DNA of 62,978 nucleotides, the filler included, from Octopus bimaculoides (taxonomy: Eukaryota): assembly GCF_001194135.2 (NCBI RefSeq). It is 4 parts of 4 records of this genome, joined end to end, with 100 filler letters (N's around TTAATTAATTAA, not from the genome) between each part and the next. Parts side by side here need not be neighbours in the genome. Positions count along the whole stretch, not along the records: positions 1 to 27,457 come from NC_068984.1; 3 more parts are not named here. The stretch is one strand, 5' to 3'. Within the stretch, counting starts at the first letter, position 1, and the number at the start of each line of letters is the position of its first letter. The translations under genes and the position numbers were made by a program. The notes beneath the pieces were generated by a model. The model ran no database searches. It was not told the origin of the DNA and was given only the letters and a program-made list of their open reading frames with translations. Below, in pieces: positions 1 to 62,978 of this stretch.

Positions 1-53
1 TATATATATGGTGGTTGTCTACTCCTTAAACAGAGTTTGACCACCTCCTGCAC

Positions 54-385
54 CTACACCTTAGCCCTTTCATGGCGTCTGATGTGGCTTTTTAAACCAG
101 ACAGTGTTTTGAAAAAACACCCACACAGATTGCACCTCTGATTTGCACTACCAATACCTGCAAGTAAGTTCTGCTCATTGTGGATCCTAACATGTCTTTT
201 AAGACCCCCATTGGATTTGCAAACCCTCTGGCACACACCACATTCAAACGTGTGCACAGACATATAATCAGAATAGCTGGGTGAGGTTTGTTTTCCATGG
301 GTTCGCAGGTGAGATTTGAGGCCAGCCAATACAGTGTGTCCTAACATTAAGGCAATCAAATGTTTTCAATTTTGTCAAAGCAAAA
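54..385 (-). pseudogene. Degenerate array of three C2H2 zinc fingers, probably the 3' end of a LINE ORF2 (RTE-like) or a ZNF gene remnant
   Basis: The minus-strand ORF contains FECGVCQRVCKSNGGLKRHVRIH and QRCNLCGCFFKTLSGLKSHIRRH. A frameshifted first finger (TFDCL../LAGLKSHLRTH) precedes them. The stop is followed by a short tail ending in (TA)n at the window edge. No H/C linker (TGEKP) is present. Confidence 0.55.
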
Positions 386-824
386 TATTGTTATATTTCA
401 GATGTGAGCATTGCAATCCAACGGTAAAAGAAACACAATTATGACATTGCCACATTTATTCGATATGACCACCTCTGTTTCGAATCACAGTCTTACGTCT
501 AGGGGTGAATGCTTCACATGCAGCATGTAACTGTCACAATATAGAAACATTTTTCATGGCACCAGCACACAATTTACAGATGCTTACATCTTTTGTTTTC
601 CAGTTAGTAATCATCATTATCAATAATATTAATATGCTAACTTTTTGTTTTTGTATGTACCTGTGGTGTGTGTCACACTTCAAAGAAGTGAGAGATGGAC
701 AGAGAGGATGTAAGAGAGAAAGAGGGAGAGTGAAAGAGAAAGAAAGAGTGAGAGATATTTTGTTTGGATTATATAGTCATTGGTGTTACATTATTTTCTA
801 TATTCTGGAACAGTCACAATATAC

Positions 825-953
825 TGAAACTTTTATGGGGACCAGTTGATTAGATCGATCCCAGTACACAACTGGTACTTAATTTATTGAGCTCCAAAGG
901 ACGAAAGGCAAAGTCGACTTTGGCAGAATTTGAACTCAGAATGTAAAGACAGA
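825..953 (-). mobile_element. Truncated tRNA-derived SINE (family B) with 14-bp target-site duplication
   Basis: CAGTCACAATATAC flanks the insert at 811-824 and 954-967. The B-box-like GAGTTCAAATTC lies on the minus strand, and the body matches copies at 38937-39377 and 47072-47280. Confidence 0.8.
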
Positions 954-1089
954 CAGTCACAATATACAAACATTTCTCATGGCACCAGTACACTGTTTAC
1001 AGATGCTTACACTTTTAATGTTTTCTGTGAATTTTTCACGGGCCCAGCTAATATATATAATTCTTCTAGTATATGTGTGTGTGTGTGTG

Positions 1090-1790
1090 TGTGTGTCCCA
1101 AAATTAAGGCAACCAAAGTTTCGGGCTTTAATAACTATCAATAAATGATATAAAAATTAAGCATCATTATAAAAGCTTAGTGTATCTGCTTTTTTGTTTC
1201 AGACTAAATTCAGATTTATAAATGAGATAGTGGCTATAGACTAAAATACAATCATAATCCTCCACAAAGGAGGCGAAAATAATACAACTATAGTGCAAAA
1301 GCTTTAGATTAACTGAACAATAGTCTGGAAAATTGATTGACCTGGATGTGGCCCAAAAAGAAGTGTGCGGGCCCCTCAGCTTATCAAAAGTACCAGAGAA
1401 AAGATGCAGTGGAATCTTCATTGTCCCATCAGAAAACTGGTTACTATAGCAAAAATAAGCTGAACATCAATGTATTGAGTACTGAAGGATGATCTCAGGA
1501 CCCATCCCTACAAGATGATCCTCTGTCATGTGCTCATGCAAGTTTGTAAGGCTATGAGACTGGAGAGAAGTCGTCTTATCCTGTATCAGATTGCTGAAGG
1601 CATGCTGCCCAACCTGGTGTTTACTGATGAGATGTAAACCACCAGAATGACTAACTTCAGAGTGCATCAGGCTCTGTTGAGGGTAGACTCATAAATCAAC
1701 ATCAAAATCCACAGTCAGTTATGGTTTGGGTGGCTGTGACAGCCATTGGAGGGTCTCCTCTTGTTTTTGCACACTTAGGTGTTAAAATTA
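1090..1790 (+). mobile_element. Tc1/mariner-superfamily (maT/DD37D-like) transposon remnant, copy 1
   Basis: Colinear with 9851-10955. Residual peptide MVWVAVTAIGGSPLVFAHLGVKI; many stops and deletions. Confidence 0.75.
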
Positions 1791-2119
1791 TATTAATATA
1801 TTTGTCTGCATGTGTTTCCTTTATGCATATTTCAGTATTATGTATACCTGTCGTGTTTGTGTGTGAAAAGGGGACATCTGTCTCCAAAACTTCAAAGTTG
1901 AGTAACGTTTTCGTGTTTGGATTTGTAAATTAAGATAAGAATAACACTGGTCAGCAAAGAATTTATCCCAAGAAAATGAATACCTGTATCTTATGTTTTT
2001 GCATACAGAATTCATAAATAATGCCAAGCTATCTGTATTAAGTTCATGTATTCCATTCATCAGATCTTTTCCCTTTGAACAGCACATCGAGAAATTAATT
2101 TTTTGTAACTAAACACTTT

Positions 2120-2287
2120 GAGTGGCTGTGTGGTAAGTAGCTTGCTTACCAACCACATGGTTCCGGGTTCAGTCCCACTGCATGGCACCTTGGGCAAGTG
2201 TCTTCTACTATTGCCTCAGGCCGACCAAAGCCTTGTGAGTGGATTTGGTAGACGGAAACTGAAAGAAGCCCGTCGTATATATGTGTG

Positions 2288-2320
<33 letters not shown>

Positions 2321-2515
2321 TTGTGTGTCTGTGTTTGTCCCCCCACCATCGCTTGACAACCGATGCTGGTGTGTTTATGTCCCCATAACGTAGTGGTTCA
2401 GCAAAAAGAGACCAATAGAATAAGTACTAGGCTTACAAAGAATAAGTCCTGGGATCGATTTTCTCGACTAAAGGCGGTGCTCCAGCATGGCGCAGTCAAA
2501 TGACCGAAACAAGTT
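2120..2515 (+). mobile_element. Full-length tRNA-derived SINE (family A) inserted in the left TIR of the foldback element
   Basis: A-box-like TGGCTGTGTGGTAAG, B-box-like GGTTCAGTCCC, central (TA)n(TG)n. ACTTT is repeated at both junctions. A reverse copy lies at 4296-4702. Confidence 0.85.
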
Positions 2516-2781
2516 AAGACTTTCAAACTCCGGACACTGGTAGTATGTGTCATATAAAACATCTTTTACTCTTAGTGCTGTTGAGAAAAGTTTATATTTT
2601 CAAAGTTATTTCATGTTAAAGTTGTATTTCGGTAATTTCAACCAATCAATGACGTGTATTCAGCTGAATAAAATTACTGCCGTTGTTTGTCAACAACAAC
2701 TATTCGCGGTGTATATTTTGTTTGTCACTGTTATTTATGACATCGTTCATGCGTTTGTACTGGTTTTAGCTTTGGGGACTC

Positions 2782-3010
2782 AGGGTTAGGGTTAGGGTTA
2801 GGGTTTTAGAGTCAGCGTTAGGGTTTTAGGGTTAGGGATAAGGTTTTAGGGTAGGGGTTAGGGTTTTAGGGTCAGGGTTATGGCTTTAGTGTTAGGGATA
2901 GGGTTTTAGAATTAAGGTTAGGGTTAGGGTTAGGGTTGGGGTTTTAGGGTTAGGGTTAAGGTTTTAGGGTTACAGTTAGGGTTAGGATTGGAATTTTAGG
3001 GTTAGCGTTA
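2782..3010 (+). repeat. Degenerate interstitial (TTAGGG)n / TTTTAGGG tract
   Basis: Runs such as AGGGTTAGGGTTAGGGTTAGGG are interspersed with TTTTAGGG and TTAGCG variants. Confidence 0.95.
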
Positions 3011-3897
3011 TGGAAAAATGTGAAAAATGAAGAAATTGGAGGGGGAGGGGACAAAAATGTCTTTCCGAAAATAGTAGCTGAAAAACAGGAAAAAAGCTAA
3101 AAGCAGTAGAAATGCACGAACGATTGTGGTGGTGCCATGAAGTAAACATGCTTCAGGTATACTCGTTTATTTATACAAACGTAACTGAGATGAAATATGT
3201 CATAAATAACAGTGACAAACAAAATATACACCGCCAGAAGTTGTTGTTGACAAACAACAGCAGTAATTATATTCAGCTGAATACACGTCACTGATTGGTT
3301 GAAATTACCAAAATACAACAACTTTAACATAAAATAACTTTGAAAATACAAACTTTTATCAACAGTACTAAGAGTAAAAGATATTTTATATGACACATAC
3401 TACCAGTGTCCAAAGTTTGAAAGTGTTTAGTTACAAAAAATTAATTTCTCGATGTGCTGTTCAAAGGGTAAAGATCCCCATTCACCTTCATAATGCCAAG
3501 AAACTTTATTAACATCGTAAACAACTTTTGCTATATATGAAAAATATGTAAAATATTAATCAAATGATGAAAAATATCTATAATAAAATTCTAATTGATA
3601 ACTATAAACTTTTATTAAAACGAAACACGCGGGTGAAGTAAATCTTGTAGTGTGAAGAATCAACACAGGCGGGTGAAACACAACACAATGTGCGGTTGTC
3701 ATAGTAACAAGTTGTTAATGCCTTGCTGTCGGTTGATTAGTTAAAATTACCCAAATTTCCCAACTTTAATTCCAAATAGCATCAGATTCTTTAATTTACG
3801 AGATTCAAAATTCACAGTTGCATTGATATACTAAAATTAAAAGTAATCGGAACAAAATTAAAGGGGGCTCATTTTGTGAATGAGAAAGACTAGAACC

Positions 3898-4150
3898 TGT
3901 GCGTGGCTCAGTGGTTAGGGGTATTCGGCCCACGATCATAAAGAGTCACGAGTATGATTCCCTGTGGCGGGCTGTGTTTTTTGAGCAAGGTACACCTTGC
4001 TGCAGTCCACTCAGCTGGCAAAAATGAGTTGTAGTTGTAAGTCAAAGGGGCCAGCCTTGTCACATTCTGTGTGAGGCTGGATCTCTTTGATAACTACCTT
4101 ATGGTATGCATGTCTGTGGAGTACTCAGCTACTTGCGAGTTAATTTTATC
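3898..4150 (+). mobile_element. tRNA-derived SINE (family C), degraded
   Basis: The head GTGGCTCAGTGGTTAGGG and the body AAAGGGGCCAGCCTTGTCACATTCTGTGTG match the reverse copy at 44998-45366. Confidence 0.75.
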
Positions 4151-4295
4151 CTCATGTGGTAATGAAAAGTGAAAGTGACATCCAATATTTGCTGTGTTTA
4201 TGGATCTATGTATTTATTGTCTCTCTCACTTCCTCTGTGTTCCTCCTCTCTCCTGCTTTTAATTTAACAATGTGTGTACTCTTTTAATCTTTTAC

Positions 4296-4495
4296 CTGTT
4301 TCAGTCATTTAACTGTGGCCATGCTTGAGCACCGCCTTTAGTCGAGCAAATCGACCCCAGGACTTATTCTTTGTAAGCCTAGTACTTATTCTATCAGTGT
4401 CTTTTGCTGAACTGCTAAGTTACAGGGACATAAGCACACCAGCATCGGTTGTCAAGCGATGTTGGGGGGACAAACACAGACACACAAACATATAC

Positions 4496-4535
<40 letters not shown>

Positions 4536-4702
4536 ATATATGATGGGCTTCTTTCAGTTTCCATCTACCAAATCCACTCACAAGGCTTTGGTTGGCCCGA
4601 GGCTATAGTAGAAGACACTTACGCAAGGTGCCATGCAGTGGGACTGAACCCAGAACCATGTGGTTCGTAAGCAAGCTACTTACCACATAGCCACTCCTAC
4701 GC
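4296..4702 (-). mobile_element. Full-length SINE family A
   Basis: Reverse complement of 2120-2515, including the central TA microsatellite. Confidence 0.85.
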
Positions 4703-5313
4703 CTAGTGTATGTATCTATGTATCAACTTTACTTCCGATCTATGTATCTACTTTTCTTGCAATGTGATAAACATTTAAAAACACAAAATGAACACCATCA
4801 CCAATCACTGTCTCTTTCACTCTCATTTGTCTCTCACTCTCTTCCTCTCTCACTCTCTCACTCTGTCTCTTTCTCTCTTACTTCCTCTCTGAAACATTTA
4901 AAAACGCAAAACGAACCCGTCGCCACTCTCTTTCTCTATCACTCTCTCTCTCTTTCTCTATCACTCTCTCTCTTTCTCTCTCACTCTCTCTTTTTCTCTC
5001 TCACTCTCCCTTTTTCTCTCTCACTCTCTCTCTCCCTTTCTCTCTCTCACTCTCTCTCTCTCTCTCTTTTTCTCTCACTCTCTCTCTCTTTCTCTCCCAC
5101 TCTCTCTTTCTCTCTCACTCTCTCTTTCTCTGTTACTTCCTCTCTGTCCTCCTCTCGCTCGCTTCTTTGAAGTGTGACACACCACAGGTACTGATAAAAG
5201 CATACAAAACTAAGCGTATTAATATTATTAACATTCTAATAGTGAATGTATATGTTAGTATGGTAAAACATTCTGTGAAATACATTTTATTTTTTATATC
5301 TTAACATTTTCAG

Positions 5314-5448
5314 GAAACACTCTAATTGAGCATTTGAATCAAAAAATCCATCAGTATACAACAAAGACCTCCATGCTAGGTTTATTCTACAACAAACCAA
5401 ATATATTCAGTTCTGGTTTCATTCTCACTTACAAAGCTATTCCTAAAG
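5314..5448 (+). CDS. CUB-like domain protein, exon A (C-terminal third of CUB-1; phase 1-1)
   Basis: ttttcag| acceptor and |gtaact donor. Encodes GNTLIEHLNQKIHQYTTKTSMLGLFYNKPNIFSSGFILTYKAIPK, ending in the CUB-type GFxxxY motif. Confidence 0.75.
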
Positions 5449-5989
5449 GTAACTTGTTTTCTTTCTGACCGTTCTACTCTAAAAATATTTAGTAATTTTT
5501 CTTATATACAGCAAGAAATAAGCCACCCATGATGATTTCATGTCTTCAAAAGTTGGTGAGATTGTTGTTGATAGTCATCTTAAACTTCTGCAGGTTGATG
5601 ATATTAAAACATGTACAAGGGAGGTGGGGCAAAATAGAGTTGGGAGGAGGGGGAGGTGATGGGGGTAAGGATGATGAGAAAGATTAGCAGGTGCAACTGA
5701 TAATCTTGAGCATAAATACCAGGCTTAAAAAAAAAAACAAGTACTGGAGTTAGTTCATTCAACTAAAATTCTTCAAGGCAGTGCCCCAGCATGCTCACTA
5801 TCTAATGATTGAAACAAGTAAAAGAAAAGATAATATATACAGATAGAGAGGAAATACATGTATATGTGTATATCATCAACATAGTTTCATTAGCTACAGT
5901 ATAATTTTTAAATGACTTTCATTAAACAAAGACTATTAAGATATAAGTATTTTGTTGTTACAGGATTGATATTCTCAATTTATTTCTAG

Positions 5990-6080
5990 CAAAGGAAACC
6001 TGTCCAGAAAATAAAGTATACAAATATCCTGGAATTAAGGATCAGTTTATGATATCAACAGCTAGTGGAACTGATTACAA
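5990..6080 (+). CDS. CUB-like domain protein, exon B (N-terminus of CUB-2; phase 1-2)
   Basis: ttatttctag| acceptor and |gtaagt donor. Encodes (A)KETCPENKVYKYPGIKDQFMISTASGTDY(N). Confidence 0.75.
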
Positions 6081-7148
6081 GTAAGTAAACAATTTGTACT
6101 TTAGTCACTTTTCCTTTCATTCTAATTTTCTCAATGATTTGCATCCATTTCTTCATGCTACAATAGACAGAATAGTTTCTTAACGCAAAGAAAGTACTTT
6201 GCTTTACTCTACTTGCAAATGATATAAAGCACAGCATGAATCAAGCAAAGAAGTCACTCAAACTGCCTGAAATCACGCACTATTACCAGAGTAAAGAATA
6301 CAATAGATAACTTAGTTCTAGATTCCTTTAAAAGGCTGGATAATCATGACTGGAATACCCATGATCATGGGTCTGTTCCATCATGAGTCTGTTCTGTCAG
6401 AGATTAACAGAAAGAACAATCACAACAGAACTAGATAACATCATTCTGGAAAATCAAACAGAGATACAGGCATCTTGTGCTGGTCTTGATATCAAAACTT
6501 GATTGAGGTAAATAATTCTATTGCAATTTAATTTCCTCGGTCCTTAGCCAATTTTGTGAGATAATGAGTATAACTGATTATTATAATATGCAAATTTGAC
6601 TGATTGCAGTTAATCATCTGGAAACGATGGACTTTAGCACATTTACTTACTTGTTTAGAGATTATTTATTTAGAATTGTTTAAAGGGTTTTAACCTTTAA
6701 ACAATACTATTTTTCTACAAAATTAAATGCACAACCTTTTATAATTTTGCAACTTATTCAGCAAGTACAGGACGGTGAAGGTCATCAAAAGAAATCAGAA
6801 TAATATTCAAACTTATCTGAAGTTATCTTTCATACCTCATGGGAAACTGAAAAGATGAGTCATCGATTAATGATATATTTTTTTACCACATTTTTTTCTA
6901 CTTGAATTTAGTGTTAATATATTTAATGCATGGATCATTAAAAAGCTAAGTTTCAAGATATAAGATAAAAATTTTCATCTCTGCCAAAATATGCAATAAA
7001 GATCACAGCACATTTTCATAGGTGATTAAACATATTTTATATTGATTTGGAAGGAAATATATGAAAGTCATAGCAATTGGATTTCAATTCAGGATACTTT
7101 AAGCACCAAACTTGATACTGCTGGGGCAGTATCGAGTTTTTCATCAGT

Positions 7149-7203
<55 letters not shown>

Positions 7204-8460
7204 TACACACAGAGGTTTCTGCATAATTTCCATCTAATGTTATTGCTGTTATAGTTTCACTCCAGTTTTATTCTGATTGAGCAGAACCTTAATGAAATTT
7301 TTTCCATCATGATCATACTATCTTTTTTATGACTATACTATTCAGTGTGTCCTTCCTTTTTTGTAAGGTGATAATGTTTGATTTGAGGGCAATTTAGCGA
7401 CTGTCACTATCAGGTTGAATAATTGCACAAAGCTCTTGCATGAGTTTGTAAGATTTCAATTGATTTGTAACTATCTTTCTATGCTTTGTGTAGCACATTC
7501 CTCAATTATATTGTCTAACTTGGAAACAGGAGCCAGTGGTCTATGTTGATGTTCAGCCATAGATTGACTTTGATTGATTAGATCAATGCATTCCACCAGT
7601 GTCCATCCTGTCTTCTCTTTCAGACAGAATGTATGAAGGACTACATCATCCTTTGTATGTGTTCCTTTTTTTAAGAATGTAAGACGTCATTTAAGGAAGT
7701 TTTGGCTGCTACTTCTAGTATGCTGGGTGTCCTTAATATGTGTTCTTAATAAATTATAATGTTGGGTGTCCTAGAATATATGTCCTTAATAAACCATAAA
7801 TTAAACCATAGATTCATCTCTTGAATCCAAATATCTTATAAGACTGTTCTTTATCATTTATTTAATAAAACAAAATGATATTGAAGGTGACTTTCTAGCT
7901 TCTATATCCTTTGCACAGAATATATTATAGTCATAGCTCCCTCCTATACAGAATATCTCATATTCATGGCTTTCTAAATTATCCCCTGTATTAGACTATT
8001 GGTTGGAGGGTTAATAGTTCATTTCTATTTACCTATGTTACACATTGTACAAGGCTGAGACATAACTGTTTCTAGTCTAGTCCATTTTTGTATGAATAAT
8101 TACTGAGTAAAAGTGCAGCTTACCATTGTGAAAAATTTTCATTGACTTGAGTTGCTAAACTGAAATCATTGAGTATATTTTGGAGACATCAATAGAGTTA
8201 ATCATCCACTGATAGCTGAATGTTTTGAAAATATCAAGCTGTCTAGAAAATGTAAAGCTGTATAAGAAAAATGCTAAGCAATTAGATTTATTTAAAATTT
8301 TCTTTAACTGAGGAATATTGATTTCCTTTAGTTAACAACATGACTAAACTCTGTAAGAGGTGGACTATTGTCAACTAAATCAGCCTAAATATATTACTGA
8401 TAGTTTGTCAATTGTTAGTCAATTCTAAGAATAAAAATCAATGTGAACTTCATCATTGTA

Positions 8461-9449
8461 TATGGTGCATTCCAGAAGGTTTGAGAATCTTTTAGGAGAG
8501 GCAGTCATAACTGTCCTACATTATTGTAATTTTAGTGTATCATTACTATTCATCAAATAAACTGAACTGCCAACTTTTTTTATACAAGATTGAAGGAGAT
8601 GGCTGTAAGAACACTTTGAACACACCCTACTAAACATTGCTTATCACAGCTAACTAGCTTGCAGAATGCAGTCAGGCTGAGAATACAATTTAGAACCTTG
8701 TTATGCAATAAAGTTTTGTGATAAACTGGGCAAAAATGCTACTGAAACTTATGAAATGCTCCAGACTGCTTATGGATTAACTTATATGAGCTGAGCATCT
8801 GTGTTTCACTTGTATAAGTAGTTCAAGGATGGTATAGAGGAGGTCAGAGAAGATGAAAGATGTGGGAAGGAGAGGGATGCCAGAATATCAGAGTTGGATA
8901 AGAAAATTCACAACTCTCTGGATGATGATCACCATGTATAAAAAGCATAGTTTGATGTTGATGTGGCAATTGTACATGAAGAATTATTCATGAAGATCTA
9001 AACATGAACAAAATTTGTGCAAAGTTTGTTCCCAGGATGTTCAGTGACAAACAGAGGGAAAGGCGCATTGGTGACAACAAAGAGATGATTGACCTTATTA
9101 CCTCCAATTTTAGAATACTTGCATCTTTGATAACAAAAGCTGGATCTATTATTACTATTCTGGTGATCAAGTACTTGTTAAAGATAGGCATCAAAACTCT
9201 ACAGTCCAGACTTTGCTTCCTGTGACTTTTGATTACTCCCCAAGCTAAAGGAGAACCTCAGGCAGTCATTTTGAAGACGATGAAGGGGGTTATGACATTT
9301 TAGAGGTCTTCCATGGCACCTTCATGAAGTAGTTAGAGTGCTACAGGTGCATTGAAGTCAAGGGATCTTACTTTGAAGAAGATTAAAGTTTTGCACTTTG
9401 AAATAAATCTCTCTCCTGAAAAAGTCTCAACTTCTGTAATACACCTTGT
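8461..9449 (+). mobile_element. Internally deleted mariner element
   Basis: Degenerate TIRs (TATGGTGCATTCCAGAAGGTTTGAGA.. / ..TCTCAACTTCTGTAATACACCTTGT). The N-terminal HTH peptide YAIKFCDKLGKNATETYEMLQTAYG is at ~8702-8776. Confidence 0.8.
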
Positions 9450-9498
9450 TTAATTGAGTGTAAAAATATTACATAACTGAATGTCATTAATATTTCAG

Positions 9499-9623
9499 CT
9501 TACCAGATTATTGCCACTTCACACTTCACACAGATGAATCTTCCTACATTGAATTAAATTTACAGCAACTTGATATTAACAACTCATGTCTGCCAAGTTA
9601 TCTTGACATGTCGATAAATAATT
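9499..9623 (+). CDS. CUB-like domain protein, exon C (middle of CUB-2; phase 2-1)
   Basis: tatttcag| acceptor and |gtaagt donor. Encodes LPDYCHFTLHTDESSYIELNLQQLDINNSCLPSYLDMSINN, which fits the CUB pattern C-x-[FW]-x-[IL]..I-x-L-x-[FL]..C..xYL. Confidence 0.85.
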
Positions 9624-9850
9624 GTAAGTTCTTACTGTATCTTTTATCTTTTATTTGTTTCAGTTATTTGACTATGGCCATGCTGAAGCACTGCCTTGAA
9701 AAATTTTAGTTGCACAAATCTACCCCAGGACATAAAGCCTAGTACTTATTCTATTGGTCTCTTTTGCCAAACCAATAAGTTATGGAGACTAGTTGTCAAG
9801 TAGTGGGAGAGACAAGCAGAGATGCAAAGGCACACACACATAGATATATA

Positions 9851-10955
9851 CAGGGTGTCCTGAAATTAAGGCAGCCAAAGCTTTGGACTTTACTAACTGT
9901 TAATAAATGTGATAAAATATGAAAATTATACATCATTATAAAACTTTAGTGTGCCTGCTTTTTGTTTCAGACTATATAAATTCAGATTTATAAATTAGCT
10001 AATGGCTATAGACCAAAATACAATCACAACCCTCCACAAAGGAGGTGAAAATAATATAGCTTAAAATTAACTGAACAATAGTCTGGAAAATTGTCAAGAA
10101 ATTTCAAGAGACTGGTTCCACCACTGATCAACCTGGACATAGTCGAAAAGGAAGTGTGAAGACCCCTCAGCTTATCAAAAGTACCAGAGAAAAGATATGG
10201 TGAAATCCTCATCATTCTCTCAGAAAACTGGCTGCCACAGCAAAAATAAGCTGAACATCAATGTATTGAGTACTGAAGGACAATCTCAGAACCCACCCCT
10301 ACAAGATGATCTACCATCACGTGCTCACACAAGTTTATAAGGCCATGAGACTGAAGAGAAGTCGTCTTATCCTGCATCAGATAGCTGAAGGCATGCTGCC
10401 CAACTTAGTATTCACTGATGAAAAGAAATTGGACATCAAACAGACAATAAATCACTAGAATGACCAACTTTGGAGTGTATCTTGCTCTGTTGAGTGTAGA
10501 CTCGTAAATCAACGTCCAAATTCAGTCTGTTATGGTTTGGGCAACTGTGACAACCATTGGAAGGTCTCCTCTTGTTTTTGTGCCCTCAGATGTTAACATT
10601 AAAACCCAGCAATACATAAGTGACATCTTGGAAGCTGAACTGCTTCCATGGGTGAATGAACACTTTCACGGTGCACCTTGAAGCCACCAACAAGACTTAG
10701 CACCATCCTACAGCTCCAAACAGACACAACACTGGATTCAGAAAAACATTCCATCGCTCATAGGCAAGGATGTATGGCTCTTAAGAAGTCCCAATCTCAA
10801 CTTGTTGGATTTTTCTGTTTGGCTCATTTTGGAGATGAGGGTCTTGAGCACTTCTCCTGCTTTGCTCAACACTTTGAAAGCAAAACTGCTCCTGGAATGG
10901 GCTTTGATTTCACAAGAACAACTGTGTGTTGCATGTGAAGCTTTCACACCGTTTC
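9851..10955 (+). mobile_element. maT/DD37D-like Tc1/mariner transposon, copy 2 (3'-truncated)
   Basis: TA|CAGGGTGTCC terminus. Catalytic-domain remnants VMVWATVTTIGRSPLVFVP..QYISDILEAELLPWVNEHF and SPNLNLLDFSVWLILEMRV, with stops and frameshifts. Confidence 0.8.
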
Positions 10956-12127
10956 TGCCAAGAGGCCATAATATTCTCCATGCAAGCTCCATCTCTTCAG
11001 TGTTCTGTAGGGATGGGTAGATAGTGTTTGGATGTTGAGTGTGCCTCTAGGCTTCATCAGAGGGTCTAAATCGTTAGGAGAGTCGACACATACAAGAGTC
11101 AGTTACTAATAGGTACAGTATATTTTTCTTATTGAAGAGGACATAAGAAGAATAGGAGCAAGACTTAGGGTGTGAGAGGAGTAAAATTTAGTAAAATGGA
11201 TTAGTTATAAGAAAGCGAAAGTATTGCCTTCCATGATTCATGTTATTTTGTCCAGTGGTGGATAGGTAGGTATATTCGTTCTAAGGATGAGTTTTTTAGG
11301 AAGGGTAAATTCAGGCAGTGGTTCTTATTTTGTTTACTTATAAATACACATTATGCTTGTGTTTACAGTGGTGGGTTTGAAAGTATGGTCCATGTTTCAG
11401 AGGTGGAAGTTTATATGTAGGATGCTAGTTGGTACTAAAGAGAGTATGGCACCAGGTGATGAACAAAGTACTGTGTTCGTGTTCATTATTTTTTCAGTCA
11501 ACAAGTCTCTGAATCCTTGTGTGCAGTGGTTGTAGTCAGTCCTGCAACCTAATTGGTCAGCTATTTTTTTGACAACTTTGATGTGGTTCTAGTTCGTTGA
11601 TAGTTAACAGATAACACAAAAACAAATCAGATAAATAAATAAGTAAATAAATAAATAAAAAAATAAATGGATAAAAAAACCGTGGCCACTATGGGCAAGT
11701 AGGAGAGCAAAATAACATTCAAACTAGATTAAACTGAATTAAATTAAATTAAATTTAGACAAGTAAATAAATAAATAAATGAGTATATGAGTGAGTACAA
11801 TAACCAAAGCAATATGACTAAGAGGATATGATTTTAAGGGACAGCATAAGAAAAAAATAAATTATTTCAACCGTATAGAAATAAAAATAAAAATGTATAT
11901 CTATCTATCAGGGGAATCAGGAACTGGACAGAGGATTCATTTTTGTCAGAAGGTGTAATAAGGAGGATTTTCTGGTAAGGGACAACAAATGGAATGGACC
12001 AGATCGGTTGCTTGTTTTTTCTAATTATTTTAATGTATATCTTTTTATCTTTCCCTTCCAATACTCTATAGAAAATCTTCTTTCTGTACTTTTTGTTCAC
12101 ACTCTAACAGACATACATTTTATCCTG

Positions 12128-12304
12128 TGATTTACGAGTCTACACTCAACAGAGCAAGATACACTCCAAAGTTGGTCATTCTAGTGGTTTACTGTCTGTT
12201 TGATGTCCAATTTCATTTCTTTTCATACTAAGTTGGGCAGCATGCCTTCAGCTATCTGATGCAGGATAAGACGACTTCTCTTCAGTCTCATGGCCTTATA
12301 AACT
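12128..12304 (-). repeat. Inverted near-identical duplicate of 10332-10511
   Basis: The reverse complement matches copy 2 almost base for base, including the CACTAG variant (copy 1 has CACCAG). Confidence 0.9.
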
Positions 12305-12523
12305 GTTTGATATCCATTTAACAACATGTTAACTGAAACAAACTCTAGTGAAACAATCTCCTACAAACTTTATGGTATAGAAAAGAAAACATGACCAAGA
12401 TTTTCAATTTTATTTTAATATTTCACTCTTAATTTTCAAGTATAATTTTCCTTTGTGAGTAATGAAAGAAAAAGTTATTTTAGTATTCTAAAAATGGAAG
12501 TATATTATTATAATCTTTTGTAG

Positions 12524-12652
12524 TATCTTTTCCATCTGAAACTGGTTATTCTAATCATCAAGTCTCCATGCAAGCAAAAAGTATACACATTCAATACCTA
12601 AAGAAAACTCAATGTAAATTCCTCATACTTCTTTATGTTAAATCTGTAACAG
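12524..12652 (+). CDS. CUB-like domain protein, exon D (C-terminal third of CUB-2; phase 1-1)
   Basis: tcttttgtag| acceptor and |gtaagt donor. Encodes (L)SFPSETGYSNHQVSMQAKSIHIQYLKKTQCKFLILLYVKSVT. Confidence 0.75.
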
Positions 12653-13648
12653 GTAAGTTGTGTACCAACATTTATTTTTCATGTTTAACATTGATTTCTG
12701 ACTAGTTTACAAGACCAATTTTTTTTAAAAGGTGGGCATATTTAATTGAATATATATATATATCATCATCATTTAACGTCCATCTTCCATGCTGGCATGA
12801 GTTAGACAGTTTGACAGGAGCCAGCCAGATAGAAGACTACACCAGGCTTCAGTATCTGTTTTGGCATGATCTTTACAGCTAAATGCCCTTTCTAATACCA
12901 ACCACCTCATAGAGTTGACTGAGTATTTTTTACATGGCATAGGTGTATGGTTAAGAAGCTTGCTTGCCAGTTATGTGGTCTTGGAGTGAGTGTGGTGGAT
13001 GGAAACTGAAAGACACCTGTTGTGTGTGTGCATGCATTCATATGTACCCTTGTCCTAACATCACATGATGGTTGTAAATGGGCATCATCACACAAGTGAA
13101 GTTGTTCATTTCTAACCTTCTATAAAAAACATGTCTTGCTATGAGAAAATATTACAATGTGTTGTATCCTCTATTGAACTATTATAACACCCACTCCAGT
13201 ATAGCAGTATAGTTAGTTAGACAAGTAAAAACACAACTATCTATCTTGGACTACTGAACTGACACTCCTCAACTTCCTATATCACAGTATTTGTAATGAT
13301 TATCACATACAACTCATCACATGGGAGGGGTGTTACTATTCTCTCTATAACATCTCCCTTTTAAGTTTTTCTTTTTTAGGGAGTATAATTTTATTTCTTT
13401 TATTAGTAATAATTTTTACATCATCTCACTTCCTTCTTTTTGAGTTTTTGTTTTTTTCATACAGTTACATATTTAATATCTTTTTCGTTCGGCATCCGCT
13501 TTCAGGAACTCCATACGTTTTCTTTTTCTTTTGCTTGTGTATCTGGGTTCAATTATTTGTAGTGGTGTTGGGACTTGAAAAGCATTATATAACCATTCCA
13601 TTGATTTTTCCATTCTCTTAGGTTCTTCCATTCTCAATGAATCTTTAG

Positions 13649-14290
13649 TTAGTTCATGTATCTCTTGTATACCCCTTTTCTTCCTTTTACCATGTATAGC
13701 ATTTTTGCTATGCATTTGGTAATCACACCATGTTTCCAACTTTGTTTTCTGTTCTTATATGCCATAACAAATACACTTTCACCAATTTTGAAATATCTTG
13801 CTGTATTATCCATAGCAACTTTTCTTTTCTTGCCAGGTAGCAATTTGTCGAAGACTGATTTTATTTTCCTCGCAAACATCAGTTCCACTGGTGACATACC
13901 TGCTGGTGTATTTGAATTTGGTGTCATACAGTATACTCTTAAGAATTGTTGTAGAGCTACATAATCCATGACTTCCTTATTCAACTTTCTTAGGGCTCTC
14001 TTAAATGTATCAACATAGTGTTCTGCTTGTCCGTTAGATCTGGAATGGTATGGTGCCATAGTTACATGTTCAACAGCAAACGTTTTACGAAATTTTTTTA
14101 ACTGAAAAGACACAAATTGCATTCCATTATCAGACACTATTGTGTTTGGGACACCAAATCTCGCAAACAGCTCATGTAAAAAGTTTGTCACAGCTGAGGA
14201 GGTTGGCTTTTTGCACTTATGAATGTTTGGCCATTTAGAGAAACTATCTACTATCTACTATCACTAAGTAGTATGAACCATTTGAGAGAC
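13649..14290 (-). pseudogene. Gypsy integrase remnant
   Basis: FGVPNTIVSDNGMQF..MAPYHSRSNGQAEHYVDTFKRAL: the D-35-E core region. Confidence 0.9.
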
Positions 14291-14680
14291 CAGTGAAATC
14301 GATGTGTAGTCTCAACGATAGAACATCTACTTTTGGCCAAGTTTCACTTTTTATTGTTGGTAATTTTGCTGCTAGAGCACACCCTCTGCAGCCTTTTACT
14401 AAATTTTCAATTTCTCTATCCATTTCTGCCAGTATATGTAGTTACGTATTAAAGCTTTCATCCTCAAAATATCTGGATGTCCAACATGAAATTCCCTCAA
14501 CATTTTCTTTTACAATGTTTCAGGTATTACTACTCTGTGCATACATCAGTACGCCATCACAAATTGAGTATAGGTTCATGTCTTGGTTTTGTTTCACACC
14601 AATCTTGTTCCTATTTACTTTTCTTGTCCACTATTCGTTTCTATTATGAATTTGTCTTTTCTACAACTAGTTTTATATCT

Positions 14681-16204
14681 TCAAGGGTCACCATTAATTT
14701 TTGTATCACATTCCACATTACATTTTTTCATTTCTCCTTCTGATCTTAATGGTTCACAGTGTTTCGGTATCAGTCTGGACAAACCATCCACATGCCCTAG
14801 TTTTTTTGACAGTAAATATTCCAATTTGTAATCATAATTCAATAATGTAGGGCTCCATTGCTGTAGTCTATTTGCTGTGTGTGTTGGTATTCCTTTTTTA
14901 GAACTATATATTGACAGTAGTGAGTGATGGTCTGTTTGTAGACAGAAACTTCTTCCATGAATAACTCTACGGAATTTTTTCAGACTGAATATAATTGCTA
15001 ACACTTCCTTTTCTATTTGGCTATGGTTCTTTTCAGCTGGTAGTAATGATTGTGACGCATAAGCTATAGCCATTTTACTCCCATCATCATATTTGTGTAG
15101 GAGCACTTCTCCTTCACTATAATCACTCACATTTGTAGCCAATATAATATCCAACTTTGGATCAAAATGCGTTAATGATAAGTTCAATTTTAAAATGTGT
15201 TTTAATTTGTCAAATGCCTTCTGACACTTATCAGTCCAGCACCATTTTGCATTTTTCTTTAACAGATCATTGAGTGGGGCCCTTACATTGTGTGTATTGG
15301 GGATATAATTTTGATAATAATTCACTAATCCCAAAAATGCTTGTAGCATAGTCACATTACTCGGTGTGGACATATTTTTTATCACAGTTGCTATGGATGG
15401 ATCCAGTTTTCATCTGTTTTTATCTATTATCTGGCCCAAGTATTTAATTTTTTTCAGAAAGGACTCATATTTTTCTTCACTTTACTTAAAACCATGTTCT
15501 CTTATCTTTTCGAATACCCTCTTTACGTGTTCTACATGTAGTTCATGTGATTCACTTTTTATTAGGTTATCATCTAGATAAGTGATAGCAAAATCACTGT
15601 CCACCAGCATTGTACCCATTACTTGTTGAAATATGGAAGGGGCTGCTTTTACACCGAAGAGAAGCCACTTAAATTTAAATAAGCCATGGTATGTATTAAT
15701 GGCTAATAATTGTGAGCATTCTTCTTCTACTTGGATTTGTAAATATGCCTCCCAGAGGTCTAATTTTGAGAAGAAATTCCCTCCATTCAGTTTTGCAAAC
15801 ACTTCCTTAGGACTTGGCAATGGGTAGTTATGTGAGATTAAGCAATCATTCAACCCCGTTGAAAAATCTGCACAAACTCTTAACTTAGTATGTTTCTTAT
15901 TAACATAGACCATAAGTGCTGCCCAATCTGAGTGATCCATCTTCTCCATTATTCCTAGGCTTTCAAGTCTTTCAAGTTCCTTATTTACCTGTTCTAGCGC
16001 CATGATGCGTACATTCTGTTTTGGCTTAAATACAAGTGTTGCACTTCGTTTTATTACAATTTTTGCCTTCATTTTTGTGCAGCAGCCCAGTTCATCTGAG
16101 AAAACAAGTGGAAATAAATGTTTTCTTTTGCGTTTCAATCCCTCAGCCACATTACAACCTTCAACTGAACCGACTATATTCCCAGACAAAACAATTATGG
16201 GCAC
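14681..16204 (-). pseudogene. Gypsy reverse transcriptase and RNase H remnants (frameshifted)
   Basis: RT motifs LRVCADF, FSKLDLWEAYLQI, LLFGVKAAPSIFQ and YLDD. RNase H motifs IAYASQSL..YSQIEKEVLAI and LQTDH. Confidence 0.9.
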
Positions 16205-16338
16205 ATTTCACATTTTGAACAGTTACATCCACTCTGTGCCAAGTAGATTTACTGAATTTTTGAATGCATATATCTTTACCTTTTCCATTTGGTCATGAAA
16301 TGTCACATTACACACAAATTCACCTACAAAATACAACC

Positions 16339-17337
16339 TGTAGGGAAACCACCTCTCTCGGTTATATATTTACAAATGCGAACGTAGCGAGTAACATCTA
16401 GCCTTCAGCCCGCCTTGGACCCTGCTGTGTCCATCACTCTGATCGGTTCTTATTTGCGTGGCATTTGTCACTGGTTCTGTTTCGCACCAGGGTGCATACC
16501 AACCAATTGTGGCCTTCTGATAAGGTCACGTGAGAGAGTGTTTTTCAGAGGCTTCTGGAGCCCCTTTTTCTCTATAAATAGCCTGCTTTATCCACGCCAG
16601 TTTGTCTCGGCTTCAGATTTCTCTGAGGTCTGGTCGTTGACCACACAGAACACCAACCAGCCAGTTTCCAGTGACGACATCAACACCACCGTTCAAATGT
16701 TTACTACAGTCTCGTCACCAGTGGCAACATGATGCCACTACATACACGCTACCAACAGCAACCGCAGCTTCTCCTGACGCTGTTAGTGTGAATTGTTTCC
16801 ACCGCGAAGTAACAGCCAGATCAACCTATGAGAATCTCCTGTATTCAAGTAACCGGCTCGGCATAGAAGCCTCATCTTCACATCACGTGACTTAGCTCTG
16901 CTTTGAAGCCACAACCTCTTATATACAGACTTTCTATTTACTGTGTACCTGAACTATGAACTGGTGTTTTCTTATCTTTGTGTTCAGGATGTTTATCGTC
17001 CATGTTACAGACTCTTTTCCATGCTCTGTATTTCTCATTCACTCACACACACATATTTATGTATACACACTCTTGTTCACACGACGGCCTGTCATATATA
17101 TTGTGTTATTATGTCGCACTCACTCACACTTACACAGACATTTTAGTTTATACCAATAGACCTTATTCTCTATATATCTTTAATGGTTGTCTCTCTCTTT
17201 CCTTGCTGGCATTTCCTTGCATTTCACATGTGAGCTCTCTTATGTTATGTTATATATTTTGTGTCGATTGTGCGACGCGTTAAAAGGAGCCTGTTCCATT
17301 TGTCACCATCTCCTTGGTTCGCACAGTCATTTCTACA
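16339..17337 (-). mobile_element. Solo LTR (~1 kb) of an unrelated element nested in the Gypsy protease
   Basis: TG...CA ends and a 4-bp TSD (AACC 16335-16338 / AATC 17338-17341). Removing it rejoins the protease as GKR-LYFVGEFVCNV. A TATATAAG box lies on the minus strand near 16920. Confidence 0.8.
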
Positions 17338-18154
17338 AATCTTTTACCCATGACACTGTGGGCTACTTTAGTAGATTTACTTAATTTCAGCTTACTGATA
17401 TACTTCCAAGTTTCTTCATTCATAATGGTAATATCACTCCTAGTATCTAACAGCCTTTTTACTCTTATATCTTTAATTTTCACATTTACAAATTTCCTCT
17501 TTGTCACATTACCGTTTTCTTTCAACAACATCTTGTTTATTCTTTTTTCTCTGTTCCAACGTTTTGTCATCTTGGTTTTATAGTGTGCTTTTACATGTCC
17601 AATTTTTCCACAAAGAAAGCATTCTGCTTTCTTAAAATTTTACATAATATGTCTATTGTATTTTTAAAGTTTATATCAGAAAGTTTTTTCAAAAGTACAT
17701 AATCGTTGTAACATTCATGTTCTCCTGCTGCCAGTTTTTTTAAGATTAGATGTGTTTTCATATTGTTGTCTCAATCTTTGCACTCTTTTTTGAAGATCTG
17801 TTCATATCTTCTATAGTACACCTTGAAGATAACTCCCTCATCTGGTTCATACTCAAATTCCATCATTGAGTTAGTAACATAATCTGGCGAGAACATCTTT
17901 ACAGCATTCTTTTAATGAAATGTTAACTCAATAATGGAATTTAAGTATGAACCAGATGAAGGTTTGCTCAAGTTGCAAAAACAGCAACAACAACAACTGA
18001 AAGAAGAACAACAACAATTACTATTACAGCAATAAATGCTACAATTCATTAATTGCAGCATTTGTTGCAGTAATAGTAATTGTTGTTGTTCTTCTTTCAG
18101 TTGTTGTTGTTGCTGTTTTTGCAACTTGAGCAAACCAGCCAACAAATCTTCCAT
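17338..18154 (-). pseudogene. Gypsy gag (polyQ N-terminus) and aspartic protease remnants
   Basis: MEDLLAGLLKLQKQQQQ..; FEYEPDEGVIFKVYYRRYEQIF; protease LLDTRSDIT (a decayed DTG motif). Confidence 0.85.
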
Positions 18155-18805
18155 AATTTTGCGATTTTGTATACTTAAAATTTACACAAAAAAACTTTTG
18201 TGAGTTTTGTAACTCTATGTGAGTTTGTTTAATCCTGGTGAGTTTGTTAATTCCTTATGAGTTTGTTAATTCCTTATGAGTTTGTTAATTCCTTGTCGCC
18301 ACTGTTGTAATCCTCAGTTGGACTGTTATTTCACCCACTCTGAAATAGCAGTATAGTTAGACAAGTAAAACACAACTATCTATATTGACTTCCCGACTAT
18401 ATTGACTCCTCGACTTCCAACATCACAGTATTTATAATGACTAGCACATAGAAATAAGTATGAGATATGCTAGAAATAAGTATGCGATATTGTAATTTTA
18501 TTCATGATAGTTTCTGTTACATCTCAGGAGGATCATTATGCTAATAATAAATACATGCATTGGCTCTATTTCATTTCTTTTATTTTTACCAGTCAACTAG
18601 TTGACCATTTATTCAGTTAGCTAATAGATTGTTTGATTAATCATTGTTGATAAACCTAGGTTCTTCAGAGGACTTTCACCACCATTCAAACCTCATCAAT
18701 GACATGCCCGCTCAACTCCAAGTCTGCTTCAGGTCTCTCTGTTTCCTAATTTACAGATTCTAATGTTATGTTTATAGAAATGTGAGTGAGAATATGTGTG
18801 AGGTA

Positions 18806-18851
<46 letters not shown>

Positions 18852-18868
18852 GCATGCATGTGTACGTA

Positions 18869-18900
<32 letters not shown>

Positions 18901-19079
18901 TGTGTGAATCTATGTGGCATGGTTTGGATTCTGTAAGAGTGCTTATGCATATGTGTGTGGGCATGTGTCTCTATATGTGTACGGTGTAAATTCTGTGAAA
19001 TGTATGAGTGGTTAGGAGCCATAAAAACTGAAGATTCACAGAAAATTGATTTTCTCAAATAATATGGAGGTTCCCTTGA

Positions 19080-19600
19080 GATAGTAGATAATTTCTACTA
19101 CCTAGGTGGCTTAATCAGCAGTAGAGACGAACGTTCTGAAAGTGAAATTGTTAGACTAAGAATAAGATGGAGAAAATTCAGAGAGTTTTTACCTCTGTTG
19201 GCAATAAAAAGTCTTTCTCTCTAAGTAAAAGGAAGTTTATATGATACTTGCGTACAAACAGTAATGCAATATCGTAGTGTGATATTAAGCTCTGAATGCA
19301 AAAGACATGTGAAGACTAGAGAGAAATGGAGCTAGTGTGTTCCATTGGATGTGAATGTCAGTTCTACATATATGACAGAGTATTAATGTACTAAGAGAAA
19401 AATTAAGCATAAGGGGTATCAGATGTAGTGTGGAAGTGCTTCTGCACTGGTTTGGCCATATGATGCATATGGATGAAGATAGTTGCATAAAGAAGTGTTG
19501 ATTGTTTAAAGCAGGTGGAGCTTGTGGAAAAAGGAAACCCAGGAAGACCTGGACAGAGTTTTGAAGACTGATCTAAAGATGCTGAGCCTTAGAGATGATT
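19080..19600 (+). mobile_element. RTE-like LINE 3' remnant
   Basis: Colinear with 26780-27300 (YLGGLIS.., RIRWRKFREFLPLL.., GRGRPRKT-equivalent region); CpG-decayed. Confidence 0.65.
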
Positions 19601-21798
19601 GATGATTTTCTGTGCCTGAGAAGACCCATCCATCACAGCAGAAATGATATCCTAAAACCACCTTCATTGTGTTTGTATGTTCAAGGCCCTACCCCTGCTC
19701 CACACTTGCTACCCAATCAAGCATTTGCTCTACATCACATCACACTTTTATCTTTGCTACAATTCAGCTGCTGTCATCACCTGAGAGCAAGATAATCACA
19801 TGTTACATCCCCTCCCTCTCAGTTACCTTCCTCCTTTTTCCCCCTGAAACCACTTCCATTTCTCATTGTCATCCCTTCCCACACTATTTCCACCTGTCAT
19901 TTCTTTTCTGTGCCTTCAGCCATTGCTCTTTCTCTCTCCTCCTCCCTGTCCCCCTCTTTCTTTCTTTCTCTGACATACTCCAGTCTTATCTCTATCATTC
20001 TCAATTACTGCCCATATCTACCATCAAACTTTACCATAATCAAATTCCTGAGACACTCCAATATCTCTCACCATCACTTGCTACATTCTCCTCTATAATC
20101 CCCCCCCCCATCTCTAACCATCTCTCCTTTCACTGTTATGAAACTTACCTCCTATCCCCCCACCACTACTGTATTCTTTCCAACTTTCCAGCTACTCCCA
20201 TTCATCCTTATATACTGCAAAGTAGTCTTGTATCACAATTGCAAGACTCCTGGGCTTCTGTTTCCATTACACTCTAGCCTCCCAACATTTAGCATAAAAC
20301 TGTTGCTCCACGTCTCCCTCTCAAATACTACCCATCCCCATTTAGTCAAAGAGGGTTTTCTCTATTCTTTTTTCCTTTTGCCCCTTTTTCCTTCTTCTGG
20401 CAATATGAAAAAACACCCAGTATGCTTTGTAGAGTGGTTGACATTAGGAAGGGTATCCAACTGTAGAACTAACATCAGAGCTCAACACAATCCTACAGCT
20501 TGCTGGATCCTGTCAAATCATATAGCCTATTCCAGCATGAAAAATGGACTTTAAATGTTAATGATGATGATATTTATTTTATAGTTAGTGTCTTTGCCTT
20601 TGCACGTGTTGGGAGGGGGTGTTGCATGCATGTCATGTGTGTATAGACATTCAAATCCAGCTGTTTTACTTTTTGTGATGGTACAGATAAAATCACAACT
20701 CAATGATTCTCTTCATCTTTCATTTTAATAACTCAAAGCAATAAAGAATGAGTATTTCCTCACTGAGCATCCTGGGAACAAAATTTGTATAGATTCAGGT
20801 CTTCATGAATAATTCTGTCTACAGTTGCTACAACAACTCCAAACTGTATACTTATTGTCTTTATTGACACACAATGGTCTTCATCTAGAGAATTGTGAAT
20901 TTTCTCACTCAGCTCTGATATTCTAACATCCCTCTCCTTCCCACATCTTTCATCCTCTCTTACCTCCTGTATACCATCCTGGAACTTCTTGTGCCAGCAA
21001 AAAATAGATGCTCAGCTCATATAAATTAATCCATAAACAGTCTGGAGCATTTCATAAGTTTCTGTTGTATTTTTGTCCAGTTGATCACAAAACTTTATAG
21101 TGAGCTTCCAGATTGTCTTCATGGCCCATCTGCATTTTGGAAAATTGTCAGCTGTGACAAGAAATGTTTATTAGGGTATGTTACAGCCACCTTCTTCAAT
21201 CTGGATTTAAAAAGTTGGCAACTCAGTTTATTAGATATTATATACTAAATTTATTATTACACACTAAAATTACAATATATACTAACATTACAGTTATATA
21301 GTAAAATTACATTAATGTAGAGCAGTTATAACTGCTTCTCTTAAAAAAGTCTCAAAACTTCTGAAATTTACCTTGTACACTCTCCCATCCCAATAGATAT
21401 AAATATAGAATCTGTAAGTTAGGAGACTCGATGAAGATGTGGAGTAAACATGGCATGTCATTGATGAGGTTTGAATGGTAGTGTAATAAAAGTACTCAAA
21501 GGGACTTTGTTTGATTGACCAAATGATTAATCAAACAATTGATTAGTTAACTGGTTAAGTAGTTGAGTAATAATAATAAAAGAATTGAAAAAGACAGTGC
21601 ATGTGTTTCTCACTGGCATAATGACCTTCTCAAAATACAAAAATGAAATATTCCTGATAGATTTAGCTTCTTATTTTATGGAGATATGGATCTTCTTTCT
21701 GTTTAATAGTTTACAAAACCTGAAACTAAATTCTGCTTTTATGAAGGCAACAAGACTTGGTGAATCATTTATCTTTTATCTGCCAAAATATTTTACAG

Positions 21799-21892
21799 TT
21801 CCTTCCTGCTTCCTCAGCCCCACTATTGATGTCGTCAGTGGACCAAAAAGATTCCTGAATGTTCCACAAACTGCACTATTTGACCCTGATGT
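21799..21892 (+). CDS. CUB-like domain protein, exon E (N-terminus of CUB-3; phase 1-2)
   Basis: ttttacag| acceptor and |gtatgt donor. Encodes (V)PSCFLSPTIDVVSGPKRFLNVPQTALFDPD(V); same phase and size class as exon B. Confidence 0.75.
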
Positions 21893-23064
21893 GTATGTAT
21901 TATCCTACTTATTAGTATTTGTTCAAGGATCATTAATTAATACATATCTCTTTCATTAAAATTTCAGTCTCTAGACAAAAAAGATCATGCTGCATCCAGT
22001 ATGTTAGTGATTGGATAATAATCTCACTATTTATATTCTGTTCCATGGCTTCAATATTTATTCCCTCTAATTCGTAACAAGCATAATAGTCTAACCTCCC
22101 TCAGTTATCATTATTGACAGCCAAGAAAGTTGTGAAAAAGCCATGAGCAGTGTAACTCATTGCACACAACAAGCTTATAGCTTTCTATGCTCACTTCTAT
22201 GGCACATTGATACCATCACCTTCACCATCAAGTGAAGGTGACTGGTGATGATATCATGAGACCATCCCTAGTGGATTGGTATGGACCCTCACAGATGGGC
22301 TCATTCAATAGCTTCTCATTGAACTGAACAGATCAGCTAAAATGCAAAGAGTCTGAAGTCAAATTTCTCCTACTTGTAGCATGAAAACCATTTCTGTGTA
22401 CTTGTTTCAGTAATAGTGCCTTCTCCATACACAGCACAAATGTCTCAAATGATTTTGGTGACTTTGGGACCTTGACTGAAAGCAAAGAGAAGTAGCTGTC
22501 AAAAAGCTCATTTTCACTGACTTTGCACTTTTATGTTTGAAAAAGGGTAAAATTTATTCAAATTTCAAAACAATAAACAAAAGCTGTTGAGAAAGAACAG
22601 AGCAACAAAAGGTCATAAAATGCTATGATAAATATATTTTTCATGTTAATTTGATAATATAGGAAAGAAATAAATGAATTTAGTTGATGACCCCCAAAAA
22701 ATTTCAAAGCATTTTTATGAAGGAGATGCAAGAAATTCTTCTTCTCCAACATCATGAAAACATGCTGCTGCTACTATAACATTCATCGCCATTAACCCTT
22801 TCTATATTACATATTCTAACTGCCTAAAGTCTACATCCAAACAGTGAATTGACCTTCCTCAAGTGGAGCTGATTTGTTCTAATTAACAAGAACAATCACT
22901 AATTTTACTATCATTAGTCATCACCACTACTAAGGACACCATTCACTACTGCCTCCCCAACATTTTAAAAACCCACCAACATAAGCCATTAATTGATTAA
23001 TTATAATATAACTTATATAATAGCTTCAAATTCTCAACATTTTTTCTTTTTGTTTGTTTAACAG

Positions 23065-23174
23065 GAAAGAATGTAAATGGACATTCAGAATTAAACCAAA
23101 CCATATTTTACTGCTTGAGATTACAACAAACACAAGTGCAATGTCAGCTTACTCCTCTTTCTCATACTATGATG
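23065..23174 (+). CDS. CUB-like domain protein, exon F (middle of CUB-3; phase 2-1)
   Basis: Long pyrimidine tract plus aacag| acceptor and |gtaagg donor. Encodes KECKWTFRIKPNHILLLEITTNTSAMSAYSSFSYYD, with CUB-type CxWxF and YYD(G). Confidence 0.85.
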
Positions 23175-23939
23175 GTAAGGGAATTCCCAGCAACAAGAGT
23201 CTGGATTAATTTTTATTTTCTTAATATAGCTTGATAATAATGGTTCCTTACATTGGGTCAAGATTACAAATTTGTTGGGTTGAAATTGATTGGATTAACA
23301 CTAAAATGTGTCTGGGATTTCGTTTATCAATACTATGAAAGGTAAAGTGGATGAATGGCAAAGTGAATCTTGGGATGTAAACTTGGAGGATGAAACTAAA
23401 TACCATGAAGTACGTTAACTCTAGCATTCCCCAGTTTCTGCCATACACATCACATAAAATGTTTAGCTACATTTCTTCCAGCTCTTTACAGTCTGAGTTC
23501 TAATACTGCTGGGGTCAACTTAGCCTTTCACCCTTTCAGGTCAGTAACATACTAGTTAAGTACTAGGGATCAATACAATCAACTAACACCCTCCCCCTAA
23601 AATTGCTAGGCTTGTGCCAAAATTTGAAACCATCCTTATTGTTTTTATTATTGCTTACTTAGCATTTTGTTGATATTTTGCCAGCATTGGATTACTACAT
23701 GTCCAGTTGCATTATACAACCTTAGATATCAAACATCTTTCTTATCATCCTTGTTGTGTCAAACAAACAGGCTTTTTAAAGAGAGAGGAAATTCATTTTG
23801 ATGTCCAACATCTTCAACTAACCACTCAAACTTCTTGCAACTTGTTCTTAAGGCTCCTATTCTTTGAAGTTTGTATTTTAGGCTCTGGTATTTTTTCTAA
23901 TTTCTCATATTCTTTTTCTCATTATCTTACATTATATGA

Positions 23940-24573
23940 GCAAGTAATGTCAGTTAAGCATCACAGTCTATTATCGGGGATGGAGCAGCATTTCCCATTC
24001 AAACTGCTCCAGCCTCTGGAATGTCCTTCTTGCTGTATGTGGCTGAGCAATATCCTGATAGAAGAAAACCTTTCATTTTGAAATCAAAGATGATCATTCT
24101 TCTTCTAGCGCTGGTATCAATGAATGGTTGAATCACCAAACCCAAGCTTCTCTGCTAGTTCCTTAACAGTTACAATGGGATTTTGTTCCACCAAGGTTTG
24201 CAGGATGTCTTTGTCAAGCTTTACAGATCTTCCAGGATGAAGCTCGTCTTCTAGGCTGCAGTTTCCAGCTTGGAATTTCTGAAACCATCATTGACACTGA
24301 CTTATGCTTACTGTCCGATTCCCATATACTGCACTTTCTGTTGCATTGTTGCCTTCATTGAACTCATAAAGCAAATACGCTGAATATGTTCCTTTGACAC
24401 TTCCATTATAACTTTCAAAAAATTACTGTTAAAATCGAACTGCACTCTTCAAAACTTGTACTAAGAATAAGTACAAATTAAATTACAACCTGCTTTTAAA
24501 GCAAGTTGTTGCAGGTAGTGTATTCTGTCCCTCTCTGTCTTTTAGTTCATGCATTATTTATGGGATGACCCAA
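23940..24573 (-). mobile_element. Internally deleted mariner, 5' part
   Basis: TIR TTGGGTCATCCCATAAATAATGC at 24573-24551. The body aligns to 46557-46860. Confidence 0.75.
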
Positions 24574-25035
24574 TTTATATGTATGTATGTGTGTGNNNNN
24601 NNNNNNNNNNNNNNNNNNNNNNNNNNNNNNNNNNNNNNNNNNNNNNNNNNNNNNNNNNNNNNNNNNNNNNNNNNNNNNNNNNNNNNNNNNNNNNNNNNNN
24701 NNNNNNNNNNNNNNNNNNNNNNNNNNNNNNNNNNNNNNNNNNNNNNNNNNNNNNNNNNTAATGGCAAAGTTAGAATTATATTTTATGTATAAAGCGGTTT
24801 CAGGGAAAATCCAATGTATCCCTTCATCGGAGACGGTAATAGTAGAAGAATGAATTATTACATCTATAAGAAGAGATTTGTAGTAAGAAGTGAGAGCGAT
24901 GCGTAGAAGAAAGAACTCATACACACACACACACACACACATACACACATATATATATATATAATCAAGGATACAAGATAATACCAGCATTGCTAGAAAT
25001 AAGAGTTGAAGATATGTATATATAAGATATGTATG

Positions 25036-25071
<36 letters not shown>

Positions 25072-25112
25072 CGTGTACGTGTGTGTGTGTGTGTGTGTGT
25101 GTATGTATATGT

Positions 25113-27457
25113 GATCTGGAAGCTTAAAGATCCTGTGAATGGACAGGGATTTAGAGACTTATTACTCGAAGCATTTGACGAAATAGAGGGGCGTATAGCT
25201 TCACAGAACGTGGCAGACAACTGCTTGTTTCTACGGGACAACCTGCTGAGGGTCACTGACCAGATCTGTAGATAGAGCAAAGTCCCCTCCTGACCCAAAA
25301 TAGTGTGGTGGTGGAACAATGTTGTTGACAGGGCTATTAGGTTAAAGAAACAGGCTTGGAAGGACTGGAAGAACGGTGGTAGCAGGGAATTGTATCAGAC
25401 TACCAGAAGGGAAGCTAGGCGACAGGTTTATTTAGCCAGAGGGGAAGCAGATAAGAAACAATTTGTCAATGTTCTGCACCGTGAGGACCAAAGACTTGAG
25501 GTATTTCGTGTTGCAAGACAGTGTGTGAGAGAAAATTGTGATGTCATGGGAGAGAAATGTGTTCGCATGGATGATGGTACGCTTGCACTAAACGAGGCCG
25601 CAAAGAAAGAGGTTTGGAGATGCCACTACGAAAGATTGCTCGATAAAGAGAATGAATGGGAGAAAGAGAGTCTGCCAAATGTCGATCCAACAGAGGGACC
25701 AGCTATCCGAGTTGACAGTACCATGGTAGATAAAGCAATTAAGAGTATGAAGACAGGGAAGGCCCCCGGCCCATCAGGAATCACTGCAGAGATGCTCAAA
25801 ATATCTGGCAGTGTCGGCTATAGCCTAGTCACCCGTATTGTTAACCAGGTGATACATGAAGGAGTCATACCCAATGACTGGTGTAGCAGCACCATTATCA
25901 ACTGCTAGAAAAGTAAAGGTGACGCTTTAGATACAAATAATTACAGAGGTATCAAGTTGTTAGATCAGGTAATGAAAGTCACCGAGAGGGTCATAGACCA
26001 ACTAATTAGGGAGTGAGTCAGTTTAGATGAGATGCAGTTTGGGTTCATGCCCGGGAAAAGCACCACTGCTATATTTCTGGTAAGACAGCTTCAGGAGAAA
26101 TACCTAGCCAAGGATAAACCTCTGTACCTTGCTTTCATTGACATGGAAAAAGCTTTTGACAGGGTCCCCCGATCCCTCATCTGGTGGTCAACGAGGAAAC
26201 TAGGGATAGAAGAATGGTTAGTGAGAGCTGTGCGAGCCATGTACAGAGACACTGTCAGTAAGGTGAGGGTTGGAAATGAGTATAGTGAAGAATTCCTGGT
26301 AGAGGTAGGGGTTCACCAAGGTTCTGTCCTCAGCCCCCTCTTATTTATCATAGTCCTCCAGGCAATAACACTGGAATTCAAGACAGGATGCCCTTGGGAG
26401 CTCCTCTATGCTGATGACCTTGCTCTAAATGCTGAGTCACTATCAGAACTAGAGGAGAAGTTTCAGGTGTGGAAGCAAGGACTAGAATTGAAGGGCCTTA
26501 GAGTCAACCTAGCAAAAACCAGTCCTAATAAGTAGGAAGGTAGACAAAACACAAACCCCTTGAGGTAGATGGCCCTGCTCAATCCGTAGAAAAGGCGTGG
26601 GCAGAAACTCTATAAGATGGACCAAGTGCAAGCTATGGACACATAAGAGATGCAGCAATATCAAAGGCAGGTTAATTAGGAAGTTAGTTTTTTATGTAGC
26701 AGATGTTCAGGAGCAATAAACACTGAAAATGTGCAGAAAACAACTTCTGCCACATTCCAGGGAGAAAAACTAGATGTAGTTGATAGCTTCTGCTATCTAG
26801 GTGACCAAGTTAGTAGTGGGGGTGGGTTCGCTGAAAGTGTAGCTGCTAGAATAAGAATAGCTGAGCAAAGTTCAGAGAGCTCTTACCTCTGCTGGCGACA
26901 AAGGGACTCTCACTCAGCGTAAAAGACAGACTGTATGACGCATGTATATGAACAGCCATGCTTCATGGCAGTGAAAAATGGGCTGTGACTGTTGAAGACA
27001 TGCGTAAGCTCGCAAGGAATGAAGCCAGTATGCTCCGATGGATGTGTAATGTCAGTGTGCATACTAGACAGAGCGTAAGCACCTTGAGAGAAAAGTTGAA
27101 CCTAAGAAGCATCAGTTGTGGTGTGCAAGAGAGACGTTTGCGTTGGTATGGTTATGTGGCGAGAATGGATGACGATAGCTGTGTGAAAAAGTGCCACTCC
27201 CTAGCAGTTAAGGGAACCTGTGGAAGAGGTAGGCCCAGGAAGACCTGAGATGAGGTGGTGAAGCATGACCGTCGAACATTGGGCCTCACTGAGGCGATGA
27301 CTTCTGACCGAGACCTTTGGAAATACGCTGTGCGTGAGAAGACCCAGCAAGCCAAGTGAGACATAAATCCAAGGCCTCCACCAGGGGTGTAGCCAGCCCA
27401 CTTATGCGTACCTTCCTTCATTGGACACAAAACTCCACTTGCGAAGACCTGTTGAGG
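25113..27457 (+). mobile_element. 5'-truncated RTE (RTE-X-like) LINE with RT, PHD-like insert and 3' UTR
   Basis: MQFGFMPGKSTT, FIDMEKAFDRVPR, GVHQGSVLSPLLF and LLYADDL. A Cys/His insert lies at ~26565-26710, followed by GRGRPRKT. Several stops and frameshifts. Confidence 0.9.
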
Positions 27458-27694
27458 NNNNNNNNNNNNNNNNNNNNNNNNNNNNNNNNNNNNNNNNNNN
27501 NTTAATTAATTAANNNNNNNNNNNNNNNNNNNNNNNNNNNNNNNNNNNNNNNNNNNNATATATATATATATATATATATATACAGACATGCATAATATAC
27601 ATGCATAATATATTCAGGAACCAATTCTGTCGTTGACGTGCACTTTTAATTTATAAATATTTTTAATTCATAATTCTTCATTTGTATGTTAATC

Positions 27695-27733
27695 CTAGTG
27701 CTTGGTTGTGTGGGGAAGGGGCAGGGTGAAAAA

Positions 27734-27772
<39 letters not shown>

Positions 27773-28192
27773 TGTTGTAAAGTACGACTCACAGACAGAC
27801 AAACTGGCAGACTGACACACAGACAGACAGCTTGAGAGACTCAGGGTGCGAGTTGGGAGATAAAGCATGAGAGGGCGAAAGATGTATAAAAACAGAGAGA
27901 GGGGGACAGACATAAAATGTCTGAGACAGGTAGATAGAGAGATATATTGAGAGTGAGAGTGAGAGTGAGAGAGGGGGGAGAGAAGGAGATAGATAGAGTT
28001 TGTGTGGGATATAGATAAATAGATAGATAGACATAGAGAGAGCGGGTAAGGAGATACATAGATAACAAGATAGATAGACAGAGAGACAGACAGATGGGGA
28101 TAGTGAAATAGGTAGGCAGAGAGCGGGAGGAGGAGATAGATAAATAGATAGAGAGAGAGAAAGAGAGAGAGGATGGAGATAGATAGATAGAT

Positions 28193-28227
<35 letters not shown>

Positions 28228-28235
28228 AGTAGACG

Positions 28236-28276
<41 letters not shown>

Positions 28277-28420
28277 AGAGGCAGAAAGGGGAGAAAGAGA
28301 GAAAGGAAGACAGGCAAAGAGAGACTGACCGATGACTAGATTGGGAGAGAGAAGAGGAGGAGAAAGAGAGAACGGATAGTGAGTAGAATGAAGAGGAGAC
28401 AGCAAAAGAGTGAAGGCGAT
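27695..28420. repeat. Degenerate (TG)n/(GA)n/(GATA)n microsatellite field
   Basis: Direct inspection; this field is the source of the LSIYLS pseudo-ORFs. Confidence 0.95.
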
Positions 28421-28676
28421 AAAGAAACAAATGTCATTTTGTGATTAATTAAGTTTTATTAGTAATTTCAACAATTTTTTTTCCCACATTTATCTCATTT
28501 ATTTTAATTTTATGAAAATGTCTCATGTCTAATTTGGTTACACGTCAATACTATTTAATGTTTCAAAGACCAGTGCGTGATAACAGGCAGGGCTGTGTAT
28601 TTTGCGTTTGTTTTCTTTTTTTCGATCCCACGATGCGGTTCTCATGGTTCGTGTTGAGTGTTGAGTTATGTGTATG

Positions 28677-28708
<32 letters not shown>

Positions 28709-28856
28709 CTGGTGTTTCATGCATATATAAATAATAAACCTCTACAGGCCAAAGATTTAATAAAAGTTGACGAGTCAGCTATTTATTATAGAGTGGTCGT
28801 CAGTTATTTCAAATTTTCTCATACACACACAATGTACATATACACATATACATACA

Positions 28857-28927
<71 letters not shown>

Positions 28928-28940
28928 ATAACTTAGTGTA

Positions 28941-29165
28941 GCAGTCCCAGGAAGGGGAAGAATGTTACTGTTCTTTAGCCCCAAGAATCACCGTTTCTAG
29001 TTGGCAAAGCGACAAAGCGTTGTGTCCTTAAGTTTTCGAACAGGAGAGATAAGTACCTCCTCCCAGCAAAGCTGGGACACAAGGCACTTTTGTCGCGTAC
29101 CCGACTAGAAATAGGTGTTTCTTGGAGCTAAATATCAGTAACATGCTTTCCTTTCCTGCGACTGT
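28941..29165. mobile_element. MITE with ~90-bp imperfect TIRs flanked by TA
   Basis: TA|GCAGTCCCAGGAAGGGGAAGAATGTTACTG... pairs with ...CAGTAACATGCTTTCCTTTCCTGCGACTGT|TA. Confidence 0.8.
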
Positions 29166-29324
29166 TACATTAATTTGGTAACAACCCATCACTTTATCGT
29201 GCTGTTACTGTATAACTCTCTCTCCTAGATTTAGAAATGTAATATTTCTATTTTTATATATATATCCTTTGTAGAAAACAAGTTCGAAAGAAGAAGCACA
29301 CTTTAAGATATAGAGTAGTATATA

Positions 29325-29536
29325 TTAAAAATGGAAAGTCTGGTTTATGAGATTACCTTAGGTTTCACGTCCATAAAGGGTTTAGCTTTATGGCCTGTCG
29401 TCAGATCTCAAAAACCTGTTGGCACATGACCAGTTACACATAAGGAGAGGGGGTGGAAATTTAAAGCCATAACGCTAAACCCTTTATGGACGGGAAACCT
29501 GAGGTAATTTCATAAACCGGCCTTCCTCAGTTTTAG
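29325..29536. mobile_element. Second MITE with ~60-70-bp TIRs in TA-rich context
   Basis: GGTTTATGAGATTACCTTAGGTTTCACGTCCATAAAGGGTTTAGCTTTATGGC (~29343-29394) is the reverse complement of ~29467-29519. Confidence 0.8.
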
Positions 29537-30500
29537 TATACATACATATATGTATATGTATANNNNNNNNNNNNNNNNNNNNNNNNNNNNNNNNNNNNNN
29601 NNNNNNNNNNNNNNNNNNNNNNNNNNNNNNNNNNNNNNNNNNNNNNNNNNNNNNNNNNNNNNNNNNNNNNNNNNNNNNNNNNNNNNNNNNNNNNNNNNNN
29701 NNNNNNNNNNNNNNNNNNNNNNNNNNNNNNNNNNNNNNNNNNNNNNNNNNNNNNNNNNNNNNNNNNNNNNNNNNNNNNNNNNNNNNNNNNNNNNNNNNNN
29801 NNNNNNNNNNNNNNNNNNNNNNNNNNNNNNNNNNNNNNNNNNNNNNNNNNNNNNNNNNNNNNNNNNNNNNNNNNNNNNNNNNNNNNNNNNNNNNNNNNNN
29901 NNNNNNNNNNNNNNNNNNNNNNNNNNNNNNNNNNNNNNNNNNNNNNNNNNNNNNNNNNNNNNNNNNNNNNNNNNNNNNNNNNNNNNNATATATATATACG
30001 TGTCTGTGTGTGCGGTTTCATTGTATATGAGTAATTCTGATTTTTTAACGCGTCAGAATGGATATATGTGTAAGAAGAGGGTAAAACCAGGATATATTTC
30101 AGTGTGTCTGTGTGTCGCTGACTGATATTTCTGTTCGCCGCAATTAATGAAAGAAATTAAATGCACAGCAAAAATTTAAATATGAAAATAAACAGCAACA
30201 AAAAAAGAACAATTCCTCAAATAGAAATATTTGAAATGTACATTTTTACTTCAAATATTTCAATATATCACATTAAATACACATATACACACACACATAC
30301 ACACACACCACCACAATTGTATATCAATGTGTGTGTGTACGTACGCGTTTGTGTATGTGTAAATATATGTATATACTTGTATGCCTATATATTTGTGTTT
30401 ATGTATGTATATATGTGTGCGTGTGTGTGTGTTTGTGTGTGTGTGCGTGTGTGTGTATGTAGGTATGTGTGCATATATAGGTATATATATATGAGTATGC

Positions 30501-30537
<37 letters not shown>

Positions 30538-30547
30538 NNNNNNNNNN

Positions 30548-30581
<34 letters not shown>

Positions 30582-30883
30582 GTATGTATGCATGAATGCA
30601 TGTACGTATGTACATATGTATAGTCACATGCACAAATATGAAAATACATCTCAATATATATATTAGTATATATGTGTGTGCATGTATATATATATGTGTG
30701 TGTGTGCGTGTAATTATATTTTTATGTGTGTGTGTGTGTGTGTGTGTTTATGCATGTATGAGTGTGTGATACACATGTCTATTTATATGAAAACTTATAT
30801 ACAAGTATTGACAAGTCGCTCTGTATGTGTGTGTGTATGCGCTTGTGTGCACGCGTGCGTTTAAGCACTTGTGCGTATGAGAT

Positions 30884-30925
<42 letters not shown>

Positions 30926-31300
30926 TGATAGATATACACAGAACAGGTACTTCTAATCCTCCACTCACACTCACACTCACACACACACACACATACAGAA
31001 GCACACCTTGCGATTCTGATGACAACGTCTATCATGATGCTAATGATGAGAAGGTGCAAGAAAGAGTGAGAGCGAGAAGTATGATGGCGGACGGTGATGA
31101 TATCTACGACGTCGACGCGGTCGGCGATAGTGGTGGTGGCGATGGTGGTGGTGGTGGTGGTGGTGGTGGTGGTTTTGGTAGTGGTGGTGGTGGTGATGAC
31201 GGCAAATTGCGCTGAAAATTATCTCATTGAAGGTATCAATCTTACTATAGATATTCACATTACTAATGAGCTATGATACTATTACTACTACAAATAATAA

Positions 31301-31345
<45 letters not shown>

Positions 31346-31642
31346 TAATAAACGATGAGAAGAAGAAACAGAAGATGAAGAGGAGCAATAATAACAATGA
31401 TGATGAAAAATGACGATGATGATGGTGATGACGATGATATTGATGAGACAACAACGACGACGACGACGACGATGATGATGATGATGGGTAATTTCGGGAC
31501 AAAAAACGTAAAAAGCAAATCAAGATTGCTTAAACAGGTTAGAGGCAAATAATTGTAACACCTGCTGAGGGTAAAAGTAATTAATTTTTAAACAAATTTA
31601 TACATGTGTGTGTATCTATCTATCTATCTATCTATCTCTCTA

Positions 31643-31693
<51 letters not shown>

Positions 31694-33769
31694 TTATCTA
31701 CGTATATATATATATATAGAGAGAGAGAGAGGGGGGGGGAAGAGGTGCACTTTTGTATTCGAGTGTGTGAGTGTACGTGTGTTCGTATATGTATATGTAC
31801 ATGTGTGTGTGTATGTCTGTGTGTGTGTGTGTGTGTGTACAGAGAGAGAGAGAGATGTATAAATATAATTATATAAACAATATATATGTATGTGTGTGTG
31901 CGTATCTATATGTATATATATATATAAATATACACACACACATATATATATATATATACATATATAGATATACATACATATATATGTATACATATATNNN
32001 NNNNNNNNNNNNNNNNNNNNNNNNNNNNNNNNNNNNNNNNNNNNNNNNNNNNNNNNNNNNNNNNNNNNNNNNNNNNNNNNNNNNNNNNNNNNNNNNNNNN
32101 NNNNNNNNNNNNNNNNNNNNNNNNNNNNNNNNNNNNNNNNTATATATATTTATATGCGTGTGTATACATGTATAGATATACATACATATTTGTGCAAAAG
32201 TATAAATACTCATGTTCAGAATTGCTTCGAAGAATTTTTGTAAAATCTTAAGAATATTTAAATTGAACAGATTCATAAATACTTTTTTTACAGTTCTCTC
32301 ATCTTGCCTATTCTTTGAAATATTACTGAAATAGTTTGATACAACATTGCGTATATAACAAAAGTATATTATGTGTAGAATTATTTGAAAAGTGTAGATA
32401 CGAAACACTATTAAATATGTAATTGTGTAAAATATGGGATAGTTCGATACAAAGTGGAAAAATACTAAATATGATAGAAATCTTGAGTTATGTAAAGACA
32501 TGGTCTTGAAATATTCTTTTATAACCGCATATAAGAATATATCATAGCGATCAATATCACAGAATATGTTTGCTCAGGAGAACGTATAAATACAATACGT
32601 GTTTTAACATAGTAATGTATGTATACATTTATCATAGTAATGTGCAATATGTTCATTTATTTTACTGAAAAAAAGAAGAGAAAAAACAATTCCTGAAGTC
32701 GGGGCCAGAAATTTTTGTCCCTGCAACTTTTGCACAACGGAAACGTTCGAAACTCACCAATATAACTGTTCATTTGTGTATTGAAAGGACTTTCAAATCT
32801 TATCGAATTAAATCATCTCTACAATGGAGAAAAGTAATTAATATGCTATGATGACTTAGCTGGGGTTTTTTTTCACCAGATTAAGAAATCATAAGGAGAT
32901 TCTCTCATTGACCGGATTTAATTCTATCCTTGTTGTTTTTGTCGTTTATCTTGTTCTTTACCTAGTTTCGTATCTGCTGTTGTTTTTCTTATTTTTGTCT
33001 GTTTCTGAATAATTAGAACTTCCTTCGAACATAAAGCCACACAAACTTATGAATATCCTCTATTTATATTTATGAACGTCGATATAAGTTCTTTTCTTTA
33101 AATGGAAACCGTAACTTAAAAGCACAATACATTTTATTCGTTGCTGTACTGACCATGTAAATAAGCTACAACTAAGTCCATTGATAATGATTGTCGCATA
33201 GCCACAAAACCATACGTATGGTTGGAGTCAACAAACAGCTGAGATCGATTCCATTATATAACTGGTGACCTATTTTATATACTTAGTAACGTTGAAATCA
33301 AAAGTCGATTCCGGCGTGATTCGAATTCCAAACTTAAATGTAGGCAACTAACACGTAATAGGCAATTATTTCTGCAGCTCTACGGCTTCAGCCAATTCAC
33401 AACCCTTTAATCCGCTAATCTTTAATCCGTTAATATCTAATTCTAAGAAAGAGGACAATTCCATATATTTCGTTCTGTTCTTTCTTATTTCTAGCCTTCC
33501 TCTAATGGTTATAAAAGCTGTTGTTGTTTTTATTGTTAATAGTATTTCAGTATTTGGTTCATAAATTTGCTGTTGCACTACTGCATGTAGCTGCTGCTAC
33601 TGATGTCATTATAGTTGTCACTAGCTTCCTTATGCTACATGTTGGTATTAGTACTGTTATTGGAATTTCAGGTCTAGTAGATATTTGTATTTGGTGTTAT
33701 TGCTGTTTTTTTTTTTTATATATTTTATTTTATCAGCTGTTGTCAGCGCTGCTACGCCCGTGTTTCTTT

Positions 33770-35100
<1,331 letters not shown>

Positions 35101-36282
35101 TGGATGTTGTTGTTCCTTGTCTTTCCAAAACGTGTTATTCATTGCTCCCGTGAGTGGATTATTTTTTCCAAAAACTGATTTTTTTTCGTTTTGTTTTTGT
35201 CTTTTTTTTCTATTTTCTTTTTCATTAGTTTTCGAATGGCGTAGAGCCATATATAACAAAGGAAGGTGAGAAATTTATTTGAATGGTCTTTTGAGGTTTT
35301 TATTATTTTTTTTACCAAGTTTGACCGAAAAAGATATTTCAAACACTTTTGATGGAACGTGCATCCATTCGCAACAAAATGGTGGTGCGATGTGCTTACT
35401 ACACTTCTCTCCTCCTCAAAAATGACAGATTTGACATGATATTAACAAATAACCAAGACGAAAAAATAGGTAAAAAAAATCTGTACTGTTGTGTACACAT
35501 CGGTTGAAACAAGAAATATTGATGTTTTTATGCACATTGATACTAATGAGAACAAATTTGGCAGCGATCTTTCATAACCCCACAAAAATAGTCATAGAAA
35601 ATACAACAGTAATAGCAATTACATATAGACGCAGATTTTTTTTTCCAAATGAGGGTAATTCTGTAGTTTCACATGATACTTTATCTTTTGTAAATGCAAA
35701 CTGCAAAGAATAAAACTGGATGTAGAGTGTTTAGATAGCGTGGCGACACTGTATAGCAAATGAGAGATGTGTCTGCTTAACGTTATCACACCGATATGGG
35801 ACGGAAAGTAGGATGACTTGCCTGTACATTGCTAAACCCACAGAAGCTTTGGCAATGTATCCTCAAAGAAACACTTAGAGCTAGCTCTCGCCTATACTTG
35901 AAATGAAATGTGTATCGAAAACGGAATTGTGAATATCACTATATATATCGTGAACAAAACGAAAAATCGAACGAGAAAACCAAAAAGGTAATGCGTTATA
36001 CACCCTTCTACAATTTAACCCAAGAGTATTTTGGACACAGAAATACGACGGTCGCTGTAAAATGTAATGTAGACAACGTAAATATTTTGTGGAGAAATAT
36101 GAGTAATTACAGAGAGCTGCCGTGACTTTATGTTATACGTGCTCGGCTAACGTCTCTAGGAATCCCTTTTTTTAGGTTTGACGTTGAGTAAAGATTACAT
36201 ATCTAATGCTCTTATAAAACTATTCATCATTCTTTTGTCTAAAAAAAAATTGCTGATAAGATACAATTCCTCATTGTCCATT

Positions 36283-36433
36283 AAGTGAATTTGCCTTTCG
36301 GCGAATTTGCTTTGTCTTTTGGTGAATTTGTCTTCCGGCGAATTTGTGTTTCGGTGAATTTGTCATTTGGCCGAGTTTGTCTTTTGACGAATTTACCTTA
36401 TGACGAAATTTCTTTCGGTGATTTTTCTGGACA
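36283..36433 (+). repeat. 15-bp minisatellite (consensus TTCGGYGAATTTGTC, ~10 units) ending in TCTGGACAC
   Basis: Repeated GGCGAATTTG/GGTGAATTTG cores with ~15-bp period. Confidence 0.8.
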
Positions 36434-37899
36434 CGAGATAAATTTAAGTACCAGTCAAGTATCAGTATCAATATTATCGATTTGTCCCCCTCCCCTCAAA
36501 TTTGTTCAATTTGAACCCTGCGACAGGCCGCCGTCTCGTTTATGGGAAATTTTGTGATTGTGATCACATATTCAGCGCGAAAACTGGGCAACCAGCCTTG
36601 CGAGTTCTAGAGGTCGAGAATAAAAAAAAATGAAATCAATATGTGTGCATCGATTAAAATAAATTACCAATCAAATAGTGAAAGTGATTTAATCGACTGT
36701 AGCTTACACCCAATATCCGTGACCTTGTGACTTTGAAAGAAATTATTTTAATGACGGTGAGGGATGAGTGATGAGGATTAATGGTTGACTAAGGAGGGGA
36801 AGGAGGAGGTTGTTGTGAAATAAAAGAAGGAAGGGAATATAAGGAGAATAATGAGGTTTGGGGAAAGAAATGAAGGAAGAAGACAGAAATGTTAGGAGAA
36901 AATAAAAGAGAAAAGTATATAAGCAGAATGAAAAAGATTAAGAAAATATTGTGGGTGGAGGGCGGGGCATACGAATTTAAGAAAAAATGAGTAAATGAAA
37001 ACATTGGTAGGAAAAAGAAGGGAAAAACAACAGAAAACGTAACGAAAACAAAAAAAAATAGGGGAAAAGTAGAACTTGAAGAAAGAAAGAAAGACAGAAA
37101 GATGGAAAGAAAGAAAGAAATAAAGAAAGAAAGAAAGAAATAAAGAAAGAAAGAAAGAAAGAAAGAAAGGAAGATATTCAAAAAAGGTAAACGAAAGAGG
37201 GGTGGAATAATGAGAGCGCGCAGGGGATATCAACAAAAAAAATTTAAACGAAATGAAATAAGGAGAAAACATGAATTTTTTTCCAAATTTTTTCGCTATA
37301 AATTTTAGGTGAAGGAATTCTGTAACAAAACAATGAAAAAAATTCTACGAAAAATATTGGGTTCTCAAATTACAACATTAAAAAAATAATCATATGCATA
37401 AATAAAAAATAGCAAGATATAAAAATATGGAGTAATATTTTTTAAAATTTAAAGAAAAAAACAGAAAAATTCTCATTAACGAGAGGATATGGTGCATAGC
37501 ACCATTTGATCCCGGGTATAAATATTTACAATGTCAATATTATCCATAATTTCATAATGAACCATCGATAACAAATTGACAAATTGCCCGCCTCTCCTTT
37601 TTTCAGGAAAATTCTTCGATTATTTCTCAATCTCAATTAGAAATTATCTTGGCAATGTAATAACTACATAAAAGAAAAAAAAAACATTTAAAAATGGATA
37701 TTTAATCTCAAGTCGATCGATCGGTTGCGACGGAATTGGTGCATGATCGATAAGCGTTCCAGTCACGACAACCCTGTCTTTTTTTATCATGCATCCTTTA
37801 TTTGGTACAATTTTGTCATCTATCATGGAGATGGGGGAGGGGGGTTCGAAAGGAACACAATGATAAATGGATCCGTGATACATGAATCGTTGATTATGT

Positions 37900-38240
37900 A
37901 TCAGTGATAAATGGAACATGTCCACGCACTTTGTAACTGAAACAAATGGCAGATTCATTGACACCAAACTCGCGGACCACATTAGCAAGGAATCCACACT
38001 CTCATACTTTCTGCATCATCTCTACCTTTTCCTGTGGGGGATACTCTTACCTGCGTCGTTTCTTAAGATCAATCGGAACGTATTGGAACGATTGGTAGAT
38101 TCATTGACACCAAACACCTGGCCAACAGAAACGAAGCTTCCACCCTCACGTATTTTCTGGACCATCTCCATCATTTTCTACTGAGAAAACACTCGTCTGC
38201 ATGGTTTACAATTAGGTGCCTTCATGTTCATGGTTACCAG
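37900..38240 (-). pseudogene. Two tandem degenerate pogo/Tigger-type (CENP-B/psq) HTH motifs
   Basis: RRVFSQ*KMMEMVQKIREGGSFVSVGQVFGVNEST and PQEKVEMMQKV*ECGFLANVVREFGVNESAI resemble the Tigger N-terminal ...EK..L..G.S...VG..YGINES motif. Confidence 0.6.
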
Positions 38241-38718
38241 TACATACATCCATATAATAAAATGCGCAACCTTGCAAGCACAATTCTGTAAGCACGAGCG
38301 ATAATCATTGCATACTAGGTAACTGAGCACTGTGGATGGTTGTTGTTGGTGGTGGTGGGTGCACTTTTGCGGCGCAGGCAGAATCTCCGACTGATCACCT
38401 ATCCGTGTTATTATAGACCAGTCCGTGATAAGCGTAACAGTTGAGTGCATCATGTTTTCCTTGTTCGCTGATGAATGAAACAGTGGTTAACGAAGTTTCC
38501 GATACTATGATTGTCCAATATGGTCTTAAATAGTGTCTGTTTATTTTTTAATACAATAGGCTAGCTGTAGTGAAACACTCCATTTCGATTATTAGATTAA
38601 TCTGCTTTAGAATGACACGCTGTGAGTGTTTTGATTGATACATGATGGCCTTCGAAAAAAGAAAAAAATCTTAGTAAATATTAGGTTTACTTAAAACTAA
38701 TATTACACTCAACACATA

Positions 38719-39377
38719 AGGCGGCGAGCTGGCAGAATCGATAACACAGCAGGCGAATTGACAAATAGCACTGAGACCTTATGTTCCAAGTTCAAATTCC
38801 GTCGGGCTCAGCTTCGTCTTCCATCGTTTTGGGGTAGTTAAAATAAGTACCAGTTAAACAACGGAGTCGTTGTAATTGACTCAACCCTAATCACGATCTT
38901 GCTGGGCTTGTACCAAGATTTGAAATCAATATTCTTTTCTACTCTAGGCATAAGGACCGATATTTTGGGGGGGAGGGGAGGGGAGGGGGAAGGGACAGTC
39001 GATTCGATCGACCGCCAGTACACAACTGGTACTTAATTTATCGACTCCGAAAGGATGAAAGGCAAAGTCAACCTCGGCGTATTTTGAAATCAGTATTACA
39101 ATCGGCACAATGATCAGCGGGGCAAATTGCTTAGCGGCGTTGTTTCGTCCGTTTTTACGTTCTGTATTCAAATTCTAGGCAGAGTCGAAAGCAAGCCGAG
39201 CGAAATGCTTAGCGATTTTTCATCCATTTTTACGTTCTGAGTTCAAATTCTGCCGATGTCGATTTCGCCTTTCGTCCTTTCCGGGTCGATAAATTAAGTA
39301 CCAGTTGAGCACTGGGGTCGATCTAATCGACTAGCACCCTCACCCACAAGATTTCTGGCCTTGTGCCTAGAGTAGAA
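38719..39377. mobile_element. Cluster of three SINE family B copies (+, -, +), including a head-to-head inverted pair
   Basis: Head AAGGCGGCGAGCTGGCAGAA. Outer ends TTCTACTCTAGGCATAAGG (38937) and CCTTGTGCCTAGAGTAGAA (39377) are complementary. Confidence 0.85.
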
Positions 39378-40274
39378 TAAAAACCATTTGAAACACAAAG
39401 AATCGAATGCTGCGTCTTAAAATGACCTCTTAGTAGGACACACAGTAGACTTTACTCACTTGGTCATAATTCTGATCAAATAACATTTATTCAAGCTGAA
39501 CTATACTACCAATATCCACCATTAACAACGACAGCAGCAACAACAATCACATGAACAATTCTTTTTTTTCTTTGTTTTTTTTTTCCTTTTTTGTTTATTA
39601 TTCTATGTGGCAAATGAACTTCAAGTAAAAATATCAAACAAAAGAGACAGAGAATATGATGTCCAGAATTTATCTCTTCTGCTAGTGTTTCTGTTATTGT
39701 CCAAACTTCGCTACTATGGAACAGATCTTTTTCAATGGAAACTTTGGAAACTAGCTGGTTATTATTATTATTTTTTTTTTAAAGAAAAATTCTATCACTG
39801 TCTAAAGAATTCCAAAGAAAATAAAATTTGCGTGTTGTAACCAATGCTAATTGGCGCCTTTGTCTAAAAGAGTTCTTTCTGTCTGTCGTGACAGCTTTGA
39901 CCTTCCTCTCTTTTATTCAGACAAAGTATATTTGGAACAAGTTATTTAATGTGGCTGTATTTACTGTTTCACAGATATTCGAGATTTGACGGAGTTTGGC
40001 TGCCATTTCTAGCTTATCTAGCTACCACATGAAAGCTCCTTATGTTCGTTTCATATCTAGTTCTTATTAAGAGAGAAAGTAGGATGTAATTTAAAGAAAT
40101 TCTAGCTGATATTTCTTGCAGGTAAAGCAGCCATACGTAAACTCCTTTGTTCTCTCGGTGTTCCCTTTTATATTTTCGCTTTAACCTGAAAGTAATGATA
40201 TTTGGCTGCTACTTTTAGCACCTAGAGCGGCCAGAAAATGACCTTTTGTTCGTTAGCGTCTTTGCAACATTCCA

Positions 40275-40470
40275 AATGAATGTAGAATATTCTATATCAA
40301 AGAGATGAGGAATTATGTACATTATTTGCATTATTTACATTTGACGGATATTTGTCCTCATCTTGTTTATTGTTAACACAACGTTTCGGCTGATATACCC
40401 TCCAACCTTCACGAGGTGTTCTGTGGAAATTTCGAACCTGGGTTCTCATTCCTAAGGTATTTTTCGATGT
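40275..40470 (-). mobile_element. Penelope-like element terminal (pLTR) remnant
   Basis: The minus strand reads ..CAGCCGAAACGTTGTGTTAACAATAAAC.., the CCGAAACG + AATAAA arrangement typical of PLE ends. It abuts an (ATT)n tract. Confidence 0.6.
40375..40420 (-). ncRNA. Degenerate minimal type I hammerhead ribozyme motif
   Basis: AACAC CTCGTGA A GGTTG-GAGGGTATAT-CAGCC GAAA CGTT GTGTT. Helix I is AACAC/GTGTT, helix II is GGTTG/CAGCC, and the palindrome AACGTT occupies the helix III position. The core reads CUCGUGA instead of CUGANGA. Confidence 0.55.
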
Positions 40471-40475
40471 TATTA

Positions 40476-40516
<41 letters not shown>

Positions 40517-40562
40517 GAGTGAGAGAGCAGTGCATGCCATCAAAGTGACACTNNNNNNNNNN

Positions 40563-41040
40563 ATTATTATTGAGTGAGAGAGCAGTGCATGCCATCAAAG
40601 TGACACTGGGGTAAAATATACGAAGCCCATTATACCCATCATGACTACCCGTCTGATAAGGGTACACCAGGCACATGCACCACAACTATATGTACGCGAC
40701 ATGGTGATCTCATAAACAGCGCATAACCTTGCAGGTGGGGCCCAGTTAGAATTTTCTTCAGGTCGAGTAGCCCATCCCGCTCAAAAGGTCCCTGAATAAG
40801 GTTTGTTTAAGGATGTTGAGCAAAACACCCATGTTTCCAAAGGCGAATTATTCAAACCCCAAAGAATTCCTCTCAATACATGGCTATGATGCTCCCCCAC
40901 TACTTCTGCTCGTGATCAGAGATGCACATATCGTCAGCCACTAAGGGACATGCTCAACTGGTTAAAGTCAAACAACTGACAAGCAAATCTGTGGTATTGA
41001 GCAGAATATTTGCTGTAGCCCATCTTTTAAACCAAGACAA
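40563..41040 (-). mobile_element. Unclassified retroposon with (ATA)n tail inserted in a TAT microsatellite
   Basis: Unique 480-bp body bounded by (TAT)n on both sides; no ORF. Confidence 0.5.
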
Positions 41041-41537
41041 ATCAATGTACTATTATTATTATTATTATTATTATTATAACTCCTTGCTATTTCTAACAAA
41101 TAAAACTAATCCGTAGAGGGCCTCTATCTCGTTCTAGAGCAGATTAATCAAATAATCGATATAATAGCTATATTGAGTTTTAGATACAACATCGCTGGTT
41201 ATTTTACCGACTGTACGACTGAAAAAAAAATTGCTTAATATCCTTCGCGGAAGTTGAACTGTGACAGTAACGATGACTAACGCAACGAAAAGCTGAAAAG
41301 TCATTCACTCCATCATTCTATCGTTTCTGCCAGTTGACTAAGCATTATTTGGTCATTTAAGTCTGAAATTAACTTGCTCGGTTTTGTTCCCAAATGACCG
41401 ACCTAGAATTGTTTTCGAAACACATGAATTTAACGAACCGAAATATTCAGCTAATGAGGCTAGCTGTTGTCCTCATTAGTAAAAGCTTTGTCTTGTAAAA
41501 TTGTAAACCATCTAACCATATTCTGTACATCTTGCAG

Positions 41538-41647
41538 ACAGCCTAGCCTCGTTTTCATTATCAACTGGGGACATTCAAACTTATCTTGCCTATAATGAGA
41601 GCTTTCGGCTTCCGGTTTTCGCTGTTCGTAACGTTCGAAATCAGAAA
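41538..41647 (+). CDS. Candidate coding exon (phase 1-0), product unknown
   Basis: ttctgtacatcttgcag| acceptor and |gtaagt donor. Only one frame is open: xSLASFSLSTGDIQTYLAYNESFRLPVFAVRNVRNQK. Confidence 0.4.
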
Positions 41648-42067
41648 GTAAGTTGTGTTATTTATTTGGCCAGAGCTACAAACTAAGTTTTTATCCACGA
41701 TTTTATCAGCTACTAATTTGCCCGGTTTGCTCAAACATTGCGTATCTAATGAGCAAGTCACATATAAACCTGTACACAGCATTTCCGTTGAAGCTCTGTG
41801 TAAATTTACAACTGTCACGTGTGAACTTAGCTAGATCTTCCACAGAGCATGTATGTGAGATGATACCCTCATAAAAATACATTTATCTTTCTAACTGTTT
41901 CAGTCATTGGACTGCGGCCATACTGTAGCACCATTCTGAATGGTTTAGTCGAAAAAATAAAATGCTCACAAAACTTATTCATTTCAGTTTTTTTTACCGA
42001 AACTCTATAATACACAAACGTTAACAAACCGGTACGGGTTTAGCATAATGGGAACAGATACAATGAC

Positions 42068-42210
42068 ACGCATGGCTCAGTGGTTAGAGCGTCGAGTTTA
42101 CTTACGATCGTGAGGTTGTGAGCTTGATTCCCGCACCGGGCTGTGTGTTGTGATCTTGAGCAAGACACTTTATTTCACGTTGATCCAGTTCACTCAGCTG
42201 TAGAAATGAG
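42068..42210 (+). mobile_element. SINE family C head fragment
   Basis: TGGCTCAGTGGTTAGAGCG A-box, GCTTGATTCCC B-box, followed by TTCACTCAGCTGTAGAAATG. Confidence 0.75.
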
Positions 42211-42479
42211 GGAATACACAGATATTGTTTTGAACTGAGTGGTGATGCTAGATTCCCTTGTTCGAAAATATAAGGACACAGATCATGTCGTGTAGCTAAC
42301 TGGAGACGATGTATCCCGGGGCTAAATTACAGCAAAATCAGTCTTAAACCAGGACTGCCATGTTATGTTCGCAAACAATCTTTACTACAATTTACGAACT
42401 TGTTGATATGATTGGTGTATCTTGGTGCTCCCGCCAAAGAATTTTTAGCGAGGAATTATGAATGGAAGGAGTTGCAGTA

Positions 42480-42760
42480 AAATTTGATCAAAAGCAGTCA
42501 CGACTGATGCCTATCTTGAACTCAAAGAACAGCTGGAAATTGATTATGACCTTTTTTTTTTTTTAAGGTCATCATTGGTGGCGTAAGCTGGTGCTACAGA
42601 ATTTGCAGATGTGGAAGAGGTAAAGAAAAAAAACCGACGGAAGGCATTAAAAAACATCACTTCGCAAGGGTCCCAACACTACTTCGAACAGTGGAAAACT
42701 CGCCTGGACCGATGCATTGCTTCAAATGGAGTATACTTTGAAGTCGATAAAAGTATAAAC
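42480..42760 (+). mobile_element. Mariner transposase 3' remnant
   Basis: FADVEEVKKK and YFEQWKTRLDRCIASNGVYFEVD. Confidence 0.7.
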
Positions 42761-43619
42761 ATGTAAAACTAAGTGAATGAAATAATATTGCAAAATTCCG
42801 CTTCGTACAATCCAACCAATGTGTCTTTGTCGACGTTCACTTTGCTGTTATTGCTTCCAAAAATATTTATCTGAGGCATAAGTGAAGAATAGCGTCGTAT
42901 TAGTTATAGCTTCCAATGGGTCAATCATCGCTTTACTACATTTTCTGTTCTCTTATTTTCTATTCTTTTTTTTTTCTAATTCTTTGGTGGTTTTTCAGAC
43001 ACTTTCTATCCTCTCGACTTCCATGCAGTTCCATGTTTATAATTGGTATGACGTATTAATTAGAATTGGAAAACTAAAATAAAATATTTTAATGTCATAT
43101 TCGAACAGTTTGCCAAACTTCGCTTTTCATCTCAAGAGACATAGCAACATATTCGCTGAATTAATATCACACTTATGGTATCGTCTGCTTCCAGTGAACT
43201 TGTCGCCATATTGTTTTTTCTTTTTATATTATTTCTATTGTTATTTTCTTTTTTCATGACACAAAATCGATGCTCAAATGTAAGGCAAGCCATAAAAGAA
43301 GTTATGTTATTACTCTTTCTATCTTTACGGAAACTTTCTATCTGGTATATCTTTATTCATCGAAAGAAGATAACGTTTCGCCACATAACACATCACACAT
43401 TTGACTTCACCATTCTTAGAAGATTTCTATATATTTAAATAAATTCTGCATGAAGATCGTGTTGAAAAAGATATTAATACCATAGAGTTAGTGTTAGGTG
43501 TTAAGAATAAGATGTGGCGCCTCAAATTGGCATTCTATAGAATTCTAAAGGTCCCTGGATTGTTCTCATTTTGAAGTTCGTGTATTTGTCGATGGTTGTG
43601 ACGTGACGCTAGGAATGTA

Positions 43620-43843
43620 TAATGTTGTAGGTGGTGAGGAAAGAAGGAAGAAAGGAAGGAAGAAAAGAAAAGAAAAAGGCGAAGGAAAGTGGAGGAAAGA
43701 GCGAGAAAGAAAGAAACAAAAAGGAGGAACGAACGAACGAACGAACGAAAGAAAGAACGAACGAAAGAGAAAGAAAGAAAGGAAGGAAGGAAGGAAGGAA
43801 GGAAGGAAGGAAGGAAGGAAAGAAAGAAACAAACAAACAAGGA

Positions 43844-43899
<56 letters not shown>

Positions 43900-43950
43900 A
43901 AAAAGAACGAGAAATAAAGAAAGAACAAGAAAGGAAGGAAGAAACAATTA
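43620..43950. repeat. (GAAA)n/(GGAA)n/(GAAC)n tetranucleotide field
   Basis: Direct inspection; a similar field lies at 36790-37270. Confidence 0.95.
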
Positions 43951-44114
43951 CCAAATTTCCTTCAAATTATTATCTAATGTTATTTTCCTATAAAAAAAGA
44001 AAGAACGCGTTGAATAATGGAATTCTAGAAACACTTTATCTAATTAACAAGGTAAAACGAGATGGTCACAGATGGAGTGCACTTCGATCCTTCAGTCAGA
44101 CTTGTGTAGGATAA

Positions 44115-44437
44115 CACTCACCAAATTTAGCGCCATCAGACTATCATCTTTTCGGTGCCAAGAATGAGGTTCTTGAGAGGCAAACATTATTCCAGTGACG
44201 AGGAAGTGAAAACTGTAGTGAAGAAGTGGCTCAAAGAAAAGTCAACAGAATTTTACGGGGCGGAGATACATGCTCTCATTCGAAGGTGGAACATTGCTAT
44301 TGAGAGAAACGATGACTATGTTGAGAAGTAGGGATGTGATCCACAGAGAACCAGCTTCATTTTGATGTATGATACATGTCCCTGTGTTGGTAATTGTACC
44401 TGTCCTAAACAAGATGGCACTTTTTGACTCACCCTCG
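44115..44437 (+). mobile_element. Mariner 3' end with TIR
   Basis: HSPNLAPSDYHLF..EEVKTVVKKWLKEKSTEFY..RWNIAIERNDDYVEK*. Ends TTTTGACTCACCCTCG|TA. Confidence 0.85.
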
Positions 44438-44540
44438 TACATACTAATTAACCTAAAACTAGGGTCCCGTCAGGTGCCACTGCTCCAGATCAGAGTGGCT
44501 AAGAGCTGGTCCCATGTTCCTCAGATTCTTGGAATTCCAG

Positions 44541-44654
44541 AACCTGGGAACAATTACTTGAGGAAACAGAGACCTTTAAATTAGCGATAGAAAATGTAGA
44601 GAGAAGAGGTAATATTCCAGATGGTGAACCAGAGATTGTCAATGTGCATTTTGA
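44541..44654 (+). CDS. Candidate coding exon (phase 2-2), possibly SEA-like
   Basis: cttggaattccag| acceptor and |gtaatt donor. Encodes TWEQLLEETETFKLAIENVERRGNIPDGEPEIVNVHF, a non-low-complexity peptide. Confidence 0.3.
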
Positions 44655-44997
44655 GTAATTTCATAAAAATTAATGTTTAGATTGATTAAGAGACTTCACT
44701 AACAACTGGCACGTTTTCTGGTGAAAAAAAAATGTCGACTCCGCATTCAAAGATATTTTTCTCTTTGCGCATGCATGAAAAGAAGATGGTTAAGTAGTCA
44801 CGGACTTTAATCATAGGGATGCTGAATCAGGCGACATCTGAAGCTAAACAACAACAACAACAACAAATTCAAAAATGATATCAACAGCATCAACAATGAT
44901 ATCAGCAACAACAACAACATCAACAACAATTTCAGCAACATCTTCAACAACAGTATCAACTTTCACAAAAATATCACCAGCAATACCAATAACAACT

Positions 44998-45366
44998 CCG
45001 TCGGTTGCGACGACGAGCGTTCCAGTTGATCCGATCAACGGAACAGCCTGTTCGTGAAATTAACGTGCAAGTGGCTGAGCACTCGACAGACACGTGTACC
45101 CTTAACGTAGTTCTCGGGGATATTCAGCGTGACACAGAGTGTGACGAGGCTGGCCCTTTGAATTACAGGCACAACAGAAACAGGAAGAAAGAGTGAGAGA
45201 AAGTTGTGGTGAAAGAGTACAGCAGGGTTCGCCACCATCCCCTGCCGGAGCCTCGTGGTGCTTTAGGTGTTTTTGCTCAATAAACACTCACAACGCCCGG
45301 TCTGGGAATCGAAACTGCGATCCTATGACCGCGAGTCTGCTGCCCTAACCATTGGGCTATTGCGCC
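44998..45366 (-). mobile_element. Full-length SINE family C inserted in a (CAA)n-derived tract
   Basis: tRNA-like head GGCGCAATAGCCCAATGGTTAGGGCAGCAGACTCGCGGTCATAGGATCGCAGTTTCGATTCCC, followed by a ~290-nt non-tRNA body. Confidence 0.85.
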
Positions 45367-46314
45367 TCCACACCAATAACAACATATACAGCAAAATCAA
45401 CAACAGTATCAACAACAACAACAACAACACGAACAACAAAACCACCCTCAACATCCACAATAATACCAACATCTTTTTTCAGCCATGTTTTCAGTGATCC
45501 AGTCGCTTATGTAATTCAATGACGACATAATGAACTTTTGCTGTAAATACAACAATACCCTACACAACCCGCGCACAACCCCCAACCATTACTATAGTAA
45601 CCTTCGACGTCCTCCTACAAATATGACGAATACTAGCACTTGGATATTTCTCCCTAATTAGCTAGGACTAATTTTCACATCTTTAATTTATCATTAGTAA
45701 TTAGAAGTGATTCCTAATTATATATGCTGATTTGCAAATCCATAATAACGCAACCCTAATTAGACATTGCTAATTTGAAATTCTTAAATTCGCAGTCCTA
45801 ATTATACACTCTTAACATCGCATCACCTAATAACAGAGAACTTAATTAAGCATAACTAATTAATTTCACTTTAATGTGGACTCGTTTTCGAACCTCGCAA
45901 AATGAAATCAAATTCGGAAAGCAAATGTCGTAAAATTCTCACACGTACATACACATATACATACAAACATGTACGCGTGTGCACAAACCCACCACACTCA
46001 TACACACACACACAGTCATACACGTGTACGGACATTCGTCCATGCCACACATATACACACGCGTACTCACATACACACATACACACAAACACACACACGT
46101 GCGCACATTCCCCCTCACACAATGCACACACATGCACACATACAGACACACACACATTTCACACGCTCATGCACACGTGCACGAACTCGCCATTACATCC
46201 GCAATACACCCACACGAGGGCACATTCCCCCTCATACACACAAAAATGCACACACACATAGATTACGCGAAGACACTTACACATACACACTACGTACATT
46301 AACACACACACATA

Positions 46315-46860
46315 TTGGGTCATCTCATGAATAATGTTTTTTTATACTTCATTTATTTTTCACAATTAAGATAAACAAAGTTCTTTTTTAATCTCCATTA
46401 TCTACAATTCTCTTCAATCTATTTTGTAGACTTGCGAGGCCCCTCTTCCAAAATTCACTTGTCCATGACGAAAACTACTCCTCCAATATTGTTCTAACCA
46501 CGTCTACAGAATTCATATTTTTTCCGTTCAAATGATTGTGAAGACTGCTGAATAATAATCAGATGGGGGCAATGTTCGGTGAATATGGTGGGTGGGGCAT
46601 TGTTTCCCATTCAAACTGTACCGGCCTTTGGAATATCATCCTCGCTGTATGTGGTCGAGCATTATCATGATGGAAGACCAACTTTCGCCTTGAAACCAAA
46701 AATGGTCGTTTTCCGATGGTACGCATGTGTCGATGAATGTTTGAATGACCAAATCCAAGCTTCTCTGCTAGTTCCTCAACAGTTACGAGGGGATTTTGTT
46801 CCAACAGGGTTTCCAGGCCGTTTTGACTTAACCCCCACCTCAAAATTGCTGCCCTTGTGA
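46315..46860 (-). mobile_element. Internally deleted mariner, 3' part (same family as 23940-24573)
   Basis: VFHHDNARPH and HPPYSPNIAP motifs; TIR TTGGGTCATCTCATGAATAATG at 46315. Confidence 0.85.
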
Positions 46861-47005
46861 CAAAATTTGAAACTATTATTATTACATTTCCTTACTCCTT
46901 TTACCATTATTATTATCATTATTAATATTTACTATTATTTTGTCATCATCATCATCATCATCATCATCATCAACATCATCATCATCATCATCATCATCAT
47001 CAGTG

Positions 47006-47063
<58 letters not shown>

Positions 47064-47071
47064 GGCGGTAA

Positions 47072-47980
47072 GTTTGCAGAATCGTTAGCACGTCAGGCGA
47101 AATGCTTAGCGGCACTTCGTCTGTGGCTAAGTTCTGAATTCAAATTTCGCCGAGGTTGTCTTTGCCTTTCATTTTTTCTTTCGGGGGTCGATAAATTAAG
47201 TCCTATTTGAACACTAGAGTCGATCTAATTGATTCATCCCCTGCCCAAAAATTGCTGCCTTGATGGCAAAATTTGAAACCATTATTATTATTATTATTAT
47301 GATTATGATTATTATTATTATTATTATTATTATCATCATCATTATTATTATTATTATTACATCTCCTTACTCCTTTTACCTCTCTCTCTCTCATCCCTCT
47401 TCCTTCCATCCTACCTTTTTAACATCTTCTCCCCCAACAACCACCAACACCATCTCTACTCATTACTTTGTAATCTTAAACAGATTTCTTTTCCAGAAGT
47501 TTCGCTATGTAATTATCGAGGAATATTTCAAAGAGAGTATCCACAGAAACAGACAACACCACACCACCACCACCACCAACAACAACAACAGTTAATTTCT
47601 TCAGCAACAAACTTCATTCGTATTTTCTGTCACGAGTACTTTTCGAATTTCCCTTGTGATTATTTTATTATTCTTTTATGTACTGCTGATTGATTTTCCA
47701 TATATATATATATATATATATANNNNNNNNNNTCAGTCATCTGATTGCAGCCATACTGGAGCACCGCCTTTAGTCAAACTAATCGACCCCAGGACTTATT
47801 CTTTGTAAGCCTAGTACTTATTCGATCGGTCACTTTTGCCGAACCGCTTAATTTATCGACTCCGAAAGGGTGAAGGCCAAAGTCGCCCTCGGTGGAACTT
47901 GAATTCAGAACGTCAAGACAGACGGAATACCGCTAAGCATTTCACCCAGTGTGCTAACGTTTCTGCCAGCTCGCCGCCTT
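47072..47980. mobile_element. SINE B (+, 47072-47280) and composite SINE A tail/SINE B (-, 47735-47980)
   Basis: Matches to the family heads and tails described above. Confidence 0.75.
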
Positions 47981-48485
47981 AATTTTGCTTCTACTGGGAG
48001 AGAAGCTGGTACTTTATCAACACCAGCTGTGTCAACTAGGTGAGTGGTTCTGATGTTGGACGAGCCGAAACCACCACCGAACTCGGAAACTTCGCTGATG
48101 AAGCATGATACATCCCGGAGCACCCATGAGATGTATCTTGATACTAATTTATCTAAATCGAAAAGTCTTGGATTAAACCAATCCGTTCTAAAACCCATTA
48201 GCATAAAAATCATTAACATAATGAAACACGATTATGAAAATATATAAATCAAGGCAAGGCTTAATAAAAACAAGAAGCAACAAAACTGATAAAACGTGAA
48301 ATATCGATGAATCCCTCGAGTTAATGATTAATCTCGTACTATCACTATTTTAAACTAATATGTTTGCTGCTATAGAAAATTCTATATCTGTACCTGGATG
48401 ATGTTGTTGCTGTTGTTGTTGTTGTTGTAGATGGTGGTGGTGTTGGTTGGTGAAAGTTGAAGTAGAGGAGGTGGAGTTGTTACTG

Positions 48486-48556
<71 letters not shown>

Positions 48557-49106
48557 CATTGTTGTTCATCGTTAAAAGGTGTTGTAAAAGCAATTAGGGT
48601 GAATTAAGAAAATGCGTTGCTTTTCACATATTTCTGTAATCAACAAATGTGCTTCATATTTGATTGGCGAGAAAATAGGATTCTTATGAAGAATTATATG
48701 GAAAACAATACGGGTAGCAATTTTAGGATATCACAAATGCATCGTCTCACACACATGCAGATATGCACAACTTATATGCTGGCCGAATAGATATATTTAT
48801 ATGCATTTTTGCAAGTATATGTGTATATATATATATATATATTTATATATACATATTCGTTTATATATATATATAAAGGGCATTACTACAGAATAGTGCC
48901 ACACACTAGACTTCCCAAATAAACACATTTTAGTACCGAATGCGAGGAAAACAACTTTTGAAAGAAACCAACATTTAAAAAAAAATAAACTCAACTATGT
49001 ATCGACCGATTTCACGATTACTAGAATGAAATCTAGTTTCCATTCGAGTTTATATATTTATATATTATATAAATATTTATACAGATATATACATGTGTGC
49101 GTGAGC

Positions 49107-49140
<34 letters not shown>

Positions 49141-49668
49141 NNNNNNNNNNNNNNNNNNNNNNNNNNNNNNNNNNNNNNNNNNNNNNNNNNNNNNNNNNNN
49201 NNNNNNNNNNNNNNNNNNNNNNNNNNNNNNNNNNNNNNNNNNNNNNNNNNNNNNNNNNNNNNNNNNNNNNNNNNNNNNNNNNNNNNNNNNNNNNNNNNNN
49301 NNNNNNNNNNNNNNNNNNNNNNNNNNNNNNNNNNNNNNNNNNNNNNNNNNNNNNNNNNNNNNNNNNNNNNNNNNNNNNNNNNNNNNNNNNNNNNNNNNNN
49401 NNNNNNNNNNNNNNNNNNNNNNNNNNNNNNNNNNNNNNNNNNNNNNNNNNNNNNNNNNNNNNNNNNNNNNNNNNNNNNNNNNNNNNNNNNNNNNNNNNNN
49501 NNNNNNNNNNNNNNNNNNNNNNNNNNNNNNNNNNNNNNNNNNNNNNNNNNNNNNNNNNNNNNNNNNNNNNNNNNNNNNNNNNNNNNNNNNNNNNNNNNNN
49601 NNNNNNNNNNNNNNNNNNNNNNNNNNNNNNNNNNNNNNNNNNNNNNNNNNNNNNNNNNNNNNNNNNNN

Positions 49669-49707
<39 letters not shown>

Positions 49708-49952
49708 TTATGTATGTGTGTATATTGTGTATATGTATATATATACATTATATATATCTGTGTGTGTGTGCATATGCATGTAATATATATGTATAAGCAT
49801 ACGTAAGCAGATATAGAGTAGATAGAGAGACATAGATAGAAAGATAGATTGATAGATAGATATACATACAAACATACACACACATACCAACATTTATCGA
49901 TACATACGTACATTCAGACAGACACACACACGCATGCACACACACACACACA

Positions 49953-49988
<36 letters not shown>

Positions 49989-50653
49989 TATTCATGCATA
50001 CATACATACATACGCAAAAATCTCTGTTGGTACTTTACAAGAATTTGGAAAATATGTGAGATTGCTTTTCTCTATGGTTGTGTTTTATATTTCTTCATAT
50101 TTCTGTCTCGATTTCTCTATTTGTTTTCTAATATTTTTTTTTTGTTTTGCATTTCGTTCCTTTAGATCTAAGCTTCANNNNNNNNNNNNNNNNNNNNNNN
50201 NNNNNNNNNNNNNNNNNNNNNTTAATTAATTAANNNNNNNNNNNNNNNNNNNNNNNNNNNNNNNNNNNNNNNNNNNNATATATATATATATATATATATA
50301 GATAGATATATATATATATATGCATGCTTCAATATGTGTGTGCACGTGTGCATATGTGTGTGTGTGAATGTGTGTCTGTGTGTGTGCAATTATGTGATTG
50401 TGGGTTCAATTCGCAGACCAGGCATTGTGTTGTGTTTTTGAGCAAAGTGATTCCAGATGCTCTGGAATCACTTTGGCATCTGACACGTAGCACCCTGTTG
50501 CACCTATACAGGTAATGTCAATCTGATGGAAGGAGTCAGCTTATGTATCCAGAAACGTTTGATGACTATAAACAAATCTTCTGTGTGGTTGCTTGGTAAG
50601 AAATTGTTGAACCTTCATACATCATCTAACAACAGGAGAGTCCATCATACATA

Positions 50654-50686
<33 letters not shown>

Positions 50687-50831
50687 CTATATATATATCT
50701 ATNNNNNNNNNNNNNNNNNNNNNNNNNNNNNNNNNNNNNNNNNNNNNNNNNNNNNNNNNNNNNNNNNNNNNNNNNNNNNNNNNNNNNNNNNNNNNNNNNN
50801 NNNNNNNNNNNNNNNNNNNNNNNNNNNNNNN

Positions 50832-50918
<87 letters not shown>

Positions 50919-52200
50919 ATATATATATGTTTATATGTATATATGTGGACTCTTAAGCTGGCTCCTGTGGAGGACTAATTGGACCTGCAGCCCAAAACTA
51001 AAGGGAGCTATAATAATAAAGCATTTATTGGTACCCTACCAAAATGGTATTACTTTAAATCCACTTTAAATGAAAAAGTTGAAAGTTCACAAATTTTTGG
51101 AGTTCTTTTAAAATAGCAAATCCACATCCACACCTGATCCCAATGCTGGATGTTCAAGAACGAAACGAAGGCCAGATTTTCAATCTCAGGATCGGTCTGA
51201 TTCTAAAAAGGTATAATATGACTATGTTGAGCAAATGTAGACTGAGATACAGATGTCCAGGACAGATGGACAGACAGAATTTCACATTTATTATTGTAGA
51301 TAAGTATAGTGTATGTGTGTTTGTGTTATCCCACCATCTCTTAATAACTGGTGTTGGTTTGTTTGCATCCCTGTAACATTAACAGTTTGGCAAAAGAAAC
51401 CAACATAATAAGTACCAGATTTTTTTTTTAAATTGGTACTGGGGTTGATTTGATGCCCTTGCATGGCTGCACTTTAATGACTGAAACAAGTAAAAAAGAA
51501 AATAAAGAATATATGCGCAAACACATACATACACGTGCAGTATGTCTCTTAACTCTCAATAAACTTTCTGAACCCTATACATTATATGCTTTGATAGAGA
51601 AGGTTCAAATCAGGAACAGAATGTTAACTGATTCTCCAAGGTGAGGTACTGAATCCTTCATGTTTCAGACTTTTGTAAACTATCAGGAATATATATATAT
51701 GTGACCTTTGAGAAAAAGTTGAAAAGTGCTGATAGTCTCTTGATGGATGCAGCTTATAAATAAAGTTGAATAAAATGACACCATCACATACAAGTATGAG
51801 GTATATGTATAAATATTTATGAAATATTATTAAACATCCTATTTTCTGAATAACATATGTATATATATGCATGTTTTCGAATAAAATTAGATTTTCTACT
51901 GATTAACTGTATATATATATATTTATAAATATTTGTTTCTATGAGTATATTATTTGAATATACTTTTATTTTTTATTTTAGAAGAGTAAATATGTACATT
52001 TGGTTACAAATATGAAAGATATATAATTTGCATATATATATGCATATACATATGTGTGTGTATAGTGTTGTGTGTGTACAAGGATGCACATATATGAATA
52101 CACATGCATACACACATTCATAAATACATGTATAATAAAAAAAATACATACATACATATATAAATGTGTGTGTGTTTGTGTGTGCATACATACAAACATG

Positions 52201-52242
<42 letters not shown>

Positions 52243-52246
52243 AATA

Positions 52247-52291
<45 letters not shown>

Positions 52292-52305
52292 GTGTGTGTG
52301 TATAA

Positions 52306-52351
<46 letters not shown>

Positions 52352-52768
52352 GTACACTGAACAAAAAATTTTAAAATTATTCTGTACTTATCACTACAGG
52401 AGGGAAAATGTATTTCATCTGTATCATGGGTCAATGAATACACACGTGTGTACACCCACGTGCACATGCATGCATACACACAGCCACACACACATACACA
52501 CACATGCATGTACATATGCACGCACACAAACATGCACATTTGCTTGTAAACACATACTATTATACGTATGCTGTTTCCCCCTCCCTCCCTCTCTCACTCT
52601 TTCTTCTTCTTCGTCTTCGTCTTCTTCTTCTTCTTTTTCTCCGCTTTTTGCTCCCCTGTTTTTTTTTTTTTGTTATTCACATACAGAAAGACATAAAAAC
52701 ATAGTTGCATCTGGGAAAATTAAATGGAAGTATATTAAAGATTCCCATCATCAATTTGAAAAACCTTT

Positions 52769-52816
<48 letters not shown>

Positions 52817-53555
52817 TCTCGCGATCTCTCCTCCTCTCTCTCCCTCACTATGTTTGTGTGTGCATGTGAGTGTGTGTGTGCCTGGGTGTGTAATACATAT
52901 ATCTATATACAGAATTTATACAAATAGGAATATGAGTGCGTTGTTGTTTAGATATACTAATGTGTAGGTACATGAACATATCCATATATTTGCATATGTG
53001 TGTATGTGTGTGTGTATATATGTGTGTGTGTAAGAATATATATGTTTATATTTATATATAGAGATATACACACACACACATATATATATATACACATACA
53101 CACACACACATATATATCTATATACACACACATACATATATACGTATATGTATGTACACATATACGTATATATGTGGATATATATATATATANNNNNNNN
53201 NNNNNNNNNNNNNNNNNNNNNNNNNNNNNNNNNNNNTTAATTAATTAANNNNNNNNNNNNNNNNNNNNNNNNNNNNNNNNNNNNNNNNNNNNATATATAT
53301 ATAAATGTATGTGTGTATATATATAAATGTGCGTGTGCGCGTATGTATGTGTGTATATATGTACATATATGTGTGTGCGTATATGCGTGTATGTATATGT
53401 ATGCATGTGTGTATGTATATATACGTATGTACATGCAAAGGTATAAGGGTTAATTTAGACAGGCGTTTCAGCCGCAGAATGGTGGCAACTGTATTGCAGT
53501 TGTCATAATACTTATGGTAGTAGTAATAGTAGTAGTAGCAGCAGTAACAGCAGCT

Positions 53556-53662
<107 letters not shown>

Positions 53663-53810
53663 AGTAGTGGTGGTGGTTGTAGCCGTGGTAGTGGTAGTGG
53701 TGCTTGTCGTGGTGGTAGTTTAATGGTGGTGTTAGAATTAGTGGTGTTTACGTTGTATAGTTGGTGTTAATGATTACACTGGCGGTGAGGAAGGTAGTGT
53801 TTAGGACTGA

Positions 53811-54025
53811 TGTCAGCGGCGGAAATGACGTCACCGCTTATTGCGGGATAAAAAGAAAATGTAATCCAGTTCGTCTTCAATCTCGTCTCATCGCAGTTCA
53901 CCAGACACGTATTTCCGCAGCTAGCTTTTTTAGCGGAGCTGCAGTCCTGGGTAAAACAGAGACCGAGGGGGAACATTTGGAAAGTGGAATATTTTAAAGC
54001 GCTCACAACCCTCAGCCAATCGGAC
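53811..54025. promoter_or_regulatory. CpG-rich segment with ETS/CRE composite and CCAAT motifs
   Basis: CGGAAATGACGTCA at 53820-53833 and AGCCAATCG at 54014-54022. It could equally be a DNA-transposon remnant. Confidence 0.3.
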
Positions 54026-54059
54026 ACTGTGATAGATTGAACGTCCACTTTAACTTTTT

Positions 54060-54925
54060 ATAGAGAACTAGTGGAGGTAAAGTGCGACGACGTTCCTCGG
54101 GAGACCTTGGGATCGAAGAGATCAGCTAGCCGCTCTTTTCTGGAGAACTTTCGGCCCAGGACCAATGGATAATTTCCAAAAGCCTCTAGCCTGGCAGTGG
54201 TACCAGGGAGCTTTGCCTGTTCGAGATAAATTTACAGATACAGAAGTGCCATCAGCCGAGCATGTCTGATATGCGCGCAGGATGACGAGACGGTACTGCA
54301 TGCACTCGTCCAGTGCCCGAGCATTGCTGAGCTGTGGATTTATGTCGAACACGTGTGAGACGGATCCGGCTGTCAACTGTATCCATCGTGGAGATCGCCT
54401 CACCGCTTTCCTTTAACTGAGAAGGAAACACTGTATGTATATGTTTGGTGGCTATGGCGAAAGAGTTTTATGGTGGACGAGATTGAAGGGGCTGAAGACA
54501 AATACTTTTCCATTTTTGGCCAATCCCTGATCAACTTCTTCAAGTTTCACTTGAAAAGGAAAATAAGGGTAGAGAGAGAAGTGTTGTTTTTCAGCCAATT
54601 TGCTGAAAGGTGGATGAAAGTGGCGAGAATTGTGCGGGTGAACGGGCTTGCACTGAGCATACGCCTGTAGTTGGAAAAAGAAGAAAGGAAAAAAGCACCC
54701 GCCCCAAAAGTCAGGGAACCCTTGGTGTTTTTTATGGGGTTTTTCCATGCGCAACCCTCGAAAGTCTCCTCCCTATTGAGGATCACACATTGTTGATTTT
54801 GAAGATTTTTTATTGGTCTTGTTTACACGTAAAACCCTCACAGCACACACACACACACACATTCTTTGTTTTGTCCTGTACCGTCCATAGTGTTCTTAAT
54901 ATAAACCCTTGTGGTTAATAAAGAA
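54060..54925 (+). mobile_element. L1/Tx1-clade LINE 3' end
   Basis: LAWQWYQGALPVRDK, then the CX2CX8HX4C knuckle CLICAQDDETVLHALVQC (54263-54316) and a C-terminal FFKFHLKRKIRVERE..RWMKVA. The 3' UTR ends AATAAAG plus (ATC)n. Confidence 0.8.
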
Positions 54926-54994
54926 ATCATCATCATCGTCATCATCGCCATCATCATCATCATCATCATCGTCATTATTATTATTATCATTATT

Positions 54995-55046
<52 letters not shown>

Positions 55047-55082
55047 CCACCATCATCATCATTATCATCATTATTATTATTA

Positions 55083-57247
55083 CACTGGTCTACAAGGTTT
55101 TTGGTGTGTAGGAAACAGACATCATTCCTATACAAAATCGGTCTCCTGAATCCAAATATAACCTTCTTTTTGACCTATCAGATCTAGTTTTTAAGTTATT
55201 GAACATCCCTATAGTCACTATGTATGTGCGTACATCCAGTACGCGGTGTTCGTTCCCTTATTCTAATTCTAAGTTTTTTTTCTTTTTCCATATTTTTTAG
55301 ATGTTATGGTGAACTAAGCAATACAAAATGAGTAAGATGTCCTCTTCAAGGAAGTATTGCGTTAATTCTCCAAATGTGTTTTGTTATGTTTGTGGAGAAT
55401 ACACATTACCTGAAAATCGAAAAGACATCACTGATTTTGTTGAAAGAGCGTATATGGTATATTCTGAGGTCAAGCTGGGAAACCAAAATAAATATTGGGC
55501 ACTGCATAGTGTTTGCAAACAATATACTGAACATTTGCAACAATGGACTAAAGGGACAAGGAAAACTGTGAGGCTTGTTATACCAATGGTATGGTGAGAG
55601 CCCTATAATCACGTGGACCACTACTATTTTTGTAACCTAAATTTGAAGGGTATTAACCGGAAAAATCGACAAATGCTTGCCTGTCCTAATCTTGCTTCTG
55701 CTAGTAGACCGGTTCTACACAGTGAAGAGGTCTCTGTTCCTGTCTTCGATGTCTTGCTTCAGATAACTTTACCCTCAACCAAAGAATTTTCATCACCTGA
55801 AGATGACATTAGAGATCAAGACTTTTCACTTGAGACTTTACCTCTGCTATTCTCCCAGATAGAGCTGAATGGTCTAGTTCGTAACTTGAATCTCCCAAAA
55901 AATTCTGCAGAACTGTTGGCTTCCCGACTGAAAGAGAGGAATCTTCTAGAGAATGGTGTCCGTATAACCTTTAATCAGAGTCGGCACAAAGAATTCCTTT
56001 CTTTCTTCACAAAAGAGGAAGAGCGGGTTTACTGCAGAGAGATGTCAGTGGGCGTCTTAATAAATTTGGCATTGAGGAATACAAAACTAGAGGAATAGCG
56101 TCTTTTCATAGACAGCTCTAAGCATAGTTTAAAATGTGAATTGTTGCACAGCGGAATAGTGTATGGTTCTGTCTTACTCGACCACTCAGCAACCCTGAAG
56201 GAAAAATATGAAGAAATTAAGTTGGTTTTAGAGAAGATACTGTATCATGATCATAAATGGGTCATCTGCGTTGACTTAAAGATGGTGAATTTTCTCATGG
56301 GACAGCAATCAGGTTATACCAAATACCCATGCTTTCTTTGCACGTGGGACAGTAGAGGCTGAATAAACCGCTATGTTAAGAAAGATTGGCCGCCTCTAAT
56401 ATGCCTCCATGTAGAGCTGCCAATATATTGGCAGAACCTTTAGTTGAGCGAGATGAGATCATTTACCCGCCTCTGCACATCAAACTCGGATTGATCAAGC
56501 AATTCGTCAAAGCTCTTGACAAAGATGGGGTGTGCTTCAAATATATCTTCAGTGTATTTCCAGACTTGACGATTGAAAAACTTAAAGCAGGGATTTTTGA
56601 TTGACCACAGATCTTGAAAGACACAAATTTTGTTTGACCACAGTTTTTGAAGGACACAAATTTCGTGAAAACGATAAGCGAAAATGAATCATCAGCTTGG
56701 CTAGCCATTGCAGAAGTAGTGCAAAATTTCCTTGGGGAAACACAAAAGTGAAAATTATAAAGACCTTGTTACCAACTTGATATCAACTTTCCGTGATATT
56801 GGCGCGAATATGAGCATCAAAAATGCGTTATCATTTTAGTCATCTTGGTCGTTTTCCTGAAAACTAGCGATTTCGTCAAGACATCAAGGAGATCGAAACT
56901 CAGTACTAAGGATATCAGGACGCTGTGATGATGGCAGATTATTGCTGGGGTTTAAAACGAGATACTCTTGTTGCTTAACATTATTCATTGAATTTTCTGC
57001 CAAAAATATTTGCCAATGTGCATTTTCAATTTTGAATTTTTATTTGTACTTTGTTTTGTGTTGCGCTCTCTTTATTGATTCATATTATATGCCTCTTGTA
57101 TGAATAAAATACTTACTCTATCAGGTCTAGTCAGAAAAAGAGACATGATAGAGAAAAACTATTATTTTTGAATTTAGCAGGTAAAATCCCTTAAGAATTC
57201 GTTGAAATATTCCAGGTACCAGATAAATTTTTTTTTGCTGCTCAATG
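55083..57247 (+). mobile_element. Near-complete Chapaev3-like (CMC superfamily) DNA transposon, transposase disrupted
   Basis: TTA|CACTG...CAATG|TTA ends. Transposase remnants 55328-~56970: CVNSPNVFCYVCGEY, HSVCKQ, PMVW*EP.NH..YYFC, ICVDLKMV, GYTKYPCFLCTWDSR, PPLHIKLGLIKQFVKAL. The family name is from recognition. Confidence 0.75.
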
Positions 57248-57261
57248 TTATTACTATTATT

Positions 57262-59064
57262 ATCTTTGCATAGCTTCTAACACTGGAGATGTACTACGGT
57301 GTCAGCTGTTCACAACCAGTGGACTAAGGTAAAACTACCAGTGAATTAAGGTAATACCCCTTATTTTTTGAGGACCACCATCCGGAGTATTCGAGCGGTT
57401 CCAAGCAGAGCTGTTTTCTGCAAGTGCTCCATCCTTATTGTAGCTCCAATTTGTTCCAAGTACTTCTGAAGATTTTTGCTCACTGTTCCCAGGGTTCTGA
57501 CAATTATTGGTACTGCTACCACTTTTTTCAGCGGCCACAACTGCTTAAACTCCTAAGCTAACCTGTTAAATCTATCGACTTTTCTTTCTTCCTTATCGCA
57601 TACGTTGTTGTCAGTTAGGCGTGCTATGTCTATGATCCAGCATCATTTGCTTTCTTTCTCAATTAAGACTATGTCTGGTTTCCTATTCTCTATCTCATGT
57701 TCGCACTGAATCATAACATCCCATAGGATCCTTGCATTATCATTTCCGATGATCTCTTCAGGTTTATGTTCGTACCACTTTTGCTCTGTCAAGTCCATAC
57801 TTGTTGCAAAGTGTCTAATGGACAATCCTTGCTATATTGTCATAACGTCTCTTATATTCTTTCTGGGCTAGTGGCGTACATTGACTGGTATATATCATAT
57901 TGTTTCACCATTTTGTCCACAAATTCTGCACTTATTACTTTCTGATGTGTTGTCTATTCTGCATTTGATGTAATTGGTTCTTAATGCTTGCTCTTGAGCA
58001 GCACAGATTAGAGCCTCCATTTCCGGTTTTAAATCACTTTTAGTCATCCATAGCTATCTTCTTTCTCTGTCTGTCTTATCTTCAACATCCCTATGAAATT
58101 GTTCATGCATTCTTTTTTTTATCCACTTATTTTCAGTTACATTCATTCTGAAGTGCTTGTACAGTGCTTTATCTTTGCAATCTTCCGTCCTAATCAAGCC
58201 TGACCTTCTTACTTCCAATAATAGCGGTTCTGAGGCGTTTTTTACATACCATGCTATGTTGTTTTCTTCTGCTCTAATGCTGTGTTTTCATCCAATAAGT
58301 CCTCTTCCCCCTCTTTTTCTTGGTACATACAGTCTGTCCGTGTTACATTTTGGGTGGGGTATCCCATGTCTAGTCAGCAACTTCCTTGTCTTTCTGTCTA
58401 AGCTGTTTAGTTCGTCTACTCTCCATGCGATTACTCCTGCTCCATATCTAAGGAGTGAAATCGCCCAGGTGTTGATTGCTTCAATCTTATTCCGTTCGTT
58501 TAATTTCGACTTAAGGATCAGTCTCAGTCTGCACAAGTATTCCACCTTAAATTTTCCTGTCATTTCTTTTTCCATCAATTTATCCATTTCCAATATCCCC
58601 AAATACTTATAGCCCATCTCTTCTATCTGCATCATAACCTTCCCCGACAGTATCGCTAGCCAGTTCATACATTTGTCTTTACCTCTCTTCAAGACTAACA
58701 TACCACAATTTTTCAGTTCGAACTCCATTTTGATATCAGCACTGAAAGTATACATCGTATCAACAAGGGAACTGACTTGTGTACAGTACAAAGATCAGTG
58801 GGGACAGGCATCCCACTTGGAAGATGCTTCTCCTTATTTCTATTGTCCCTAAACTTCTTCCATATGCTGTCAGTTCCGTCTTCTATTTTCACCATAATTT
58901 TCCCAAGCAATCGCTGAACATTCGATGCAATACCAAATAGGTTTATACATTCCATAATCCAAGAATGTGGGATCAAATTGTAGCCTTACGATAATCGATC
59001 CATGACATGCCTAAGTTAGTTTTCCTCCTCTTGCAGTCTCTAAGTACTGTTTTGACAACCAGGT
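57262..59064 (-). mobile_element. 5'-truncated R4/Dong-clade LINE with restriction-like endonuclease
   Basis: WIDYRKA..PHSW; RLYVPRKRGGRGL; CRICGQNGETI knuckle remnant; WDVMIQCEHEIENRKPDIVLIEK (REL). Flanked by TAA repeats. The YxDD segment is deleted. Confidence 0.85.
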
Positions 59065-59083
59065 ATTATTATTATTATTATTA

Positions 59084-59134
<51 letters not shown>

Positions 59135-59153
59135 GTTGTTGTTGTTGTTGTTA

Positions 59154-59204
<51 letters not shown>

Positions 59205-59350
59205 GTAGTAGTAGTAGTAGTAATTTGACATACACAGGAACGATTTCTACAATGGCTACCACCTGGAGGTGGTGAGGAGCATCACTATTGAGAAAATATA
59301 TCGAATTCTATAAAGTGATGACTGTAGCTGTGTGTGTGTGTGTATTTGTT

Positions 59351-59428
<78 letters not shown>

Positions 59429-60938
59429 TAACAGTATTGTCTGCGACACTCGTGTCACATAGCTGAACGTGTAACAAGTTCATTTCGAAATCACGGGACC
59501 CCAGGTTCGAACCCACTGCATTGTATCTTTGTTAAGTGTCTTTTACTGTAGCCTTCGGTCTACCCAAACCTAGTTAATGACATTTATGAGATGGAAAGTC
59601 TGTGGCAGCCTGTTGAATGGATTGTATCTGAAGGCCCACCGTTCGCACACAATCTGGGTCACATTGATTCTGTCGGAAAATTCTGTTTAGGATACACAGG
59701 CCTGTCCGATGTTCTATTATCAAACACGCCAATTCAATAAGCAGGTTTAGTACTCACCGTGGAGATCGACGGAGATCCACCAAATATTTTGACTTTTATT
59801 ACCAGAGATGAAGAATGAGGGAGTGTTATGATGGTGTTGTCTTTGTTAATCATCAATATACTTGTTGTGGTATAAGGCCTGTTGTTTAACCTCAGGTCAG
59901 TCCTGATCAAGTACACCTACAATATACATAACCTATATTCGCGGCCATCTCGTATATTCAGGGCAACATTGTCAATATGATGTGAAGACTTTGTTTTTAT
60001 CTCGAGAGGGTCATTTTGCCAATAATAAATACACGCACTAATTCTACATTTTTAACTGTCAATTGCCAATAGGTTAACCATTTAACCAGTTAACCACTCA
60101 ATTGTTTGGTTAACTGCTCAGTCAATCAAGCAGTCAGTTACTGCAGATCGCAGGTCTACAGTAGAGGGGGCATGTCATTGAAGAGGTCGCGAATCGGCAA
60201 CGAAAGGAGTTTCACAAGCAAAACGGATCGGTTGAATCCTCGAACGATTAATCAAATAATCAATTAGTAAATTAGTTAAATGTTTATCAAATTCACAAAT
60301 AAACAATAAAGAAATGAAATAGAACCATGCGTGTGTTTATTAGTGGTAAAATGATCCTCCTAAGGTAAATACATAATCTATTTCAACACACAAGATCTTG
60401 CAAACCAAGTGCAAAACGAAATATGCGAAGATTTCGCTGACATTTCTAGCAGGTCAATTGTCTACGTAAAGTTTCCCCTGCTATCCGTGGTGGTAGCAGC
60501 GGTGGTGGCTGTGATGGTGGTGATAGTAATGGTAGTGTTGGCGGTGCGTGGCGGGGGGGGGGCTAATAATGACTGTAGCGGTGGTAGTGCTGCTGCTGCC
60601 ATCAGGCAGGCGAAATGAGCAGCTGTGAAAACAAAATGAATTGTTTGTAGAGAACATGATAATGATGATGACGACGACGACGACGACGATGGTGATGGTG
60701 ACAATGATGATGATGGTGATGGTGGTGGTGATGACGATAACGATGATGATGATGGTGGTGCTGGAGGTGGTGGTGACGACGACGACAACAACGATGAGGA
60801 TGATGATAATGACGACGACAAGATGATCATTGTGGTGGAGATATAGGCAGCGGCACTGATGGTGACGAAGGCGGTAATGATGATGTCAATATCGAGACCT
60901 GTTGGTCTGTTGAACAACTACCAGCAGTATGCGGCTCT

Positions 60939-62978
60939 CTAATGGCATTCAGTTATCTTAACAGATATAAAAAAGCACAAACCATAGTCCGTGGTTTGAG
61001 GCACAATCACGACAGCCAACTGACCATCACCACCGAACTTCATCTGCAATATAAAGTACCAAAACCACCACCACCACCACCACCACCACCGCTGCCGCTG
61101 TTCTCTTGACCGGAAGGTTCTTAAGATCCAGGAGCTCATCCTACGAGCTATATTGACCTTATTGTTGATGTGGGCACTCCAATTGAGATTGTTGCCAACG
61201 ACTACACCCAGATCTCTGATATTGTTGGATGCCGTGAGCGGGTCCCCTGAAGGAAGGGAGTATGGCTGTTTTAGTGTGAACTTTCTTCCAAAATGCATCA
61301 GCTCAAATTTTCCCTCGTTCAGTTTCATTTTGTTTTTATCTGCCCATTGACTCATAGCATATAGATCAGTCTGGAGTTGGGTTCGGTCTTCTTTTTCTTT
61401 GATGATTTGCTGGAGCTTAGTGTCATCAGCAAATATTTTGACTTTGCAGTGATTTACGACGCTGGAAAGGTCATTTATATAAATTATAAAGAGGANNNNN
61501 NNNNNGCACTCCAATTGAGATTGTTGCCAACGACTACACCCAGATCTCTGATATTGTTGGATGCCGTGAGCGGGTCCCCTGAAGGAAGGGAGTATGGCTG
61601 TTTTAGTGTGAACTTTCTTCCAAAATGCATCAGCTCAAATTTTCCCTCGTTCAGTTTCATTTTGTTTTTATCTGCCCATTGACTCATAGCATATAGATCA
61701 GTCTGGAGTTGGGTTCGGTCTTCTTTTTCTTTGATGATTTGCTGGAGCTTAGTGTCATCAGCAAATATTTTGACTTTGCAGTGATTTACGACGCTGGAAA
61801 GGTCATTTATATAAATTATAAAGAGGAGTGGGCCCAAGACAGTCCCCTGAGGGACACCACTGGTGACTTTTGCTGGGCTTGAGTGAACTCCATCGACCAC
61901 AAGTTCTTGTGTTCTATTATCCAGGAAAGACTTAATCCAGTGTAGAAGTTTTCCACGAATTCCAACATTTGCCAATTTTGTGAGTAAGATATTATGGTCA
62001 ACCCTGTCGAACGCTTTACTGAAGTCAAGATATATGACACCAGCGTTCGAACCTGTTCCCAAGGCTTTAAATATATCTTCCATGTGGTGTAAGAGCTGTG
62101 TTAGACAGTCCCTGCTACAGCGAAAGCCATGCTGGTTTGCATTTAGGAGTTTTTTAGGTCTCCAGGAAGTCAGCTATTCGTGATCTTACCACCCTTTCAA
62201 ACACTTTAATGATGTGGGAGGTGGGTGAAATTGGGCGATAGTTGACTGCGAGGGATCTATTTACCTGTTTGAAAACCGGGATGACAGACTGGGATAGGAG
62301 CTGTTTCGGTATATAACCTGAGTCTAAAGAATTTCTCCAGACGTTGGTCAGAGGGACTGCAAGTTGGTGTCTACATTCCTTCAGGAGACTTGCGGGGAAT
62401 CTATCAGGGCCTACAGCAGAATAGCATTTGACCTCATTTATTGCTGCTATGATGTNNNNNNNNNNGAGGTATTTTAATTGGTTGATTTTTTTATTGAGTC
62501 TTTTGATGCGCCTGATGAGTGCTTTTTTCTTTTTAGGGATCCGGTTTCTGTTCGTGTTAGTGGATTTCGTAGGAGCGTGTTTTGAGCATGTATAAGTGAC
62601 GATGTTCTCAAAGTGTTGCCATAATCGATGAAGGACAGATCCTTTCTGATTGCTCCCCAGTCCGCTTTGTGGAAGTTTATGTTGTCAAATGAGTGCCGTG
62701 GAGCAGGATTGGCTGGTTTGGTTTTGATATGCCGGGAATTAAAATTGTAGAGTATCATGTCGTGGTCTGAGAGGAGAGTTTTTTCAACTGAAATACTGTG
62801 AACGGAGCTAGAGTGGTTGGTTAATATTAGATCCAAGATCGTTTTATTCTGTATTGTTGGTTCGAGCACTAGCTGAGTCAGGAAGAATTTATCCATTAGA
62901 TTAAAGAGTAATTCTGCTGCTGCTTTATCTAATGTAGAGCATCTGCCTAACTTTAGAGTATTTGTGGGCCAGTTTATA
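60939..62978 (-). mobile_element. CR1/Jockey-group LINE fragment (end of APE endonuclease plus RT)
   Basis: LDLILTNH..LLSDHDMILY; YLDFSKAFDRVDH; SGVPQGTVLGPLLFIIYINDL; FADDTKL. Interrupted by two 10-N gaps. Confidence 0.9.

Follow-up and report, generated by a model that had tools for sequence, protein, structure and literature searches.

Six exons of the uncharacterised gene LOC106877781 encode part of a putative CUB-like surface protein in Octopus bimaculoides

Six successive internal coding exons of a known, uncharacterised gene, LOC106877781, lie at positions 5314-23174 of the window (the whole stretch of O. bimaculoides DNA analysed here, 62,978 nucleotides). Their 227-aa translation is an exact substring, at 100% identity, of XP_052823212.1 (P0010; RefSeq title 'uncharacterized protein LOC106877781 isoform X1', Octopus bimaculoides), where it forms residues 278-504. 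The best overall explanation, to which we assign a probability of about 0.85, is that these exons encode part of an octopod CUB-like surface protein with a presumed receptor role.

The exon coordinates come from a scan for segments of given sizes bounded by AG and GT, followed by splicing, which returned one consistent chain on the plus strand, 684 nt long and with a single open frame (Table 1). Splice borders are AG/GT throughout and phases are compatible; each of the six exons is preceded by a pyrimidine tract and AG and followed by a GT donor, which reads GTAA in five of six cases and GTATGT after exon 5. Isolated open AG..GT segments are common by chance (hundreds in the scan of the window); for an open frame of 227 codons, the chance probability is P ~1.4e-6 at the window's stop-codon frequency. 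A chance origin of the exon chain is ruled out by the exact RefSeq match. The first four exons have identical junctions in an O. vulgaris model (P0001), and exon 5 also occurs in an O. sinensis model (P0018) and in paralogue models.

Table 1. Coordinates of exons and other features in the window, with counterparts in the syntenic O. vulgaris locus (L001).
Feature	Position	Strand	Length and phase	Content	Product	O. vulgaris counterpart
Exon 1	5314-5448	+	135 nt, phase 1-1	Third (last) exon, CUB-like domain 2	P0010 residues 278-321 and parts of codons 277 and 322 (NTLIEHLNQK...SGFILTYKAIPK)	9942-10076, intact
Exon 2	5990-6080	+	91 nt, phase 1-2	First exon, CUB-like domain 3	KETCPENKVYKYPGIKDQFMISTASGTDY	10631-10721
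Exon 3	9499-9623	+	125 nt, phase 2-1	Second exon, CUB-like domain 3	LPDYCHFTLHTDESSYIELNLQQLDINNSCLPSYLDMSINN	14072-14196
Exon 4	12524-12652	+	129 nt, phase 1-1	Third exon, CUB-like domain 3	SFPSETGYSNHQVSMQAKSIHIQYLKKTQCKFLILLYVKSVT	17639-17767
Intron 4	12653-21798	+	9146 nt			
pol ORFs in intron 4	13649-16204	minus		RT, RNase H, integrase (Pfam RVT_1, RT_RNaseH_2, rve)		
Exon 5	21799-21892	+	94 nt, phase 1-2	First exon, CUB-like domain 4	PSCFLSPTIDVVSGPKRFLNVPQTALFDPD	21204-21297
Exon 6	23065-23174	+	110 nt, phase 2-1	Second exon, CUB-like domain 4	KECKWTFRIKPNHILLLEITTNTSAMSAYSSFSYYD	22479-22591, one in-frame 3-nt insertion
Intron 6, start	23175-27457	+		No P0010 residues map here		
Assembly gap	24596-24758			N run within intron 6		
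LINE-type reverse-transcriptase remnant	about 25303-27248	+		RVT_1 E = 7.6e-23 for 26032-26535		

LOC106877781 spans 172.6 kb in GCA_001194135.2 and has three current RefSeq isoforms and one earlier model; all six exons are present in XP_052823212.1/213.1 (X1), in X2 and X3, and in the earlier model XP_014782277.1. The first-pass annotation had described six AG/GT exons with chaining phases and 684 nt free of stops, all of which the scan recovered and RefSeq matches exactly, and it gave the right module sizes (91/125/129 versus 94/110); the second module's third exon lies outside the window. It had also called the gene hidden; current RefSeq models and an earlier one cover all six exons, and the gene is therefore not hidden but already annotated with exactly these exons. 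Likewise, the proposed multi-exon gene is real, but the six exons are not the whole of it and supply just the above residues of a 648-aa protein. The O. vulgaris orthologue is already named 'CUB domain-containing protein' in UniRef, and the locus needs no new annotation; what the first reading did demonstrate is that true splice chains and the domain type can be recovered from raw cephalopod sequence. A literature search returned no paper mentioning LOC106877781 or relevant to octopus CUB proteins, HERC2-CUB proteins or secreted Mib-herc2 domains.

The third exon of domain 4 was not found at 23175-27457, either by enumeration of phase 1-1 exons or by tblastn of P0010; its O. vulgaris counterpart measures 138 nt (L001 45196-45333), and in O. 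bimaculoides the exon falls beyond the window's right end. Enumeration of phase 1-2 and phase 2-1 candidates in 1-5313 gave no convincing upstream exon, and the second exon of domain 2 was located in O. vulgaris by candidate exon enumeration (L001 575-675). When the chain was searched with phmmer against every stop-to-stop segment of the window and L001, no additional CUB-like exon emerged. Intron 4 owes part of its size to a degenerate Ty3/Gypsy-type LTR-retrotransposon pol, which lies on the minus strand; most of the element is common to O. vulgaris at about 92% identity.

From N to C terminus, P0010 consists of a signal peptide, a MIB/HERC2 domain, four CUB-like domains, a Ser/Thr-rich stalk, a transmembrane helix and a 25-aa tail. 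Of these parts, the window encodes the whole of domain 3, flanked by the last exon of domain 2 and the first two of domain 4. In domains 3 and 4, the domains with all exons located (the third exon of domain 4 via O. vulgaris), the plan is the same: three exons with phases 1-2, 2-1 and 1-1, so that each domain begins and ends in phase 1. Within the window these module borders are seen in full for domain 3 (1-2, 2-1, 1-1), at the start of domain 4 (1-2, 2-1) and at the phase-1 end of domain 2. Helices in the AF2 model of P0010 span residues 3-21 (signal peptide) and 599-627 (transmembrane); the N-terminal hydrophobic stretch is kept in four species, and the tail is conserved, with Y-x-N-T-E-S and a hydrophobic-E-hydrophobic C terminus. 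All 14 ectodomain cysteines are kept in the Octopus paralogues and in Argonauta P0011, and 11 of 14 in Argonauta P0012, whose model is without most of domain 3. Signal peptide, transmembrane helix and conserved cysteines together predict a type I single-pass surface protein.

The repeats in the window appear to be degenerate CUB-like domains; profile matches, Foldseek comparison of a low-confidence model, cysteines and phase-1 borders point to CUB rather than prove it. Against the Pfam CUB profile (PF00431; gathering cut-off, 21.4 bits), the 227-aa chain scores 22.8 bits (E = 1.2e-4), with chain residues 67-115, in exon 3, matching profile positions 14-64; the whole of P0010 reaches 38.5 bits, and P0007, P0011 and P0012 reach 29-38 bits. 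Domain 3 by itself scores 20.7 bits, just below the cut-off, over profile positions 14-62 only, and domains 2 and 4 tested singly gave no match to Pfam CUB at E <= 10. HHalign comparisons among the four repeats are mostly non-significant (2 versus 4, P = 3.7e-5; 2 versus 3 marginal, P = 0.037). The AF2 model has a mean pLDDT of 42.6 (about 45-70 in domains 3-4, about 25 in domains 1-2), and from this low-confidence model Foldseek retrieved, at E <= 0.001 and leaving MIB aside, almost exclusively CUB matches (best E = 1.6e-6), from C1r/C1s, PCPE-1, MAP-1, cubilin, neuropilin, MASP-2 and Neto2; the non-CUB exceptions at this threshold are the MIB-domain matches and three bacterial adhesin chains. 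Single-domain targets just above E 0.001 (6f1d, 1spp and 2wno; C1r CUB2, spermadhesin and TSG-6) align to the same low-confidence model with TM 0.52-0.55. The CUB fold, as in spermadhesin or C1r, is a jelly-roll beta-sandwich of about 110 residues.

C1 and C2 are spaced by 30-31 residues in all four CUB-like domains, and the four canonical CUB cysteines occur together in domain 1 only (outside the window), with C3 and C4 19 apart. Domains 2 and 4 keep the C1-C2 pair and lack the second pair; domain 3 has, besides C1-C2, two cysteines that lie 42 residues apart (Cys382 and Cys424), a non-canonical spacing. The full CUB set (C1-C2, C3-C4) is accordingly missing from domains 2, 3 and 4. Some accepted CUB domains are also without one cysteine pair, so that a missing pair lowers, and does not exclude, CUB membership. 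Cys326, the first cysteine of domain 3, lies in exon 2 and is kept in the Octopus paralogues and in Argonauta; exon 3 carries both Cys357 and Cys382, and Cys424, Cys440 and Cys471 lie in exons 4, 5 and 6, respectively.

These features could in principle belong to some other all-beta extracellular module, such as an unrelated jelly-roll or an Ig-like sandwich, that matches the CUB HMM by chance: Pfam matches are near the cut-off, cover about half the profile and fall in two of four domains; the family profile, searched against PDB sequences, found MIB domains and no CUB chain, leaving no sequence match to any solved CUB chain; and the structure model is of low confidence. We consider such a module very unlikely, however. 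The two partial Pfam matches are in register with the two halves of the profile (N-terminal and C-terminal), four family members exceed the cut-off by 17 bits as whole proteins, and the Foldseek matches (E <= 0.001, non-MIB) are nearly all CUB chains, with probabilities of 0.98-1.00. The motifs C-x-W, I-x-L-x-F and Y-D-G also fit CUB, as do the spacings of C1-C2 (about 30 residues) and, in domain 1, of C3-C4; phase 1-1 borders are what one would expect of a shuffled extracellular module. A CUB-like assignment is thus preferred, in line with the divergent CUB-like repeats first proposed, whose Pfam scores barely exceed the cut-off; HMMER comparison with PF00431 agreed with that proposal, as did the partial loss of the second cysteine pair (absent in domains 2 and 4, non-canonical in 3), and structure prediction agreed in so far as the Foldseek matches are nearly all CUB, but from a model of low confidence.

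The more unusual feature of P0010 is not visible from the window: its N-terminal MIB/HERC2 domain, encoded by the same gene. Residues 36-96 match MIB_HERC2 (PF06701; cut-off, 33.5 bits) at 70.9 bits, the family profile finds MIB1 among PDB sequences at E = 4.7e-23, and Foldseek places this region on 3dkm with TM 0.74 and an rmsd of 1.6 A. The domain follows the signal peptide and is flanked by conserved Cys25 and Cys90; ZZ, ankyrin, RING and HECT partner domains were not found in P0010 by Pfam.

Protein searches found relatives in octopods only, with two paralogues in Octopus and two copies in Argonauta (O. sinensis LOC115210489 and LOC115216771; O. vulgaris CAI9721438 and CAI9728266; Argonauta hians GAB1603386/7), suggesting a small, apparently octopod-only family. 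Orthology to Tolloid/BMP1 or cubilin was rejected, the Pfam content being MIB_HERC2 and CUB only and the relatives being confined to octopods. None of the six exons is disrupted at the syntenic O. vulgaris locus: the AG/GT borders are all preserved, and the single indel is in frame. Mismatches amount to 3.95% in exons and 5.86% in introns (P = 0.016-0.019), one gap event is observed in exons where 5.1 are expected (P = 0.036), and dN/dS is 0.59, which over 227 codons is not significantly below 1 (P = 0.20).

This last value would also suit a duplicate that has lost its function or is losing it, whether already a pseudogene or on course to become one, with the open frame in O. bimaculoides as a remnant; a frame of this kind survives 27 random substitutions by chance in 27% of cases. 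In O. vulgaris, moreover, the last exon carries a frame-shifting deletion of ~30 nt just before the transmembrane segment, the upstream model enters exon 1 in the wrong frame, and the models of O. vulgaris and O. sinensis lack the N-terminal half, each beginning at an internal Met. We nevertheless regard decay as quite improbable: the O. bimaculoides gene keeps its full 648-aa frame open over 173 kb, and substitutions are rarer, and indels much rarer, in exons than in the adjacent introns, the single indel being in frame. The last exon of O. sinensis is in frame, so that the frameshift may reflect either an assembly error or a change peculiar to O. vulgaris. Finally, identity to Argonauta is still 62% in the window region and no cysteine has been lost, which would be impossible without long-term purifying selection. 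An intact gene is the preferred reading, and the protein that it encodes resembles the fast-evolving, lineage-restricted, secreted or surface product foreseen by the first-pass annotation: it evolves fairly fast, as dN/dS against O. vulgaris indicates, the protein searches gave octopod proteins only, and the signal peptide and transmembrane helix of the full-length model bear out the surface location. Its view that this is no tolloid or cubilin orthologue fits the lack of astacin, EGF or a long CUB array.

A further-reaching reading, which we hold only tentatively and think less probable than not, is an octopod-only receptor family in which an extracellular MIB/HERC2 domain, stabilised by a new Cys25-Cys90 disulfide, is fused to four degenerate CUB domains, with independent duplication in Octopus and Argonauta and fast evolution. 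If true, the fast evolution would be as expected of a lineage-specific recognition or sensory co-receptor. An uncharacterised, apparently octopod-only single-pass CUB family with an oddly placed MIB/HERC2 domain may be of interest for lineage-specific surface receptors of cephalopods. The biological weight of the LOC106877781 finding itself is minor: it is correct but ordinary.

As read from its architecture, the LOC106877781 product would be a type I cell-surface glycoprotein in which a disulfide-bonded CUB array, possibly together with the N-terminal MIB/HERC2 module, binds an extracellular partner and the short conserved tail couples to cytoplasmic adaptors. The protein could thereby serve as receptor, co-receptor or auxiliary subunit, like other single-pass CUB proteins such as CDCP1, the neuropilins or Neto/LEV-10. 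CDCP1 is a vertebrate type I glycoprotein with a CUB-like array that profiles barely detect. Its likeness to P0010 lies in this degenerate ectodomain array, followed by a single transmembrane helix and a tail in which tyrosines are conserved; by contrast, CDCP1 has no detectable sequence homology with P0010 and no N-terminal MIB/HERC2 domain, whereas P0010 has four CUB-like domains and a tail of ~25 residues.

Neuropilins, Neto1/2 and nematode LEV-10/SOL-2 are single-pass co-receptors and auxiliary subunits that share with P0010 a signal peptide, CUB domains towards the N terminus, a single transmembrane helix and a short tail with a possible PDZ-type motif at its end. However, the CUB domains of these proteins are canonical, often calcium-binding, and accompanied by F5/8, MAM or LDLa domains, none of which Pfam detects in P0010; the relationship is thus one of fold and architecture, not of orthology. 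In Tolloid/BMP1 and cubilin, CUB domains are phase-1 modules, as in LOC106877781, but P0010 is predicted to be membrane-anchored and is without astacin, EGF repeats or a long CUB array. Tolloid joins an astacin protease to EGF, cubilin has EGF repeats and 27 CUB domains, and orthologues of either would be expected one-to-one across animals. The MIB domains of Mind bomb 1, HECTD1 and HERC2 (PF06701; PDB 4xi6, 2dk3 and 3dkm) have the same fold and profile as that of P0010. There the domain is a cytosolic component of E3 ubiquitin ligases, and to our knowledge it is otherwise known only from such cytosolic ligases.

The first-pass annotation had proposed a hidden gene encoding divergent CUB-like repeats, giving exon sizes and phases without coordinates. 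A scan of both strands for AG/GT-bounded segments of those sizes recovered a single consistent exon set, which was then spliced into 684 nt (227 residues) without an internal stop. Each of the six acceptors has a pyrimidine tract and AG, and the donors read GTAA in five exons and GTATGT at exon 5. At the stop frequency of the window (5.8%), the chance of a 227-codon open frame is P about 1.4e-6; however, because hundreds of single open AG..GT segments turn up in the scan, the exon chain by itself is no proof.

A first protein search with the 227-residue chain returned one match, P0001, a 217-residue 'hypothetical predicted protein' modelled at the orthologous Octopus vulgaris locus and named 'CUB domain-containing protein' in UniRef, which is 92% identical to the chain and has identical junctions in exons 1–4. 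Phmmer with P0001 across the library added one relative, P0002 (O. sinensis LOC115216771, 562 residues), and a search with P0002 brought up P0010, isoform X1 of the O. bimaculoides protein LOC106877781. P0010 contains the chain without a single difference (residues 278–504), which confirms the six exons, their phases and the open frame; the gene is therefore not hidden. The exons are unchanged in every member of the P0010 cluster (XP_052823212.1/213.1 (isoform X1), X2, X3 and the earlier model XP_014782277.1), and they are the only parts of P0010 that map to the window. LOC106877781, 172.6 kb long in GCA_001194135.2, is thus an already annotated gene with an uncharacterized product; no functional or expression information on it was found in the literature searched.

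Exons in the window, layout of P0010 and members of the two Octopus paralogues.
Feature	Sequence	Position	Strand	Details
Exon 1	window	5314-5448	+	135 nt, phase 1-1
Exon 2	window	5990-6080	+	91 nt, phase 1-2
Exon 3	window	9499-9623	+	125 nt, phase 2-1
Exon 4	window	12524-12652	+	129 nt, phase 1-1
Exon 5	window	21799-21892	+	94 nt, phase 1-2
Exon 6	window	23065-23174	+	110 nt, phase 2-1
Signal-peptide-like helix	P0010	3-21
MIB/HERC2 domain	P0010	36-96		Pfam 70.9 bits
CUB-like domain 1	P0010	99-213
CUB-like domain 2	P0010	214-321
CUB-like domain 3	P0010	322-436
CUB-like domain 4	P0010	437-549
Ser/Thr-rich stalk	P0010	550-598
Transmembrane helix	P0010	599-627
Conserved cytoplasmic tail	P0010	up to 648		about 25 residues
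Paralogue A				O. bimaculoides LOC106877781 (the window's gene), O. sinensis LOC115210489, O. vulgaris CAI9721438
Paralogue B				another chromosome; O. sinensis LOC115216771, O. vulgaris CAI9728266 (auto-named 'MIB2'), O. bimaculoides LOC106875589 and LOC106881348

In the layout drawn from the family alignment, Pfam and the structure model, the window supplies domain 3 complete with its three exons, preceded by the final exon of domain 2 and followed by the first and second exons of domain 4. In the O. vulgaris locus used for comparison (L001, OX597817.1), the second exon of domain 2 (575–675) and the third exon of domain 4 (45196–45333) lie outside the ends syntenic with the window.

The description of the repeats as divergent CUB-like is supported by Pfam, by fold comparison, by a C1–C2 spacing of 30–31 residues in all four domains and by module borders in phase 1. 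Against a Pfam CUB cut-off of 21.4 bits, P0010 scores 38.5, family members 29–38 and the window chain 22.8, with two partial matches in register (domain 1 at profile positions 51–106, domain 3 at 14–64); taken in isolation, however, domain 3 reaches 20.7 bits and domains 2 and 4 give no match. Leaving aside MIB-domain matches and three bacterial adhesin chains, a Foldseek comparison of the AF2 model brings up nothing but CUB structures at E <= 0.001 (C1r/C1s, PCPE-1, MAP-1, cubilin, neuropilins, MASP-2, Neto2 and others), and single-domain C1r CUB2, spermadhesin and TSG-6 follow just above that threshold at TM 0.52–0.55. Confidence in the model is low, however, with a mean pLDDT of 42.6 (about 45–70 in domains 3–4 and about 25 in domains 1–2). 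A family profile matched no CUB chain among PDB sequences, and HHalign among the repeats was convincing for domains 2 versus 4 only (P = 3.7e-5). Domain 1 has the canonical C3–C4 pair; as had been noticed at first pass, the second cysteine pair is partly missing: domains 2 and 4 lack it, and in domain 3 it is non-canonical. That the repeats are instead a non-CUB beta module is unlikely, since Foldseek and Pfam agree. We conclude that they are degenerate CUB-like domains, the membership of single domains falling short of full proof.

L001 is syntenic with window positions 4892–27457 and contains all six exons with AG/GT and the open frame kept, the sole length change being an in-frame 3-nt insertion in exon 6. 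Mismatches affect 27/684 exonic positions (3.95%) versus 563/9606 aligned intronic positions (5.86%; P = 0.016–0.019), and one gap event is observed in exons versus 5.1 expected (P = 0.036). Over the six exons dS is 0.063, near the intron rate, and dN 0.037; the resulting dN/dS of 0.59 is, with few changes, not significantly below 1 (P = 0.20). The complete frame in O. bimaculoides and the better conservation of exons than introns make it unlikely that the locus is a pseudogene there, although the O. vulgaris orthologue appears damaged or mis-assembled. Compared with O. bimaculoides and O. sinensis, its last exon (L001 51309–51580) has a deletion of ~30 nt that shifts the frame just before the transmembrane segment; the O. 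sinensis exon is in frame. Beyond the shift, the O. vulgaris sequence for the transmembrane segment and tail is otherwise intact. Either the truncation is genuine, leaving a secreted form or a pseudogene, or the assembly is wrong at this point. The orthologue is represented by two separate gene models in the O. vulgaris annotation (L001 9942–9969 and 10001–56283): the upstream one terminates within exon 1 in another, wrong frame, and the downstream one, P0001, omits exons 5–6, has two extra small distal exons and begins at the same internal Met as the O. sinensis model.

In Argonauta hians, identity over the window region is 62.6% and the ectodomain cysteines are all kept, a comparison of sequences that points clearly to long-term constraint on the family. 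The other paralogue is about 91% identical between O. bimaculoides and O. sinensis, the same pace of divergence; the family is therefore constrained yet relatively fast-evolving, which bears out the earlier suggestion of rapid evolution. Lineage restriction is likewise supported as far as the protein sets of the databases reach: database-wide protein searches returned octopod proteins only. Argonauta hians has two adjacent family genes. Paralogues A and B are closer to each other (73% identity) than either is to Argonauta (about 63%), so the duplication in Octopus probably followed the split from Argonauta.

The one odd feature of the gene lies outside the window: a MIB/HERC2 domain (P0010 residues 26–98; PDB comparators 4xi6, 2dk3 and 3dkm), flanked by conserved Cys25 and Cys90, comes directly behind the signal-peptide-like segment. 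Elsewhere this domain is known from E3 ligases of the cytosol, and finding it outside the cell would be unusual. The automatic name 'E3 ubiquitin-protein ligase MIB2' on CAI9728266 is probably a misnomer.

The surrounding sequence (1–27457) is typical of octopus genomes: AT-rich (about 30–45% GC), with many microsatellites and transposon remnants. Intron 4 holds a degenerate Ty3/Gypsy-type pol (13649–16204, minus strand; RVT_1, RT_RNaseH and rve in separate broken ORFs); O. vulgaris shares most of this element (identity about 92%), which dates the insertion to before the species split. Intron 6 holds a LINE-type reverse-transcriptase remnant (25303–27248, plus strand; RVT_1 at 26032–26535, E = 7.6e-23), 87% identical in O. 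vulgaris and with additional copies elsewhere in L001, and an assembly gap (N run, 24596–24758), and several listed ORFs are meaningless because they run through it. Nested inverted repeats at 2120–4696 (outer arms 2120–2491/4318–4696, 86–93% complementary; inner arms 2511–2750/3190–3432, 91–93%) could represent short interspersed repeats in a foldback-like arrangement; both repeat types recur in other parts of the O. vulgaris locus. Another interspersed repeat family has two copies in the window (1077–1790 and 9840–11373) and further ones in L001 (3638–4710 and 14979–16511), and its short ORFs resemble Tc1/mariner-type transposase by eye. A 101-residue open frame at 54–359 (minus strand) encodes two C2H2 zinc fingers (Pfam zf-C2H2, E = 7e-11) and may belong to a zinc-finger gene or to a repeat.

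P0010 combines a signal-peptide-like N-terminus with a single transmembrane helix and 14 conserved ectodomain cysteines, and five N-glycosylation sequons are kept in all four full-length family members. The product would accordingly be a surface glycoprotein of type I; its CUB array may bind an extracellular partner, and its short tail may recruit adaptors. Across the family alignment the tail retains a Y-x-N-T-E-S motif and a hydrophobic-E-hydrophobic C-terminus, which we infer could act as SH2- or PDZ-type ligands. As the first-pass annotation had anticipated, the product is no tolloid or cubilin orthologue; its nearest analogues in architecture are CDCP1, neuropilins and Neto/LEV-10, with which it shares no homology beyond the fold.
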